Below are positions 1 to 64,000 of a stretch of DNA of 64,000 nucleotides, piece by piece; within the stretch, counting starts at the first letter, position 1; each line of letters starts with the position of its first letter. The stretch comes from Camelus ferus (taxonomy: Eukaryota). The translations under genes were made by a program, and so were the position numbers. Where the stretch lies: assembly GCF_009834535.1 (NCBI RefSeq), contig NC_045696.1, forward strand, positions 1-64,000, given 5' to 3'. The notes beneath the pieces are model-generated. The model ran no database searches. It saw nothing but the letters and a program-made list of their open reading frames with translations, and was not told the DNA's origin.

Positions 1-3000
1 TCCAACACAATCTTTACTGCAGTAACTAAAACAAAAAAGATGCACTGCACAGCAACTCTTCCTTTAGAGACACAGTGTCAGCAATGTTTCTAGCTTCATG
101 GGAAAATGCCTAAATTCAACTGAAGCAGAGATGAAGTGAGATATCTCACTTTGAGTATGTGAGAAAGCCAAACACAACTCGTAGATATGCTTGCTTCCCA
201 ACAACAAAAAAACTTTATCATGACAGTGCAGGTCAGGGATATTTTCCATATTCACTGTATTCCTAACATGTGTAAAGTGTCAAGGTTTGGGTTGATGTGA
301 GCAGAATTACAACACCCATTCAAATAATCTTTTTGCCCCTTCATTTGAATGCTTCAAATTAGCAGTGTCAAGTGAGAGTCTGTTGCTGATCCAAGGAGGA
401 GAGGGTGCCCATGTTGTTCAGAACAGGAACATAGAATAATTTTAGATAACATGGAAATAATTGCTCACAAAGTGTCCACAATTTTGCTGAACATTTTCCC
501 GTTGATTCACAGGATACAATGAATACTAAGATTTGGAAAAATAAGCTGGGTAGGAAGAGATCTTCTCCCACTTCTGCTACCATTGTTGTCATGCTCTCCA
601 GGAACTTTTTCAAACTGGGTTCAATTTGAAATCTCAAATTCAGGTTGAGAGAAACAGTTTCAGAACTGAGACATAGGATACTTTCCAATTCACAGTAACC
701 CATTTTTCCCAGAAAGGCACAAGACTGAATTCACACATGCCCATTTCATTTCATAGATCGAACATGCTGGAAGTTCCCGTGCATGGAGCAAAATATCATA
801 GACACAATCCTACAAATGGTTTTCCGCATTCACTCTCTCTTTCATAGAGTTAGTTCCACATAAGCGAAAAACTGTGATTCCATTTGAAATAGGAGCCAAG
901 TCCTTGTGCAACACTGTCACTAGCCGTTTCCCGACAGCCAAACTTTCCTTACTTGCAAACCAATCGTCAATGTGAATTTCCTTCAAACATGTCTTATCCA
1001 AAATTGAGAATTGTTAAAGCATACATTGAAGAAAATCACTCACTTAGGAGAGCTTAACCTACAAGCTATCTTATTCCTTAGTATACTTCCTACAGAAATC
1101 TTCATAACGGGTGAAGTAAAATATCTACATTGGATGATGAATGTATGCTTCTGAATGTGCAAATGTGCTCGCTTCCATCCTTGAAAACCAATGTGTCCCC
1201 AAAAAAGAAGCTCAATGAAAACTGGCCCATGTCGTGTTCCTCCAAATAGCGAAGTTACAGAAGATGAATTTCACATGAACTAATGCTGAAAAATGTTTAT
1301 CTGCACAAAACACTCAGCATTAATGTTAGATTTTGAATGATTTGCTGTTGACTCGGGTTGGATGGGGTATCTTAATGTCACTTTGCCAGATGTACCTTCA
1401 AAATATGGAGGGACAGCTCAGGCTAAACATGAAAATCCCAGATTTTGCCATCAATTCCCAAGAAGACAGTATCTCTCAGCTCTTCTGTTCCCAAAATGAA
1501 ACACAAGGCAACCATTTGTAACAAATGGACAAAAATTGCAAGGGGAATCTATCCTGTTCTTGGCTTCTTACCTTGGATGCCTTCTGTAGACATTGCAAGA
1601 TCCAGAGAAGCTGGGGTACTGAGGCCAAACTAGTGAAATGGCCATTCCAATTAAACATGGGAAGTAATTTAGTGTGCTGTGCTCTACCAAAATCTTGGAT
1701 CAGGTCAGCTCACACAACCACAGATTGATCCCAGGAATGAAAGGTTCATAAACGTGAGGAACACTGGGCGACTTACCTAGGAGATAGTCTCACAAGAATC
1801 TTTGTCTCACCATAACTTCATGATAGCTAAAATGCTTTTCAAGATGACTGAAGATGAGGAAGAATGGCACGATGCAGTGAAATCTTATGGAACATGAAGA
1901 CAGGCTCGTATGACAAAGATGAATGCCTCACATTTTAAAATTGCCAGAAGACTGAAAAATTCCTCATTTTCATAGTTCCAAGATGGGAACAGATTCCAAG
2001 ATGGTGAAGTTAACTCAATATGCTTCATACTGTCCACGTAGTCCTTCCAGCATGTTAAATTATCCTAGATCGAAATATTCAGTTGGGGGAACTTGGAGAA
2101 ATCACAGTGAGTTTAATTGCATGGCCTCACTCACAAGCTAGATATAGGCTGGGTCCTCAATTGCACCACTTACATAATCCCAACAAGGCAGAAGGAGGTT
2201 TTTCACAATATATGTTTTGTCTAGTGACAAAAACCTAAAAGCTGCATTTCACAGCCCCTCATTTTTCAAGAGATATTGTGTCAACAAATTTTCCAAATTG
2301 CAGGTGGCATTCCTAATGGCACAAAACTCTTGTATGAATGGAATGGACTCAATGTGAGTGTGTGAGAAAGCCTATCAGAACTTGGATTGTGGATGGCTTC
2401 CCCAACACCAAAATTCTCTTATTCTTACAATGCAGAAAGAGAAGATTTTTTCACATTCATTGTACTCCCAAGATGCATCACCTATGAACGTTAGGGTTGA
2501 TCTTATGGAAATTAGAAATCCCTTTCAAACAATCCTCTTTCCACCTTGCTTAGAATGGTTTGTAAAAGCTGGGTCTGCTGATGGGCTGTTAGTGTGACTA
2601 TGATGAGTTTTGCCAAGGACCTTCAGGACAGGAACACAGTCTACTTACAGAAACGGAGGAAACCAATGGCTCCCTTAACCTTCGATGTTATTTCACATTT
2701 TCCATTCCATTCCTACAATGGAATGATTGTCTAAGATTCGGCACCAAGAAGCTGCATAGGGAGAGATCATCTCACAAGTATATCACTTCACTTGGCATGC
2801 TGATCGGGAACATTTTTAATCTGGGTTCAATTTGGTATCTTGAGACAAATTTGAGAGAAATTATTTCAGAACATGTATATAGGTCTCTTTCCAAATCAAG
2901 GAAACCATTTTCTCCCCATGATGACACAAGTCAAAAATTATCCTTACACGTTTTATTCCCTTAAGGAACATGTTGCAAGACTCTTTGCATGTAGACCAGG

Positions 3001-6000
3001 GTCACAAAACACATTCCTGAAAATGGCTTGCCACAGTGTATCTCAATTTTGTTTTAGACAGTTCAACATTTGAGAAAACTGTGATTCCTAATGCATTAGG
3101 GGACAAGGTTTTGTGGAACACTGAAATAGATGCATTTTTCAAATGCATAAATACTCTGTCTTGCTAGGAAGTGATGGAGTGAATTTTTTTCAAACATGAG
3201 TTCTTGGAAATTGAGGATCGTTACAGGATATATTGAACCGTAGTACAAAATTTCCAGGAGAGAGTACCCTCAAAGCTGTCTTCTTTTGTGCTACTTTTCC
3301 TACAGAAATTTCATGAAAGCTGAAGTAAATTATCTGAGTTCAAAGAAGAATTGAGGCCTATGAGAATGTGCAGATTAGCTACTTCCATCCTTGTAATCAG
3401 TGTGTCCTGAAAATGCAGTGCAGTGAAAACTGGCCAAGTCATATTCCTCCCAAATAGGGACATTTTCTGAAGGAGAATTTTGCCTAAGGATCTGCTGAAC
3501 AGAGTTTATTGCACCAATAAAACAGCATTCCTAATAGCTTTCCTATGAGTTCCTTTTGGGTGAACTTAAATGCACTACTTAATGTCACCTTCCCAGATGG
3601 ACCTTCATAACATACAGGGAACCTCATGCCAAACATGGAAACCCCGGTTATTATCATCAATTCCCTGTTAGGGATTTTCCCAAGTCCCTTCTATTCTCCT
3701 AAAGAACCAATTAAGAAATATTTGTGTGCAGAGGATATGGATAAAGATGACTTTCTAAAGAGCATCTTTTGAATATTTCCTTAGATTCAGCCTGTGGAAT
3801 GTGAAGATCAAGGAGAAGCTGATGTAGTAAAGATGAACTTCAACAGAAACCTCTCAGATTTTTGATGGACAGTCTTCTCCTTTCAACAAAACACTGAACT
3901 TCCAAATTCTGGGAAAAATTCAACATAAACTCTCCTCAATTTAATCCCAGATTTGCAAGATTTTAAAATCTGTGGGGCATACAGACTCCTATCTACAAGT
4001 TGTTTTCACATGAATCTTGATCTCACCATCAACTGACAGTAACTGGAATGCATCAAAAAATGCTGAAGTTGAGGAAGGAAAGGCAGGTTGCATTGAATTC
4101 TTAAGAACAAGGTGATAGGAGCATGTGCCAAATGGAGGAAGCCACATATTCGAAAAGTGGACAAGACTGAAAATTTCCTCAATTGTTTGAACTGAGGTGA
4201 GAAAGAAGGGCTTTGAGATATGAACTACTTTGGAATTAGTGGCAAAAGAAAGACTGGGTGCATCTAACATGAAGTGCTTTACCTATCCACATAGTCCTTA
4301 CAGCAAGTGGACTTTTGCTCTATCGAAACGTTCTGTGAGGTGAACATTGAGATTACGCTGGGGGTTTCAATGCACGGTCTCTATCTCAATTAAGACATAG
4401 GAAATTTTCTCAATGCTCAAAATTGGTGATTCAAGTAAGGCAGAAGGAGTTTTCCAAACCAATCTTTCCTGCAGTGACTAAAACCAAACAAGATGCATTT
4501 CACAGCACCTCTTCCTTTAGAGACACTCTGTCCACAATGCTTCCAACTTCGTGGGAAATTGCCTAAATTCAGATGAAGCAGAGATGAAGTGAGCTATCTC
4601 GATGTGAGTGTGTGAGAAAACCGATCACTACTCGTAGATATGCTTGCTTTCCAAAACAAAAAACTCCTTTATTCATGACAGCACAGGTGAGGTATATTTT
4701 CCACACTCCTTATGTTCCCAATATGTGTAAAGTTTCAAGGTTTAGGTTGATGTGAGTGGAATTACAACACCCATTCAAATAATCTTCTTTGCTCCTTCAT
4801 TTGAATGCTTCAAGTAAGCAGTGTCAAATGAGGGGCTATGGCTGATCCAAAGAGGAGCTAGTGCCCAGGTCATTCAGTGCAGGAACATAGAATAATTTCA
4901 AATATCGTGGAAATCATTGCTCATGAATTGTCCCACGAATTTGCTGAAAGTTTTCCCATTGATTCCCAGGATACAATGAATTTTACGATTTGGAACAATA
5001 AGCTGGGTAGGAAGAGGTCTTCTCCCACTTCTTCTACCATTGTTGTCATGCTCCCCAGGAATGGTTTCAAAGTGGGTTCAATTTGACATCTCAAGTTCAG
5101 GTTGAGAGAAACAGTTTCAGAACCTAGACATAGGCTTCTTTCCCATTCACAGTAACCCATTTTTCCCAGAATGGCACAAGACTGAAATCACGCATGCCCA
5201 TTTCATTTCATAGAGTGAACATGCTGGAAGGTCCCGTGCATAAAGCTAAATGTCATAGAGACAATCCTAAAAATGGCCTTCTGCATTCACTCTATCTTTC
5301 ATAGAGTTAGTTACACATAAGTGAAAAACTGTGATTCCATTTGGAATAGGAGCCAAGAACTTGTGAACTCTCACACACAGCCATTTCCCAACTGCCAAAG
5401 TTTCCTTACTTGCAAACCAATCATTGGTGTGAATTTCCTTCAAACATACCTTATCCAAAATTGAGAAATGTTAAAGCATACATTGAAGAAAAGCACACAT
5501 TTAGGAGAGATTACCCTCCAAGCTGTCTTCTTCCTTAGTATTATTCCTACAGAAATCTTCATAATGTGTGAAGTAAAATATCTACGTAGGATGATGAACG
5601 TATACTTGTGAATGCACAAATGGGCTCACTTCCATCCTTGGAAACCAATGTGTCCCCAACAATGAAGCACAAAGAAAACTGGCCCATGTTTCATTTCTAG
5701 AAATAGGGAAATTACAGAAGATGAATTTCATGTGAACTAATGCTGAAGAATGTTTCTCTGCATAAAACATTCAAAATTCCTGATAGGTTTCAACTGAGGT
5801 ATTGTTGACTCAGCTGGGATGAGGCATCTTAATGTCACTTTGCCAGATGTACCTTCAAAATATGGAGGGACAGCTCAGGCCACTCATGAAAATCCCAGAT
5901 TTTGACATCAGTTCCCAAGAAGGGAGTATCCCTCAGCTGTTCTGTTCCCAAAATGAAACACAGGGCAAACATTTGTATCAAGCGGACAATAAATGAATGA

Positions 6001-9000
6001 GGATTGCTAGCTGTATTCTTTGCTTCTTCCCTTGGATGCCTTCTGTGGACATTGCAAGATCTGGGGAACCTGGGGTACTGAGGCTGAACTACTGAAATGG
6101 CCTTTCCAACTACTCATGGGCAGTAATAGACAGCATGCTATGATCTACCAAAATCTTGGACCAGGTCAGCTCACACAACCACAGATTGATCCCAAGAATG
6201 AAAGGTTCAAAAACTTGAGGAACCCAGGACAACCTATCTAGGAGATAGTCTCAAAAGAATCTTTGTCTCACCATAACTTCATGACAGCTAGAGGCCTTTT
6301 CAGGATGGCTGAATTTGAGGAAGAAAGGCAGGATGCAGTGAAACCTTATGGAACATGAAGAAAGGCTTGTACACCAAAGGTGAATCCTCACATTATAAAA
6401 GGGCCAGAAGACCGAAAACTTCCTCATTTTCTTAGTTCCAAGATGGGAACAGGTTTACAAGACTGGGTGAAGCTAACAAAATGTGCTATATACTGTCCAA
6501 GTAGTCCTTCCAGTTTGTGAAAATATGCTCTATCGAGACATTCAGTTGGGGGAACATGGAGAATTCACAGTGGGTTTTAATGCATGGACTCACTCACAAG
6601 CTACATATAGGCTGAGTCCTCATTTGCACCACTTACATGATCCCAACTAAGCAGAAGGAGGTTTTCACAATACATTTTGTGTCTAGTGACAAGTACCTAA
6701 ATGTTGCATTTCACAGCCCCTCATTTTCAAGAGATATTCTGTCAAAAAGTTTTCCTAAATAGCAGGTGACATTCCTAATGGCATAAAAGTCGTGGATGAA
6801 TGGAATGGACTCAATGTGAGTGTGTGAGAAAGCCTAACAGAACTTGGATAGTGGATGGCTTCCCCAACACCAAAATTCTCTTATTTTATAATGCAAAAGA
6901 GAATATTTTTTAACATTCATTGTAATCCCAAGATGCATCACCTATGAACTTTAGGGTTGATCTTATGGAAATTAGAAATCCCATTCAAACAAACCTCTTT
7001 CCACCTTGCTTAGAGTGGTTTGTAAAAGATGGGTCTGCTGAGGGTCTGTTAGTGTGACTATGATGAATTTGGGACAAGGACCTTCAGGACAGGAACAAAG
7101 TCTACTTACAGAAACGGAGGAAACCCATGGCTCCCTTTAACCTTCGATGTTATTTCACCTATTCCATTCCATTCCTACACTGGAAAGTTTGTCTAAGATT
7201 CGGCATAAAAAGCTGCATACGGAGAGATCATCTCCCAATTATATCACGTCATCAGGCATGCTGATCGGGAACATTATCCATTTGGATTCAATTTGATATC
7301 TCAAGTTCAGGTTGAGAGAAAAAGTATCAGAACCGAGATATAGACTTCTTTCCCATTCAATGTAACCCATAATTCCCACAGTGGCACAAGGCTGAAATCA
7401 TCCTTACCATTTTCACTTCATGTTGCATATGTTTAGAAAGGTCAGTGCATGAAGCTAAATGGCGCAGAAAACCTCCTTCAAATGGCTTTCCGCATTCACT
7501 CTGTATTTCATATAGTTAGTTCAACATAAGAGAAAAACTGTAATTCAGTTTCAATTAGGAGATATTGTGGAACAATAACACACAGCCAATTCCTGACTGC
7601 CAAAATTCTGTCTTGCAAACAATCTGACGGTGTTAATTTCTTTCAAAAACCTTATCCAAAATTGAGAACTGTTATTGCATATATTGAATAAAAGCACTCA
7701 TTTAGGGAAGATTACCCTCCAAGCTGTCTTCTTCCTCAGTATAATTGTGACAGAAATCTTCATAACGGCTGAAGTACATTATCTACATTGGATGATGAAC
7801 GTATGCTTCTGAATGTGCAAATGGGCTCACTACCATCCTTGAAAGCCAATGTGTCCTCAAAAGTGAAGAGCAATGAAAACTGGCCCATGTTGTATTCCTC
7901 CAAATAGCGAAGTTACAGAAGATGAATTTCAACTTAACTAATGCTGAAGAATGTTTCTCTGCACAAAACACTCAGCATTCCTGATAGATTTTGAATGAGC
8001 TGCTGTTGACTCAGCTGGGATGAGGTGTATTAATGTCACTTTGCCAGATGTACCTTCAAAACATGGAAGGACAGCTCAGGCCAAACACGAAAATCCCAAA
8101 TTTTGCCATCAACTCTCAAGAAGGGACTATACCTCAGGATGTCTGTTCTCAAAATGAATAAACAGGTCAAGCATTAGTTCCAAGTGGACAAGAGTTGCAA
8201 GACAATTGCTAGCAGTATTCTTTGCTTTTTCCTTTGGATGAATTCTGTGGACATTGCAAGATCTGGAGAAGCTGGGGTACTGAGGCCGAACTTGTGAAAT
8301 GTCCTTCCCAAGTACTCACGGGCAGTAATTGAAAGCATGCTGTGCTCTACAGAAATCTTGGATCATGTCATCTCACCCAACCACAGACTGTTTCTCAAGA
8401 ATATAAGGTTCTAAAACCTGTGGAACACAGCACGACCTATCTAGGATTTAGTCTCACAAGAATCTTTGTCTCACCATAACTTCATGCCAGCTAGAATGCT
8501 TTTCAAGATAGGTGAATTTGAGGAAAGAATTTCAGGTTGCAGTTAAATCTTATGGAACATGAAGACCAGCTCAAAAGACTAAGACAAACACCTCACTTTT
8601 TAAAACTGCCAGAAGACCAAAAGTTTCCCCATGTGCTTAGTTCCAAGATGGGAACAATTTCCAAGACTGGGTGAAGCTAACACAATGTGCTTCAAACTGC
8701 CCAAGTAGTCCTTCCAGCATGAGAAAATATGTTCGATCGAGACATTCAGTGGGGTGATCTAGGAGAATTCACAGTATGTTTTAATGCATTGCCTCATCAC
8801 AAACTAGATATAGGATGGGTACTCAATCGCATCAATTATATGATCACAACAAGGCAAAAGGAGATTTCACACAGAGAGTTTTTGTCTAGAGATAACTGCC
8901 TAGAAGCTGCATTTCACAGCCCCTCATTTTCAAGAGATATTGTGTCAACAAATTTTCCAAATTAGCAGGTGACTTTCCTAATGGCACATAAATAGGGGAT

Positions 9001-12000
9001 GAAGGAAATGGACTCAATGTGAGTATGTGAGAAAGAATACCAGAACTTGGATATTGGATGGCTCCCCCAACACCAAAATTCTCTTATTCCTACAATGCAG
9101 AAGAAGCAAATTTTTTCACATTCTTTGTAGTCCCAAGATATGTCACCTATGAACATTAGGGTTTATCTTATGGAAATTAGAAGATGCGTTCAAACAATCC
9201 TCTTTCCACCATGCTTAGAATGTTTTCTAACAGCTGGGTCTTCTGAGGGGCTATCAGTGTATCTACGATGAGTTTTGGCCAAGGACATTCAGGACAGGAA
9301 CAAAAGCTTCTTAGGGAAACCGTGGAAACTCAGGGCTCCCCTTAAAGTCAGATGATTCTTCATCAATTCCGTTCCATTCCTAGAGTGGAATGATTGTCTA
9401 AGATTTGGCACAGGAAGCTGCATGAAGAGAGATCTTCTCCCAATATTATCACTTCTCCTGGTATGCTGTTCGGGGGCATTTTCAAGCTGAGTTCAATTTG
9501 AAAACTCGATGCAAAGTTGAGAGAAATTATTTCATAAAAAGTTTATAGGTTCCTTTCTAAATCATAGAAAGCCTTTCTTCCCATGGTGGCACCAGGCAGA
9601 AATCATTCTTACCCATTTCATTCCCACAAGGGATCATGTTGGAAGATTCTGTGCATGTAGATCAATATCAAGAACACATTCCTGCAAATGGCTTGCCACA
9701 GTGTTTCTCCTTTTGTAAATACAGTTCAATATTTGAGAAAACCACGATTCCTCGTGCATAATGGGACAATGTTTTGTGGAAAACTGAAGTAGAACCGTTT
9801 CCCAAATGCCTAAATACTCTATGTTGCAAGGAAATGATTGGGCAAATTTTCTACAAATGTGAGATCTCCAAAATTCAGAATCATTACAGGACATATTAAA
9901 GTGAAGCACAAATTATTCAGGAGAGAGTACACACAAAGCTGTCTTCTTTTGTGCTATTCTTCTTACAGAAAAATTCATGACAGCTAAAGTAAATTATCTG
10001 AGTTCAAAAAGAATTGTGGCCTATGAGAATGTGCAGATTGGCTGACTTTCGTCTGTGTAAATCAATGTGTCCTCAAAAATGCAGTGCAGTGAAAACTGGC
10101 CAACATCATATTCCTCCAAATAGGGATGTTTCTGAAGGAGAATGTTGCCTATAGATCCACTAAAAAGGGTTTATTGCACCATTAAATCAGCTTTCCTAAT
10201 AGGACCTTGGGAAGGTCCACCTTCCCAAATGGACCTTCATAACATGCAGGGAACCTAATCCCAAACACGGAAATCCTGGTTTTTATCATCAATTCCCCTT
10301 TAAGGGATTTTCCCAAGGCACTTATATTCCCCTAAATAACCATATGAGAATAATTTCTGTGCAGATGATGTGACTACAGATGACATTTAAATAGCATCCT
10401 TTGCACATACCCTTTGATTCACTCTGTGGGAAGTGAAGAGCAAGGAGAAACAGAAGTAGTAATGATGAACTTGAACAGAATCCTCACAGATAATGGACTT
10501 ACTGTTCTCTACTTTAGGCAAAACTCTGCACTTCCAATTTCTGGGAAAAAGTCAAATTAACATCTCCACAAGTGTATCCCAGATTAGAAGGTTTTAAAAT
10601 CTAAAGGTCACAGAGAATCCTATCTATAATAACTTTTCACACGAATCTTGATCTTGCCATCAACTGACGCTAATGACAATGTTTCAAATGAAGCTGAATT
10701 GGAGGAAGGAAAGGCAGGTTTCAGTGAAATCTTACAGAACATGGTGATAGAATCGTGTGCCAAATGGAGTAGCCACATATAAGAAAATTAGCAGAATGAA
10801 AACTTCCTCAATTGTTTGAATCAAAGGTGGGAAGAGAAGGGCTGTGGGAGATTAACTAATTTGGAATTAGTGGCAAAAGTAACACTGGGTGCATGTAACA
10901 TGAAGTGCTTTCTCCTGCCCACGTAGTCCTTTCAGCAAGCAGACATTTCCTCGATCGACACATTCTGTGAGGTGAAGATTGATATTACCATGGGGGTTTT
11001 AATGCACGACCTAAATCACAAGGAAGACATAGGATTATTTCTCAATGCCTCAAATCTGAACAAGGCAGAAGGAAGTTTCCCACACAATCTTTCTTTTATT
11101 GACTAAAATGAACAAGATGCATTGCACAGACCTCTACCTCTAGAGACACACTTTCAGCAAAGTATCCAAGTATGTGGGAAATTGCCTAAATTCAACCAAA
11201 GCAGAGATGAAGCAAGCTAACTCGCTGTTTGTGTGTGAGAAAGCCTATCACAGCTCATATATATGCTTGCTTCCCAACAACAGAAAAACACCATCATCAT
11301 GACAGCATAGGTGAGAGATATTGTCAGCACTCTTTCTATACCCAATATGTGTAAAGTGTCAAATTTTGGGTTGATGTGACTGAAATTACAAGACCCATTC
11401 TAAAAATCTGCTTTGCAATTTCATGTGGATGTTATCAGTAAGCAGTGTCAAGTGAGGGGCTGTGGCTGATCCAAAGAGGATCTTGTGCCCAGGTCATTCA
11501 GGGCAGGAACATAGAATATTTTCGGATACCATGGAAATCAGTGCTCATGAAGTGTCCCACGAATTGGCTGAACCGTCTCCCATTGATTCCTAGGGTATGA
11601 TGAATATAAAGATTCTGTACAGTAAGCTGGGTAAGAAAGATCTTCTCCCACTTCTGCTATCATTGTTGTCATGCTTTCCAGGAACAGTTTCAATCTGGGT
11701 TCAATTTGACATCTCAAGTTCACGTTGAGAGAAACAGTGTCAGAACCGAGATATAGGCTTCTTTCCCATTCACAGTAACCCATAATTCCCACAGTGGCAC
11801 AAGGCTGAAATCATCCTTACAAGTATCATTTCATGAAGCGAATGTGTAGAAAGGTCCGTGCATGAAGCTAAATGTCTTAGAGACTCTGCTTCAAATGGCT
11901 TTCCACATTCACTCGGTATTTCATAAAGTTAGTTAAACATAAAGGAAAAACTGTGATTCAATTTCAATTAGGAGACTTTGTGGAACAATGACACACAGCC

Positions 12001-15000
12001 ATTTCTCAACTGCCAAAATTCTCTGACTTCAAACAACGTGATGGTTTGAATTTCTTTCAAAAACCTTATCCAAAATTGAGAACTGTTATTGTATATATTG
12101 AATAAAAGTACTCATTTAGGAGAGGTCACCCCCCAAGTTGTCGTCTTCCTCAGTATACTTCTGACAGAAATCTTCATAACGGCTGAAGTACATTATCTAC
12201 ATTTGATGATGAACGTACGCTTCTGAATGTGCAAATGGGCTCACTACCATCCTTGAAAGCCAATGTGTCCTCAAAAATGAAGAGCAATGAAAATTGGCCC
12301 ATGTTGTATTCTCCAAATAGCAAAGTTACAGAAGATGAATTTCACCTGAACTAATGCTGAAGAATGTTTCTCTGCACAAAACACTCAGCATTCCTGAGAG
12401 ATTTTGAGTGAGCTGCTGTTAACTCAGCTGGGATGAGGTGTCTTAATGTCACTTTGCCAGATGTACCTACAAAGCATGGAAGGACAGCTCAGGCCAAACA
12501 TGAAAATCCCAAATTTTGCCATCAACTCCCAAAAAGGGACTATACCTCAGGATGTCTGCTCCCGAAATGAAACAAAGGGGAAGCATTGGTTACAAGCAGA
12601 GAAGAATTGCAAGGGAATTGCTAGCAATATTCTTTACTTCGTCTTTTGGATGAATTCTGTGGACATTGCAAGATCTGGAGAAGCTGGTGTACTGAGCCTG
12701 AACTTGTGAAATGGCCTTTCCAAGTACTCACAGGCAGTAACTGAAAGCGTGCTGTGCTCTACCAAAATCTTGGTTCATGACAGCTCACCAGACTACAGAT
12801 TGTTTCCCAAGAATGAAAGGTTCTAAAACCTGTGTAACACAGGGCGACCTATCTAGGATTTAGTCTCACAAGAATCTTTGTCTCGCCATAACTTAATGTC
12901 AGCTAGAATGGTTTTAAAGATGTCTGAAATTGAGGAAAGAAAGTCAGGATTCAGTGGAATCTTATGGAACATGAGACAGGCACATAAGCCTAAGACAAAA
13001 GCCTCACGTATTAAAACAGCCAGAAGAGTGAAAAATTCCCCATGTACTTAGTTCCAAGATGGGAACAGTTTTCCAAGACTGGGCGAAGCTAACACAATGT
13101 GTTTCAAACAGTCAAAGTAATCCATCCAGCTGTGATATTATGACCAATCGAGACATTCGATTGGAGGGGGAAATTGGAGAATTCAAAGTGGGTTTTAATG
13201 CAAGGCTTCATCACAAGCTAGATATAGGATGGGTCCTCCATTGCACCACTTACATGATCACAACAAGGCAAGAGGCACTTTCACACATAGTTTTTTGTCT
13301 AGTGACAAGTACCTAAAAGCTGCATTTCACAGGCCCTCATTTTCAAGAGACATTCTGTCAACAAATTTTCCAGCTTAGCAGGTGACGTTTCTAATGGCAC
13401 ATTAATAAGAGATGAAGGGAATGGGCTCAATGTGAGTGAGTGAGAAAGCCTATCAGAACTTGGATATTGGATGGCTTCCCCAACATCGAAATTCTCTTAT
13501 TCCTACAATGCAGAAGAAGGAAACTTTTTCACATTCATTGTACTCCCAAGATGCGTCACATATGAACATTAGGGTTGATCTTACAGAAATTAGAAGGCGC
13601 GTTCAAACAATCCTCTTTCCACCTTGCTTAGAATGGTTTGTAACAGCTGGGTCTGCTGAGGGTCTGTCAGTGTATCTATGATGAGTTTGGGCCAAGGACC
13701 TTCAGGACAGGAAGAGGATTCTTAGGGAAACCATGGAAATTAAGGGCTCCTTTGAACCTGTGATGTTTTTTCATCAATTACGTTCCATTCCTAGAGTGGA
13801 ATGATTGTCTAAGACTCGGCACAAGAATCTGCGTGAAGAGAGACCTTTTTCCAATTTTTTCACTTCTCTTATCATACTGTTAGGGAGCACTTTCAAGCTG
13901 GGTACAATTTGACATCTCGAGACAAAGTTGAGAGAAATTATTTCACCACAGGTTATAGGTTCCTTTCCAAATCACGGGAACAACTTCTCCCCATGGTAGC
14001 ACCAGGCAGAAATCATTGTTACCCGTTTAATTCCCATAAGGGAACATGTTGTAAGATTCCGTGCATGTATATCAAGGTCACGAACACATTCCGGCAAATG
14101 GCTTGACACAGTGTAACACATGTTTGTTAATAAAGTTCAGAGTTTGAGAAAACCGTGATTCCTTGTGCATTATGGGACCAGGTTTTTTGGAAAACTGAAA
14201 TAAAGCCGATTGTGAAAGTCCTAATTACTCTCTGTTCCAAGGAAGTGATGGGGGGAATTTTCTTCAAACATGAGATCTCCAAAATTCAGAATTGTTACAG
14301 GACATATTGAAGTGAAGCACGAATTATTCAGGAGAGAGTACCAACAAAGCTGTCTTCTTTTGTGCTATTCTTCTTACAGAAAACTTCATGAGAGCTGAAG
14401 TAAATTATCTGAATTCAAAGAATAAGAGACGCCTATGAGAATATGCAGATGGGCTAAATTCCATCCATGTAATTCAATGTGTCCTGAAAAAGGTAGTGCA
14501 GTGAAATATGTCCAAAGTCATATTACTCCAAATAGGAACGTTTCTGAAGGAGAATGTTGCCTATAGACCTGCTAAAAAGTGTTTATTGCACCATTAAATC
14601 AGCTTTCTTAATAGCTTTCTTAAGAGCTGCTTTTGGCTGAGCTGAAATGCACCACTTAATGTCAACTTCCCAGATGGACCTTCACAACATGCAGGTAACA
14701 TCATCCCAAACATGGAAATCCTGGTTTTTATCATCAATTCCCAAAAAGGCATTTTCCCAATCACTTCTGTTCCCCTAAAAACCATTATGAGAATCATTTG
14801 TGTGCAGATGATATGACTACAGATGACTTTTAAAGAGCATTCTTTGCACATATCCTTTGATTCACTCTGTGGAATGTGAAGATCAAGGAGAAGCTGATTT
14901 ATTAAGGAAAAACTTGAAAGAAGCTTCATAGATTATAGACTTACCATTCTCTATAATAGGCAAAACCCTGGAATTCCAATTTCTGGGAACAGGTCAACTT

Positions 15001-18000
15001 AACATCTCCCCAAGTGTATCCCAGATTTAAAAGATTTTAAAATCTAATGGGCACAGAGACTCCTATCTACAATAGGTTTTCACATGAATATTGATCTTGC
15101 TGTCAACAGACGCTAACGAGAAAGCATTCAAATAAAGCTGAAGTGAAGCAAGGAAAGGCAGGTTGCATTGAAATCTTACAGAACATGATGATAGAATCAT
15201 ATGCCAAATGGAGTAACCCCATATTTGAAAAGTGGCAAAAGACTGAAAGCTTCAACAATTGCTTGAACCTAAGGTGGGAAAAGAAGGGCTGTGGGAGATT
15301 AACTAATTTGGAGTTAGTGGCAAAAGTAAGACTGGGTGCATCTGACACGAAGTGTTTTCTCCTGTCCACGAAGTCCTTTCAGCAAGTGGACGTTTGCTCG
15401 ATGACACGTTCTGTGAGTTTAAGATTGATATTACTGTGGGGGTTTTAATGCACGGCCTCAATCACAAGGAAGACATAGGATTTTTTCTCAATGCCTCAAA
15501 TCCGAACAAGGCAGAAGGAAGTTTCCCACACAACCTTTCTTTTATTGACTAAAATGAACAAGATGCATTGCACATACCTCTACATCTAGAGACAATCTTT
15601 CGGCAAAGTTTCCTAGTATGCGGGAAATTGCCTAAATTCAACCGAAGAAGAAATGAAGTGAGCTAACTTGCTGTTAGTGTGTGAGAAAGCCTATCACAGC
15701 TCATAGATATGCTTGCTTCCCAACAAGAGAAAAACACCTTTATCATGACAGAACAGGTGAGGGATATTGTCCACACTCATTGTATTCACAAAATATGTAA
15801 AGTTTCAAAGCTTGGGTTGATGTGACTGAAGTTACAAGACCCATTCTAACAATCTGCTTTGCACTTTCATTTGGATGCTACCAGTAAGCAATGTCAAGTG
15901 TGGGGCTGTGGCTGAACCAAAGAGGATCTTGTGCCCAGGTCATTCAGGGCAGGAACATAGAATATTTTCGGATACCATGGAAATCAGTGCTCATGAAGTG
16001 TCCCACGAATTGGCTGAACTTTCTCCCATTGATTCCTAGGATTTGATGAATATAAAGATTCGGAATGGTAAGCTGGGTAGGAAGAGATCATCTCCGACTT
16101 CTGTTAACGTTGTTGTCATGCTCTCCAGAAATGGTATCAATCTGGGTTCAATTAGACATGTCAAGTTCAGGTTGAGAGAAACACTATCAGACCTGAGATA
16201 TAGGCTTCTTTCCCATTCACAGTAACCCATATTTCCCACAATGGCACAAGGCTGAAATCATCATACTAGTTTCATTTCATGCAGCAAACGTTTTGAAAAG
16301 TCCCGTGCATGTAGCTAAGTGTCGTAGAGACTCTGTTTCAAATGGCTTTCCGCATTCACTCTGTATTTCATAAAGTTAGTTCAACATAAGAGAAAAACTG
16401 TGATTCCATTTCAAATAGGAGAGCTTCTGGAACAATAACACACAGCCATTTCCCGACTACCAAAATTCTCTGACTTGCAAACAACGTGATGATGTGAATT
16501 CCTTTCAAACAGCTTATCCAAAATTGAGAACTGTTATTGCATATATTGAATAAAAGCACTCATTTAGGAGAGCATACCCTCCAAGCTGTCTTCTTCCACA
16601 GTATATTTCCCACAGATATCTTCATAATGGCTGAAATAAATTATCTACGTTGGATGATGAACGTATGATTCTGAATGTGCAAATGGGCCCACTTCCATCC
16701 TTGAAAACCAATGTGTCCCCAAAAATGAAGCACAATGAAAACTGGCCCCGTCATATTCCTCCAAGTAGCGAAGTTACAGAAGATGAATTTCACCTGAACT
16801 AACGCTGAAGACTGATTCTCTGCACAAAATACTCAGCATTCCCTATAGGCTTCGAATGAGCTGCTGTTGACTCAGCTAGGATGAGGTGTCTTAATGTCAC
16901 TTTGCCAGATGTACCTTCAAAACATGGAAGGACAGCTTAGGCCAAACATGAAAATCCCAAATTTTCCCATCAAATCCTAAGAAGGGAGTGGACCTCAGGT
17001 TGACTGTTACCAAAATGAAACACAGGGAAGCATTTGTTTCAAGTGGAAAGAAATGCAATAGGATTGCTAGCATTATACTTTGCTTCTTCTTTTGGATGAA
17101 TTCTGTGGACATTGCAAGATCTGGGGAAGATGGGGTACTGAGGCCGAACTTGTGAAATGGCCTTTCCAAGTACTCACGGGCAGTAATTGAAAGCATGCTG
17201 TGCTCTACCAAAATCTTAATTCACGTCAGCTCTCCTGTTTGCAGGTTGTTTCCCAGGAATGAGAGGTTCTAAAACCTGTGGAACACAGGTCGACCTATCT
17301 AGGCTTTAGTCTCACAAGAATCTTTCTCTCACCGTAACTTCTTGTCAGCTAGAATGCTTTTCAGTATGTCTGAATTTGAGAAAAGAAAGTCAGGATGCAG
17401 TGAAATCTAATGTAATATGAAGACAAGCTTGTAATCCTAAGAGCAAAGCCTCATGTTTTAAAACTGCCAGAAGACCGAAAATTTCCCATGTGTTTAGTTC
17501 CAAGATGGGAACAATTTCCCAAGACTTTGTGAAGCTAACACAATGTGCTTCAAACTGTCAAAGTAGTCCTTCCAGTGTGAAAATATGCTCGATCAAGATA
17601 TTCAGTGGGGGGAAATTGGAGAATTCACATTGGATTTCAATGCATGGCCTCATCAAAGCAAGATGTACGATGGGTCCCAAATTGCACAACTTACATGATC
17701 ACTACAAGGCAGAAGGGGGTTTCACACATACACTTTTTTGTCTAGTGACAAGTACCTAAAAGCTGCATTTCACAGCCCCTCATTTGCAAGAGACATTCTG
17801 TCAACAAATTTTCGAACTTAGCAGGTGACTTTCCTAATGGCATATAAATAGGATATGAAGGGAATGGGCTCAATGTGAGTGTGTGAGAAAGCCTATGAGA
17901 ACTTGGATATTTGATGGCTTCCCCAACACCAAAATTCTCTTATTCCTACAATGCAGAAGAAGGAAATTGTTTCACATTAATTATACTCCAAAGATGCATC

Positions 18001-21000
18001 ACCTATGAACGTTACAGTTATCTAATGTAAATTAGAAGATGTGTTCAAACAACCATCATTCCACCTTGCTTACAATGGCTTGTAACAGCTGGGTCTGCTG
18101 AGGGGCTGTCAGTGTAATTATGATGAGTTCAGGACAAGGACCATCAGGAAAGCACAGAGGCTTCTTCGGGAAACCGTGGAAAATCAGGTCTCCCTTGAAC
18201 CTGCGATAATTTTTCATCAATTCTGTTCCATTCAAACAGTGGAAAGATTGTATAACATTTGGCACAAGAAGCTGCATGTGAGAGAACTTCTCCCAAATTT
18301 ATCACTTCCCTTGGCATGCTCTTCAGGAGCATTTTCAAGCTGGGTCCAATTTGATATATTGAGACAAAGTTGAGAGAAATAATTTCACAACAAGTATATT
18401 GGTTCTTTACAAATCATGGAAACCACTTCTTCCTATGGTGGCACCAGGCAGAAATCATTCTTACCCATTTAATTCCCATAAGGGAACTTGTTGGAAGATT
18501 CTGTGCATGTAGATCAAGGTCACGAACACATTCCTGCAAATGGCTTGCCACAGTGTATCTCACTTTTGTAATTACAGTCCAACATTTGAGTAAACAGTGA
18601 TTTCTGTTGCATTATGGGACATGGTTTTGTGGAAAACTGAAATAGAGCCGTTTCCCGAATGCCTAAATATCCTATGTTGCAAGGAGGTGATTGGGCGAAT
18701 TCTATTCAAACATGAGACCTCCAAAATTCAGAACCGTTAAAGGGCATATTGAAGTGATGCACGAATTATTCAGGAGAGTGTACCAACAAAGCTGTCTTCT
18801 TTTGTGCTATTCTTCTTACAGAAAACTTCATGAGAGCTGAAGTAAATAATCTGAATTCGAAGAAAAAGGGAGTCTTATAAGAATGTGCAGATGGGCTGAC
18901 TTCTGTCCGTGTATTTCAATGTGTCTTCAAAAATCCAATGCAGTGAATACTGAGTAATGTCGTATTACTCAAAATACGGACATTTCTGAAGGAGAATGTT
19001 GCCTATAGATCCACTAAAAAGGGTTTATAGCACCATTAAATCAGCTTTCCTAATAGCTTTCCTAAGAGCTTCTTGTGGCTGAGCTGAAATACACCACTTA
19101 ATGTCACCTTCCCTGATGTACCTTCATAATATGGAGGGAACATTATGCCATACATGGTAATCACGTTTTTTATCATCAATTTCCAATAAGGGATTTTGCC
19201 TAGTCCCTTTTGTCCCCCTAAGGAACCACATGACATACATATTTGTGCAGATGTTATGGCTAAAGATGACTATGTAAAGAGAATCCTTTACACATTTCCT
19301 TAAATTCACTCTGTGGAATGTGAAGATCAAGGATAAGCTGATGTGTTAAAGACAAACTTGTACAGAAACCTCTCAGATTACAGATGGACCGTTCTCTCTA
19401 TTAGGCAAAACCCTGCAATTTCAAATTCTGGGAAAAAGTGAAATTAACATCTCCCCAAGTGTATTCCAGATTTTCACAATTTTAAAATCTGAGGGGCACA
19501 GAGGATCCTATCTATAAGGCATTGTAACACGACTCTTTATATGCCATCAACTATGCAAATGAGAATGATTTCAAAAAATGCTAACGTGGAGGAAGGAAAG
19601 GCCATTTGTAGTGAAATGTTTCAGAACATGGTGAAAGGACGGTGTGCCAAATGGAAAAGCCCCATATTCGAAAAGAGGCAGAGGACTAAAATCTTCCACT
19701 AATGTTTGATCTTTAGGAGGGAAATTAATGTCTGTGGGAGAATAACTATTTTGGAATTAGTGGCAAAATTCAGACTGGGTGCATCTAACATGAAGTGCTG
19801 ACTCCTCTCTATGTAGTCCTTTCAGCAAGTGCACGTTTGCTCGATCAACCTGTTCTGTGAGGTGAACATTGGGATTAAACGGGGTTTGAATGCATGGGCT
19901 CAATCACATGTAAGGCAAAGTGATTTTTCTCAATGCCTCAATATTTGTGATCCAAACAATTCAGAAGAAAATTCCCCACACAATCTTTCCTATAGTAACT
20001 GAAACCAACAAGATGAATTGCACAACACCTAGAGACACTCTGCCACCAATGTTTACAACTTCGTGGTAAATTGACTAAATTCAACTGAAGTAGAGATGAA
20101 GGGTGCTATCTCTCTGTGAATTTGTGAGAAATCTTATCATAGCTCGTATATACGCTTAATACCCAACAACAGCAGTACTCATTTATCATGACAAAACAGG
20201 TGAGGGATACTGTCCTCAAACATTGTATTCCCATCATGTGTAAAGTGTCAAGGTTTGGGTTGATGTGAGCAAAATTACAAGACCCATTCAAATAAATTTT
20301 GCAAATTCATTGGGATGCTTATAATAAACAATGAAAAGTGAAGGGCTGTCGCTAATCCAAAGAGGAGCTGATGCACAGGTACTTAAGGGAAGGAATATAA
20401 AATAACTTCAGATAACGTGGAAATTACTGCTCATGAAATGTCCCGTGTATTTGCTGAAATATTTGGCATTGATTCCCAGGATAAGATGAATACAAAGATT
20501 CAGAAAAATAACCTGGGTAGGAAGAGATCTTCTCCCACATCTCTTAATATTGTTGTCCTGCTCTACGGGAACAGTTTCAAACTGGGTTCAATTTGACATC
20601 TCAAGTTCAGGTTGAGAGAAACATTTTCAGAACCGAGACATAGGCTTCTTTCCCGTTCACTGTACCCATATTTCCCAGAACGGCACAAGACTGTAATCAT
20701 TCTTACCAGTTTCATTTCATGCAGTGAACATGTTGCAAGGTCCTGTGCAAGAATCTAAATGTCGTAGAGACACTCCAACAAATGGATTTCCGCATTCAGT
20801 CTCTCTTTAAATAAGTTAGTTAAACATAAGAGAAAAACTGTGATTCCTTCTGGAATAGGAGCCAAGATCGTGTGGAATATTGACACACAGCCATTTCCTG
20901 CCTGCCAAAGTTCTGTGACTTGCAAACAAAGCACTGATTTGAATTTCCTTCAAAAATGCATTTTCCAAAATTGAGATTTGTGAAAGCATTCATTGAAGAA

Positions 21001-24000
21001 AAGCACTCCTTTAGGAGAGATTACCCCCCAAGCTATCTTCTTTCTTAGTATACTTCCTACAAAAATCTTTGAAATGGGTAATGTAAAATATCAACATTGG
21101 ATGATGAACGTATGCTTCTGAATGTGCAAATGGGCCCACTTCCATCCTTGAAAACCAATGTTTCCCCAATAACTAAGTGCAAAGAAAACTATCCCAAGTC
21201 GTATTCCTCCAAACAGGGAAGTTACAGAATATGAAGTTCACCTGAACTAACGCTGAAGAATGTTCCTCTGCACAAAATGCTCAGCATTCCTGATAGATTT
21301 TGAATGGTCAGCTGTTGACTCAGCTGGGATGAGGTGTCTTAATGTCACTTTGCCAGATGAGCGTTCAAAACATGGAGAGACAACTCAGGCCAAACAGGAA
21401 AATCCCAGATTTTACCATCAAATCCCAAGAAGGGAGTGTACCTCAGGTTGTCTGTTTCTGAAATGAAACACAGGGAAGAATTTGATTCAAGCAGACAAGA
21501 ATTGCAAGAGGATTACTAGCGGTAGTTTTTGCTTCTTCCCTTGGATGCCTTCTGTGGATATGGCAAGAACTGGAGAAGCTGGGGTACTGAGGATGAACTT
21601 GTTAAATGGCCTTTCCAAGTAATCACAGGCAGTAATTAACAGTGTGCTGTGCTCTATCAAAAACTTGGATGATGACAACTCAGCCAGCTGCAGATTTTTT
21701 CCCACGAGTGAAATGTTCTCAAACCTGTGTAACACAGGGCGACCTATCTAGGAGTTAGTCTTACAAGAATGTTTGTCTCGCCATAACTTCATGCCAGCAA
21801 GAAGGCTTTTCAAGATGGCTGAAGTTCAGGAAAGAAACTCAGGATGCAGTGAAATCTTACGGAACAAGAAGAGAGGCTCGTATGCCAAAGACAAAGTCTC
21901 ACGTTTTAAAACTGCCAGAAGACCGAAAAATTCCTCATGTGCGTAGTTCTAAGGAGGGAACAGTTTTCAAGACTGGGTGAAGCTAACACAGTGAGCTTCA
22001 TACTGTACAAGTAGTCCTTCCAGCGTGTGAAAATATGTTCGATCAAGACATTCAGTTGGGGGAACTTGCAGAACTCACAGTGGGTTTTAATGCATGGCCT
22101 CACTCACAAGTTAGAAATAGGATGGGTACTCAATCGCACTACTTACATGATCCCAAAAAGGCAGAAGGAGGTTTCAGACATAAACTGTTTTGTCTACTGA
22201 CAAGCACCTTAAATCTGCATTTCACAGCCCCTCTTCAAGAAACATTTTGTCAACAAATTTTCCAACTTAGAAGGTGCTCTTCCTAATGGAAAATAAATAG
22301 GATATTAAAGGAATGGACTCAAGGTGAGTGTGTGAGAAAGCCTATCAGAAATTGGATATTGGATTGCTTCTCCAACACAAAATTTCTCTTATTCCTACAA
22401 TGCAGAAGAAGGAAATTTTTTCACATTCATTGCACTCCCAAGATGCATCTCTTAAGAACATGAGCGTTGATCTTATAGAAATCAGGAAACCCAATCAAAC
22501 AATCCTCTTTACACTTTCCTTAGAACGGGTTGTAACAGCTGGGTCTGCTCAGGGGATGTCATTGTATCTATGATGATTTTCGGGCAAGGACCTTCAGGAC
22601 AGAAACCCAGGCTACATAGGGAAACAGTGGAAACTCAGGGATCCATTGAACCTGTGATGCTGCTTCATCTATACCGTTTCATTCCTAGAGTGGGAGGATT
22701 GCCTGGGATTCGGCACAAGAACCTGTGTAAAGAGAGATCATCTCTCAATTTCCCACACCTATTGGCATGCTGTTCAGGAACATTTTCAAGCTGGGTTCAG
22801 TTTGAACCCTTGAAACCAACTGGAGAGAAATTACTTCAGAAACGGTATATAGATTTCTTTCCAAGTCATGGAAACCGTTTCTTCCCATGAAGGCATGAGG
22901 CAGAAAACATCCTTACCTGTTTCATTTTGAGAAGGGTACATATTGCAAGATTCCATGCATGTAGAACAAGGCCACAAACAGATTTCTGCAAATGGCTTGC
23001 CACAGTGTATCTCAATTATGTAGAGCAGTTCACCATTTGTGAAAATCCTGAATTGTAGTGCATTAGGGGACATTGTTTTGTGTAACACAATAATAGATCC
23101 GTTTCATAAATGACTAAATACTCTGTCTTGCTAAGAATAGATGGGTCGAATTTATTTCAAACTTGAGTTCTGCAGCTTGTGAATCATTACAGGTTTTATT
23201 GAACCGAAGCACAAACTGTTCGAAAGAGTACCCTCAAAGCTGACTTCTTTTTGCTATTCTTCCTATAGAAAATTTAATGAGAGCTGAAGTAAATTATCTG
23301 AGTTTGAGGAAGTACAGAGTCCTATAACATTGTGCAGATGGGCTGAATCCGGTCCTTGTAAATCAATGTGTCCCCAAAAATGCAGTGCAGTGAACACTGG
23401 CCCACGTCATATTCCTCCAAATAGAGATGTTTCTGAAGAAGTATTTTGCCTTAAAATCCACTGAAGTTGGTTTAATACACCAAAAAATCAGCTTTCCTTA
23501 TTCAATTTCTGTCAGCTGCATTTGGCTGAGCTGAAATGCTCTTCTTAAAATCAACTTCCCAGATGTATCTTCATAACATGCAGGCAACATCATGCCATAC
23601 ATGAAAATCATGGATTTTATCATCAATACCCAATAAGGGATTTTGCCTAGTCCCTTCTCTTCTCCTAAAGAACCACATGACAAACATATTTGTGCAGATG
23701 ATATGGCTAAAGATGACTATTTAAAGAGCACCCTTACAACTTTCTTTAAATCCACTCTGTGGAATGTGAAGATCAAGGAGAAGCTCATGTATTAAGGACA
23801 AACTTGCACAGAAACCTCTCACATTACGGATGGACCGTTCTCTTGAATAGGTAAAAGACTGCACTTTCAACTTCTGGGAAAAAGTCAAACTAACATTTCC
23901 CCAAGAGTATTCCAGATTTTCAAGATTTTAAAATCTGAGAGGCACAGGCTCTCTTATTTAAAATGTATACTCCTACGAATATTTATACGCTGTAAACTAT

Positions 24001-27000
24001 GCAAATGGAAATCATTTCAGAAAGTGATGAAGTGGAGGAAAGAAACGCAGTTTGTAGTGAAATCTGAGAGAATATGGTGAAAGGGCCGTGTGCCAAAAGG
24101 AGAAGACACATATTCAAAAAGTGGCAGAAGACTTAAAATTTCTTCAATTGTTTGATCCTAAGCATGGAAATGATGGTCTGTGGGAGATTTACTACTTTGG
24201 AATTAGTGGCAAATTTAAGACTGGGTGCATCAAACATGAAGTGCTTTCTCCTTTCCACGTTCACCAAGTGGACATTTGCTCGATCGACCTGTTCTATGAA
24301 GTGAACATTGGGATTACCCTGGTGGTTTGAATGCATGGCCTCAATCACATGTAAGACATAGGGTTTACTCTTAATGCCTCAAACCTGGTGATCCCAACAA
24401 GGCAGAAGGAAGTTTCCCAGACAATATTTCCTGTAGTAAATAAAACCTAAAGAAGCATTGCACAGCACCTAGAGACACTGTCAGCAATGTTTCCAACTTC
24501 ACCGTCAATTGCCTAAATTCAACTGAAGTAGAGATGAAGGGAGCTATCTCGCTGTGAGTGTGTGAGAAAGCCTATCACAGCTCGTAGTTATGCTTGTTTC
24601 CCAACAACAAAATACTCGTTTATCATGACAGCGCAGGTGAGGTATATTGTAAACACTCATTTTATTCCCACTATGTGTAAGGTCTGAAGGTTTGGGTTGA
24701 TGTGAGCGAAATTACAAGACCCATTCAAATAATCTTCTTTGCACCTTCATTCAGATGCTTACAGTAAGCAGTGTCATGTGAGGGGCTGTGGCCGATCCAA
24801 AGAGTAGCTGGTGCCCAGGTCGTTTAAGCAGGAACATACAATAATTTCTGATATGGTGGAAATTAATACTCATGAAGTGTCCCGAGTATTTTCTGAACAT
24901 TTTGCCATTGATTCCCAGGTTACGACGAATACAAAGATTCGGCATAATAAGCTGGGTAGGAAGAGATCTTTTCCCAATTCTGCTACCATAGGTTTCCTGC
25001 TCTTCGGGAACACATTCAAACTGGGTTCAACTTGAAATCTGAAGTTCAGGTTGAGAGAAACATTTTTAGAACTGAGTCATAGGCTTATTTCCCTTTCAGA
25101 GTAACCATTTTCCCCAGAACCGCACAAGAATGAAATAATCATTACCCGATTCATTTAATGCAATGAATGTGTTGCAAGGTCCCATGCATGAAGCTAAATA
25201 TCGTAGAGACACCCTTACAAATGGTTTTCCGCATTCATTCTCTCTTTTAATAAGTTAGTACAACATAAGGGAATAACTGATTCCTTCTGGAATAGGTGAC
25301 AGTATATTTTGGAACACTGACACACAGCCGTTTCCTGACTACCAAAGTTCTGTGACTTGCAAATAAACTGTCGGTGTGAATTCCCTTCAAACATGTGTTT
25401 TCCAAAACTGAGATGTGTTAAAGCACTGATTGAAGAAAAGCACTCATTTAGGAGACATTACCCTCCAAGCTGTCTTCTTTCTTATTATACTTCCTACAGA
25501 AATCTTCACAACGGGTTATGTATAAAGTCTACAATGGATGATGAATGTTTGCTTCCAAACGTGCAAATGGGCTTACTTCCATCCTTGAAAACCAAAGTGT
25601 TCCTAAAAACCAAGCGCAATGAAAACTGGCCCATGATGTATTCATCCAAACACGGAAGTTACTGAAGATGATTTTCACCTGATCTAACGCTGAAGAATGT
25701 TTCTCTGCACAAAACAGTCAGCATTCCTGATACATTTTGAATGAGCTGCTGATGACTCAGATGGGATGAGGTGTCTTAATGTCACTTTGCAAGATGTGCC
25801 TTCAAAACATGAAGGGACAGCTCAGGCCAAACATGAAAATCCCAGATTTTGCCTTCAAATCCCAAGAAGGGAGTGTACTTCAGGATGTCTGTTTCTGAAA
25901 TGAAAAACAGGGAAGCATTTGTTTCAAGTGGACAAGAATTGCAAGAGGATTGCTTGTGGCATTCATTGTTTCTTCACTTGGATATCTTCTGTGGACACGG
26001 CAAGTTCTGGAGAAGCTTGGTTACTGAGGCTGAACTTGTGAAATGGCCTTTCCAAGTACTCACAGTCAGTAATTGACAGTGTGCTGTGTTCTACCAAAAT
26101 CGTGAATCATGTCAACTCACTTGGGTGCAGATTGATTCCCAAGAATGAAATGTTCTAAAACCTGTGGAACACAGGTTGACTTATCTAGCAGTTAGTCTCA
26201 CAAGAATGTTTGACTCCCCATAACTTCATGCCAGCTAGAAGGCTTTTCAAGATGGCTGAATTTGAGGAAAGAAAGTCAGGAAGCAGTGAAATCTTACGGA
26301 ATATGAAGAAAGGCTCATATGCCAAAGACAAATTATTCACGTTTAAAACTGCCAGAAGACAGAAATATTCCCCTTGTGCTTAGTTCCAAAATGGGAATAG
26401 TTTTCCAAGACTGGGTGAAGCTAACACAGTGAGCTTCATTCTGTCCAAGTATTCCTTCCAGCGTGTGAAAATATGGTCGATTGAGACATTCAGTTGGGAG
26501 AACTTGCCAATTTCATAGTGGGATTTAATGCATGGCCTCACTCATGACCTAGAGATAGGACGGGACCTCAATCACACTACTTACATGATCCCAACAAGGC
26601 AGAAGGAGGTTTCACACATACACTTTTTTGTCTAGTGACAAGCACCTAAAAGATGCATTTCATAGCCCCTCATTTTCAAGAGACATTCTGTCAACAAATT
26701 TTGCATCTTAGTAGGTGATGAACCTAATTTCACATAAATAGGAGATGAAAGGAATGGACTCAATGTGAGTGTGTGAGAAATCCTATCAGAACTTGGATAT
26801 TAGTTGGCTTCCCCAACACCAAATTTCTCTTATTCCTACAATGCCAAAGAAGGAATTTTTTTTCACATTCATTTTATTCCCTAGTTGCTTCACTTATGAA
26901 AGTTAGGGTTGATCTTATAGAAATTAGAATACCCTTTCAAACAATCCTCTTTCTACCTTGCTTAGAATGGTTTGTAGCACCTTGGTCTGCTGGGGAGCTG

Positions 27001-30000
27001 TCAGTGTATATATTATGAGTTTGGTTCAAGGACCTCAGGACAGGAACCCAGGCTACTTAGGGAAACCGTGGAGACTCAGGGCACCCTTGAACCTGTGATG
27101 TTGCTTCATTTATTCCTTTCCATTCCTAGAGTGGAATGATTGACTGAGTTTCAGCCTAAGAAGATGCATAAAGAGAGATCTTCTCCCAATTTTCTCACTT
27201 CTCTTGTCATGCTGTTCGGAAACATTTTCAAGCTGGTTTCCATGTGACACCTCAAAACAAATTTGAGAGGAATTATTTCAGAACAAGTATATAGATTTCT
27301 TTCCAAATCACAGAAATCATTTGTCCCCATGATGGCAAGAGGCAGAAATCATCTTTACCTGTTTCATATTGATAAGGCATCTTGTTGCAAGATTTCATGC
27401 ATGAAGACAAAAGTCACAAACCCATTCCTGCAAAAGGATTGTCCCCGTGTATCTCAATTATGTACAGCAGTTCAACATTTGTGAAAACCCTGATACATAG
27501 TACATTAGGGGACAAATTTTTGTGGAACTCTAAAATATATCCGTTTCATAAATGAATAAATACTGTGTCTTGCTAGGAATAGATGGGGTGAATTTTCTTC
27601 AAACATGAGTTCTACAAATTGTGAATCATTACAGGATTTATTGAACTGAAGCACGAATCATTTAAGAGACTCTACCCTCATAGCTGTCTTCTTTTTGCTA
27701 TTCTTCCCATAGAAACCTTCATGAGATCTGAAGTAAATTATCTGAGTTTGTGGAAGTACTGGGACCAATAAGAATGTGCAGATGGGCTGAACCCCATCCC
27801 TGAAAATCAATGTGTCCCCCAAAATGCAGTGCAATGAACACTGGCCCATGTCATATTCCTCCAAGTAGGGATGTTTCTGTAGATGAATTTTGCCTAAAGA
27901 TCCTCTGATGATGGTTTAATGCACCAAAAAATCAGCTTTTCTTACAGCTTTCATGAAAGCTGCATTTGGTTGAGCTGAAATGCTCTACTTAACATCACCT
28001 TCCCAGATGTACCTTCATAACATGCAGGCAACCTCATGCCATACATGGAAATCACGGTTTTTATCATCAATTCCCAATAAGGAATTTTTCCTAGTCCCTT
28101 CTGTTCTCCTAAAGAACCACCTGACAAACATAGTTGTGCAGATGATATGGCTAAAGATGACTATGTAAAGAGCATCGTTCACACATTTCCTTAAATTCAC
28201 TCTGTGGAATGTGAAGATCAAGGAGAAGCTCATGTATTAAGGACAAACTTGAACAGAAACTTCTCAGATTACAGATGGTCTGTTCTCCCTATTAGGGAAA
28301 ACTCAGCACTTTCAAATTCTGGGAAAATGTGAAATAAACATCCCCCAAGTGTATTCAAGATTTTCAGGATTTCAAGTTCTGATGGACACAGACTCTCCTA
28401 TCTATAATATATTTTCACATGAATCTTCATATGCTCTCAACTATGCAAAAGAGAGTGATTTCAGAATATCCTGAAGTGGAGGATGGAAAGTCAGTTTGCA
28501 GTGAAATCTGACAGAAAATGTTGACAGGACTGTGTGCCAGAAGGAGAAGCCACATATTCGAAAAGTGGCAGAAGACTTAAAACTTCTTCAATTGTTTGAT
28601 CCTAAGGAGGGAAATGAAGCTCTGTGGGAGATTAACTACTTTGGAATTAGTGGCAAATGTAAGTCTGTGTGCATCTAACATGAAGTGTTTCCTCCTGTCC
28701 ACATAGTCCTTTCACCAATTAGACGTTTGTTCAATCGAGCTGTACTGTGAGTTGAACAATAGGATTAAAATGGGGATGGAATGCATGGCCTCAATCACAT
28801 GTAAGACATAGGGTATTTTCTCAATGCCTCAAAATTGGTGATCCTAATATGGCAAAAGGATGTTTCCCACACAATCTATCCTGTAGTAACTAAAACCAAC
28901 AAGATGTATTGCACAGCACCTAGAGACACTCTGTAGGCAATCTTTCCAACTTCGCGATCTATTGCATAAATTCAACCGAAGTAGAGATGAAGGGAGCTAT
29001 CTCGCTGTGAGTGTGTGAAAAAGCCTATCACAGATCATAGTTATGCATGTTTCCCAACAACAGAAATACTCCTTTATCACGATAGCGCAGGTGAGGGATA
29101 TTGTTCACACACACTGAATTTCCTATATGGGTAAAGTGTCAAGATTTGGGTTGATGTGAGCAAAATTACAAGACCCATTCAAATAATCTTCTTTGCACCT
29201 TCATTCAGATGCTTCCAGTAAGTCTTGTCAAGTGAGGGGCTGTGGCTGATGCAAAGATGAGCTGGTGCCCAGGTCGTTCAGTGCAGAAACATACAATAAT
29301 TTCAGATACGGTGGAAATCAGTGCTCATAAAGTGGCCCGCGAATCTTCTGAAGTTTTTGACATTCATTCCCAGGATACGACGAATTCTAAGATTCGGAGC
29401 AATAAGCTGGGTAGGAAGAGATCTTCTCCCACATCTGCAACTGTTGTTGTCCTGCTCTCTGGGAATGGTTTCAGCCTGGGTTCAATTTGACATGTCAAGT
29501 TCAGGTTGAGAGAAACATTTTGAGAACCGAGACATAGGTTTTTTCCCATATACTGTACCCATATTTCACAGAATGGCACAAGACTGAAATCATCCTTATC
29601 CATTTCATTTCATGCAGTGAACGTGTTGCAATTTCCCGTGTATGAAGCTAAATGTCATAGAGACACTGCTACAAATGGCTTTCTGCATTCACTCTCTATT
29701 TCAATAAGTTAGTTCAACATTAGAAAAAAACTGTGATTCCTTCGGGAATAGGAGACAAATCTTGTGGAACACTGAAACACAGCCGTTCCCTGACTGCCAA
29801 AATTCTGTGACTTGCAAACAAATCTTTGGTGTGAATTTCCTTCAAATATGCGTTTTCCAAAATTGAGATATTTTAAAGCATTCATTGAAGAAAAGCACTC
29901 ATTTAGGAGAGATTACCGTCCAAGCTGTCTTTTTCTAAATATTCTTCCTACAGAAATCTTCATAATGGTTGATGTAAATTGCCTACATTGGATGATGAAT

Positions 30001-33000
30001 GCATGCTTCTCAACATGCAAATGGGCTCGTTTCCAACCTTGAAAACCAATGTGTCCCCAGAAAAGAAGCGCAAAGAAAACTGGCCCATGTCATTTTCCTC
30101 CAAACAGGGAAGTTACAGAAGATGAATTTCACATTACCTAACTCTAAAAATTGTTTCTCTTCACAAAACACTCATCATTCCTGGTAGATTTTGAATGAGC
30201 TGCTGTCGAATTTGCTGGGGTGAGTTGACTTAAATCATTTTGATTTATGTGCTTTCAAAACATGGAGGGACATTCCAGGCCAAATATGGAAAGCCCAGAT
30301 TTTGCATTCAAATCCCAAGAAGGGAGTGGACTTCAGGTTGTCTGTTTCCAAAATGAAACACAGGGAAGCATTTGTTTCAAGTAGACATGAATTGCAGTAG
30401 AATTGCTAGCAGTATTCTTTGCTTCTTCCCTTGGATGCCTTCTGTGGACATGGCAAGTTCTGGAGAAGCTGGGGTACTGAGGCTGAACTTGTGAAATGGC
30501 CTATCCAAGTACTCACAGGCAGTAATTGACAGTGCGCTGTGCTCTACCAAAATCGTGGATCACGTCAACTCACACAGCTGCAGATTGTTTCCCAAGAATG
30601 AAAGGTTCTATGTCCTGTGGAAAACAGGTCGACTTATCTAGGTGTTAGTCTCACAAGAATGTTTTTCTCGCCATAAATTCATGCCAGCAAGAAGGCTTTT
30701 CAAGATGGCTGAATTTGAGGAAAAATGTCAGGAAGCAGTGAAATCTTACAGAACATGAAGAGAGGCTCTTACGCCAAAGACAAAAGCCTCAAGTTTTAAA
30801 ACTGCCAGAAGACCGAAAATTTCCTCATGTGCTTATTTGAAAGATGGGAACAGTTTTCCAAGACTGGGTGAAGCTAACACAGTTAGCTTCATACTGTCCA
30901 ATAGTCCTTCCAGCGTGTGAAAATATGCTCGATTGAGGCTTTCAGTGGGGGGAAATTGCAGATTTCACAGTGGGTTCAAATGCATGGCCTCACTCACCAG
31001 CTAGAGATAGGACGGGTCCTCAATCACACTATTTACATGATCACAAAAGGCAGATGGAGGCTTCACACATACACTTTTTTCTCTAGTGACAAGTACCTAA
31101 AAGCTGCATTTCACAGCCCCTCATTTTCAAGAGACATTCTGTCAACAAATTTTCCAACTTAGCAGGTGCCATTCCTAATGGCACATAATTAGGAGATGAA
31201 AGGAATAAATTCAATGTGAGTGTGGGAGAAAGCCTATCAGCAGTTGGATATTGGATGGCTTCCCCAACACCAAATTTCTCTTATTCCTACAATGTAGTAG
31301 AAGGAAATTTATTCACATTTATTGTACTCCCATCATGGGTCTCCTATTAACGTTAGGGATGATAATATCGAAATTAGAAGACCCATTCAAACAATCCTCT
31401 TTCCACCTTGCTAAGAATGGTTTGTAACACCTTGGTCTTCTGGGGTGCTGTCAGTGTATCTATGATGAGTTTGAGCCAAGGAACTTTAGGACAGGAACCC
31501 AGGCTACTTAGAGAAACCGTGGAAACTCAAGGCTCTTTCATGTGCGGTTTTTCTTCATCTATTCCGTTCCAGTCCTAGAGTGGATAGATTGTATTAAGTT
31601 TGGCAGAAGAAGCTGCATAAAGAGAGTTCTTCTCCCAATTGTCTCACTTCTCTTTGCACGCTGTTTTGGAAAACTTTCAAGCTGGATAATATGTGACACA
31701 TCAAAACAAAGGGGAGTGATATTATTTCAGAAACATTATACAGATTTCTTTCCAAATCATAGTTTCTGTTTTTCCCCATAATAGCATTAGGCAGAAATCT
31801 TCCTTACCTGTTTCATTTTGAAAAGGGTATCTGTTGCAAGATTCCATGCATGTAGATCAAAGTCACAAACACATTCCTGCAAATAGCTTATCACAGTCTA
31901 TCTCAATTATGAAGAGCAGTTCAACAATTGTGAAAACCCTGATTCCTAGTGCATTAGGGGACAAGGTTTTGTGCAACACTGAAATAGATACATTTCATAA
32001 ATGACTAAATATTCTATCTTGCTTAGAATTGATGGGGCGAAGTTTCTTCAAACTTGAGTTCTACAAACTGTGAATCGTTACAGGATTTATTGAACCGAAG
32101 CATGAATCGTTCAAGAGAGAGTACCATCAAAGCTGTCTTCTTTGTGCTATTCTTCCTATAGAAAATTTCATGAGAGCTGAAGTACAATATCTGAGTTCAA
32201 GGAACTACATAGGCTTATAAGAATGTGCAGATGGGCTGACTCCCATCCCTGTAAATCAATGTGTCCCCAAAAATGCAGTGTAATTAACACTGGCCCATGT
32301 CATATTCCTCCAAATAGGTATGTTTCTGAAGAAGAAATTTGCCTAAAAATCCACTGAATATGGTTTAATGCACCAAAAAATCAACTTTCCTTATCGCTCT
32401 CCTGAGAGCTGCATTTGGCTGAGCTCAAATTCTCTTCTTAACATCACCTTCCCAGATGCACCTTCATAACATACAGGCAACCTCATGACATACATGGAAA
32501 TCATGGTTTTTATCATCAATTCCAAATAAGGGATTATGCCTAGTCCCTTCTGTTCACCAAAAGGACCACATGAGAAATATATTTGTGCAGATGATAAGGC
32601 TAAAGTTGACAATGTAAACAGCATCCTTTACACATATCCTAAAATTCAGTCTGTGGAATGTGAAGATCAATGAGTAGCTCATGTATGAAGGACAATCTTG
32701 AACAGAAACCTCTCATATTACGGATGAACCATTCTCTTTATTGGCAAAATTCTGCACATTCAAATTCGTGGAAAAATACAAACTAACATCTCCCCATGTA
32801 TATTCCAGATTTTCAAGATTTTAAAATCTTTGGGACACAAGACTCCAATCTCTAAGGCATTTACCACGAATCTTTATAAGCTGTTAAATATGCATATGAG
32901 AATGATTTCAAAAAATTCTGAAGTGGAGGAAGGAAAGGCAGTTTGTACTGAAATCTTACAGAATATGGTGAAAGGACAGTGTGCAAAAAGGAGAAGACAA

Positions 33001-36000
33001 ATATTCAAAAAGTAGCAGAAGACTTAAAGCTTCTTCAATTGTTTGATCATAAGGAGGGAAATGAAGGTCTGTGGGAGTTTAACTACTTTGGAATTAGTGG
33101 CACACGTGAGACAGGGTGCATCTAACAAGAATTGCTTTCTCCTGTCCATGTAGACCTTTCAGCAAGTGGACGTTTGCTCAATTGAACTGTTCTCTAGGGG
33201 AACATTGGGATTAGCCTGGGAGTTTGAATGCATGGCCTCAATCACATGTAAGACATATGGTATTTTCTCAATGCCTCAAAGTTGGTGATCCCAACAAGGA
33301 GAAGGGAATTTCCCACACAATATTTCCTGTAGTAACAAAAACCAAAAAGGCATTGCACAGCACCTAGGGACACTCTGTCAGTAATTTTTCCAACTTCACA
33401 GTCAATTGCCTAAATTGAACCGAAGTAGACATGAAGGGAGCTATCTCAATGTGAGTGTGTGATAAAGCCTAACACAGCTCGTAGTTATGCTTGCATCCCA
33501 ACAACAGAAATACTCCTTATCATAACAGTACATTTGAGGGATATTTTCTGCAATCATTGTATTCCCAATATGTGTAAAGTGTCAAGGTTTGGGCTGATGT
33601 GAGCGAAGTTACAAGACCCATTCATATATTCTTCTTTGCACCTTCATTCAGATGCTTCCAGTAAGCAGTGTCAAGTGAGGGGCTGTGGCTGATTCAAAGA
33701 GGAGCTGGTGCCCAGGTCGTTCAGGCAGGAACATAGAATAATTTTGGATACGGTGTAAATCAGTGCTCATGAAGTGTCCTGTGTATTTGCTGAACATTTT
33801 GCCATTGATTCCCAGGTTACAATGAAGTCCAAAATTCAGAACAAAAGCTGGGAATGAAGAGATCTTCTCCCACTTCTGCTACCGTTGTTGTCCTGCTCTC
33901 CGGTAATGGTTTCAAACTGGGTTCAATTTGACATCTCAAGTTCAGGATGAGAGAAACATTTTCAGAACTGAGACATAGGCTTCTTTCCCATTCACAGTAC
34001 CCATTTTTTCCAGAACGGCACAAGACTGAAATCATCCTTACCCGATTCATTTCATGCAGTGAACATGTTGCAAGGTCCCGTACATGAAGCTAAATGTCGA
34101 AGAGACACTCCTAAAAATGGATTTCTGCATTCACTCTCTTTCTATACGTTAGTTCAACTAAGAGAAAACCTATGATTCCTTATGGAATAGTAGCCAAGAT
34201 CTTGCCAAACACTGACACATAGCCGTTTCTGACTGCCAAATTTCTGTGACTTGCAAACAAAGCATTGGTGTGAATTTCTTTCAAACATATGTTTTCCAAA
34301 TTCAGTTGTGTTAAATCATTCATTTAAGAAAAGTATTCATTTAGGAGAGATTACCATCCAAGTTGTCTTCTTTCTTAGTATTCTTCCTACAGATATCTTC
34401 ATAATGGGTGATGTAAATTATCTACATTAAATGATAGACGTATGCTTCTGAATGGCATATGGGCTCACATCGATCCTTGAACACCAATGTATCCCCAAAA
34501 ACTAAGTGCAATGTAAAACTAGCCCATGTCGTATTCCTCCAAATAGGGAAGTTACAGAGGATGAATTTCACCTGGCCTAACGCTGAAATATGTTTCTCTG
34601 CACAAAACTCTCAGCATTCCTGACAGATTTTGAATGAGCTGCTGTTGACTCTGCTGGGATGAGGTGTCTTAATGTTACTTGCATGATGTGCCTTCAAAAT
34701 ATGGAGGGACATCTCAGGCCAAACATGAATATCCCAGATTTTGCCATCAGTTCCCAAGAATGAGGTATACTTCAGGTTGTCTGTTTCTGAAATGAAACAC
34801 AGGGGAGCATTTGTTTCAAGTGGACAAGAATTGCAAATGGATTGCTAGTGGTATTCTTTGCTTCTTCCCTTGGATGCCTTCTGTGGACATGCCAAGTTAC
34901 GGGAAGCTGGGTTAGTGAGGCTGAACTTTTGAAATGGCCTTTCCAAGTACTCACATGCAGTAATTACAGTGTTCTGTGCTCTAGCAAAATCTTGGATCAC
35001 ATCAACTCACTCAAGCTGCAGATTTTTCCCATGAATGTACGGTTCTAAATCCTGTGGAACACAGGGTGACCTATCTAGGAGTTAGTCTCACAAGAATATT
35101 TTTCTCACCATGAATTCATGCCAGCTAGAATGCTTTTCAAGATGGCTGAATTTGAGGAAAGGAAGTCTGGATGCAGTGAAATCTTATGGAACATGAATAC
35201 AGGATCATACGCCAAAGACAAAAGCCTCATGTTTTAAAAGTGCCAGAAGACAGAAAAATTCCTCATGTGCTTAGTTCCAAGTTGGGAACAGTTTTCCAAA
35301 AACTGGGTGAAGCTAACACAGTGAGCTTCATACTGTCCAAGTAGTCCTTCCACCATGTGAAAATATGCTCGATCGAGACATTCAGTGGTGGGAACTTACA
35401 GAATTAACAGTGGGTTTTAGTGCATGGCCTCACTCACAAGGCTAGATATAGAAACTGTCCTAATTCACACTACTTACTTGATCCCAACAAGGCAGAAGGG
35501 GGTTTCACACATACACATTTTTGTCTAGTGACACGTACATAAAAGCTGCATTTCACAGCCCCTCATTTTCAAGAGACATTCTGTCAACACATTTTCTAAC
35601 TTAGCCAGTGACGTTCCTAATGGCACATAAATTGGAGATGAAAGGAATGGACTCAATGTGAGTGTTTGAGAAAGCCTATCAGAATTTGAATATTGGATGG
35701 CTTCCCCAACAACAAATTTCCCTTATTCCTGCAATGCAGAAGAAGGAAATTTTTCCACGTTCATTGTACTCCCAACAAGGGTCACCTATGAACGTTAGGG
35801 TTGATCTTATAGAATTAAGAAGACCCGTTCAAAAAATCCTCATTTCCCCCTTGCTTAGAATGCTTTCTATCACCTTATTCTGCTGGGGGGCTGTATTTTA
35901 TCTATGATGAAGTTTGGGCCAAGGACCGATCAGGACACTAATACAGGCTACTCAGGATATCTGCTGGAAACTCAGGGCTCCCTTGAACCTGTGATGTAGC

Positions 36001-39000
36001 TTCATCTATTCCGTTCCATTGCTAGAGTGGAATGATTGAATGAGATTCGGCATAAGAAGCTGTGTAAAGACAGATCTTCTCCCAATTTTCTCACTTCTCT
36101 TGGCATGCTGTTCGGGAACATTTACAAGCTGGATTGTATGTGACAAACCAGAATAAAGTGGAGAGAAATTATTTCAGAACCAGTATATAGATTTCTTTCC
36201 AAATCACAGAAACCGTTTGTCTCCATGATGACACAAAGCAGAAATCATCCTTACCCATTTCATTTTGAAATATGAATCTGTTGGAACATTCAATGCATGT
36301 AAACCAAAGTCACAAGCACATTCCTGCAAATGGCTTACTACAGTGTATCTCAATTATAAATAGCAGTTCAACATTTGTGAAAACCCTGATTCCTAGTGCA
36401 TTAGGGGACAAGGTTTTGTGCAACACTGAAATAGATCATTTTCATAAATGACTAAATTCTCTGCCTTGCTAGGAATTGATGGGGCAAATTTTCTTAAAAC
36501 ATGAGTTCTACAAACTGTGAATCATTACAGGATTTATTGAACTGAAGCATGAATCATTCAAGAGAGAGTACCCTCAAAGCTGTCTTCTTTTTGCTATTTT
36601 TCCTAATAGAAAACTTCATGAGAGCTGAAGTACATTATCTGAGTTTGATGAACCACAGAGACCTATAAGAATGTGCAGATGGGCTAACTCCCATCCCCGT
36701 AAATCAATGTGTCCCCAAAAATGCAGTGCACTGAACAATGGCCCACTGTAATATTCCTCCAAACATGGATGTTTCTGTAGATGAATTTTACCTAAAAATC
36801 CACTGATTATGGTTTAATGCACCAAAAATTCATCTTTCCTTACAGCTTTCCTTAGAGTTGCAATTGGCTGAGCTGAAATGTTCTTCTTAACGTCACCTTC
36901 CCAGATGTACCTTCATAACATTGCAGGCAACCTCATGTCCATACATGTAAATCATGGTTCTTATCATCAATTCCCAATAAGTGATTTTGCCTTGTCCCTT
37001 CTCTTCTCCTAAAGAACCACATGACAAACGTATTAGTGAAGATGATATGGCTAAATATGACTATGTAAAGAGCAGCCTTTACATATTTTCTTAAATTCAT
37101 TCTGTTGAATGTGAAGATTAGAGAGAAGCTCATGTATTAAGTACAAAATTGAACAGAAACCTCTCAGATTACAGATGGACCATTCTCTCTATTAGGCAAA
37201 ACTCTGCACTTTCAAATTCTGGGAATATTTCAAACTAAAATCACCCCAAGAGTATTCCAGATTTTCAAGATTTTTAAACATGAGGGTCACAGACTCTCCT
37301 ATCTATAAGGCATTTTCACACAAATATTTATACGCTTTCAGCTATGCAAATAAGAATGATGTCAAAAAATGCTGAAGTGGAGGAAACAAAGGCAGTTTGT
37401 AGTGAAATCTGACAGAACATTGTGAAAAGACCATGTGACAAAAGGAGAAGCCACATATTCAAAACGTGGCAGAAGACTTAAAACTTCCTCAATTGTTTGA
37501 ACCTAAGGATGGATATAATGTTCTGTAGGAGATTTACTACTTTGGAATTAGTAGCAAAAGTAAAAATGGGTGCATCTAACATGAAGTGCTTTCTCCTGTC
37601 CATGTAGTCCTTTCAGCAAGAGGACATTTGCTCGATCGACCTGTTCTCTGAGGTGAACATTGGGATTACCCTGGGGGTTTGAATGCATGGCCACAATCAC
37701 ATTTAAGACCTAGGGTTTTTTCTCAGTGCCTCAAACTTGGTGATCCCAATAAGGCAGAAGGATGTTTCCCACACAATCTATTCTGTAGTAAATAAAATCT
37801 ACAAGATGCATTACGCAGCACCTAGAGACACTCTGATGGCAATGTTTCCAGCTTCGTGGTCATTTGCCTAAATTCAATCGAAGTAGAGATGAAGGGAGCT
37901 ATCTCGCTGTGAGTGTGTGAGAAAGCCTATCACAGCTCGTAGTTACGCTTGCTTCTCAACAAAAGGGATTCTCCTTTATTATGACAGTGTAAGTGAGGTA
38001 TATTTTCCACACTCATTGTATTCCCAATATGTGTAATGTTTCAAGGTTTGGGCTGATGTGAGCGAAATTACAAGACCCAATCCAACAATCTTCTTTGCAC
38101 ATTCATTTGGATGCGTCTAATAAGCAGTGTCAAGTGAGGGGCTGTGGCTGGTACAATCAGGAGCTGGTGCCCAGGTCGTTCAGTGCAGGAACATACAATA
38201 ATTTAGGATACTGTGGAAATCAGTGCTGATGAAGTGTTCCATGTATCTGCTGAACTTTCTGCCATTGATTCCCAGGATACGAAGGATAATAAGATTCGGA
38301 ACATTATGGTGGGTAGAAAGAGACCTTCTCCCACTTCTGTTACAGTTGTTGTCCTGTTTTCTGGGGATGGTTTCAACCTGGGTTCAATTTCAAATCTCAA
38401 GTTCAGGATGAGAGAAATATTTTCAGAACCGAGACATAGGCTTCTTTCCCATTCAGAGTACCCATTTTTGCCACAACGGCACAAGACTGAAATCATCCTT
38501 ACCCGATTCATTTCATGCAGTGAACATGTTGCAAGGTCCCGTGCATGAAGCTAAATGTTTTAGAGACACTCCTACAAATGTCTTTCCGCATTCATTCTCT
38601 CTTTCAATAAGTTCGTTCAACATAAGAGAAAATCTGTGATTCCTTATGGAATAGGAGACAAGATCTTGTGGAACACTGACACACAGCCATTTCCCGACTG
38701 CCAAAGTTCTGTGACTTGCAAACAAAGCTGCGGTGTGAATTTCCTTCAAACATGTGTTTTCCAAAATTGAGATGTGTTAAAGCTTTCATTGAAGGAATGC
38801 ACTCATTTAGGAGACATTACCCTCCACGCTTTCTTCTTTCTCCGTATTCTTCCTACAGAAATCTTCATAACGTGTGATGTAAAATATCTACATTGGATGG
38901 TGAACATATGCTTCTGAATGTGCAAATGGGCTCGCTTCCATCCTTGAAAACCAATGTGTCCCCAACAACCAAGTGCATTGAAAACTGTCCCATGTCGTAC

Positions 39001-42000
39001 TCTTCCAAACAGGGAAGTTACAGAAGATGAATTTCACCTGACCTAATGCAGAAGAATGTTTCTCTGCACAAAACACTCAGCAATCCTGAAAGATTTTGAA
39101 TGGGCTGCTGTTGACTCAGCTGGGATGAGGTGCTTTAAACTCACTTTGCAAGATATGCCTTCAAATCATGGAAGGATAGCTCAGGCCAAACAGGAAAATC
39201 CCAGATTTCCCATCAAATCACAAGAAGGGATTGTACCTCAGGTTGTCTGTTTCCAAAATGAAACACAGGGAAGCATTTGTTTCAAGTGGACAAAATTGCA
39301 AGAAGATTGCTAGCGGTATTCTTCCCTTCCTCCATTGGATGCCTTCTGTGGACATGGCAAATTCTAGGGAAGCTGGGGTACAGAGACTGAACTAGTTAAA
39401 GGGCCTTTCCAGGTACTCACAAGCAGTAATTGACAGTGTGCTGTGCTCTACCAAAATAGTGGATCACGTCAACTCACCCAGCTGCAGATTGTTTCCCAAG
39501 AATGAAAAGTTCTAAATCCTGTGGAACTCAGGGTGACCTATCTCAGAGTTACTCTCACAAGAATATTTGTCTCGCCATAACTTCATGCCAACTAGAAGGC
39601 TTTTCAAGATGGCTGAAGTTGAGGAAAGAGAGTCAGGATGCAGTGAAATCTTATGGAACATGAAGACAAGCTCATATGCCAAAGACAAAAGCCTCACTTT
39701 TTAAAACTGCCAGAAGACCAAAATTTCCTCATTTGCTTAGTACCCAGATGGGAACAGTTTTCCAAGAATGGGTGAAGCTAACACAGTGAGCTTCATACTG
39801 TCCAATTAGTCCTTCCAGCATGTGAAAATATGCTCGATCGAGACATTCAGTGGTGGGAACTTGCAGAATTCAGCAGTGGGATTTAATGCATGGCCTCACT
39901 CACAAGCTGGAAATAGGACGGGTCCTCAGTTGCACTACTTACAAGATCCCAACTAGGTAGAATGAGGTTACAAACATGCACTTTTTTGTCTACTGACAAG
40001 TACCTAAAAGCTGCTTTTCACAGCCCCTCATCTTCAAGAGACAGTCTGTCTACAAATTTTTCAACTTAGCATGTGTCATTCCTAACGGCACATAAATGGG
40101 AGCTGAAAGGAATGGACTGAGAAGGACTGAGTGTGTGAGAAAGCCTATTAGTACTTGGATATTGGATGGCTTCCCCAACACCAAATTTCTCTTATTCCTA
40201 CAATGCAGAAGGAAATTTATTCACATTCATTTTACTCGCAAGATGCGTCACATATGAATGTTAGGGATGATCTTATAGAAATTAGAAGACTCGTTTAAAC
40301 TATCCTCTTCCCACCTTGCTTAGAATGGTTTGTAACAGCTGGGTCTTCTGAGGGGCTGCCAGTGTATATATGATGAGTTTGGGCCAAGGACCTTCAGGAC
40401 AGGAGCCCAGGCTACTTAGAGAAACCATGGAAACTCAGGGCTCCCTTGATCCTGCGATGTTGCTTCATCTTTTCTGTTCCATTCCTAGAGTGGAATGATT
40501 GTCTGAGATTCAGCAAAGAAGCTGCATAAAGGGAGATCTTCTCCAAATTTTCTCACTTCTCTTGGCATTCTGTTCGGGAACATTTTCAAGCTGGATTCTA
40601 TGTGACATCTCGCAACAAATTGGAGAGAAAGTATTTCAGAACCAGTATATAGATTTGTTTCTAAATCACTGAAACAGTTTGTCCCCATGATGGTACATGG
40701 CATAAATCATCCTTACCCGTTTCATTTTGATAAGTGAATCCGTTGCAAGATTCCATGCATGTAGACCAATGTGAAAAACACATTCCTGCAAATGGCTTGC
40801 CAAAGTGTATCTCAATTAAGTAGAGCAGTTCAACATTTGTGAAAACCATGATTCCTAGTGCTTTAGGGGACAAGATTTTGTGGAATACTATAATTGATCC
40901 ATTTCATAAATGAGTAAATACTCTGTCTTCCTAGGAATTGATGGGGCAGATTTTCTTCAAATGTGAGTTATACAAATTGTGATTCATTACAGGATTAATT
41001 GAACTGAAGCACGAATTTTCAAGGGAGAGTACCCTCAAAGCTGTATTCTTTTTGCTATTCTTCCTATAGAAACCTTCATCAGATTTGAAGTAAATTATCT
41101 GAGTTCGAGGAAATACAGAGGCCTATAAGAATGTGCAGATGGGCTGACTCCCATCCCTGTAACACAATTTGTCCCCAAAATGCAGTGTAGTAAACACTGG
41201 CCCACATCATATTCCTCCAAATAGGGATGTTTCTTAAGAAGAATTTTGCCTAAAGATCCACTGAAAGTGGTTTCTTGCACAAAAAAATCAGCTTTCCTTA
41301 TAGCTTTCCTCAGAGCTGCATTTGGCTGAGCTGAAATGCTCTTCTTAACATCACCTTCCCAGATGTACCTTCATAAGATGCAGACAACCTCATGCCATAC
41401 ATGGAATTCACTGTTTATCATCAATTCCCAAAAAAGGATTGTGCCTAGCCCCTTCTGTTCTCCTAAAGAACCACATGACATTCATATTTGTACAGATGTT
41501 ATAGGCTAAAGATGACTATGTAAAAAGCATCCATTACACACTTCCTTAAATTCACACTGTGGAATGTGAAAATCAAGGAGAAGCTGATGTATTAAGGACA
41601 AACTTGAACAGAAACCTCTCAGATTATGAATGGTCCATTCTCTCTACTGGCAAAACACTGCACTTTCAAATTCTGGAAAAAGTTTAATTAACATCTCCCC
41701 AAATTTATTCCAGATTTTCACAATTTTAAAATCTGAGGGGCACAGTAGCTTCTATCTGTAAGTTATTTTCTCATGAATCTTTAATCGCTGTCAACTATGC
41801 AAATGAGAATGATTTCAAAATATGCTGAAGTGGAGGAAGGAAAGGCAGTTTGCAGTGAAATCTAACAGTATATGGTGAAAGGACCGTGTGGTAAATGGAG
41901 AAGCTACATATTTGAAATGTGGCAGAAGACTAAAAACTTCCTCAACTCTTTGATCCTAAGGAGTGAAATGAAAGTCTGTGTGAGATTAACTACTTTGGAT

Positions 42001-45000
42001 TTAGTGGCAAAATTAAGACTGTGTGCATCTTACAGGAAGTGCTTTCTCCTGTCCATGTAGTCCTTTCAGTAATGGATGTTTCCTCGATCGACCTGTTCTC
42101 TGAGGTGAATATTGGGATTACCCTGGGGGTTTGAATGCATGGCCTCTATCTCAAGTAAGCAGAGGAAATTTTCTCAATGCCTCAAACTTGTTAATCCCAA
42201 CAAGTCAGAAGGATGTTTCCCACACAATCTTTCCTGTAGTGACTAAAACCAAAAAGATGCATTGCACAGTACGTCCTAGTCTAGAGAGACTCCATTAGGA
42301 ATGTTTCAAAATTCACTATCAATTGCCTAAATTCAAACGAAATAGAGATGAAGTGAGCTATCTCACTGTGAGTGTGTGAGAAAGCCTATCTCAGCTCTTA
42401 GATATGCTTGCTTCCCAAAAAGAGAAAAACTGCTTTATTACATCAGCACAGGTGAGGGATATTTTCCACACTCATTGTGTTCCCAATATGTGTAAAGTGT
42501 CAAGGTTTGGGTTGATGTGAGTGAAATTACAAGACCCATTCAATCAATCAACTTTGCACCTTCATTAAGATGATTCAAGTAAGCAGTGTCAAGTGAGGGT
42601 ATGTGCCTGATCCAAAGATGAGCTGGTGCCAATGTCATTTAGGTCAGGAACATAGGAATAATTTCAGATACCATGGAAATCAGTGCTCACGAAGTGTCCC
42701 GTGTGTTTGCTGAACTTTTTGCCATTGATTCCCATGATACGACGAATACTTAATTTCGGAACAATAAGCTGGTTAGGAAGAGATCTTCTCCCACTTCTGC
42801 TACCGTGGTTGTCCTTGTCTCTGGGAATGGTTTCAAACTGGATTCAATTTGACAACTCAAGTTAAGGTTGAGAGAAACATTTTCAGAACCTGAGACATAG
42901 GCTTCTTTCCCATTTACTGTACCCATTTTTCCCAGAACGGCACAAGACTGAAATCATCCTTACCCATTTCATTTCATGCAGTGAACGTGTTGCAAGGTCC
43001 TGTGCATGAATCTAAATGTCGTAGAGACACTCCTAAAATTGGCTTTCTGCATTCACTCTCTCTTTGAATAAGTTAGTTCAACATAAGAGAAAAACTATGA
43101 TTCCTTCTGGAATAGGAGCCAAGATCGTGTGGAACACTGACACACAGTCGTTTCACAAATGCCAAAGTTCTGTGACTTGCAAACAAAGCATTGGTGTTAA
43201 TTTCCTTCAAATATGCATTTTCTAAAATTGAGATGTGCTAAAGCATTCATTGAAGAAAAGCACTGATTTAGGAGAGATTACCCTCCAAGCTGTCTTCTTT
43301 CTTAGGAATCTTCCCACAGAAATCTTCATAATGGGTGGTTTAAAATATCTACATAGGATGATGAATGTATGCTTCTGAATGTGCAAATGGGCTCGCTTCC
43401 ATCCTTGAAATGCAATGTGTCCCCAAAAATGAAGTGCAATAAAACAGTCCCATGTATTCCTCCAAACAGGGAAGTTAGAGAAGGTGAATTTTACCTGATG
43501 TAACACTGAAGTATGTTTCTCTGCATTCCTGATAGATTTTGAGTGAGCTGCTGTTGACTCAGCTGGGATGAGGTTCTTAATGTCACTTTGCCAGACGTGC
43601 CTTCAAAACATGGAGGGACAGCTCAGGCCAAACATGAAAATCCCAGATTTTGCCATCAAATCCCAAGAAGGGAGTGTACCTCATTTTGTCTGTTTCTAAA
43701 ATGAAACACAGGGAAGCATTTATTTCAGGTAGACCAGAATTGCAAGAGGATTGCTAGCAGTATTCTTTTTTCCTTCCTTTGGATGCCTTCGGTGGTCATG
43801 GCAAGATCTGGAGAAGCTGGGTTACTGAGACTGAACTTGTGAAACGACATTTCCAAGTACTCACAGGCAGTAATTGACAGTGTGCTGTGCTCTACCAAAA
43901 TCATGGATAACATCAACTCACCCAGCTGCATATTATTTCCTAAGAATGAATGTTCTAAAACCTGTGGAACACAGGTCGACCTATCTTGGAGATATTCTCA
44001 CAAGAATGTTTGTCTCACCATAACCTCATGCCAGCTAGAATATTTTTCATGATGAATGAAGTTGAGGAAATAAAGTCAGGATGTCTTGAAATCTTATGGA
44101 ACATGAAGACAGGCTCGTACTCCAAAGACAAAACCTTATATTTTAAAACTGCAAGAAGCCCAAAAATTCCTCTTGTGCTTAGTTCCAAGTTGGGAACCGT
44201 TTTCCACAAGTGGGTGTACCTAAGACAGTGAGCTTCATACTGTCCAAGTAGTCCTTCCAGCATGTGAAAATATGCTCGATCAAGACATTCAGTGGGGGGA
44301 ACTTGCAGAATTCACAGTGGGTTTAAATTCAATGCCTCACTCATAAGCTAGATATAAGATGTTCCTCAATCGCACCACTTACATGATTCCAAAAAGGCAG
44401 AAGGAGTTTTCACACATACACTTTTTTGTATAGTGACAAGTACCTAAAAGCTGCATTTCACAGCCCCTCATTTTCAAGAGACATTCTGTCAACAAAATTT
44501 CCAAATTAGCAAGTTACGTTCCTAATGGCACATAAATAGGAGATGAAGGGACTGGGCTCAATATGAGTCTTTGAGAAAGCCTATCAGAACTTGGATATTG
44601 GATGGCTTCCCCAACACCAAATTTCTCTTATTCCTACAATGAAGAGGAAGGAAATTTTTTCACATTCACTTTATTCTCATGATGCATTACCAATGTGCGT
44701 TAGGTTTGATCTTATGGAATTTAGATGACCCATTCAAACAATCCTCTTTCCACCTTGCTTAGAATGGTTTGGAACAGCTGGGTCTTCTGATGGGCTGTCA
44801 GTGTATCTATGATGAGTTTGGGCCAAGGACCTTCAGGAGAGGAACACAGGCTACTTAAGTTAAACCGTGGAAACTCAGGGCTTGTAGAAACTGCAATGTT
44901 TATTCCTCTATTCCGTTCCATTCCTAGAATGGTATGACTGTCTGAGATTCAGCACAAGAAGCTGCATAAGAGAGATCTTCTCCCAATTTTCTCACTTCTA

Positions 45001-48000
45001 TTGGCATGCTGTTCGGGAACATTTTCAAGCTGGATTCTATGTGACACCTTGAAAAAAATTGGAGAAAAATTATTTCGGAACCTGGATATAGAGTTATTTC
45101 CATTTCATAGAAAGTATTTTTCCCAAGATGGCACATGGTGGAAATCAACATTACCCGTTATATTTCCATAAGGGGATACTGTTGGAAGTTTCCAGTGCTT
45201 GTAGAAGACGGTCACAGGAGGCTTTCCTGCAAACGGCTTGCCACAGATTTTCTTACTTTTTGAAAGGCAGATCAACATGTGGGAAAAGCCTTATTCCATG
45301 TTCAGTAGATTCAAAGGCTTTGTGGACCACTGAAATGGACCCGTTTCCCAAATGCCTAATTTCTGTATCTTGCAATGAAGGAGTTGGGGTGAATTTTCTT
45401 CAAACGTGCCTTCTCCAAACTTGAGAATTGTTAAAAGATATATTGAACTGAAGCACGACTCGTTCAGGAGAGAGTACACTAAAAGCTATATAATTTTGTT
45501 GTATAGTTCCTACAGAAATGATCATGAGATCTGAAGGAAATTATCTCAGGTCCATGAAGAAAATACGTCCATGAGAATTTGCAGATAGGATCACTTTTGT
45601 CTCTAAAAATCAATGTGTCCCCGTAGAAGAAGTGCAGTGAAAATTGGCACACATCGTATTCCTACACTTAGCAAAGTTTCTGAAGTTAAATTTCACATAA
45701 TGTAACAATGAAGAGCATTTATTTTCACCAACACATCATTTTTCCTAATAGCTTTCCAAGGAGCTACTTTTGGCTGAGTTGAAATGTGGTTCTTAGTGTC
45801 ACCTTCCCAGATATACCTTCATAAAATGCAGGGAACCTCAGGCCAAACATGGAGAACCCTGCTTTTATCATAAATAACCTGGAAGGGAATTTCCCAAAAC
45901 CCTTCTGTTCTGTAATAGTGCAATATGTAAAGCAATTGTTTTCAGCTGATATGAACTGAAGATGATTTTCTAAAGAGCATTCTTTGCACCTTACTTTGGA
46001 TTCTATCTGTGGACAGTTTAGATCAAGGTGAAGATTATGTACTTAGGACAAATTTCAGCAGAAGATTCTCACATTACGGACAGTCCTTTCTTCCCATTAG
46101 GTAAAAATTATGCACTTCGAAAGTCGGAGATAATGTCAAATTAACCTCTCCCCAAGATTATTGCAGATTTGCAAGTATTCAAAATCTGAGGTGCCCAGAG
46201 AGCCCTAAATACGAGAAAACTTCACAAGATTCTTGATCTTGCATTCAACTGATGCTAAAGAGGATGCATTTGAAGATGTTTGAAGTTGAGGAACAAAAGG
46301 CAGTTTGCATGAAGTATTCCAGAACATAGTGATAGGCTCGTGTGCCAAAGATACAAACCACATATTGAAAAAATGTTGGAAGGCTGAAAACTTCCTCAGG
46401 TGATTGTGCCTAAAGGGGGAAGAGAACGGGCTGTGGAATATTCATTCCTTTTGAATTAGTTCAAAATGTAAGACTGGCTGCATCTAACACAAAGTGCTAT
46501 CTCCTGTTAAATAGTCCTTTCAGCAAGAGGAAATTTGCTCGGTCCGCACGTTCAGTGAGGTGAACATGGAGATTTCACTAGGGATTTGAAAACACGGCCT
46601 CAATCACTAGTAGTACATGGTATTTTTTCTCATTCCCTCAAAATTGGTGATCCCCACAGGGCAGAAGTTTCCCACACACTATCTTTCCTGTGGTGTCAAA
46701 ACCTAACAAGATGCATTGCAGATTAGCTCTTCCTCAAGAGACAATCTGTTGTCAATAATTGCAACTTCATGGATATTTGCCTAAAGAAACCCGAGGCAGA
46801 GATGAAGTGACCTACCTCACTGCGAGAGTGTGAGTAGGCCTACCAGATCTCGCCGTTCCATTTGCTTCCCAAAATCACAAACACTCAATTATCAGCACAG
46901 CACACATGAGGGTCATTGTCTGCACTCATTGTAACCCCAGTAATTGTCAAGTGCCAAAGTTTGGGTTTATATGAGTGAAATTACAAGACCCTAATCATAC
47001 AATCTTCTTTGCACCTTTTTTCGGATGCATCCAGTAAGCAGTGATAACTGAGGTGTTGGGGCTGTTCCAAAGAGGAGCTGGCACTAAGTTCATTCACTGC
47101 TGGAATATATATTTATTTGGGAAACCATGGAACTTACTGCTCATGATGAGGCCCACGAGGTTATTTCTTATTTTTGAATTAATTCCCAAGGTGGATCGAT
47201 TGTCTGAAATTCAGAACAAGAAGCTACTTAGGAATAGATATTCTCCCAATTCAGCCACCATTTTTGGCATGCTCCCCAAAATTTTTTCAAGCTCTGTTCA
47301 ATGCAAAAATCAAGATCATGCTTAGAGAAACTGCTTCAGAACCGACATATAGGCTTCTTTCACATTCACGGAAACCCATTTTTCCAGAAAGACACAAGAC
47401 AGGATTCATCCTAACATGTTCATTTTGAGCTGCAAACAGGTTGGATGGTCTAGTGAATGGAGCCGAATTTCGTTGAGACTCTCCTACAAATGGCTTTTCT
47501 CACCCACTCTCTCTTCCATAAAGTTATTTCAGCATAAGTCAGAAACTGTGATTCCATGTGGAACAGGAGACAAGAAATCTTGGGACACTGACACACAGCG
47601 GTTTTCAAACTACCAGAATCCTCTGACTTGCCAAATATGTGATGGAGTGAATTTCCTTCAAAATTGCAGTATCCAAAATTGAGAATTTTGATATAATATA
47701 CTGAACCCAAGCACTCATTTAGTAGAGGTTACAATTCATGTTGTCTCCTGTTATACTTCCTACAGAAATTTTCTTAACACGTGTAAAGAAATATCAAAGC
47801 TTTTTGATGAAGAGAGTCCTTTCCAAAAGTACAATTGTGCTCACTTGCCTCCTTGAACATAAATGTGTCCCGAAAAAGGCAATGCAATGAAAACTTGCCC
47901 ATGTTGTGTTCCTCCAATTAGGGAAGTTATAGAATGAGAATTTGACGTGAACTGACGCTCAAGAGAGGTTCTCTGCACCAAATATTCGGCATTCCTCATA

Positions 48001-50137
48001 GATTTTGAAAGAGGTGTTGTTGACTCATATGAGATTAGATGCCTTAATTTGAATTTGCCTGATGTACCTTAACAACATGGAGTGGTAGCTGAGGCCAAAC
48101 ATGAAAATCGCTGCTTTTGACATCAATTCCCATGGAAAGAGTATCCCACGGCCCTTCTTTTCTGAAATGAAACTAACAGCAAGCATTCATGTGAAGTGGA
48201 CCCAAATTGCAAGAAGATTGCTGGCAGCATTCTTTGCTTCTTTCCTTTCATGCATTCTGTGGACATAGCAAAATCTGGAGAAGCTATATACTGTGGCTGA
48301 AAATGTGAAAAGGCCTTTCAAGTACACCCGGACATATATTACCAGTGTGCTGTGCTCTACCAAACTGTTGGATCACATCAACTCACCCGACCACAAATTG
48401 TTTCCCAAGAGTGAAAGATTCTAAAATCTCTGGTACACACTGCATCGTATCTAGGATTTACTCTCACAAGAATCTTTCTCTCACCATAATTTCATGCCAG
48501 CTAGAATGACTTTCAAAACGGCTGAAGTTGAAGGAGGAAAGTCAGGTTGAAGTGTAGTCTTGTGGAATATGAAGACACGCTTGTACACCAAAGACAAGAG
48601 CCTCACTTTTGAAAACTGGCAGAAGACTGAAAACTTCCAACTTTGCTCAATTCCAAGATTGGAACAGATTTCCAAGACTTGTTTCAGGTAACCAAAAATG
48701 CTTCATTCAGTCAATGAAGTCCTCTCAGCACATGGAAATTCATTCAATAGAGAAGTTTAGTGGAGGGAGCTTCAAGAAATCAAAGGGGGTTTAAATGCGT
48801 GGCCTCAGTTACAAGTTAGAGATTGAATGGGTGCAATATCTCACCACTTATGTAATACCAACAAGACAGAAAGAGTTTTCTCACACACCTTCTTCCCTCT
48901 AGTATCATATATTGACAATATGCATTGCACAGCCCCTCATTTTCAACACACATTCTATAGACATTTTTTTCCAAATTCGCAGGTGACTTGGCTAAAGACA
49001 CTACAAAAGGAGATGAAGGGAGCAGATGCAATGCGAGTGTGTAAGAAGGCCTAACAGAACTTTTAGTTTGGCTTGCTTCCCCAACTGAAATATTCTCTTT
49101 TCCCAGCAACGTTGTTGAAGGAATTTTTTTGCACTCATTTTATTTCCAATATGCAATATCACAGAACATCAGGGTTGATCTGACAGAAATTAGAAGTACC
49201 ATTCAAACCATCCTCCTTCCACCTTGATAAGAATGCTTTGTAACAGCTGGGTCTGCTGAGGGGCTGTATGTGTTTCTGTGATTAGTTGGAGCCATGTCCA
49301 TTCAGGAAAGGAACACAGGCTACTTAGGGAAAACCTGCAAACTCAGGGGCTCCCCTGAGGCCTTCGAAGTTGCTACCCCTTTCCTGTTTGGTTCCCACAG
49401 TGGAAAGATTGTCTAAGGTTTGGCACACTAGCTGGGTAGGGAGATACCATCTCTCACTTCCATCATTTCTTTTCACATGCCATCCTGGAACATTTTAAAT
49501 CTGTGTCCCATTTGACAACTCCAGACAAAGTTGAGAGAAGTTTTTTCAGAACTGGGATTTAGGGTTCTTTCCATGTCAGAGAATGTGTTTTTCCCATGAT
49601 GGTGCAAGGCAGAATTCATCGTTACCCATTTGATTTCCATAAGAGGATATGTTGGAATTTTCTGTGCTTGTAGATGATAGGTCACAGATGCTTTCCTGCA
49701 AACAGCTTGCCACAGATTTTCTTAATATTGTAAAGGCAGATCAACATGTGAGAAAACCCTTATTCCATGTGCAGTAGAGTCAAAGTATTTGGGGACCACT
49801 GAAATGGACCCGTTTCTCAATTGCCTAAATTCTCTGTCTTGCAATGAAAGAGATGGGGCATATTTTCTTCAAACGTGCCTTCTCCAAAATTGAGGATTGT
49901 TAATATTGAACTGAAGCATGACTCGTTCAAGAGAGTGTACACTAAAAGCTGTCTACTTTTGTTGTATAGTTCCTAGAGAAATATTCATGATAGCTGAAGG
50001 AAATTATCTGAGGTCGATGAGAAATTAAGCCTATGAGAATTTGCAGATAGGATCGCTTTTGTCTCTGAAAATCAATGTGTCCCCTCAGAGGAAGTGCAGT
50101 TAAAATTGGCAAACTTCGTAATCCTACACTTAGGGAA
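1..50137 (+). repeat. Macrosatellite, forward arm: ~2.2-kb monomers (types A and B) forming a ~4.45-kb HOR, each monomer built of 9 degenerate ~245-bp subunits
   Basis: The anchor AAGCTGTCTTC (or a variant) occurs at 1063, 3273, 5520, 7721, 9936, 12135, 14347, 16583, 18789, 21030, 23237, 25467, 27681, 29922, 32130, 34360, 36577, 38826, 41038, 43287, 45483, ~47738 and 49946. Spacings mostly alternate ~2210/~2240 bp. The context alternates between A (..cttagtatacttcctacagaaatcttcataa) and B (..ttgtgctattcttcctatagaaaacttcatgag). The array extends past the left edge. Confidence 0.97.
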
Positions 50138-53100
50138 TCATGGGTTTCTCAGATGGTGAACTCTCTTTACAAAATGAGGAAAACTGGGGCCAGCCATTTG
50201 TTGGAAAGTCTCTGACCTTTGGCTTCATGCAGAGAGTCTTTCAACATGCTCCCTTATGTAATTGAAATGGGTCAGGTTGATATCTGCCTTGTGTTATCAT
50301 GGGGAAAAAGTGTTCTGTGTTTGGAATGAAGCCTATATCCAGGTTCTGAAACAATTTCTCTCAAATTTGTCTCGAGTTTTCAAGTGGGATCCAGCTTGAA
50401 AATGCTACTGGGGAGCATGCCATTAGAGGTGATAGAAGTGAAAGAAGATCTCTGCCTATCCAGCATTTTGTGCTGAATCTTAGGCAATCATTCCACTCTG
50501 GGAACCAAATGGAAAAGTTGGAGCAACTTCACAGGGCTCCAGGATCCTGAGTTTCCGTGTTTCCCTAAGTATCCTGTGTTCCTGTTCTGAACGTCCTTGG
50601 TTCCAACTCATCATAGAAACACAAACAGCCCCTCAGCAGACACAGCTGTTACAAAGCATTCTAAGCAAGGTTGAAAGAAGATTGTTTGAACGGGTCTTAT
50701 AATTTCCATCACATCCACCCTAACGTTCACATATGACGCATCTTGGGAATACAATGAGTGCGAAAAAATTTCCTTCATTTGCATTGTCAGGATAAGAGAA
50801 TTTTTGTGTTGGGGAAGCCATCCAAAATCCAAGTTCTGATAGGCCTTCTCACACACTCGCATTAAGGCTGCTTTTTCATCTCCCCTTCTAGTGTCTTTAG
50901 GAAAATCACCTGTGAATTTGGAAATTTTGTCGACAGAATGTCTCTTGAAAATTAGGGGCTGTGGAATGCATCTTATAGGTATTTGTCATGAGAGGAAAGA
51001 GTGTGTGTGGGAAGCCTCCTTCTGCCTTGTTGGGGTCATGTAATTGGTGGGATTGAGGACCCATCCTATGTCTATCTTGTGAGTGAGGCTATACATTAAA
51101 ACCGCCTGTGAATTCTCGAATTTCCCCCCACTGAATGTGTCAATCAAGCAAATTTCCACATGCTAAAAGGACTCCTTGGCAGAATGAAGCACTTTGTGTT
51201 AGCTGCACCCTGTCTTGGAAACCTGTTCCCTTCTTGAAATTGGGAATTGATGGCAAAATAGGGCTTTTCATAATTGGCCATAGTTACCCCTCTAGTTTGT
51301 GAAGGTACATCTGGCAAAGTGATATTAAGATACCAATTTCTGCTCAGATAACCGTGCCTCATTGGAAATCTATGAGGAATACTGAATGGTGTATAGAAAG
51401 CCTCTTCAGCATTTGTCTATCTGAAATTCATTTCTGAATATTCCCTATTTAGAGGAATACAATGTGGCCAATTTTAATTGCTCTGCCATGTTGGGGACAC
51501 ATTGATATTCAGTGACTTAGGTGAGTGTATCTGCACATTCTGGAAGCCATTTTTTCATCATTCAATATATATCATTTACTTCAGCTGTCGTGAATGTTTC
51601 TCTACAAAGAATAGCAAGAAAGAAGGCAGCTTTGAAGGTAATCACTACTAAATGTGTGCTTTGTTTCAATAGAGGCTATACTTCTCAATCCTGGAGGAAG
51701 CATGTTTGAGGGAAGTTCGCTCCATCACCTTGGTTGCAAGTCAGAGAAGTTTGGCATTTGGTAAAAGGCCCCATTTCAGTGTTCCACAAGGCATTGACCT
51801 CTACTCCACATGGAATCACGGTTTTCTCATATGTTGAAATGTCTTTACAAAAGAGACATAAAATGCAGAAAGCCATTTGAAAGAAAGTATCTACGACCTT
51901 CGGCCCCATGTACGGAGTCTTCCACCATGTTCACTGCTGGAAGAGAAACACGTAAGGATAATTTCTGTGTTGTGCCTTGTTTGGAAAATAAAGGTTTCTG
52001 TGAGTGGGAAAGAAGCCTACATCCCGGTTCGGAAGGTGATGTGCTCGACATTATCTCAAGATGCCTAATTAAATGCATCTTGAAATGTTTCTAGAGAGCA
52101 TGCCAAGAAAGGTGATAGAAGTGGCAGAATATCTCTTCATACCTAGCTTATTTTGCCGAATGTTTGACATTCACCCCACCATGGGAATCAAACAGAAAAG
52201 GTGGAGCAACATCAAGAGCCTCATCGAGTGCCCTGAATTTCTGTGGTATCCCTAAGTAGCCAGTGTTCCTGTCCTGAATGGCCTTGGCTTAATCTCATCT
52301 TAGGAAAATCAACAGCCCCTCACATGACACTGCTAATAGGAAGCATTGTAATGAAGGTGAAAAGAGGATTGTTTGAATGGGGCTTCTAATTTTGGTCATA
52401 TCAACCCAAATGTTGGTAGATGACTCATCCTGGAAATGAAGTGAGTGCAGAAAATTTCCTTCATCTGCATTGCAGGATGAGATAATTTCTTTGTTGGGGA
52501 AGAAGCTGAATTACAAGTTCTGATAGAACTTCTCACACTCTAGCAGTAAGTCAGCTCACTTCATTTCATGTATGATTGTTTTTAGGAAAGTCACCCACAA
52601 AGTTGGAAAGATAGCTGATAGAATGTCTCTTGAGGATGATGTTCTGTGCAATGCATCTTCTAGGTATTTGTCACTGGATAAAAGATTGTGTGTGCAAAAC
52701 TTCCTCCTGCCTTTTTTGGATCACAAAGTTTGTGGGATTCAGGAAAAAGCCAATGTCTAACTTGTGAGGGAGTCCATGTATTAAAAACCCCTGTGTAGAC
52801 TCGATATTCCTCTCATTAATCATCTCCATTGAGACAAGTTCCACATGTCAAAAGGACTACATGGACAGGATGAAGCAATTTGTGTTAGATACACCCAGTC
52901 TTGGAAACCTGTTCCCATCATGGAATTGAACACCCTTTGAACCTTTCCATCTTCTGCCATTTTTTGAATATGTGGATTTGTCCTTAGCATAAGAGCCTGT
53001 CTCCATTTTCTGTACAATATCACTGCAACCTGAATTTCGTTCCTAAATTTCAGCCATCCTGAAATGATTTCTATGTGGCCTACAGTCAACAGCAAGTCAA

Positions 53101-56100
53101 AGATTCGTGTGAGAACATCTCCTAGAAAGGACGCTCTGTGTGCCTCAGGGTTCAAAATCTTCAAAACTGGAGCACACGTGTTGGGGGAAGGTTGACTTGA
53201 TCCAAGATTTTGGAAGTGCAGACTTCTGCATAAGGGGAAGAACTGTCCATATGTACTCTGAAAGGACTTTGTTCTAGTTCAGCACCAGTACACCACTTTC
53301 TTCAGGATCTACAATGTCCACAGAAACCATCCAAGGAAAGGTGCATAGAATGTTGTTAGAAAGCCTTTTGCAATTCATGCTTGCTGTACACACAAGATTG
53401 AGGTAGTTTTCATTTTGAGAACAGAAGGGCCGTGGGAATATCCCTTCATGGGAATTGGTGGCAAAAACAGTGATTTTCATGTTTGGCCTGAGCTATCCCT
53501 CCATGTTGTGAAGGTACATCGGGCAAAGTGACATTAAAACACCTCATCTCAGCTAAGCCAACAGCAGCTCTTTGGAAATCTATGAGGAATGCTGAATGTT
53601 TGAAGAGAAATCCTCTTCAGCATTAGTTCAGTAAAATTCACTTTCTGTAACTTCCCTATTTGAAGGAGGAATACAATGTGGGCCACTTTTTACTTCACTG
53701 TCTTATTGGGGCACATTGATTTTCAAGGATGGAAGTGAGCCCATTTGCACATTCAGAAAGGCCTCTGTTCATCATCCAATGTAGATATTTTACTTCAGAC
53801 ATTATGAAGATTTCTGTAGGAAGAATAGCAAGAAAGAAGACAGTTTGGAGGGTAATGTTTCCTAAATGAGTGCTTGGGTTGAATATATCCTATAACACTT
53901 CTCAATTTGGAAGAAGGCATTTTTGAAGTAAATTCGCTTCATCTCCTTGTTAAGGCAGAGAAATTTGGCATTTGGGAAAAGGCTCAATTTCAGTGTTCCA
54001 CAAGGCCTTGGCCTCTACTGTAGATGGAATCATGATATTCTCTCATGTTTAGCTGTCTTTACTAAAGAGAGGAAAATGCAGAAAGCCATTTGTAGGAATG
54101 TCTTTATGACCTTCTGCTATATGCACAGATTTCCAACATGTTCCCTTCTGGAACTGTAACACATAAGTATGATTTCTGTATTGTGCCTTCTTCTGAAGAA
54201 AATAAAAGTGACTTCCTTTGATTGAGAAAGTAACATCTATACCAGTTCTGAAAAAATATGTTTCAAAATGATCAAGCTGTCAAATTGAACCCAGCTTGAA
54301 AATGTTTCTGGATAGTATTCCAAGAAAGACAATAGAAGTTGGAGAAGATCTTTTCCTTCCCAGCTTATGTGACAAATCTTAGACAAACATTCAAATCTGG
54401 GAATCAGAAAAAGTGGACCAATTTCATAGACCTCATTGGGAACCCTGTGTTTCCTCAGTTTCCCAAAGTAGTCTCTCTTCCTGCCTTGAATAGCCTTGGC
54501 TCCAACTCAACTTAGTAACACCAAAAACCCCTTCTTGACACTGCTTATAGGAAGCATCTTAATGAATGTGATAAGAAGATTGCATGTAGGGGTTTTCTAA
54601 TTTCGGTCAGATCACTTCAAACGTAGACAGATGACTCATCATGGGAATATAATGAGTGTGTATAATGTCCTTCATCTTTGTGGTTGAAAGAAGAGAGTTT
54701 TTGTGTAGGGGAAGCAAGAGTAGCCACAAACTGATAGGCTTTCTCATACTCTTGCTTTCATGTGGCTCACTTCATCTATTCTTTGATCATCTTTAGGATA
54801 GTCACCTGTGAATTTGGAAACATTGCTGACAAAATGTCTGTTGAGCAAGAGGTGCTGTGCAATGCATCTTGGAGGAATTTGTCACTAGGTGAATGATTGT
54901 GTGTGGGAAACTTCCTTCTGCTTGTTGGGATCACAAAGTTTGAGTGGTTGAGGAACCATCCTAGGTCTAAATTGTGAGTGAGGACATGCTTTCAAACACT
55001 CAGTGAATCCTCAGTGTTCACTTAACAGAACATCTTGATTGAGGAAACTTCCACATCCTGAAAGGACAATTTGGACAGGATGAAGCACTTTGCGTTAGGT
55101 GCACCCAGACTTGGAAACCTGTTCCTATCTTGGAATCAAAGACATGTGGAAGTTTTCAATCTTCTGACATTTTTAAAATATGAGATTTCTTTTTTGGCAT
55201 ATGAGACTATCTCTATGTTCTGTAAGATTTTAATGCAAGCTGACTTTCATTCTTCAACTTCACATAACTGGAAATGCATTCTAGGTGGCATGCAGTCTAT
55301 GGTGAGGACAAGATTCATGTGAAAATACATCCCAGATAGGATGACTGGTGTGCCTTAGGTTCTAAAATCATGCAAATTTGGGATCTACTAGTGGTGGGAG
55401 GAAGTTGAGTTGTTCCAAGATTTTGGAAGTGCAGAATTCTGCATAAGGGGAATAACTCCATTCGTACTCTGAAAGGCCTTTGCTCAACCACAGCTTTGGC
55501 ACACCAGATTCTCCATGATCTACACTGTCCACAGAAAGCATCTGAGAAAAGGTGCAAAGAATGCTGGTAGACAGTCTCTTACAATTGATGTCAGCTTCAC
55601 TCAAGTGCTTGATGTATGTTGCATTTCAAGAACACAAGGGCCGTGGGATACTCCATTCTTGGGAATTGATGGAAAAAGTAGGAATTTTCATATTTCTCCT
55701 GAGGTATTCCTCCATGTTATGAAGGTCCATCTGGCAAATGGACATTAAGAATCTCATTTCAACTCAGCCAACTGCAGCTCTTTGGAAAATCATGGGGAAT
55801 GTTGAATTATTGGTACAGAGAAGCCCTCTTCAGCATTAGTTTAGGTGAAATTCACTTTCTGAAACTTCCTTATTTGGAGGAATATGATGTGGGCCAATTT
55901 TCACTGCAATGCCTTGTTGGGAACACATTGATTTTCAGGGATAAAAGTGAGACCATCTGCACATTCTGAAAGGCTCTGTTCATCATCCAACATAGATTAC
56001 TTACTTTAGCTACCATGATCATTTCTGTAGTTAGCATAGCAAGAAAGAAGACAGACAGCTTTGAACATAGTCTCTCCTAAACAAGTACTTCCATATAATA

Positions 56101-57755
56101 TATCCTATAACACTTCTCAATTTGGTAGTCAGCATGTTTGAAGGAAATTTGCTCCATCTCCTTGGTTGCAAGGCAGAGAATTTTGACATTTGGGAAACGT
56201 CTCTATTTCAGTGTTCCACAAGGACTTGGCCTCTACTCCACATGGAACCATGGTTTTCTACTATGTTGAACAGTCTTTATGAAAGAGAGAAAAATGTGTA
56301 AAGCCATTTGTAGAAATGTCTCTTTGACCTTCTCCTACATATATGGAGTCATCCAACATGTTCCCTTCCAGAAATTTAGTGCATAAGTTTGCTATCTGTG
56401 TTTTGCCTTCTTTGGAAAAAATGGTTTCTGTGACTGGGAAAGAAGCCTATTTCCCAGTTCTGAAACCGTATCACTCAACTTGATCTCAAGATGTCAAACT
56501 GAACCCAGCTTGGATATGTTTCTGGAGAGTATGTCAAGAAAGGTGATAGACATGGGAGAGATCTCTTCCTACACAGCTTATGTGCCAAATCTTTGAGAAT
56601 CATACCACTCTGGGAATCAAATGGAAAAAGTGGAGCAACTTCACAGGCCTCATCAGAACCCCAGAGTCTAAACATTTTCCCAAAGTAGTCTATGTTCCTG
56701 TCCTGTACATCCTTGGCTCAAACTCATCCTAGGAATAGCAACAGCCCCTCACTTACCACTGCTTATAGGAAACATCCAAAGGAAGTTGAAAAGAGGATTG
56801 TTTGAATGGGTCTTCTAATTTAAGTCAGATCAACCAGAACTTTGACTAGACTCAATCTGGGAATACAATGAGTGCAGATAGTGTACTTCATCTGTGTTGT
56901 CAGGATAAGAGAGTTTTTTGGGGGAAAGCAAGCTTAACTACAAGTTCTCATAGCCTTTCTCCACTCTCACATTAAGAACACTCACTTAATCTCATTTTTG
57001 TCTTTAAGATATTCATCTGCAAGTTTGGAAATATTGAAGACAGAATATCTCTTGAGGAAGAGGTGCTGTGCAATGCATGTTGTAGGAATTTGTCACTAGA
57101 GGAAAAATTCTGTGTGGGAAATTTCCTTCTGCCTTGTTGGGATCACAAAATTTGTGGAATTGAGAAAACATCCTATGTCAAACTTGTGCATGAGGCCATG
57201 CATTGAAACCCCCTGTGAATTCTCGATGTTCACCTCACTGAATTTGTCAATTGAGAAAGCTTCCCCATGCTGAAAGGACTACCTGGACAGGATGAAGCAT
57301 TTTGTGTTAGATGTATGCAGTCTTGGAAACCTGTTCCCATCTTGGAATCGAACATATGTGGATATTTTCCCTTTTCTGCCTTTATTCAAAGGCATGGCTT
57401 TTGTTTTTGCATACAATCCTATGCCCATGTTCTGTAAAACTTCTCTATGACTTTATTTTATATAACTCTTCAAAATTACAGTCTGTTTGCCTTATCTTAT
57501 ACAACTGTTCAACACTGGGACATATTTTCCTGGGAATTTAAGTTCATTCAAATTTTCAGGAGCACAGTTTTGCATGTTGTCTATTACCACTGGGCATATT
57601 CTGAAAGGTCTTTTCTCAATCTCACCTTTCAAACACCAGCTTCCCCAGGCTCTACACTGTCCATAGATAGCATACAAGGAAAGCTGCAAAAAATGTTTTA
57701 GAAAGCCTATTGAAATTCATGCTAACTGCACACAACACTTCAACATAGTTTTCAT
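50134..57755 (-). repeat. Macrosatellite, inverted arm: ~3.6 diverged ~2.21-kb monomers of the same family in reverse orientation
   Basis: Reverse-complemented anchors lie at ~51628, ~53842 and ~56057 (spacing ~2214). ORF 50611-50862(-) gives the same peptide (CEKAYQNLDFGWLPQHK) as + ORFs at 2358, 13436, 22328 and 35662. Confidence 0.95.
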
Positions 57756-58186
57756 TGTGACCTGGCTGGCAGAAATCTCACTGAGTCAGGGTCAATTACT
57801 CGAGACACTGTGGAAAAGTTTAAGAGAGTGGGAGGAAGTTGGGACCCAAATCTACAGGCCTTCCAAATGTTGCTATATTTATTGTGTATTGTCAAAGGAA
57901 AAATCATTAACAGTTGTGTGATGGTATGCAGGATCTTGGAGAAAGACAGGATGAGATAGAGATTGTAGAATTCATAATGATTATGAAGACTTAGTTTATC
58001 TTTAGGGAAGTCATTGGGAGAGGGTAAGATGATATATTCTTTAAATACATTCATTCCAAGCAGACCAGCCAGTTTCTTGTTTGGGGGTAACAAAGTATTT
58101 AACAGCAGACATGGCAAGTACTTATAGCTGAGGCCCTGGTTTGTTGCTTTGGAACGAGCACAGTGCTATCTAAAACCTCAACTATG
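57756..58186 (-). mobile_element. ERV 3' LTR, distal part (rest of U3, R, U5)
   Basis: Non-satellite sequence between the array end and the L1 5' TSD. On - it ends ...CTGCCAGCCAGGTCACA and has AATAAA at 57878-57883. Joined to 61339-61497 it gives an ~590-bp LTR. Confidence 0.78.
58172..58186 (+). repeat. L1 target-site duplication, 5' copy (AAAACCTCAACTATG)
   Basis: 14/15 match to 61324-61338. The CT/AAAA context resembles the L1 endonuclease site TT/AAAA. Confidence 0.9.
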
Positions 58187-59530
58187 TGGGAGAGAAGCAA
58201 GTTGTCAGAGTAGAAGGACTCCTGTAGCTCACCGCCTCCCACAAATACACCAAATCTCACATCTGTGGACCTACTCAGCCAACTAGGGCACCTCCCAATC
58301 TCCGACAGAACATCACCGTCTTCAAAAGACAAAAAGCCAAAAATCTTGTAGGTGAAAAAGAATAAAGAAAGAAGAAACAGCAAAAGAGTGTGGCACCAAT
58401 CCCTCAAGGAGGGAGCTGCGAAGGAAGAGTGGCTAACCTTCTATAGGTCTCCCCTCTCCAACAGAGGGTCCAGTGGGACAGAAAGGGAAACTCTGTGTCT
58501 CAGATCTGCCCCAAGCACACTTTGACTGATAGAACTAACTTAAATGGGCACAAAATTTCCCCATGAAACCCAGCCTGAGACTCAAGCTGGCAGCTGGGGG
58601 CTGGGACAGACTGCCTGAGCTGGGCGGGGGACTGGGGTGGCTGCACTGAGACAGCCCTGGGGTACTGCAGGGTCCTGCATGCCATGGCTGAGAGGGGATA
58701 TGAAGCTGGACAAACTCAGTCCCCCCATAAATTGCAAAAAAACAAAGCAACATGGCTGGTGTGACCTGGAGTTAAGGGTATCATAGCCTTTTTCTCCTCA
58801 GACCTGTGCCATCATTACTGGCACTTCTCAGGAGAAGAGAGCTGAGGTGCAGCCACAGCTGCCATTTCCTGCTATGCACAGCACCCAGGCTGGGGTGGGG
58901 CCGAGACCTGTATCCAAGCCCCAGGGCTCCACAACATTCTAGGAAGAACTGAGACTTAATTACAACCCAAGGCAAATAGGATATTTCTGCCCTGGCAACT
59001 GAGAGAATTCACCTTCAAGACAATGAGCTGAGATTTGGCACAGAGCAGGGGCGGGGCCATTCCTTGGTCTTCCCTGAGCCCACCTTTAAAGCACCGACCC
59101 AAGACAGAGTGGGAAGCTGCAGAGAGCAGTGGAGAAACAGGCACCAGGGGATGGTGTGCAGCCAACCACCTTTCAGGCAGGAAAGCATCAACTGGTGAAA
59201 GTGATGTGAGGGGGTGTGATCTGCCCAGATGCCTCACCTGAGTGCAGCATCTGACTGCAGCATTGGGAGGGGGAGTGACCGACCCACCCACGGGGTAAGA
59301 GCTCAGCACCTGACCCAGTGTTCAGAAGGGGCACAATCTTCTAGCCAACAGCCTCTGGGAGCAGCACAGATGAGGGCACCAACAGGGGCCTCTGGAAACA
59401 GCAAGCTGAGTTTGCAAAATGGGGCAAAGACACAAAGGCCTCTCAATAAAATCACTAACAGCACACCATCTCCAGGAGAATTATGTAACTGATACTCCTT
59501 AAGCCACAGTGTCAGAGAGATATGAGTAAT
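58187..59530 (+). promoter_or_regulatory. L1 5' UTR / internal Pol II promoter, decayed, with a mutated YY1-type motif
   Basis: CAAGTTGTCAG at 58198-58208 sits where CAAGATGGCGG is expected. The region is GC-rich but CpG-poor and lies directly upstream of the ORF1 ATG. Confidence 0.7.
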
Positions 59531-60402
59531 ATGAGGAAACTGGGGAACCACTTGCAATTAAAAGATCAAGAAAAATCCCCTGAAAGCACAATCAAGGAAA
59601 TAGACATTGATGGCCTACAAGATCAAGATTTCAAATAAGGAGTGATCAAAGTACTGAAGGAACTGAAAGAAATAATGTTTAGAGGTATAAAATATGTCAA
59701 AAATGAAATGGAAGCTATAAAGAAGAATCGAGTAGAATTGGTAATCTCATTTGCTGAGATGAGAGCTGACTTAAAGTCTGTACAAAGCAGGCTAGATAAT
59801 GCAGAGGAATGAATAAGTGACCTATAAGACAGGACAACAAAAAGAACACAATCAGAACAGCTAAGAGAACAATGAAAACAATATAAGGGACTTATGCAGT
59901 AATATAAAGCATGTCAATCTATGTATAATAGGGGTTCCAGAAGGGGAAGAAAGAACAATGGGGATTGAAAAGGTGTTTGAAGAAATCATGACTGAAAACT
60001 TCCCAAACCTAAAGAAGGAATCAGACATCCAAGTACAGGAGGCTCAGTGGGTCCCAAATAGGAAGAATCCAAACAGACCCACACCAAGACTTAGCATAAT
60101 CAAGATGGTCAGAGTCAAGGATAAATAAATGATCCTAAAGGCAGCAAGAGAAAAACAAAGAGTGAGTTACAAGGGAACCCCCATAAGGCTCTCAGCTGAT
60201 TTCTTTACACAAACACTACAGGCCAGAAGGGAGTGGCGATATATTCAAAGTCCTGAATGAAAAAATGATGCAGCCTAGGAAACTTTCCAGCAAGGCTATC
60301 CTTTAGAATAGAAGAAAAGATAAAACTTCACAGACAAACAACAACAAAAAGTTTAGCAACACTAAACCCATGCTAAAAGAAATATTGACAGGTCTACTCT
60401 AA
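59531..60402 (+). pseudogene. L1 ORF1p (RNA-binding chaperone), disrupted
   Basis: Begins MRKLGNHLQLKDQEKSPE, with TAA at 59636-59638. Later motifs IIGVPEGEE, ENFPNL, RPTPR, ILKAAREKQRVSYKGTPIRLSADF and QARREW are present. It ends GGTCTACTCTAA and contains further stops and frameshifts. Confidence 0.92.
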
Positions 60403-60540
60403 ATAGAAAAGAAGCAGGATGCTACAAAAATGAGAAATGTAACAGGAAAGGAGATAACTGCCATGAATCACAAAAAGAATAAACACAAATTTGTAAAAGA
60501 AGACATCTAAATCATTAAGAGTGAGAGAGGGAAGCAAGGA

Positions 60541-60912
60541 AAGCCACTGTGGGAAACAGTATGGCAATAACTCAAAAGACTAGGAATAGACTTACTGTAT
60601 GACCCAGGAATCCTGCTCCTGGGCATATATCAAGAAAGAACCCCACTTGAAAATGACATCTGCACCCCAATGTTCATAGCAGCACTATTTACAATAGCCA
60701 AGACATGGAAACAGCCTAAATGTCCATCAACAGATGACTGAATAAAGCAGCTGTGGTATATTTATACAATGAAATACTAATCAGCCACAAAACCAGACAA
60801 CATAATGCCATTTGCAGCAACATGGATATTCCTGGAGAATGTCACTCTAAGTGAAGTTAACCAGAAAGAGAAAGAAAAATACCATATGAGATCACTCATA
60901 AGTGGAATGTAA
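60541..60912 (+). pseudogene. L1 ORF2p C-terminal remnant (no endonuclease or RT)
   Basis: Contains AGCCACTGTGGGAAACAGTATGG, TATGACCCAGGAATCCTGCTCCTGGGCATATATC, TGCACCCCAATGTTCATAGCAGCACTATTTACAATAGCCAAGACATGGAAACAGCCTAAATGTCCATCAACAGATGA and ends GGAATGTAA. These are the usual 3' end of L1 ORF2. Confidence 0.92.
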
Positions 60913-60941
60913 AATAAATAAATAAATAAGTTAGTTAATAA

Positions 60942-61000
<59 letters not shown>

Positions 61001-61003
61001 AAA
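60910..61003. repeat. (TAAA)n microsatellite in the L1 3' UTR
   Basis: Read directly: about 23 units with one interruption. Confidence 0.97.
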
Positions 61004-61176
61004 TCAGAAACAGACTAATAGACGTAGAATACAAACTTGTGGTTGCCAAGGGGGGGTGGGATGGGACAGACTGGGATTTTAAAATGCAGAATATATAAAC
61101 AAGATTATACTGTATAGCACTGGGAAATATATACAAGGCCTTGTGGTAGCTCAAATCAGAAAAAAATGTGACAATG

Positions 61177-61201
61177 TATATATATATATATATATATATA
61201 T
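61177..61201. repeat. (TA)12 microsatellite in the L1 3' UTR
   Basis: Read directly. Confidence 0.97.
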
Positions 61202-61283
61202 GTTCATGTATAAGTAAAAAATTGTGCTCTACACTAGAATTTGACACAACCTTGTAAAATGACTATTACTCAATTTAAAAATG

Positions 61284-61323
61284 TAATAAATAAATAAGTA
61301 AATAAATAAATAATAAATAAAAT
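61284..61323 (+). repeat. L1 poly(A)-derived (TAAA)n tail
   Basis: A-rich patterned tail between the L1 3' end (..GACTATTACTCAATTTAAAA) and the 3' TSD. Confidence 0.9.
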
Positions 61324-61338
61324 AAAATCTCAACTATG
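61324..61338 (+). repeat. L1 target-site duplication, 3' copy (AAAATCTCAACTATG)
   Basis: 14/15 match to 58172-58186. Confidence 0.9.
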
Positions 61339-61497
61339 CAAGCAAGTCATTGTCTTTGCTTTTTATGACAGGGTGACAGGAGTGCAGATGCACAGGAGCC
61401 TACTTGCAAAGCAGCTACTAAGCACATGTGTTTTTCTTAAAGGTGACAGGCAGCTGCGTTCTGTTACAGTTTGTTAACCCAATCATGGGCTCCCACA
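61339..61497 (-). mobile_element. ERV 3' LTR, proximal U3 part
   Basis: Begins TGTGGGAGCCC on -, 2 nt after the polypurine tract, and is cut by the L1 insertion. Confidence 0.88.
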
Positions 61498-61499
61498 TA

Positions 61500-61511
61500 T
61501 CCCCCTTTTTT
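61500..61511 (-). promoter_or_regulatory. Retroviral polypurine tract (AAAAAAGGGGGA)
   Basis: Reads AAACAAAAAAGGGGGA-TA-TG on -, the usual betaretroviral PPT/LTR junction. Confidence 0.9.
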
Positions 61512-61519
61512 GTTTCTGT

Positions 61520-63570
61520 TGAATGAGATCATTTTTAATTGTAGAAGGGACATCATCACTTGGCGCTGTTGATTTGAAGAGGCATGGAAGGATTAAATTA
61601 CCTTGCAGACTATAAAAAGACACAAGCAATTACTATGGAAAATCCAATAATCCATGTGCAGTGGTTGAGGCCATGAAACCAGTTGTCAGGTTTAAGCCAT
61701 TTCATATTATCATACAATTCCTCTTCCATATTTGTTTGAGTCTCCTGATGCAGCTGCTGATGCAGCTGGGCAGAAAGAGTATCAACATTATTTTGTAAAT
61801 CAGAAGGTAAAACTCCTGAAGTTGTTTTTTTAATAATGTGTCAGGAATAACAGAAGTGATTATATTTAAGAAGAGTAACACATATCTTATCATTTTGCCA
61901 ATCACACTGCAGGGGCTGGCTATCAACAGTGGCTTGTTGTCGATCACCAATCCATTCCAAAGTGGCTTCCAAGGACTGAAGCCAATGCATAATTGCATTA
62001 TCAATTAGACTCTGAGTTATCATAGCGTAAGTAACATTAGCCATAAGATTAACAACTCGAGCTTTATAGATTGATTTGCTAAGGGACACTGCTGCTACTG
62101 AAACAGTAGCAAGAATAACAATGGCTGAAATGATAAAAGCAGTCATCCAACCAGTAAAGCGTTTTGGTCTCCACTTTGAAATGCATGATTAATTTAACAA
62201 AACCATTTTCAACCTTCCAGGGGTGGGTTAAATTAACACGTAGCCAAACCTGTGGTTGTCACTTTAGGATGAGAACCTGTGAGATATTGAGGAAGTTGTT
62301 TATTGGGCCAATACAAGAAGTATACCAGGCCAGAGGCTGGGCATGGGTAATATAAAGTCCATCTTCTAATGTAACATTAAGAATAGAAGATATCATACAA
62401 AAAACATAAGTGTGAGTAGCACACAATAATACATGATCAGAGACATGAGAGTCTAAACCAATACAATAAAACTGAGTATTAATAACTGTATTAGTAACAT
62501 ATGTGCCATGTGATAGAGTTCTGGGAAAGAAAGGCAAAGCCATGGGCTAGAGATTAATGTGCCAGGGACTATAAGCATGAGAGTCAGAGAGGTGTAAAAC
62601 AGGTCCAGAAAGTCCCCCATCCATCCAGGTTACTTGGGAGGGGGCTGGAAGGCCAAAACCAATACAAGTATGATTAGCAGAAAGATATGTTTGTGGGCCC
62701 TGATCACAGGCTGTATAGTTAATAAGTGGGGCTCCAAGGGGATTGGACACCCATCAAAGGACCCAAGAGATGGATTACTACAAGGACTTCACTCTTTACA
62801 TATATGACAATGAGCAACAGGTGGAAGAAAGGCTGCAGAGGTTGTTTGATTAATGTCAAAATCTGCAGCAAAAATGAAAGTTTAATTGGCAGGTTTTGTG
62901 CCAGTCTTTAGGTAAATAATACAAAAGTATGGGTCTTAGCACATAAGCAAAAGGATGAAGGGATATTAGACACAAAAATTGGGGTGGGAGAGGTGATCAA
63001 AGAAGCAGTTTCATTTAACATCATCCAATCACTATTTTCTAACAGATGACTTTGAGGAGGGAGCCAGACTCCTTCAGTTCATTGAGTATCATTAGTGCTG
63101 AGTGGGGGGTCTGCATCCCACCAAGTGACTGGCTGGAAAATCAGAAGGTCAATAATGTGAGCCCAGTACAGATGGGCCCCTGTACTTAAAGGAAGTGACA
63201 GAAATAGTAAAAGTAGCAACAATACCTGACTTAGTGCATGAGAAATTACTGCTAGATATGCCAGAAATCTGTATTTTGGAGTGTAAGGCAGTTTTGCCTC
63301 CCTCAGGACCTTAGTGGCCTGAGAATCTAATTTCTTTATCTGGCCCCAAGAGATGTTAATTGCTTCCCGGGTGGAGGCTGCTATCCGGGGTGTTGCAGAG
63401 TCAATCTGACATTTCTGTTTAAGAGGGCTTTGTCCTGTTGGCTTCATTGGCTTTGATATTTGCCGTCCTTTCAGAATTAGATTTTTAATTCCCTTTGCAA
63501 GCTGCAGGTCTAGAGTTGGGTGCCTCTGGTTGCTCCAATCCATGGGACGGCTTGATAAAGGGTTTGACAT
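61520..63570 (-). pseudogene. env: Betaretroviral envelope (signal peptide-SU-TM), disrupted by stops and frameshifts; ends approximate
   Basis: The leader has ISWGQIKKL..A..L...PYTP..FLAYLA and a hydrophobic core. SU starts YWAHI..FQPVTWWD..STND. A furin site RPKR/F lies at 62170-62156, followed by the fusion peptide FTGWMTAFIISAIVILATVSVAAVSL and the TM motif LEWIGDR..QCDWQNDKICVT (CX7C). Confidence 0.9.
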
Positions 63571-64000
63571 GATGAACAGGTAGCCACCTGGCTAGCAATT
63601 CATAACGGCCCTCCCAGTTTGGTGACTCTAGGGCTGTATCTTTGATAAGAACTTTAGCTTTTGAGATATCCTCTGAATGCTGCATAAAGTTCTTTTCTGC
63701 TACTGCTAAACCTTGGGTATCACAGCTAAGAAAATTAAGGGTGTACAATGTTTTATTCAAACAATCTGCTGGTGGTGTCCCCGATGGGTTCCCCCTTTTT
63801 TGTTTTAACATTTGTTTTAAGGTATGATGGGATTGTTCAATAAGTGTCTGACCTGTGAGATTATAAGGAATTCCAGTAATATGTTGAACTTCACAATCTT
63901 AACAGAATAGTTTAAATTTTTGAGATATATAAGCCAGGGCCATTGTCCATCTTAGTCTGTTGAGGCTTACCCATATATGCAAAAGAGAGATGTTTGAAAA
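63485..64000 (-). pseudogene. pol: Retroviral pol, integrase core and C-terminal domain, disrupted
   Basis: Reads MGKPQQTKMDNGP(frameshift)AYISQKF..HITGIPYNLTGQTLIEQSHHTLK..LNKTLYTLNFL. This matches the class II IN motifs KTDNGPAY, HxTGIPYNPQGQAIVERAH and ALYTLNFL. There is an in-frame TAA at ~63900. Confidence 0.9.

What the first reader, a model, noticed from the sequence alone, without database searches (positions are those of the whole stretch)
990..5450. Hidden three-level hierarchy: ~245 bp x 9 = 2.2-kb monomer, x 2 = 4.45-kb HOR
Seen: under the obvious kb-scale repeats, two degenerate motifs recur every ~245 bp. Motif 1 (about AAGGCCTTTCAGAAC..GA.ATAGG) lies at ~1147, 1394, 1640, 1882, 2124, 2369, 2617, 2860, 3106, 3355, 3600, 3848 and 4098. 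Examples are gaaagcctatcagaacttggattgtgg, aaggaccttcaggacaggaacacag, gaaattatttcagaacatgtatatagg, gaggcctatgagaatgtgcagattag and gaaatcttatggaacatgaagacagg. Motif 2 (about TTCCCAAGATG) lies at 995, 1240, 1488, 1728, 1976, 2465, 2710, 2956, 3201 and ~3446. The HOR is therefore an 18-mer of an ancient unit. Inference: this is a satellite that went through three successive rounds of amplification, like alpha-satellite HOR formation but far more diverged. I do not recognise it as a named family.
Basis: partly seen in the sequence, partly recalled or inferred. Interest (0 to 1): 0.8.

Follow-up and report, generated by a model that had tools for sequence, protein, structure and literature searches.

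The report
Fossil 18-unit satellite repeat, camelid genome
A 4.45-kb tandem repeat at a chromosome end really is built from eighteen badly eroded copies of a ~247-bp unit, and it lies beside a younger 247-bp satellite that is probably its living relative, so it is an ordinary but instructive fossil of satellite DNA turnover.

Summary
Window 990-5450 is one 4.45-kb unit made of two ~2.2-kb halves. Each half holds nine ~246.7-bp subunits, which are about 40% identical to one another. Autocorrelation peaks fall at every multiple of 246 bp, and the comb statistic exceeds all shuffles. Profiles trained without a subunit position still find 17 of 18 held-out subunits.

The interpretation needs refining in three ways.
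- The 4.45-kb copies are only 75-87% alike, so this is a decayed array, not a homogenised higher-order repeat (HOR).
- It is non-coding and CpG-depleted, and it contains an inversion, a lone half-unit and transposon insertions.
- It occurs near the ends of at least seven chromosome-scale scaffolds as block paralogues 92-98% identical, so the last spread was by segmental duplication.

The genome is probably a camelid.

The new result is that a young, abundant 247-bp satellite lies next to the array on the same scaffold. It has the same monomer length and also forms 18-unit (4.44-kb) HORs. BLAST and nhmmer find no similarity between the two. A gapped profile-profile alignment is modestly significant (p about 0.005-0.008).

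Best reading: this is a fossil layer of that satellite lineage. It is a new member of a known kind, of moderate interest.

The parts
1..50117 (+). Main plus-strand block of the 4.45-kb satellite (about 11 units plus a lone half). It holds 203 subunit hits.
   Evidence: 12-mer lags at 4440 bp and multiples. BLAST of one unit against the window. nhmmer with the 18-unit profile gives the block 34-50117.
990..5435 (+). Its 18 subunits start at about 996, 1239, 1489, 1729, 1976, 2217, 2466, 2711, 2955 (half A) and 3203, 3448, 3707, 3945, 4228, 4468, 4716, 4963, 5206 (half B).
   Evidence: Self-match limits. 18 in-register profile hits. Alignment A1 of the 18 units.
996..3202 (+). Half A: nine ~246-bp subunits, A1-A9.
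   Evidence: A_i and B_i are colinear at 49-80% identity, mean 68.8%. Lag peaks at 2207-2216 and 2250-2251 bp.
3203..5452 (+). Half B: nine subunits, B1-B9. B4 carries an insertion of about 40 bp.
5450..7650 (+). Lone A-type half-unit, so the order is AB-A-AB. The same irregularity recurs on other scaffolds.
   Evidence: BLAST: query 4-2674 matches 5450-8115 and a full unit starts at 7651. A 2203-bp spacing of the marker 24-mer is seen on C8, C23 and C37. Paralogues L003-L010 span this junction at 92-96% identity.
50134..57747 (-). Inverted and more diverged block of the same satellite, with 31 subunit hits.
   Evidence: BLAST minus-strand matches at 68-77% identity. Junction mapped at about 50134-50137. 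nhmmer block 50265-57747. This block has the strongest 246-bp comb, 4.25.
57748..64000 (.). Interruption of the array by transposon remnants. The satellite resumes at C1:68946, outside the window. Not part of the repeat itself.
   Evidence: No subunit hits from 57748 to 68945. L1 ORF1 domain at 59865-60128 on the plus strand, and a retroviral envelope domain at 61841-62188 on the minus strand.

Best explanation
This is a non-coding, old and no longer homogenised satellite DNA ('Sat-4.45k') in the terminal or pericentromeric heterochromatin of a mammal that is probably a camelid.

Proposed history:
1. A monomeric satellite of about 247 bp existed. (Inferred.)
2. Nine already diverged neighbouring monomers were amplified together as a 2.2-kb multimer. 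That multimer duplicated to give the 4.45-kb A+B unit, which was then amplified into arrays by unequal exchange. (The structure is shown. The mechanism is inferred from standard satellite models.)
3. Homogenisation then stopped. The copies drifted apart to 75-87% identity and lost CpGs. They also acquired an inversion, a lone half-unit, and L1 and endogenous-retrovirus insertions. (Shown.)
4. Whole multi-unit blocks were later copied to the ends of at least seven chromosomes. (Shown as 92-98% block paralogues. Ectopic exchange between chromosome ends is the inferred mechanism.)
5. The founding monomer most likely belongs to the same lineage as the abundant, still homogenised 247-bp satellite ('Sat-247') that lies on the chromosome-body side of the array. 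Sat-4.45k would then be a fossil outer layer of that satellite domain, much like the diverged layers that flank active alpha-satellite arrays in primates. (Inferred. The equal monomer length is the strongest support. The sequence support is modest.)

I assign it no function that depends on its sequence.
For: Structure.
- Periodicity at every multiple of 246 bp beats all shuffles.
- 17 of 18 held-out subunits are recovered by profiles trained without them, whereas 0 of 900 shuffled units reach 15 bits.
- A_i and B_i are colinear, with mean identity 68.8%. Non-homologous subunits are 40.0% identical, against 33.6-34.7% for shuffled units aligned the same way.

Decay.
- The 10 plus-strand copies have mean K2P 0.219 (range 0.139-0.301). 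The inverted copy is at 0.418.
- CpG observed/expected is 0.28. Diversity at CpG sites is 0.457 against 0.182 elsewhere.

Non-coding.
- No open frame of 171 aa or more anywhere in the window.
- No period-3 signal, and stops in all six frames of the subunit consensus.
- No Pfam hit for the two longest in-array frames.
- No Rfam family.

Real DNA. 20 DNA runs from 7 studies hold 35-39% of the sampled 31-mers.

Spread.
- A 24-mer from the unit occurs 159 times (0 in the reversed control) at about 4.44-kb spacing. The listed hits are on C1, C8, C18, C23, C26, C33, C37, C42 and C87; 59 hits were not listed.
- All lie within 0-2.7 Mb of scaffold ends.
- Paralogues are 92.3-97.9% identical to window 3465-6945, while the next-best place in the window matches at only 80-82%.

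Link to Sat-247.
- C1:128187-152816 is a tandem array with a 247-bp period.
- It has higher-order lags of 18 (4439 bp), 20 and 38 units.
- 18-unit spacings of 4436-4444 bp are also seen on C94, C187 and C539.
- The unit length is 246.6-246.8 bp, against 246.5-246.9 bp for the cryptic subunit.
- The order is chromosome body, Sat-247, Sat-4.45k, scaffold end on all three scaffolds where both were listed: C1, C8 and C18.
- The gapped profile-profile local alignment scores 45.7 on the plus strand. It has 179 pairs at a nearly constant offset of 161-166, and 101 of 179 majority bases are equal.
- Controls for that score: minus strand 31.0; reversed profiles 23.8-33.1; 0 of 60 column permutations reach it; block shuffles reach it 2 of 400, 5 of 600 and 3 of 400 times.
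- The same offset appears with odd-position and even-position subsets of subunits.
- It also appears with profiles from the older inverted blocks (51.6, 223 pairs, 0 of 150 shuffles) and from the plus block (49.1, 1 of 150).
Against: Sequence link to Sat-247.
- Ordinary searches see no similarity. The best nhmmer hit of the subunit profile on the Sat-247 array has E=0.17 (5.6 bits).
- BLAST and single-sequence nhmmer of the 4.45-kb consensus against the Sat-247 array give E of 1.5 or worse.
- The Sat-247 profile has no hit at E<=0.01 in the 4.45-kb arrays.
- Ungapped profile comparison peaks at z=3.3 among 488 shifts. I judge this close to what the best of 488 random shifts would give, but I did not compute that expectation.
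- Consensus-against-consensus alignment gives p of only 0.018-0.074.
- The subsets share ancestry, so they are not independent replicates.

The shared count of 18.
- The 18-unit lengths may match by chance. Sat-247 shows several multimer sizes: lags of 5, 15, 18, 20, 23 and 38 units in C1, and spacings on C36 that I read as 13 and 15 units.
- Its 18-mer has no 9+9 substructure.

Adjacency. The neighbouring position on C1 runs across N gaps at 128068-128167 and 152817-152916, so it rests on scaffolding.

Location. Whether the site is centromeric or subtelomeric is not shown. There is no telomere repeat in the window. On C8 a TTAGGG array lies proximal to both satellites.

Possible constraint. 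Columns conserved among subunits also vary less among copies (Spearman -0.19 to -0.25). This hints at constraint, or equally at mutation-rate heterogeneity.
Confidence: 0.65

Rival explanations
1. Independent origin. The cryptic ~246.7-bp subunit comes from an extinct satellite unrelated to Sat-247. The equal monomer length, and the shared 18-unit length, would be coincidence or would reflect a shared physical constraint on unit length.
For: No similarity by BLAST or nhmmer. Consensus-level p is only 0.018-0.074. Sat-247 has many multimer sizes and no 9+9 structure.
Against: The lengths agree to about 0.1-0.2 bp. The two satellites are neighbours on all three scaffolds where both were listed: C1, C8 and C18. 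Profile-profile score has p about 0.005-0.008, at one offset and on one strand only.
Confidence: 0.22
2. Derived from a transposable element. The 2.2-kb unit would be an amplified piece of an element that already carried internal ~247-bp tandem repeats.
For: Satellites born from tandem repeats inside retrotransposons are documented in plants (PMC7004042; title and abstract seen in the listing only). L1 and endogenous-retrovirus remnants lie in the array.
Against: No protein domain in the two longest frames inside the unit. No coding periodicity. The transposon remnants lie between array blocks, not inside the unit. No repeat library could be searched.
Confidence: 0.07
3. The periodicity is maintained by function. 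Two protein-binding motifs, phased every ~247 bp, would be kept by selection, and the rest of the apparent subunit homology would be secondary.
For: Two motif patches are the most conserved parts of the unit. Conserved columns vary slightly less among copies: diversity 0.166 against 0.206, Mann-Whitney p=4e-9.
Against: Held-out subunits align in register over nearly the whole unit, for example profile positions 2-231, and not only at the motifs. The effect is small, and mutation-rate heterogeneity or noise in the consensus would also produce it. The array decays like neutral methylated DNA, with CpG observed/expected 0.28.
Confidence: 0.04
4. Assembly artefact. The array, or its layout, would be a product of misassembling repeats.
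For: Window 1-34371 is 98.26% identical to C1:93698-128067, which ends at an N gap. This may be a haplotype duplicate or a scaffolding duplicate.
Against: The sequence is held by 20 DNA runs from 7 studies. The same 4.44-kb organisation, and the same irregular junction, recur on many scaffolds at 92-96% identity. The subunit periodicity lies inside single contiguous stretches.
Confidence: 0.02

Closest known systems
Primate alpha-satellite higher-order repeats and the diverged layers that flank active arrays (recalled from the literature, not read here)
   Same: Monomers of one length class. A multimer of diverged monomers amplified as a unit. An older, decayed layer lying outside a younger, homogeneous array.
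   Different: The monomer is ~247 bp, not 171 bp. Subunits are ~40% identical, against the 60-80% I recall for alpha satellite. The multimer copies are 75-87% identical, not 95% or more. There is no exact match to the CENP-B box pattern. No homology to alpha satellite was tested.
Kilobase-unit satellites of the alpaca, VpaSat01-13 (PMC13751797; sections 3, 4, 10 and part 1 of 2 of section 15 read)
   Same: Probably the same animal family. Units of 1.8-8.5 kb. Multi-chromosome location next to centromeres. The paper notes 'diffuse' centromere-associated dot-plot patterns that it did not characterise.
   Different: No listed family has a 2.2-kb or 4.45-kb unit with about 60.5% AT. 16 of its 26 primers were tested and none matches C1:1-264000 with 3 or fewer mismatches. 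A 5.28-kb VpaSat09-like unit from this genome has no 246-bp periodicity and no subunit hit. The paper's consensus sequences could not be seen.
Sat-247, the abundant 247-bp satellite of the same genome (found here, name mine)
   Same: Monomer length of 246.6-246.8 bp. 18-unit multimers of 4.44 kb. Same chromosomal neighbourhood. Weak colinear profile similarity.
   Different: Sat-247 is young and homogenised, with same-register copies 95-99% identical and CpG observed/expected 0.86. Sat-4.45k copies are 75-87% identical with CpG observed/expected 0.28. BLAST and nhmmer find no similarity between the two.
Long-unit ruminant satellites with internal subrepeats, such as bovine and cervid satellite I with 31-bp subrepeats (recalled; PMC7288315 seen only in the listing)
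   Same: Kilobase units that hide a shorter ancestral period.
   Different: The subunit length differs (31 bp against 247 bp). As I recall, those satellites are GC-rich. No sequence comparison was possible.

Membership tests
Higher-order-repeat satellite (alpha-satellite sense) | Tandem monomers of one length class that are recognisably homologous | tested here: met
   17 of 18 held-out subunits are found by profiles trained without them. 0 of 900 shuffled units reach 15 bits.
Higher-order-repeat satellite (alpha-satellite sense) | A fixed multimer of diverged monomers repeated as a unit | tested here: met
   18 subunits per 4.45-kb unit, in the same order in 11 copies.
Higher-order-repeat satellite (alpha-satellite sense) | Multimer copies nearly identical, about 95% or more (threshold recalled) | tested here: not met
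   Copies are 75-87% identical and the inverted copy 68-69%. Mean K2P 0.219.
Primate alpha satellite (family membership) | 171-bp monomer and sequence homology to alpha satellite | tested here: not met
   The period is 246.5-246.9 bp. Sequence homology was not testable because no repeat library is at hand.
Alpaca VpaSat catalogue (PMC13751797) | Unit length and AT content equal to a listed family | tested here: not met
   Table 2 lists units of 2326-8550 bp, and none is 2.2 or 4.45 kb at about 60.5% AT. This satellite has GC 0.38-0.41.
Alpaca VpaSat catalogue (PMC13751797) | Published primer sites present | tested here: not met
   16 of 26 primers were tested (families 01, 05, 06, 07, 08, 09, 11, 12). 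None matches C1:1-264000 with 3 or fewer mismatches. The other 10 primers were not tested.
Alpaca VpaSat catalogue (PMC13751797) | Alignment to the published consensus sequences | not testable with these tools
   The consensus sequences are in Supplementary Table S3 and GenBank. I did not try to open them: the tool description says no supplements are held for papers added after Aug 2026, and no tool here reaches GenBank.
Sat-247 lineage of the same genome | Same monomer length | tested here: met
   4439/18 = 246.6 bp and 9378/38 = 246.8 bp. The cryptic subunit has comb maxima at 245-247 bp, and about 4440/18 = 246.7 bp.
Sat-247 lineage of the same genome | Significant sequence similarity of the monomers | tested here: inconclusive
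   None by BLAST or nhmmer. Profile-profile local score 45.7, reached by 2 of 400, 5 of 600 and 3 of 400 block shuffles. Consensus-level p 0.018-0.074.
Sat-247 lineage of the same genome | Same chromosomal domain | tested here: met
   The two are neighbours on C1, C8 and C18. The listing stopped after 100 of 2158 hits, so other scaffolds were not examined. On C1 the adjacency runs across N gaps.
Macrosatellite of the D4Z4/DXZ4 type (features recalled) | GC-rich, CpG-island-like kilobase unit carrying an open reading frame or insulator sites | tested here: not met
   GC about 0.39. CpG observed/expected 0.28. No frame of 171 aa or more. Insulator sites were not tested.
Satellite derived from a transposable element | Homology of the unit to a known element | not testable with these tools
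   No Dfam or Repbase is available. The only tests were Pfam on the two longest in-array frames (no hit) and Rfam (no hit).

The most novel reading that the evidence does not exclude
Unit length, not sequence, is what this satellite lineage conserves. The ~246.7-bp monomer, and perhaps the 18-unit multimer of 4.44 kb, would have been held constant while the sequence was replaced almost completely. That would point to a length-measuring constraint such as chromatin phasing at camelid centromeres. The chromosome ends would then keep a dated stack of past centromere satellites that could be read like strata.
Probability: 0.2. Interest if true: 0.65.

Novelty: new member of a known kind. Interest (0 to 1): 0.4.

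Why it matters
Camelid satellite DNA is barely described. The one catalogue I could read (PMC13751797) calls itself the first systematic characterisation. It leaves the centromere-associated 'diffuse' repeats uncharacterised, and in the sections I read it reports no internal sub-periods.

This window shows that at least one kilobase-unit satellite of a probable camelid is a fossil multimer of a ~247-bp monomer. A young 247-bp satellite with 18-unit higher-order repeats lies next to it.

If the two are related, the chromosome ends hold an old layer and a young layer of one satellite lineage. That gives a non-primate case for testing layered models of centromere evolution and for asking why unit length outlives sequence.

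In practice, the subunit profile and the unit coordinates can be used to annotate these regions and to design FISH probes.

Tried and rejected
- Tandem Repeats Finder sees none of the array, because the period is over 500 bp and the subunits are too diverged.
- Coding origin rejected. No frame of 171 aa or more. No Pfam hit for the two longest in-array frames. No period-3 signal, and stops in all six frames.
- Rfam: no family at gathering score.
There are 5 one-mismatch hits against 1.69 expected; two of them (24915 and 29370) lie one unit length apart.
- Telomere repeat: none in the window. Genome-wide hits are mostly interstitial and do not settle the location.
- A level between 246 bp and 2.2 kb: mean subunit identity is flat with distance, 39.3-41.1%.
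- An 82-column period in the information profile has 6.1 times the mean power. I judge this not significant after allowing for about 123 frequencies.
- Selection on the motifs: the signal is weak and ambiguous.
- A cryptic unit shared with the 5.28-kb VpaSat09-like satellite: none found.
- Direct similarity of the 4.45-kb family to Sat-247 by nhmmer and BLAST: none found.
- The first whole-genome DNA search, with the full 4.4-kb unit, was not scored because there were too many letters. A 482-bp query worked.
- Earlier findings of this scan: nothing by place or by sequence.
- Sequencing runs: no RNA holder listed.
- Literature searches found no description of a 2.2-kb, 4.45-kb or 247-bp camelid satellite in the held library. 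PMC4053949 does not mention camelids in its main text. PMC3012921 is not held. I did not look up the VicPac4 genome paper or the 1987 and 1994 restriction-satellite papers, which are cited without PMC ids, so they may describe these repeats.

Full report
**1. What is in the window**

12-mer lag counts show one dominant repeat of about 4440 bp, its multiples, and a weaker 2200-bp lag. BLAST of 990-5435 against the window finds head-to-tail copies from 1 to about 50.1 kb on the plus strand. Most are 79-81% identical to the query, and the last two are at 75.5% and 72.4%. Minus-strand copies from about 50.13 to 57.45 kb are 68-77% identical. Cross-matches between the two halves of the unit are 64-70% identical.

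In a MAFFT alignment of 11 full copies, the 10 plus-strand copies are 75-87% identical to each other. The inverted copy is 68-69% identical to them. A lone A-type half sits at 5450-7650. Tandem Repeats Finder reports none of this. GC is 0.38-0.42 across the array.

**2. The ~245-bp claim**

Base-identity autocorrelation of 990-5450, smoothed over 7 lags, peaks at 246, 491, 737, 979, 1230, 1476 and 1716 bp. On the 4450-bp majority consensus of the 11 copies, the peaks fall at 246, 493, 737, 986, 1232, 1478, 1724 and 1970 bp.

A comb statistic scanned over periods of 150-400 bp is maximal at 246.5 bp, with a value of 3.60. The 200 dinucleotide shuffles give mean 1.20, sd 0.18 and max 2.03. Raw 990-5450 gives 2.50 at 246.0 bp, against a shuffle maximum of 1.76. 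Of the 11 copies taken singly, 10 exceed that maximum (range 1.74-4.25), all at 245-247 bp.

I cut the consensus into 18 units of 233-285 bp. I then tested homology without circularity. For each of the nine positions, a profile was built from the 16 other units and scored on the held-out A_i and B_i.
- 17 of 18 held-out units were hit.
- 12 of 18 scored at least 15 bits, and the best scored 58.8 bits.
- Most hits were in register over most of the unit.
- Of 900 dinucleotide-shuffled held-out units, 63 gave any hit, 1 reached 10 bits and none reached 15 bits.

Non-homologous units are 40.0% identical on average (range 31-51.5%). Shuffled units aligned in the same way are 33.6-34.7% identical. 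A_i and B_i pairs are 49-80% identical, mean 68.8%.

Motif 2 marks the start of the unit, and motif 1 lies at about column 155-175. Both are among the most informative patches of the profile.

**3. What it is not**

It is not coding.
- The longest stop-to-stop frame in the whole window is 170 aa.
- The two longest frames inside the array have no Pfam hit.
- The subunit profile has no period-3 signal, and all six frames of the subunit consensus carry stops.

There is also no Rfam family, no exact match to the CENP-B box pattern and no telomere repeat.

The array behaves like methylated neutral DNA. CpG observed/expected is 0.28, and diversity among copies is 0.457 at CpG sites against 0.182 elsewhere. 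Columns conserved among subunits vary slightly less among copies (Spearman -0.19 to -0.25). Rate heterogeneity or consensus noise would give the same pattern, so I do not read this as selection.

**4. Genome context**

The window is the first 64 kb of a 122.45-Mb scaffold, C1, in a 2.087-Gb assembly of 2043 scaffolds. All 14 of the first 37 scaffolds that I sampled are chromosome-sized, from 21.4 to 122.5 Mb. C38 to C42 are 123 kb or less. C37 is 102 Mb. This fits 36 autosomes plus an X, that is 2n=74.

PMC13751797 states that all camelids have 2n=74 (section 3). The forward primer of the alpaca satellite VpaSat09-5280 matches this genome 17 times with one mismatch or none, and 0 times in the reversed control. 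Those matches are spaced at about 5280 bp. The paper reports that this satellite amplifies in all camelids (section 10). It also says that most of the tested satellites gave no product in non-camelid species. I therefore infer a camelid. This is an inference, and it rests partly on my recollection that camelid genomes are about 2.0-2.2 Gb.

An L1 ORF1 domain (59865-60128) and a retroviral envelope domain (61841-62188, minus strand) confirm a mammal.

On C1 the satellite occupies four blocks and nothing further up to 264 kb:
- 34-50117, plus strand
- 50265-57747, minus strand
- 68946-76241, minus strand
- 86591-127979, plus strand

Window 1-34371 is 98.26% identical to C1:93698-128067, which ends at an N gap. 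This is either a real duplication or an assembly duplicate.

A 24-mer from the unit occurs 159 times with two mismatches or fewer (0 in the control), at about 4.44-kb spacing. Of these, 100 were listed, on C1, C8, C18, C23, C26, C33, C37, C42 and C87. C401 was seen. On the chromosome-sized scaffolds, the arrays lie 0-2.7 Mb from an end.

Nine 3.5-kb pieces were compared with the window.
- The piece from elsewhere on C1 is 97.9% identical to window 3465-6945.
- The eight pieces from other scaffolds are 92.3-95.6% identical to it. That stretch includes the irregular junction with the lone half-unit.
- The next-best place in the window matches at only 80-82%.

The 2203-bp spacing that marks the lone half-unit recurs on C8, C23 and C37. 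So the arrays on different chromosomes are block paralogues. They were copied after the array had already diverged internally. The sequence is held by 20 DNA runs from 7 studies, at 35-39% of sampled words.

**5. The neighbouring 247-bp satellite**

Regions I had chosen as controls, C1:130-145 kb, gave comb values of 4.66 and 5.20 at 246.5 bp. Tandem Repeats Finder shows a 247-bp tandem repeat there, also read as a 493-bp repeat, with 68-70% matches between neighbouring units. A profile built from it covers C1:128187-152816 with 102 units, between two N gaps, and hits nowhere else in the first 264 kb. I call it Sat-247.

Its properties:
- Monomer pairs are 72.7% identical on average.
- GC is 0.357 and CpG observed/expected is 0.86.
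- 12-mer matches pile up at lags of 38 units (9378 bp), 18 units (4439 bp) and 20 units (4929 bp), and also at 5, 15 and 23 units.
- Copies in the same register are 95-99% identical within C1 and to C36.
- On C94, C187 and C539, the copies are spaced 4436-4444 bp apart, which is 18 units.
- It is abundant. There were 4476 first-look candidates, of which 40 were scored.
- An exact 22-mer occurs 2158 times, and 0 times in the control. The 100 listed hits lie on C1, C2, C4, C8, C12, C13 and C18. Those on C1, C2, C4, C8, C12 and C18 are near a scaffold end. I did not fetch the lengths of C4, C12 and C13.

Both satellites were listed on C1, C8 and C18. On each of these, the order is chromosome body, Sat-247, Sat-4.45k, scaffold end.

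**6. Are the two related?**

Ordinary searches say no.
- The subunit profile scores at most 5.6 bits (E=0.17) on the Sat-247 array.
- BLAST and nhmmer with the 4.45-kb consensus give E of 1.5 or worse.
- Ungapped profile comparison peaks at z=3.3 among 488 shifts.

A gapped profile-profile local alignment gives a signal.
- It scores 45.7 on the plus strand, with 179 aligned columns at offsets 161-166. There are 10 gap columns, and 101 of 179 majority bases are equal.
- The minus strand scores 31.0, and reversed profiles score 23.8-33.1.
- Column permutations give mean 30.3, and 0 of 60 reach the observed score.
- Block shuffles reach it 2 of 400, 5 of 600 and 3 of 400 times.

Consensus-against-consensus Smith-Waterman gives p of 0.018-0.074. 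Odd-position and even-position subsets of subunits both peak at shift 164-165. A profile from the older inverted blocks scores 51.6 over 223 columns at the same offsets (0 of 150 shuffles). One from the plus block scores 49.1 (1 of 150). These subsets share ancestry, so they show consistency rather than independent replication.

The unit lengths are equal: 246.6-246.8 bp for Sat-247 and about 246.5-246.9 bp for the cryptic subunit. Taking this together with the neighbouring position, I put common descent at roughly 0.65-0.7. The shared count of 18 may be chance. Sat-247 forms several multimer sizes, and its 18-mer is not 9+9.

**7. Age (rough)**

K2P values are as follows:
- about 0.22 among neighbouring 4.45-kb copies
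- 0.42 for the inverted block
- 0.42 between the A and B halves of the consensus
- about 1.26 between subunits

Block paralogues differ by 2-8%. With a recalled mammalian neutral rate of 1-2.2e-9 per site per year, the internal divergence would be tens of millions of years old. The inter-chromosomal spread would be much younger. Heterochromatin may evolve faster, so these are orders of magnitude only.

**8. Comparison with what is known**

The architecture works like alpha-satellite higher-order repeats with older flanking layers. It is not a member of that family, because the unit length differs, the copies are not homogeneous, and no homology was tested.

It matches none of the 13 tabulated alpaca families by size and AT content. 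It also matches none of the 16 of 26 primers I tested. A 5.28-kb VpaSat09-like unit from this genome lacks the 246-bp period.

My six literature searches found no description of these repeats. Dfam, Repbase, the paper's supplement and several older papers could not be seen.

**9. Verdict**

The repeat is a decayed, non-coding satellite of a familiar kind. The added value is the probable living relative next door and the spread by block duplication. Interest is moderate.

Noticed in passing
G000 C1:128187-152816 (outside the window; loci L017-L019): A 24.6-kb array of a 247-bp satellite with higher-order lags of 18, 20 and 38 units. CpG observed/expected is 0.86. It is abundant genome-wide: an exact 22-mer occurs 2158 times. 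It may be the main centromeric satellite of this genome.
   Followed up: yes
window 1-34371 and C1:93698-128067: Two stretches of 34.4 kb are 98.26% identical, and the second ends at a 100-N gap. This is either a real intrachromosomal duplication or a haplotype or scaffolding duplicate.
   Followed up: partly
window 59865-60128 (+): Fragment of an L1 ORF1 protein (Pfam Transposase_22, E=4.7e-13) inside the interruption of the array. An (AAAT)n run lies at 60912-61001.
   Followed up: partly
window about 61600-64000 (-): Remnant of an endogenous retrovirus. It has an envelope transmembrane domain (GP41, E=1.5e-7, 61841-62188), a weak HERV-K Rec-like match below Pfam's cut-off (63079-63591), and a frame that looks integrase-like to my eye but has no Pfam hit (63485-63898). 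Observed only.
   Followed up: partly
window 58001-60000: A segment with GC 0.47 and AT skew 0.25, unlike the array (GC about 0.39). Its frames have no Pfam hit. Its nature was not determined.
   Followed up: no
G000 C36:18853980-18864557, C61, C275, C578 and others: A 5.28-kb satellite that carries the published VpaSat09-5280 forward primer site. There are 17 sites, mostly with one mismatch. It has no internal 246-bp period.
   Followed up: partly
G000 C8:74576882-74577527 and C5:97604577-97606291: Long TTAGGG arrays inside scaffolds. On C8 the array lies proximal to both satellites. These are either interstitial telomere repeats or scaffolds joined beyond a true telomere.
   Followed up: no
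window 50134-57747 and C1:68946-76241 (both minus strand): The two inverted blocks flank the roughly 11-kb transposon-bearing gap. By my mapping to the unit consensus, they are roughly in phase, to within about 100 bp. This would fit insertion into a pre-existing array, but cross-matches between the A and B halves make the phase uncertain.
   Followed up: partly
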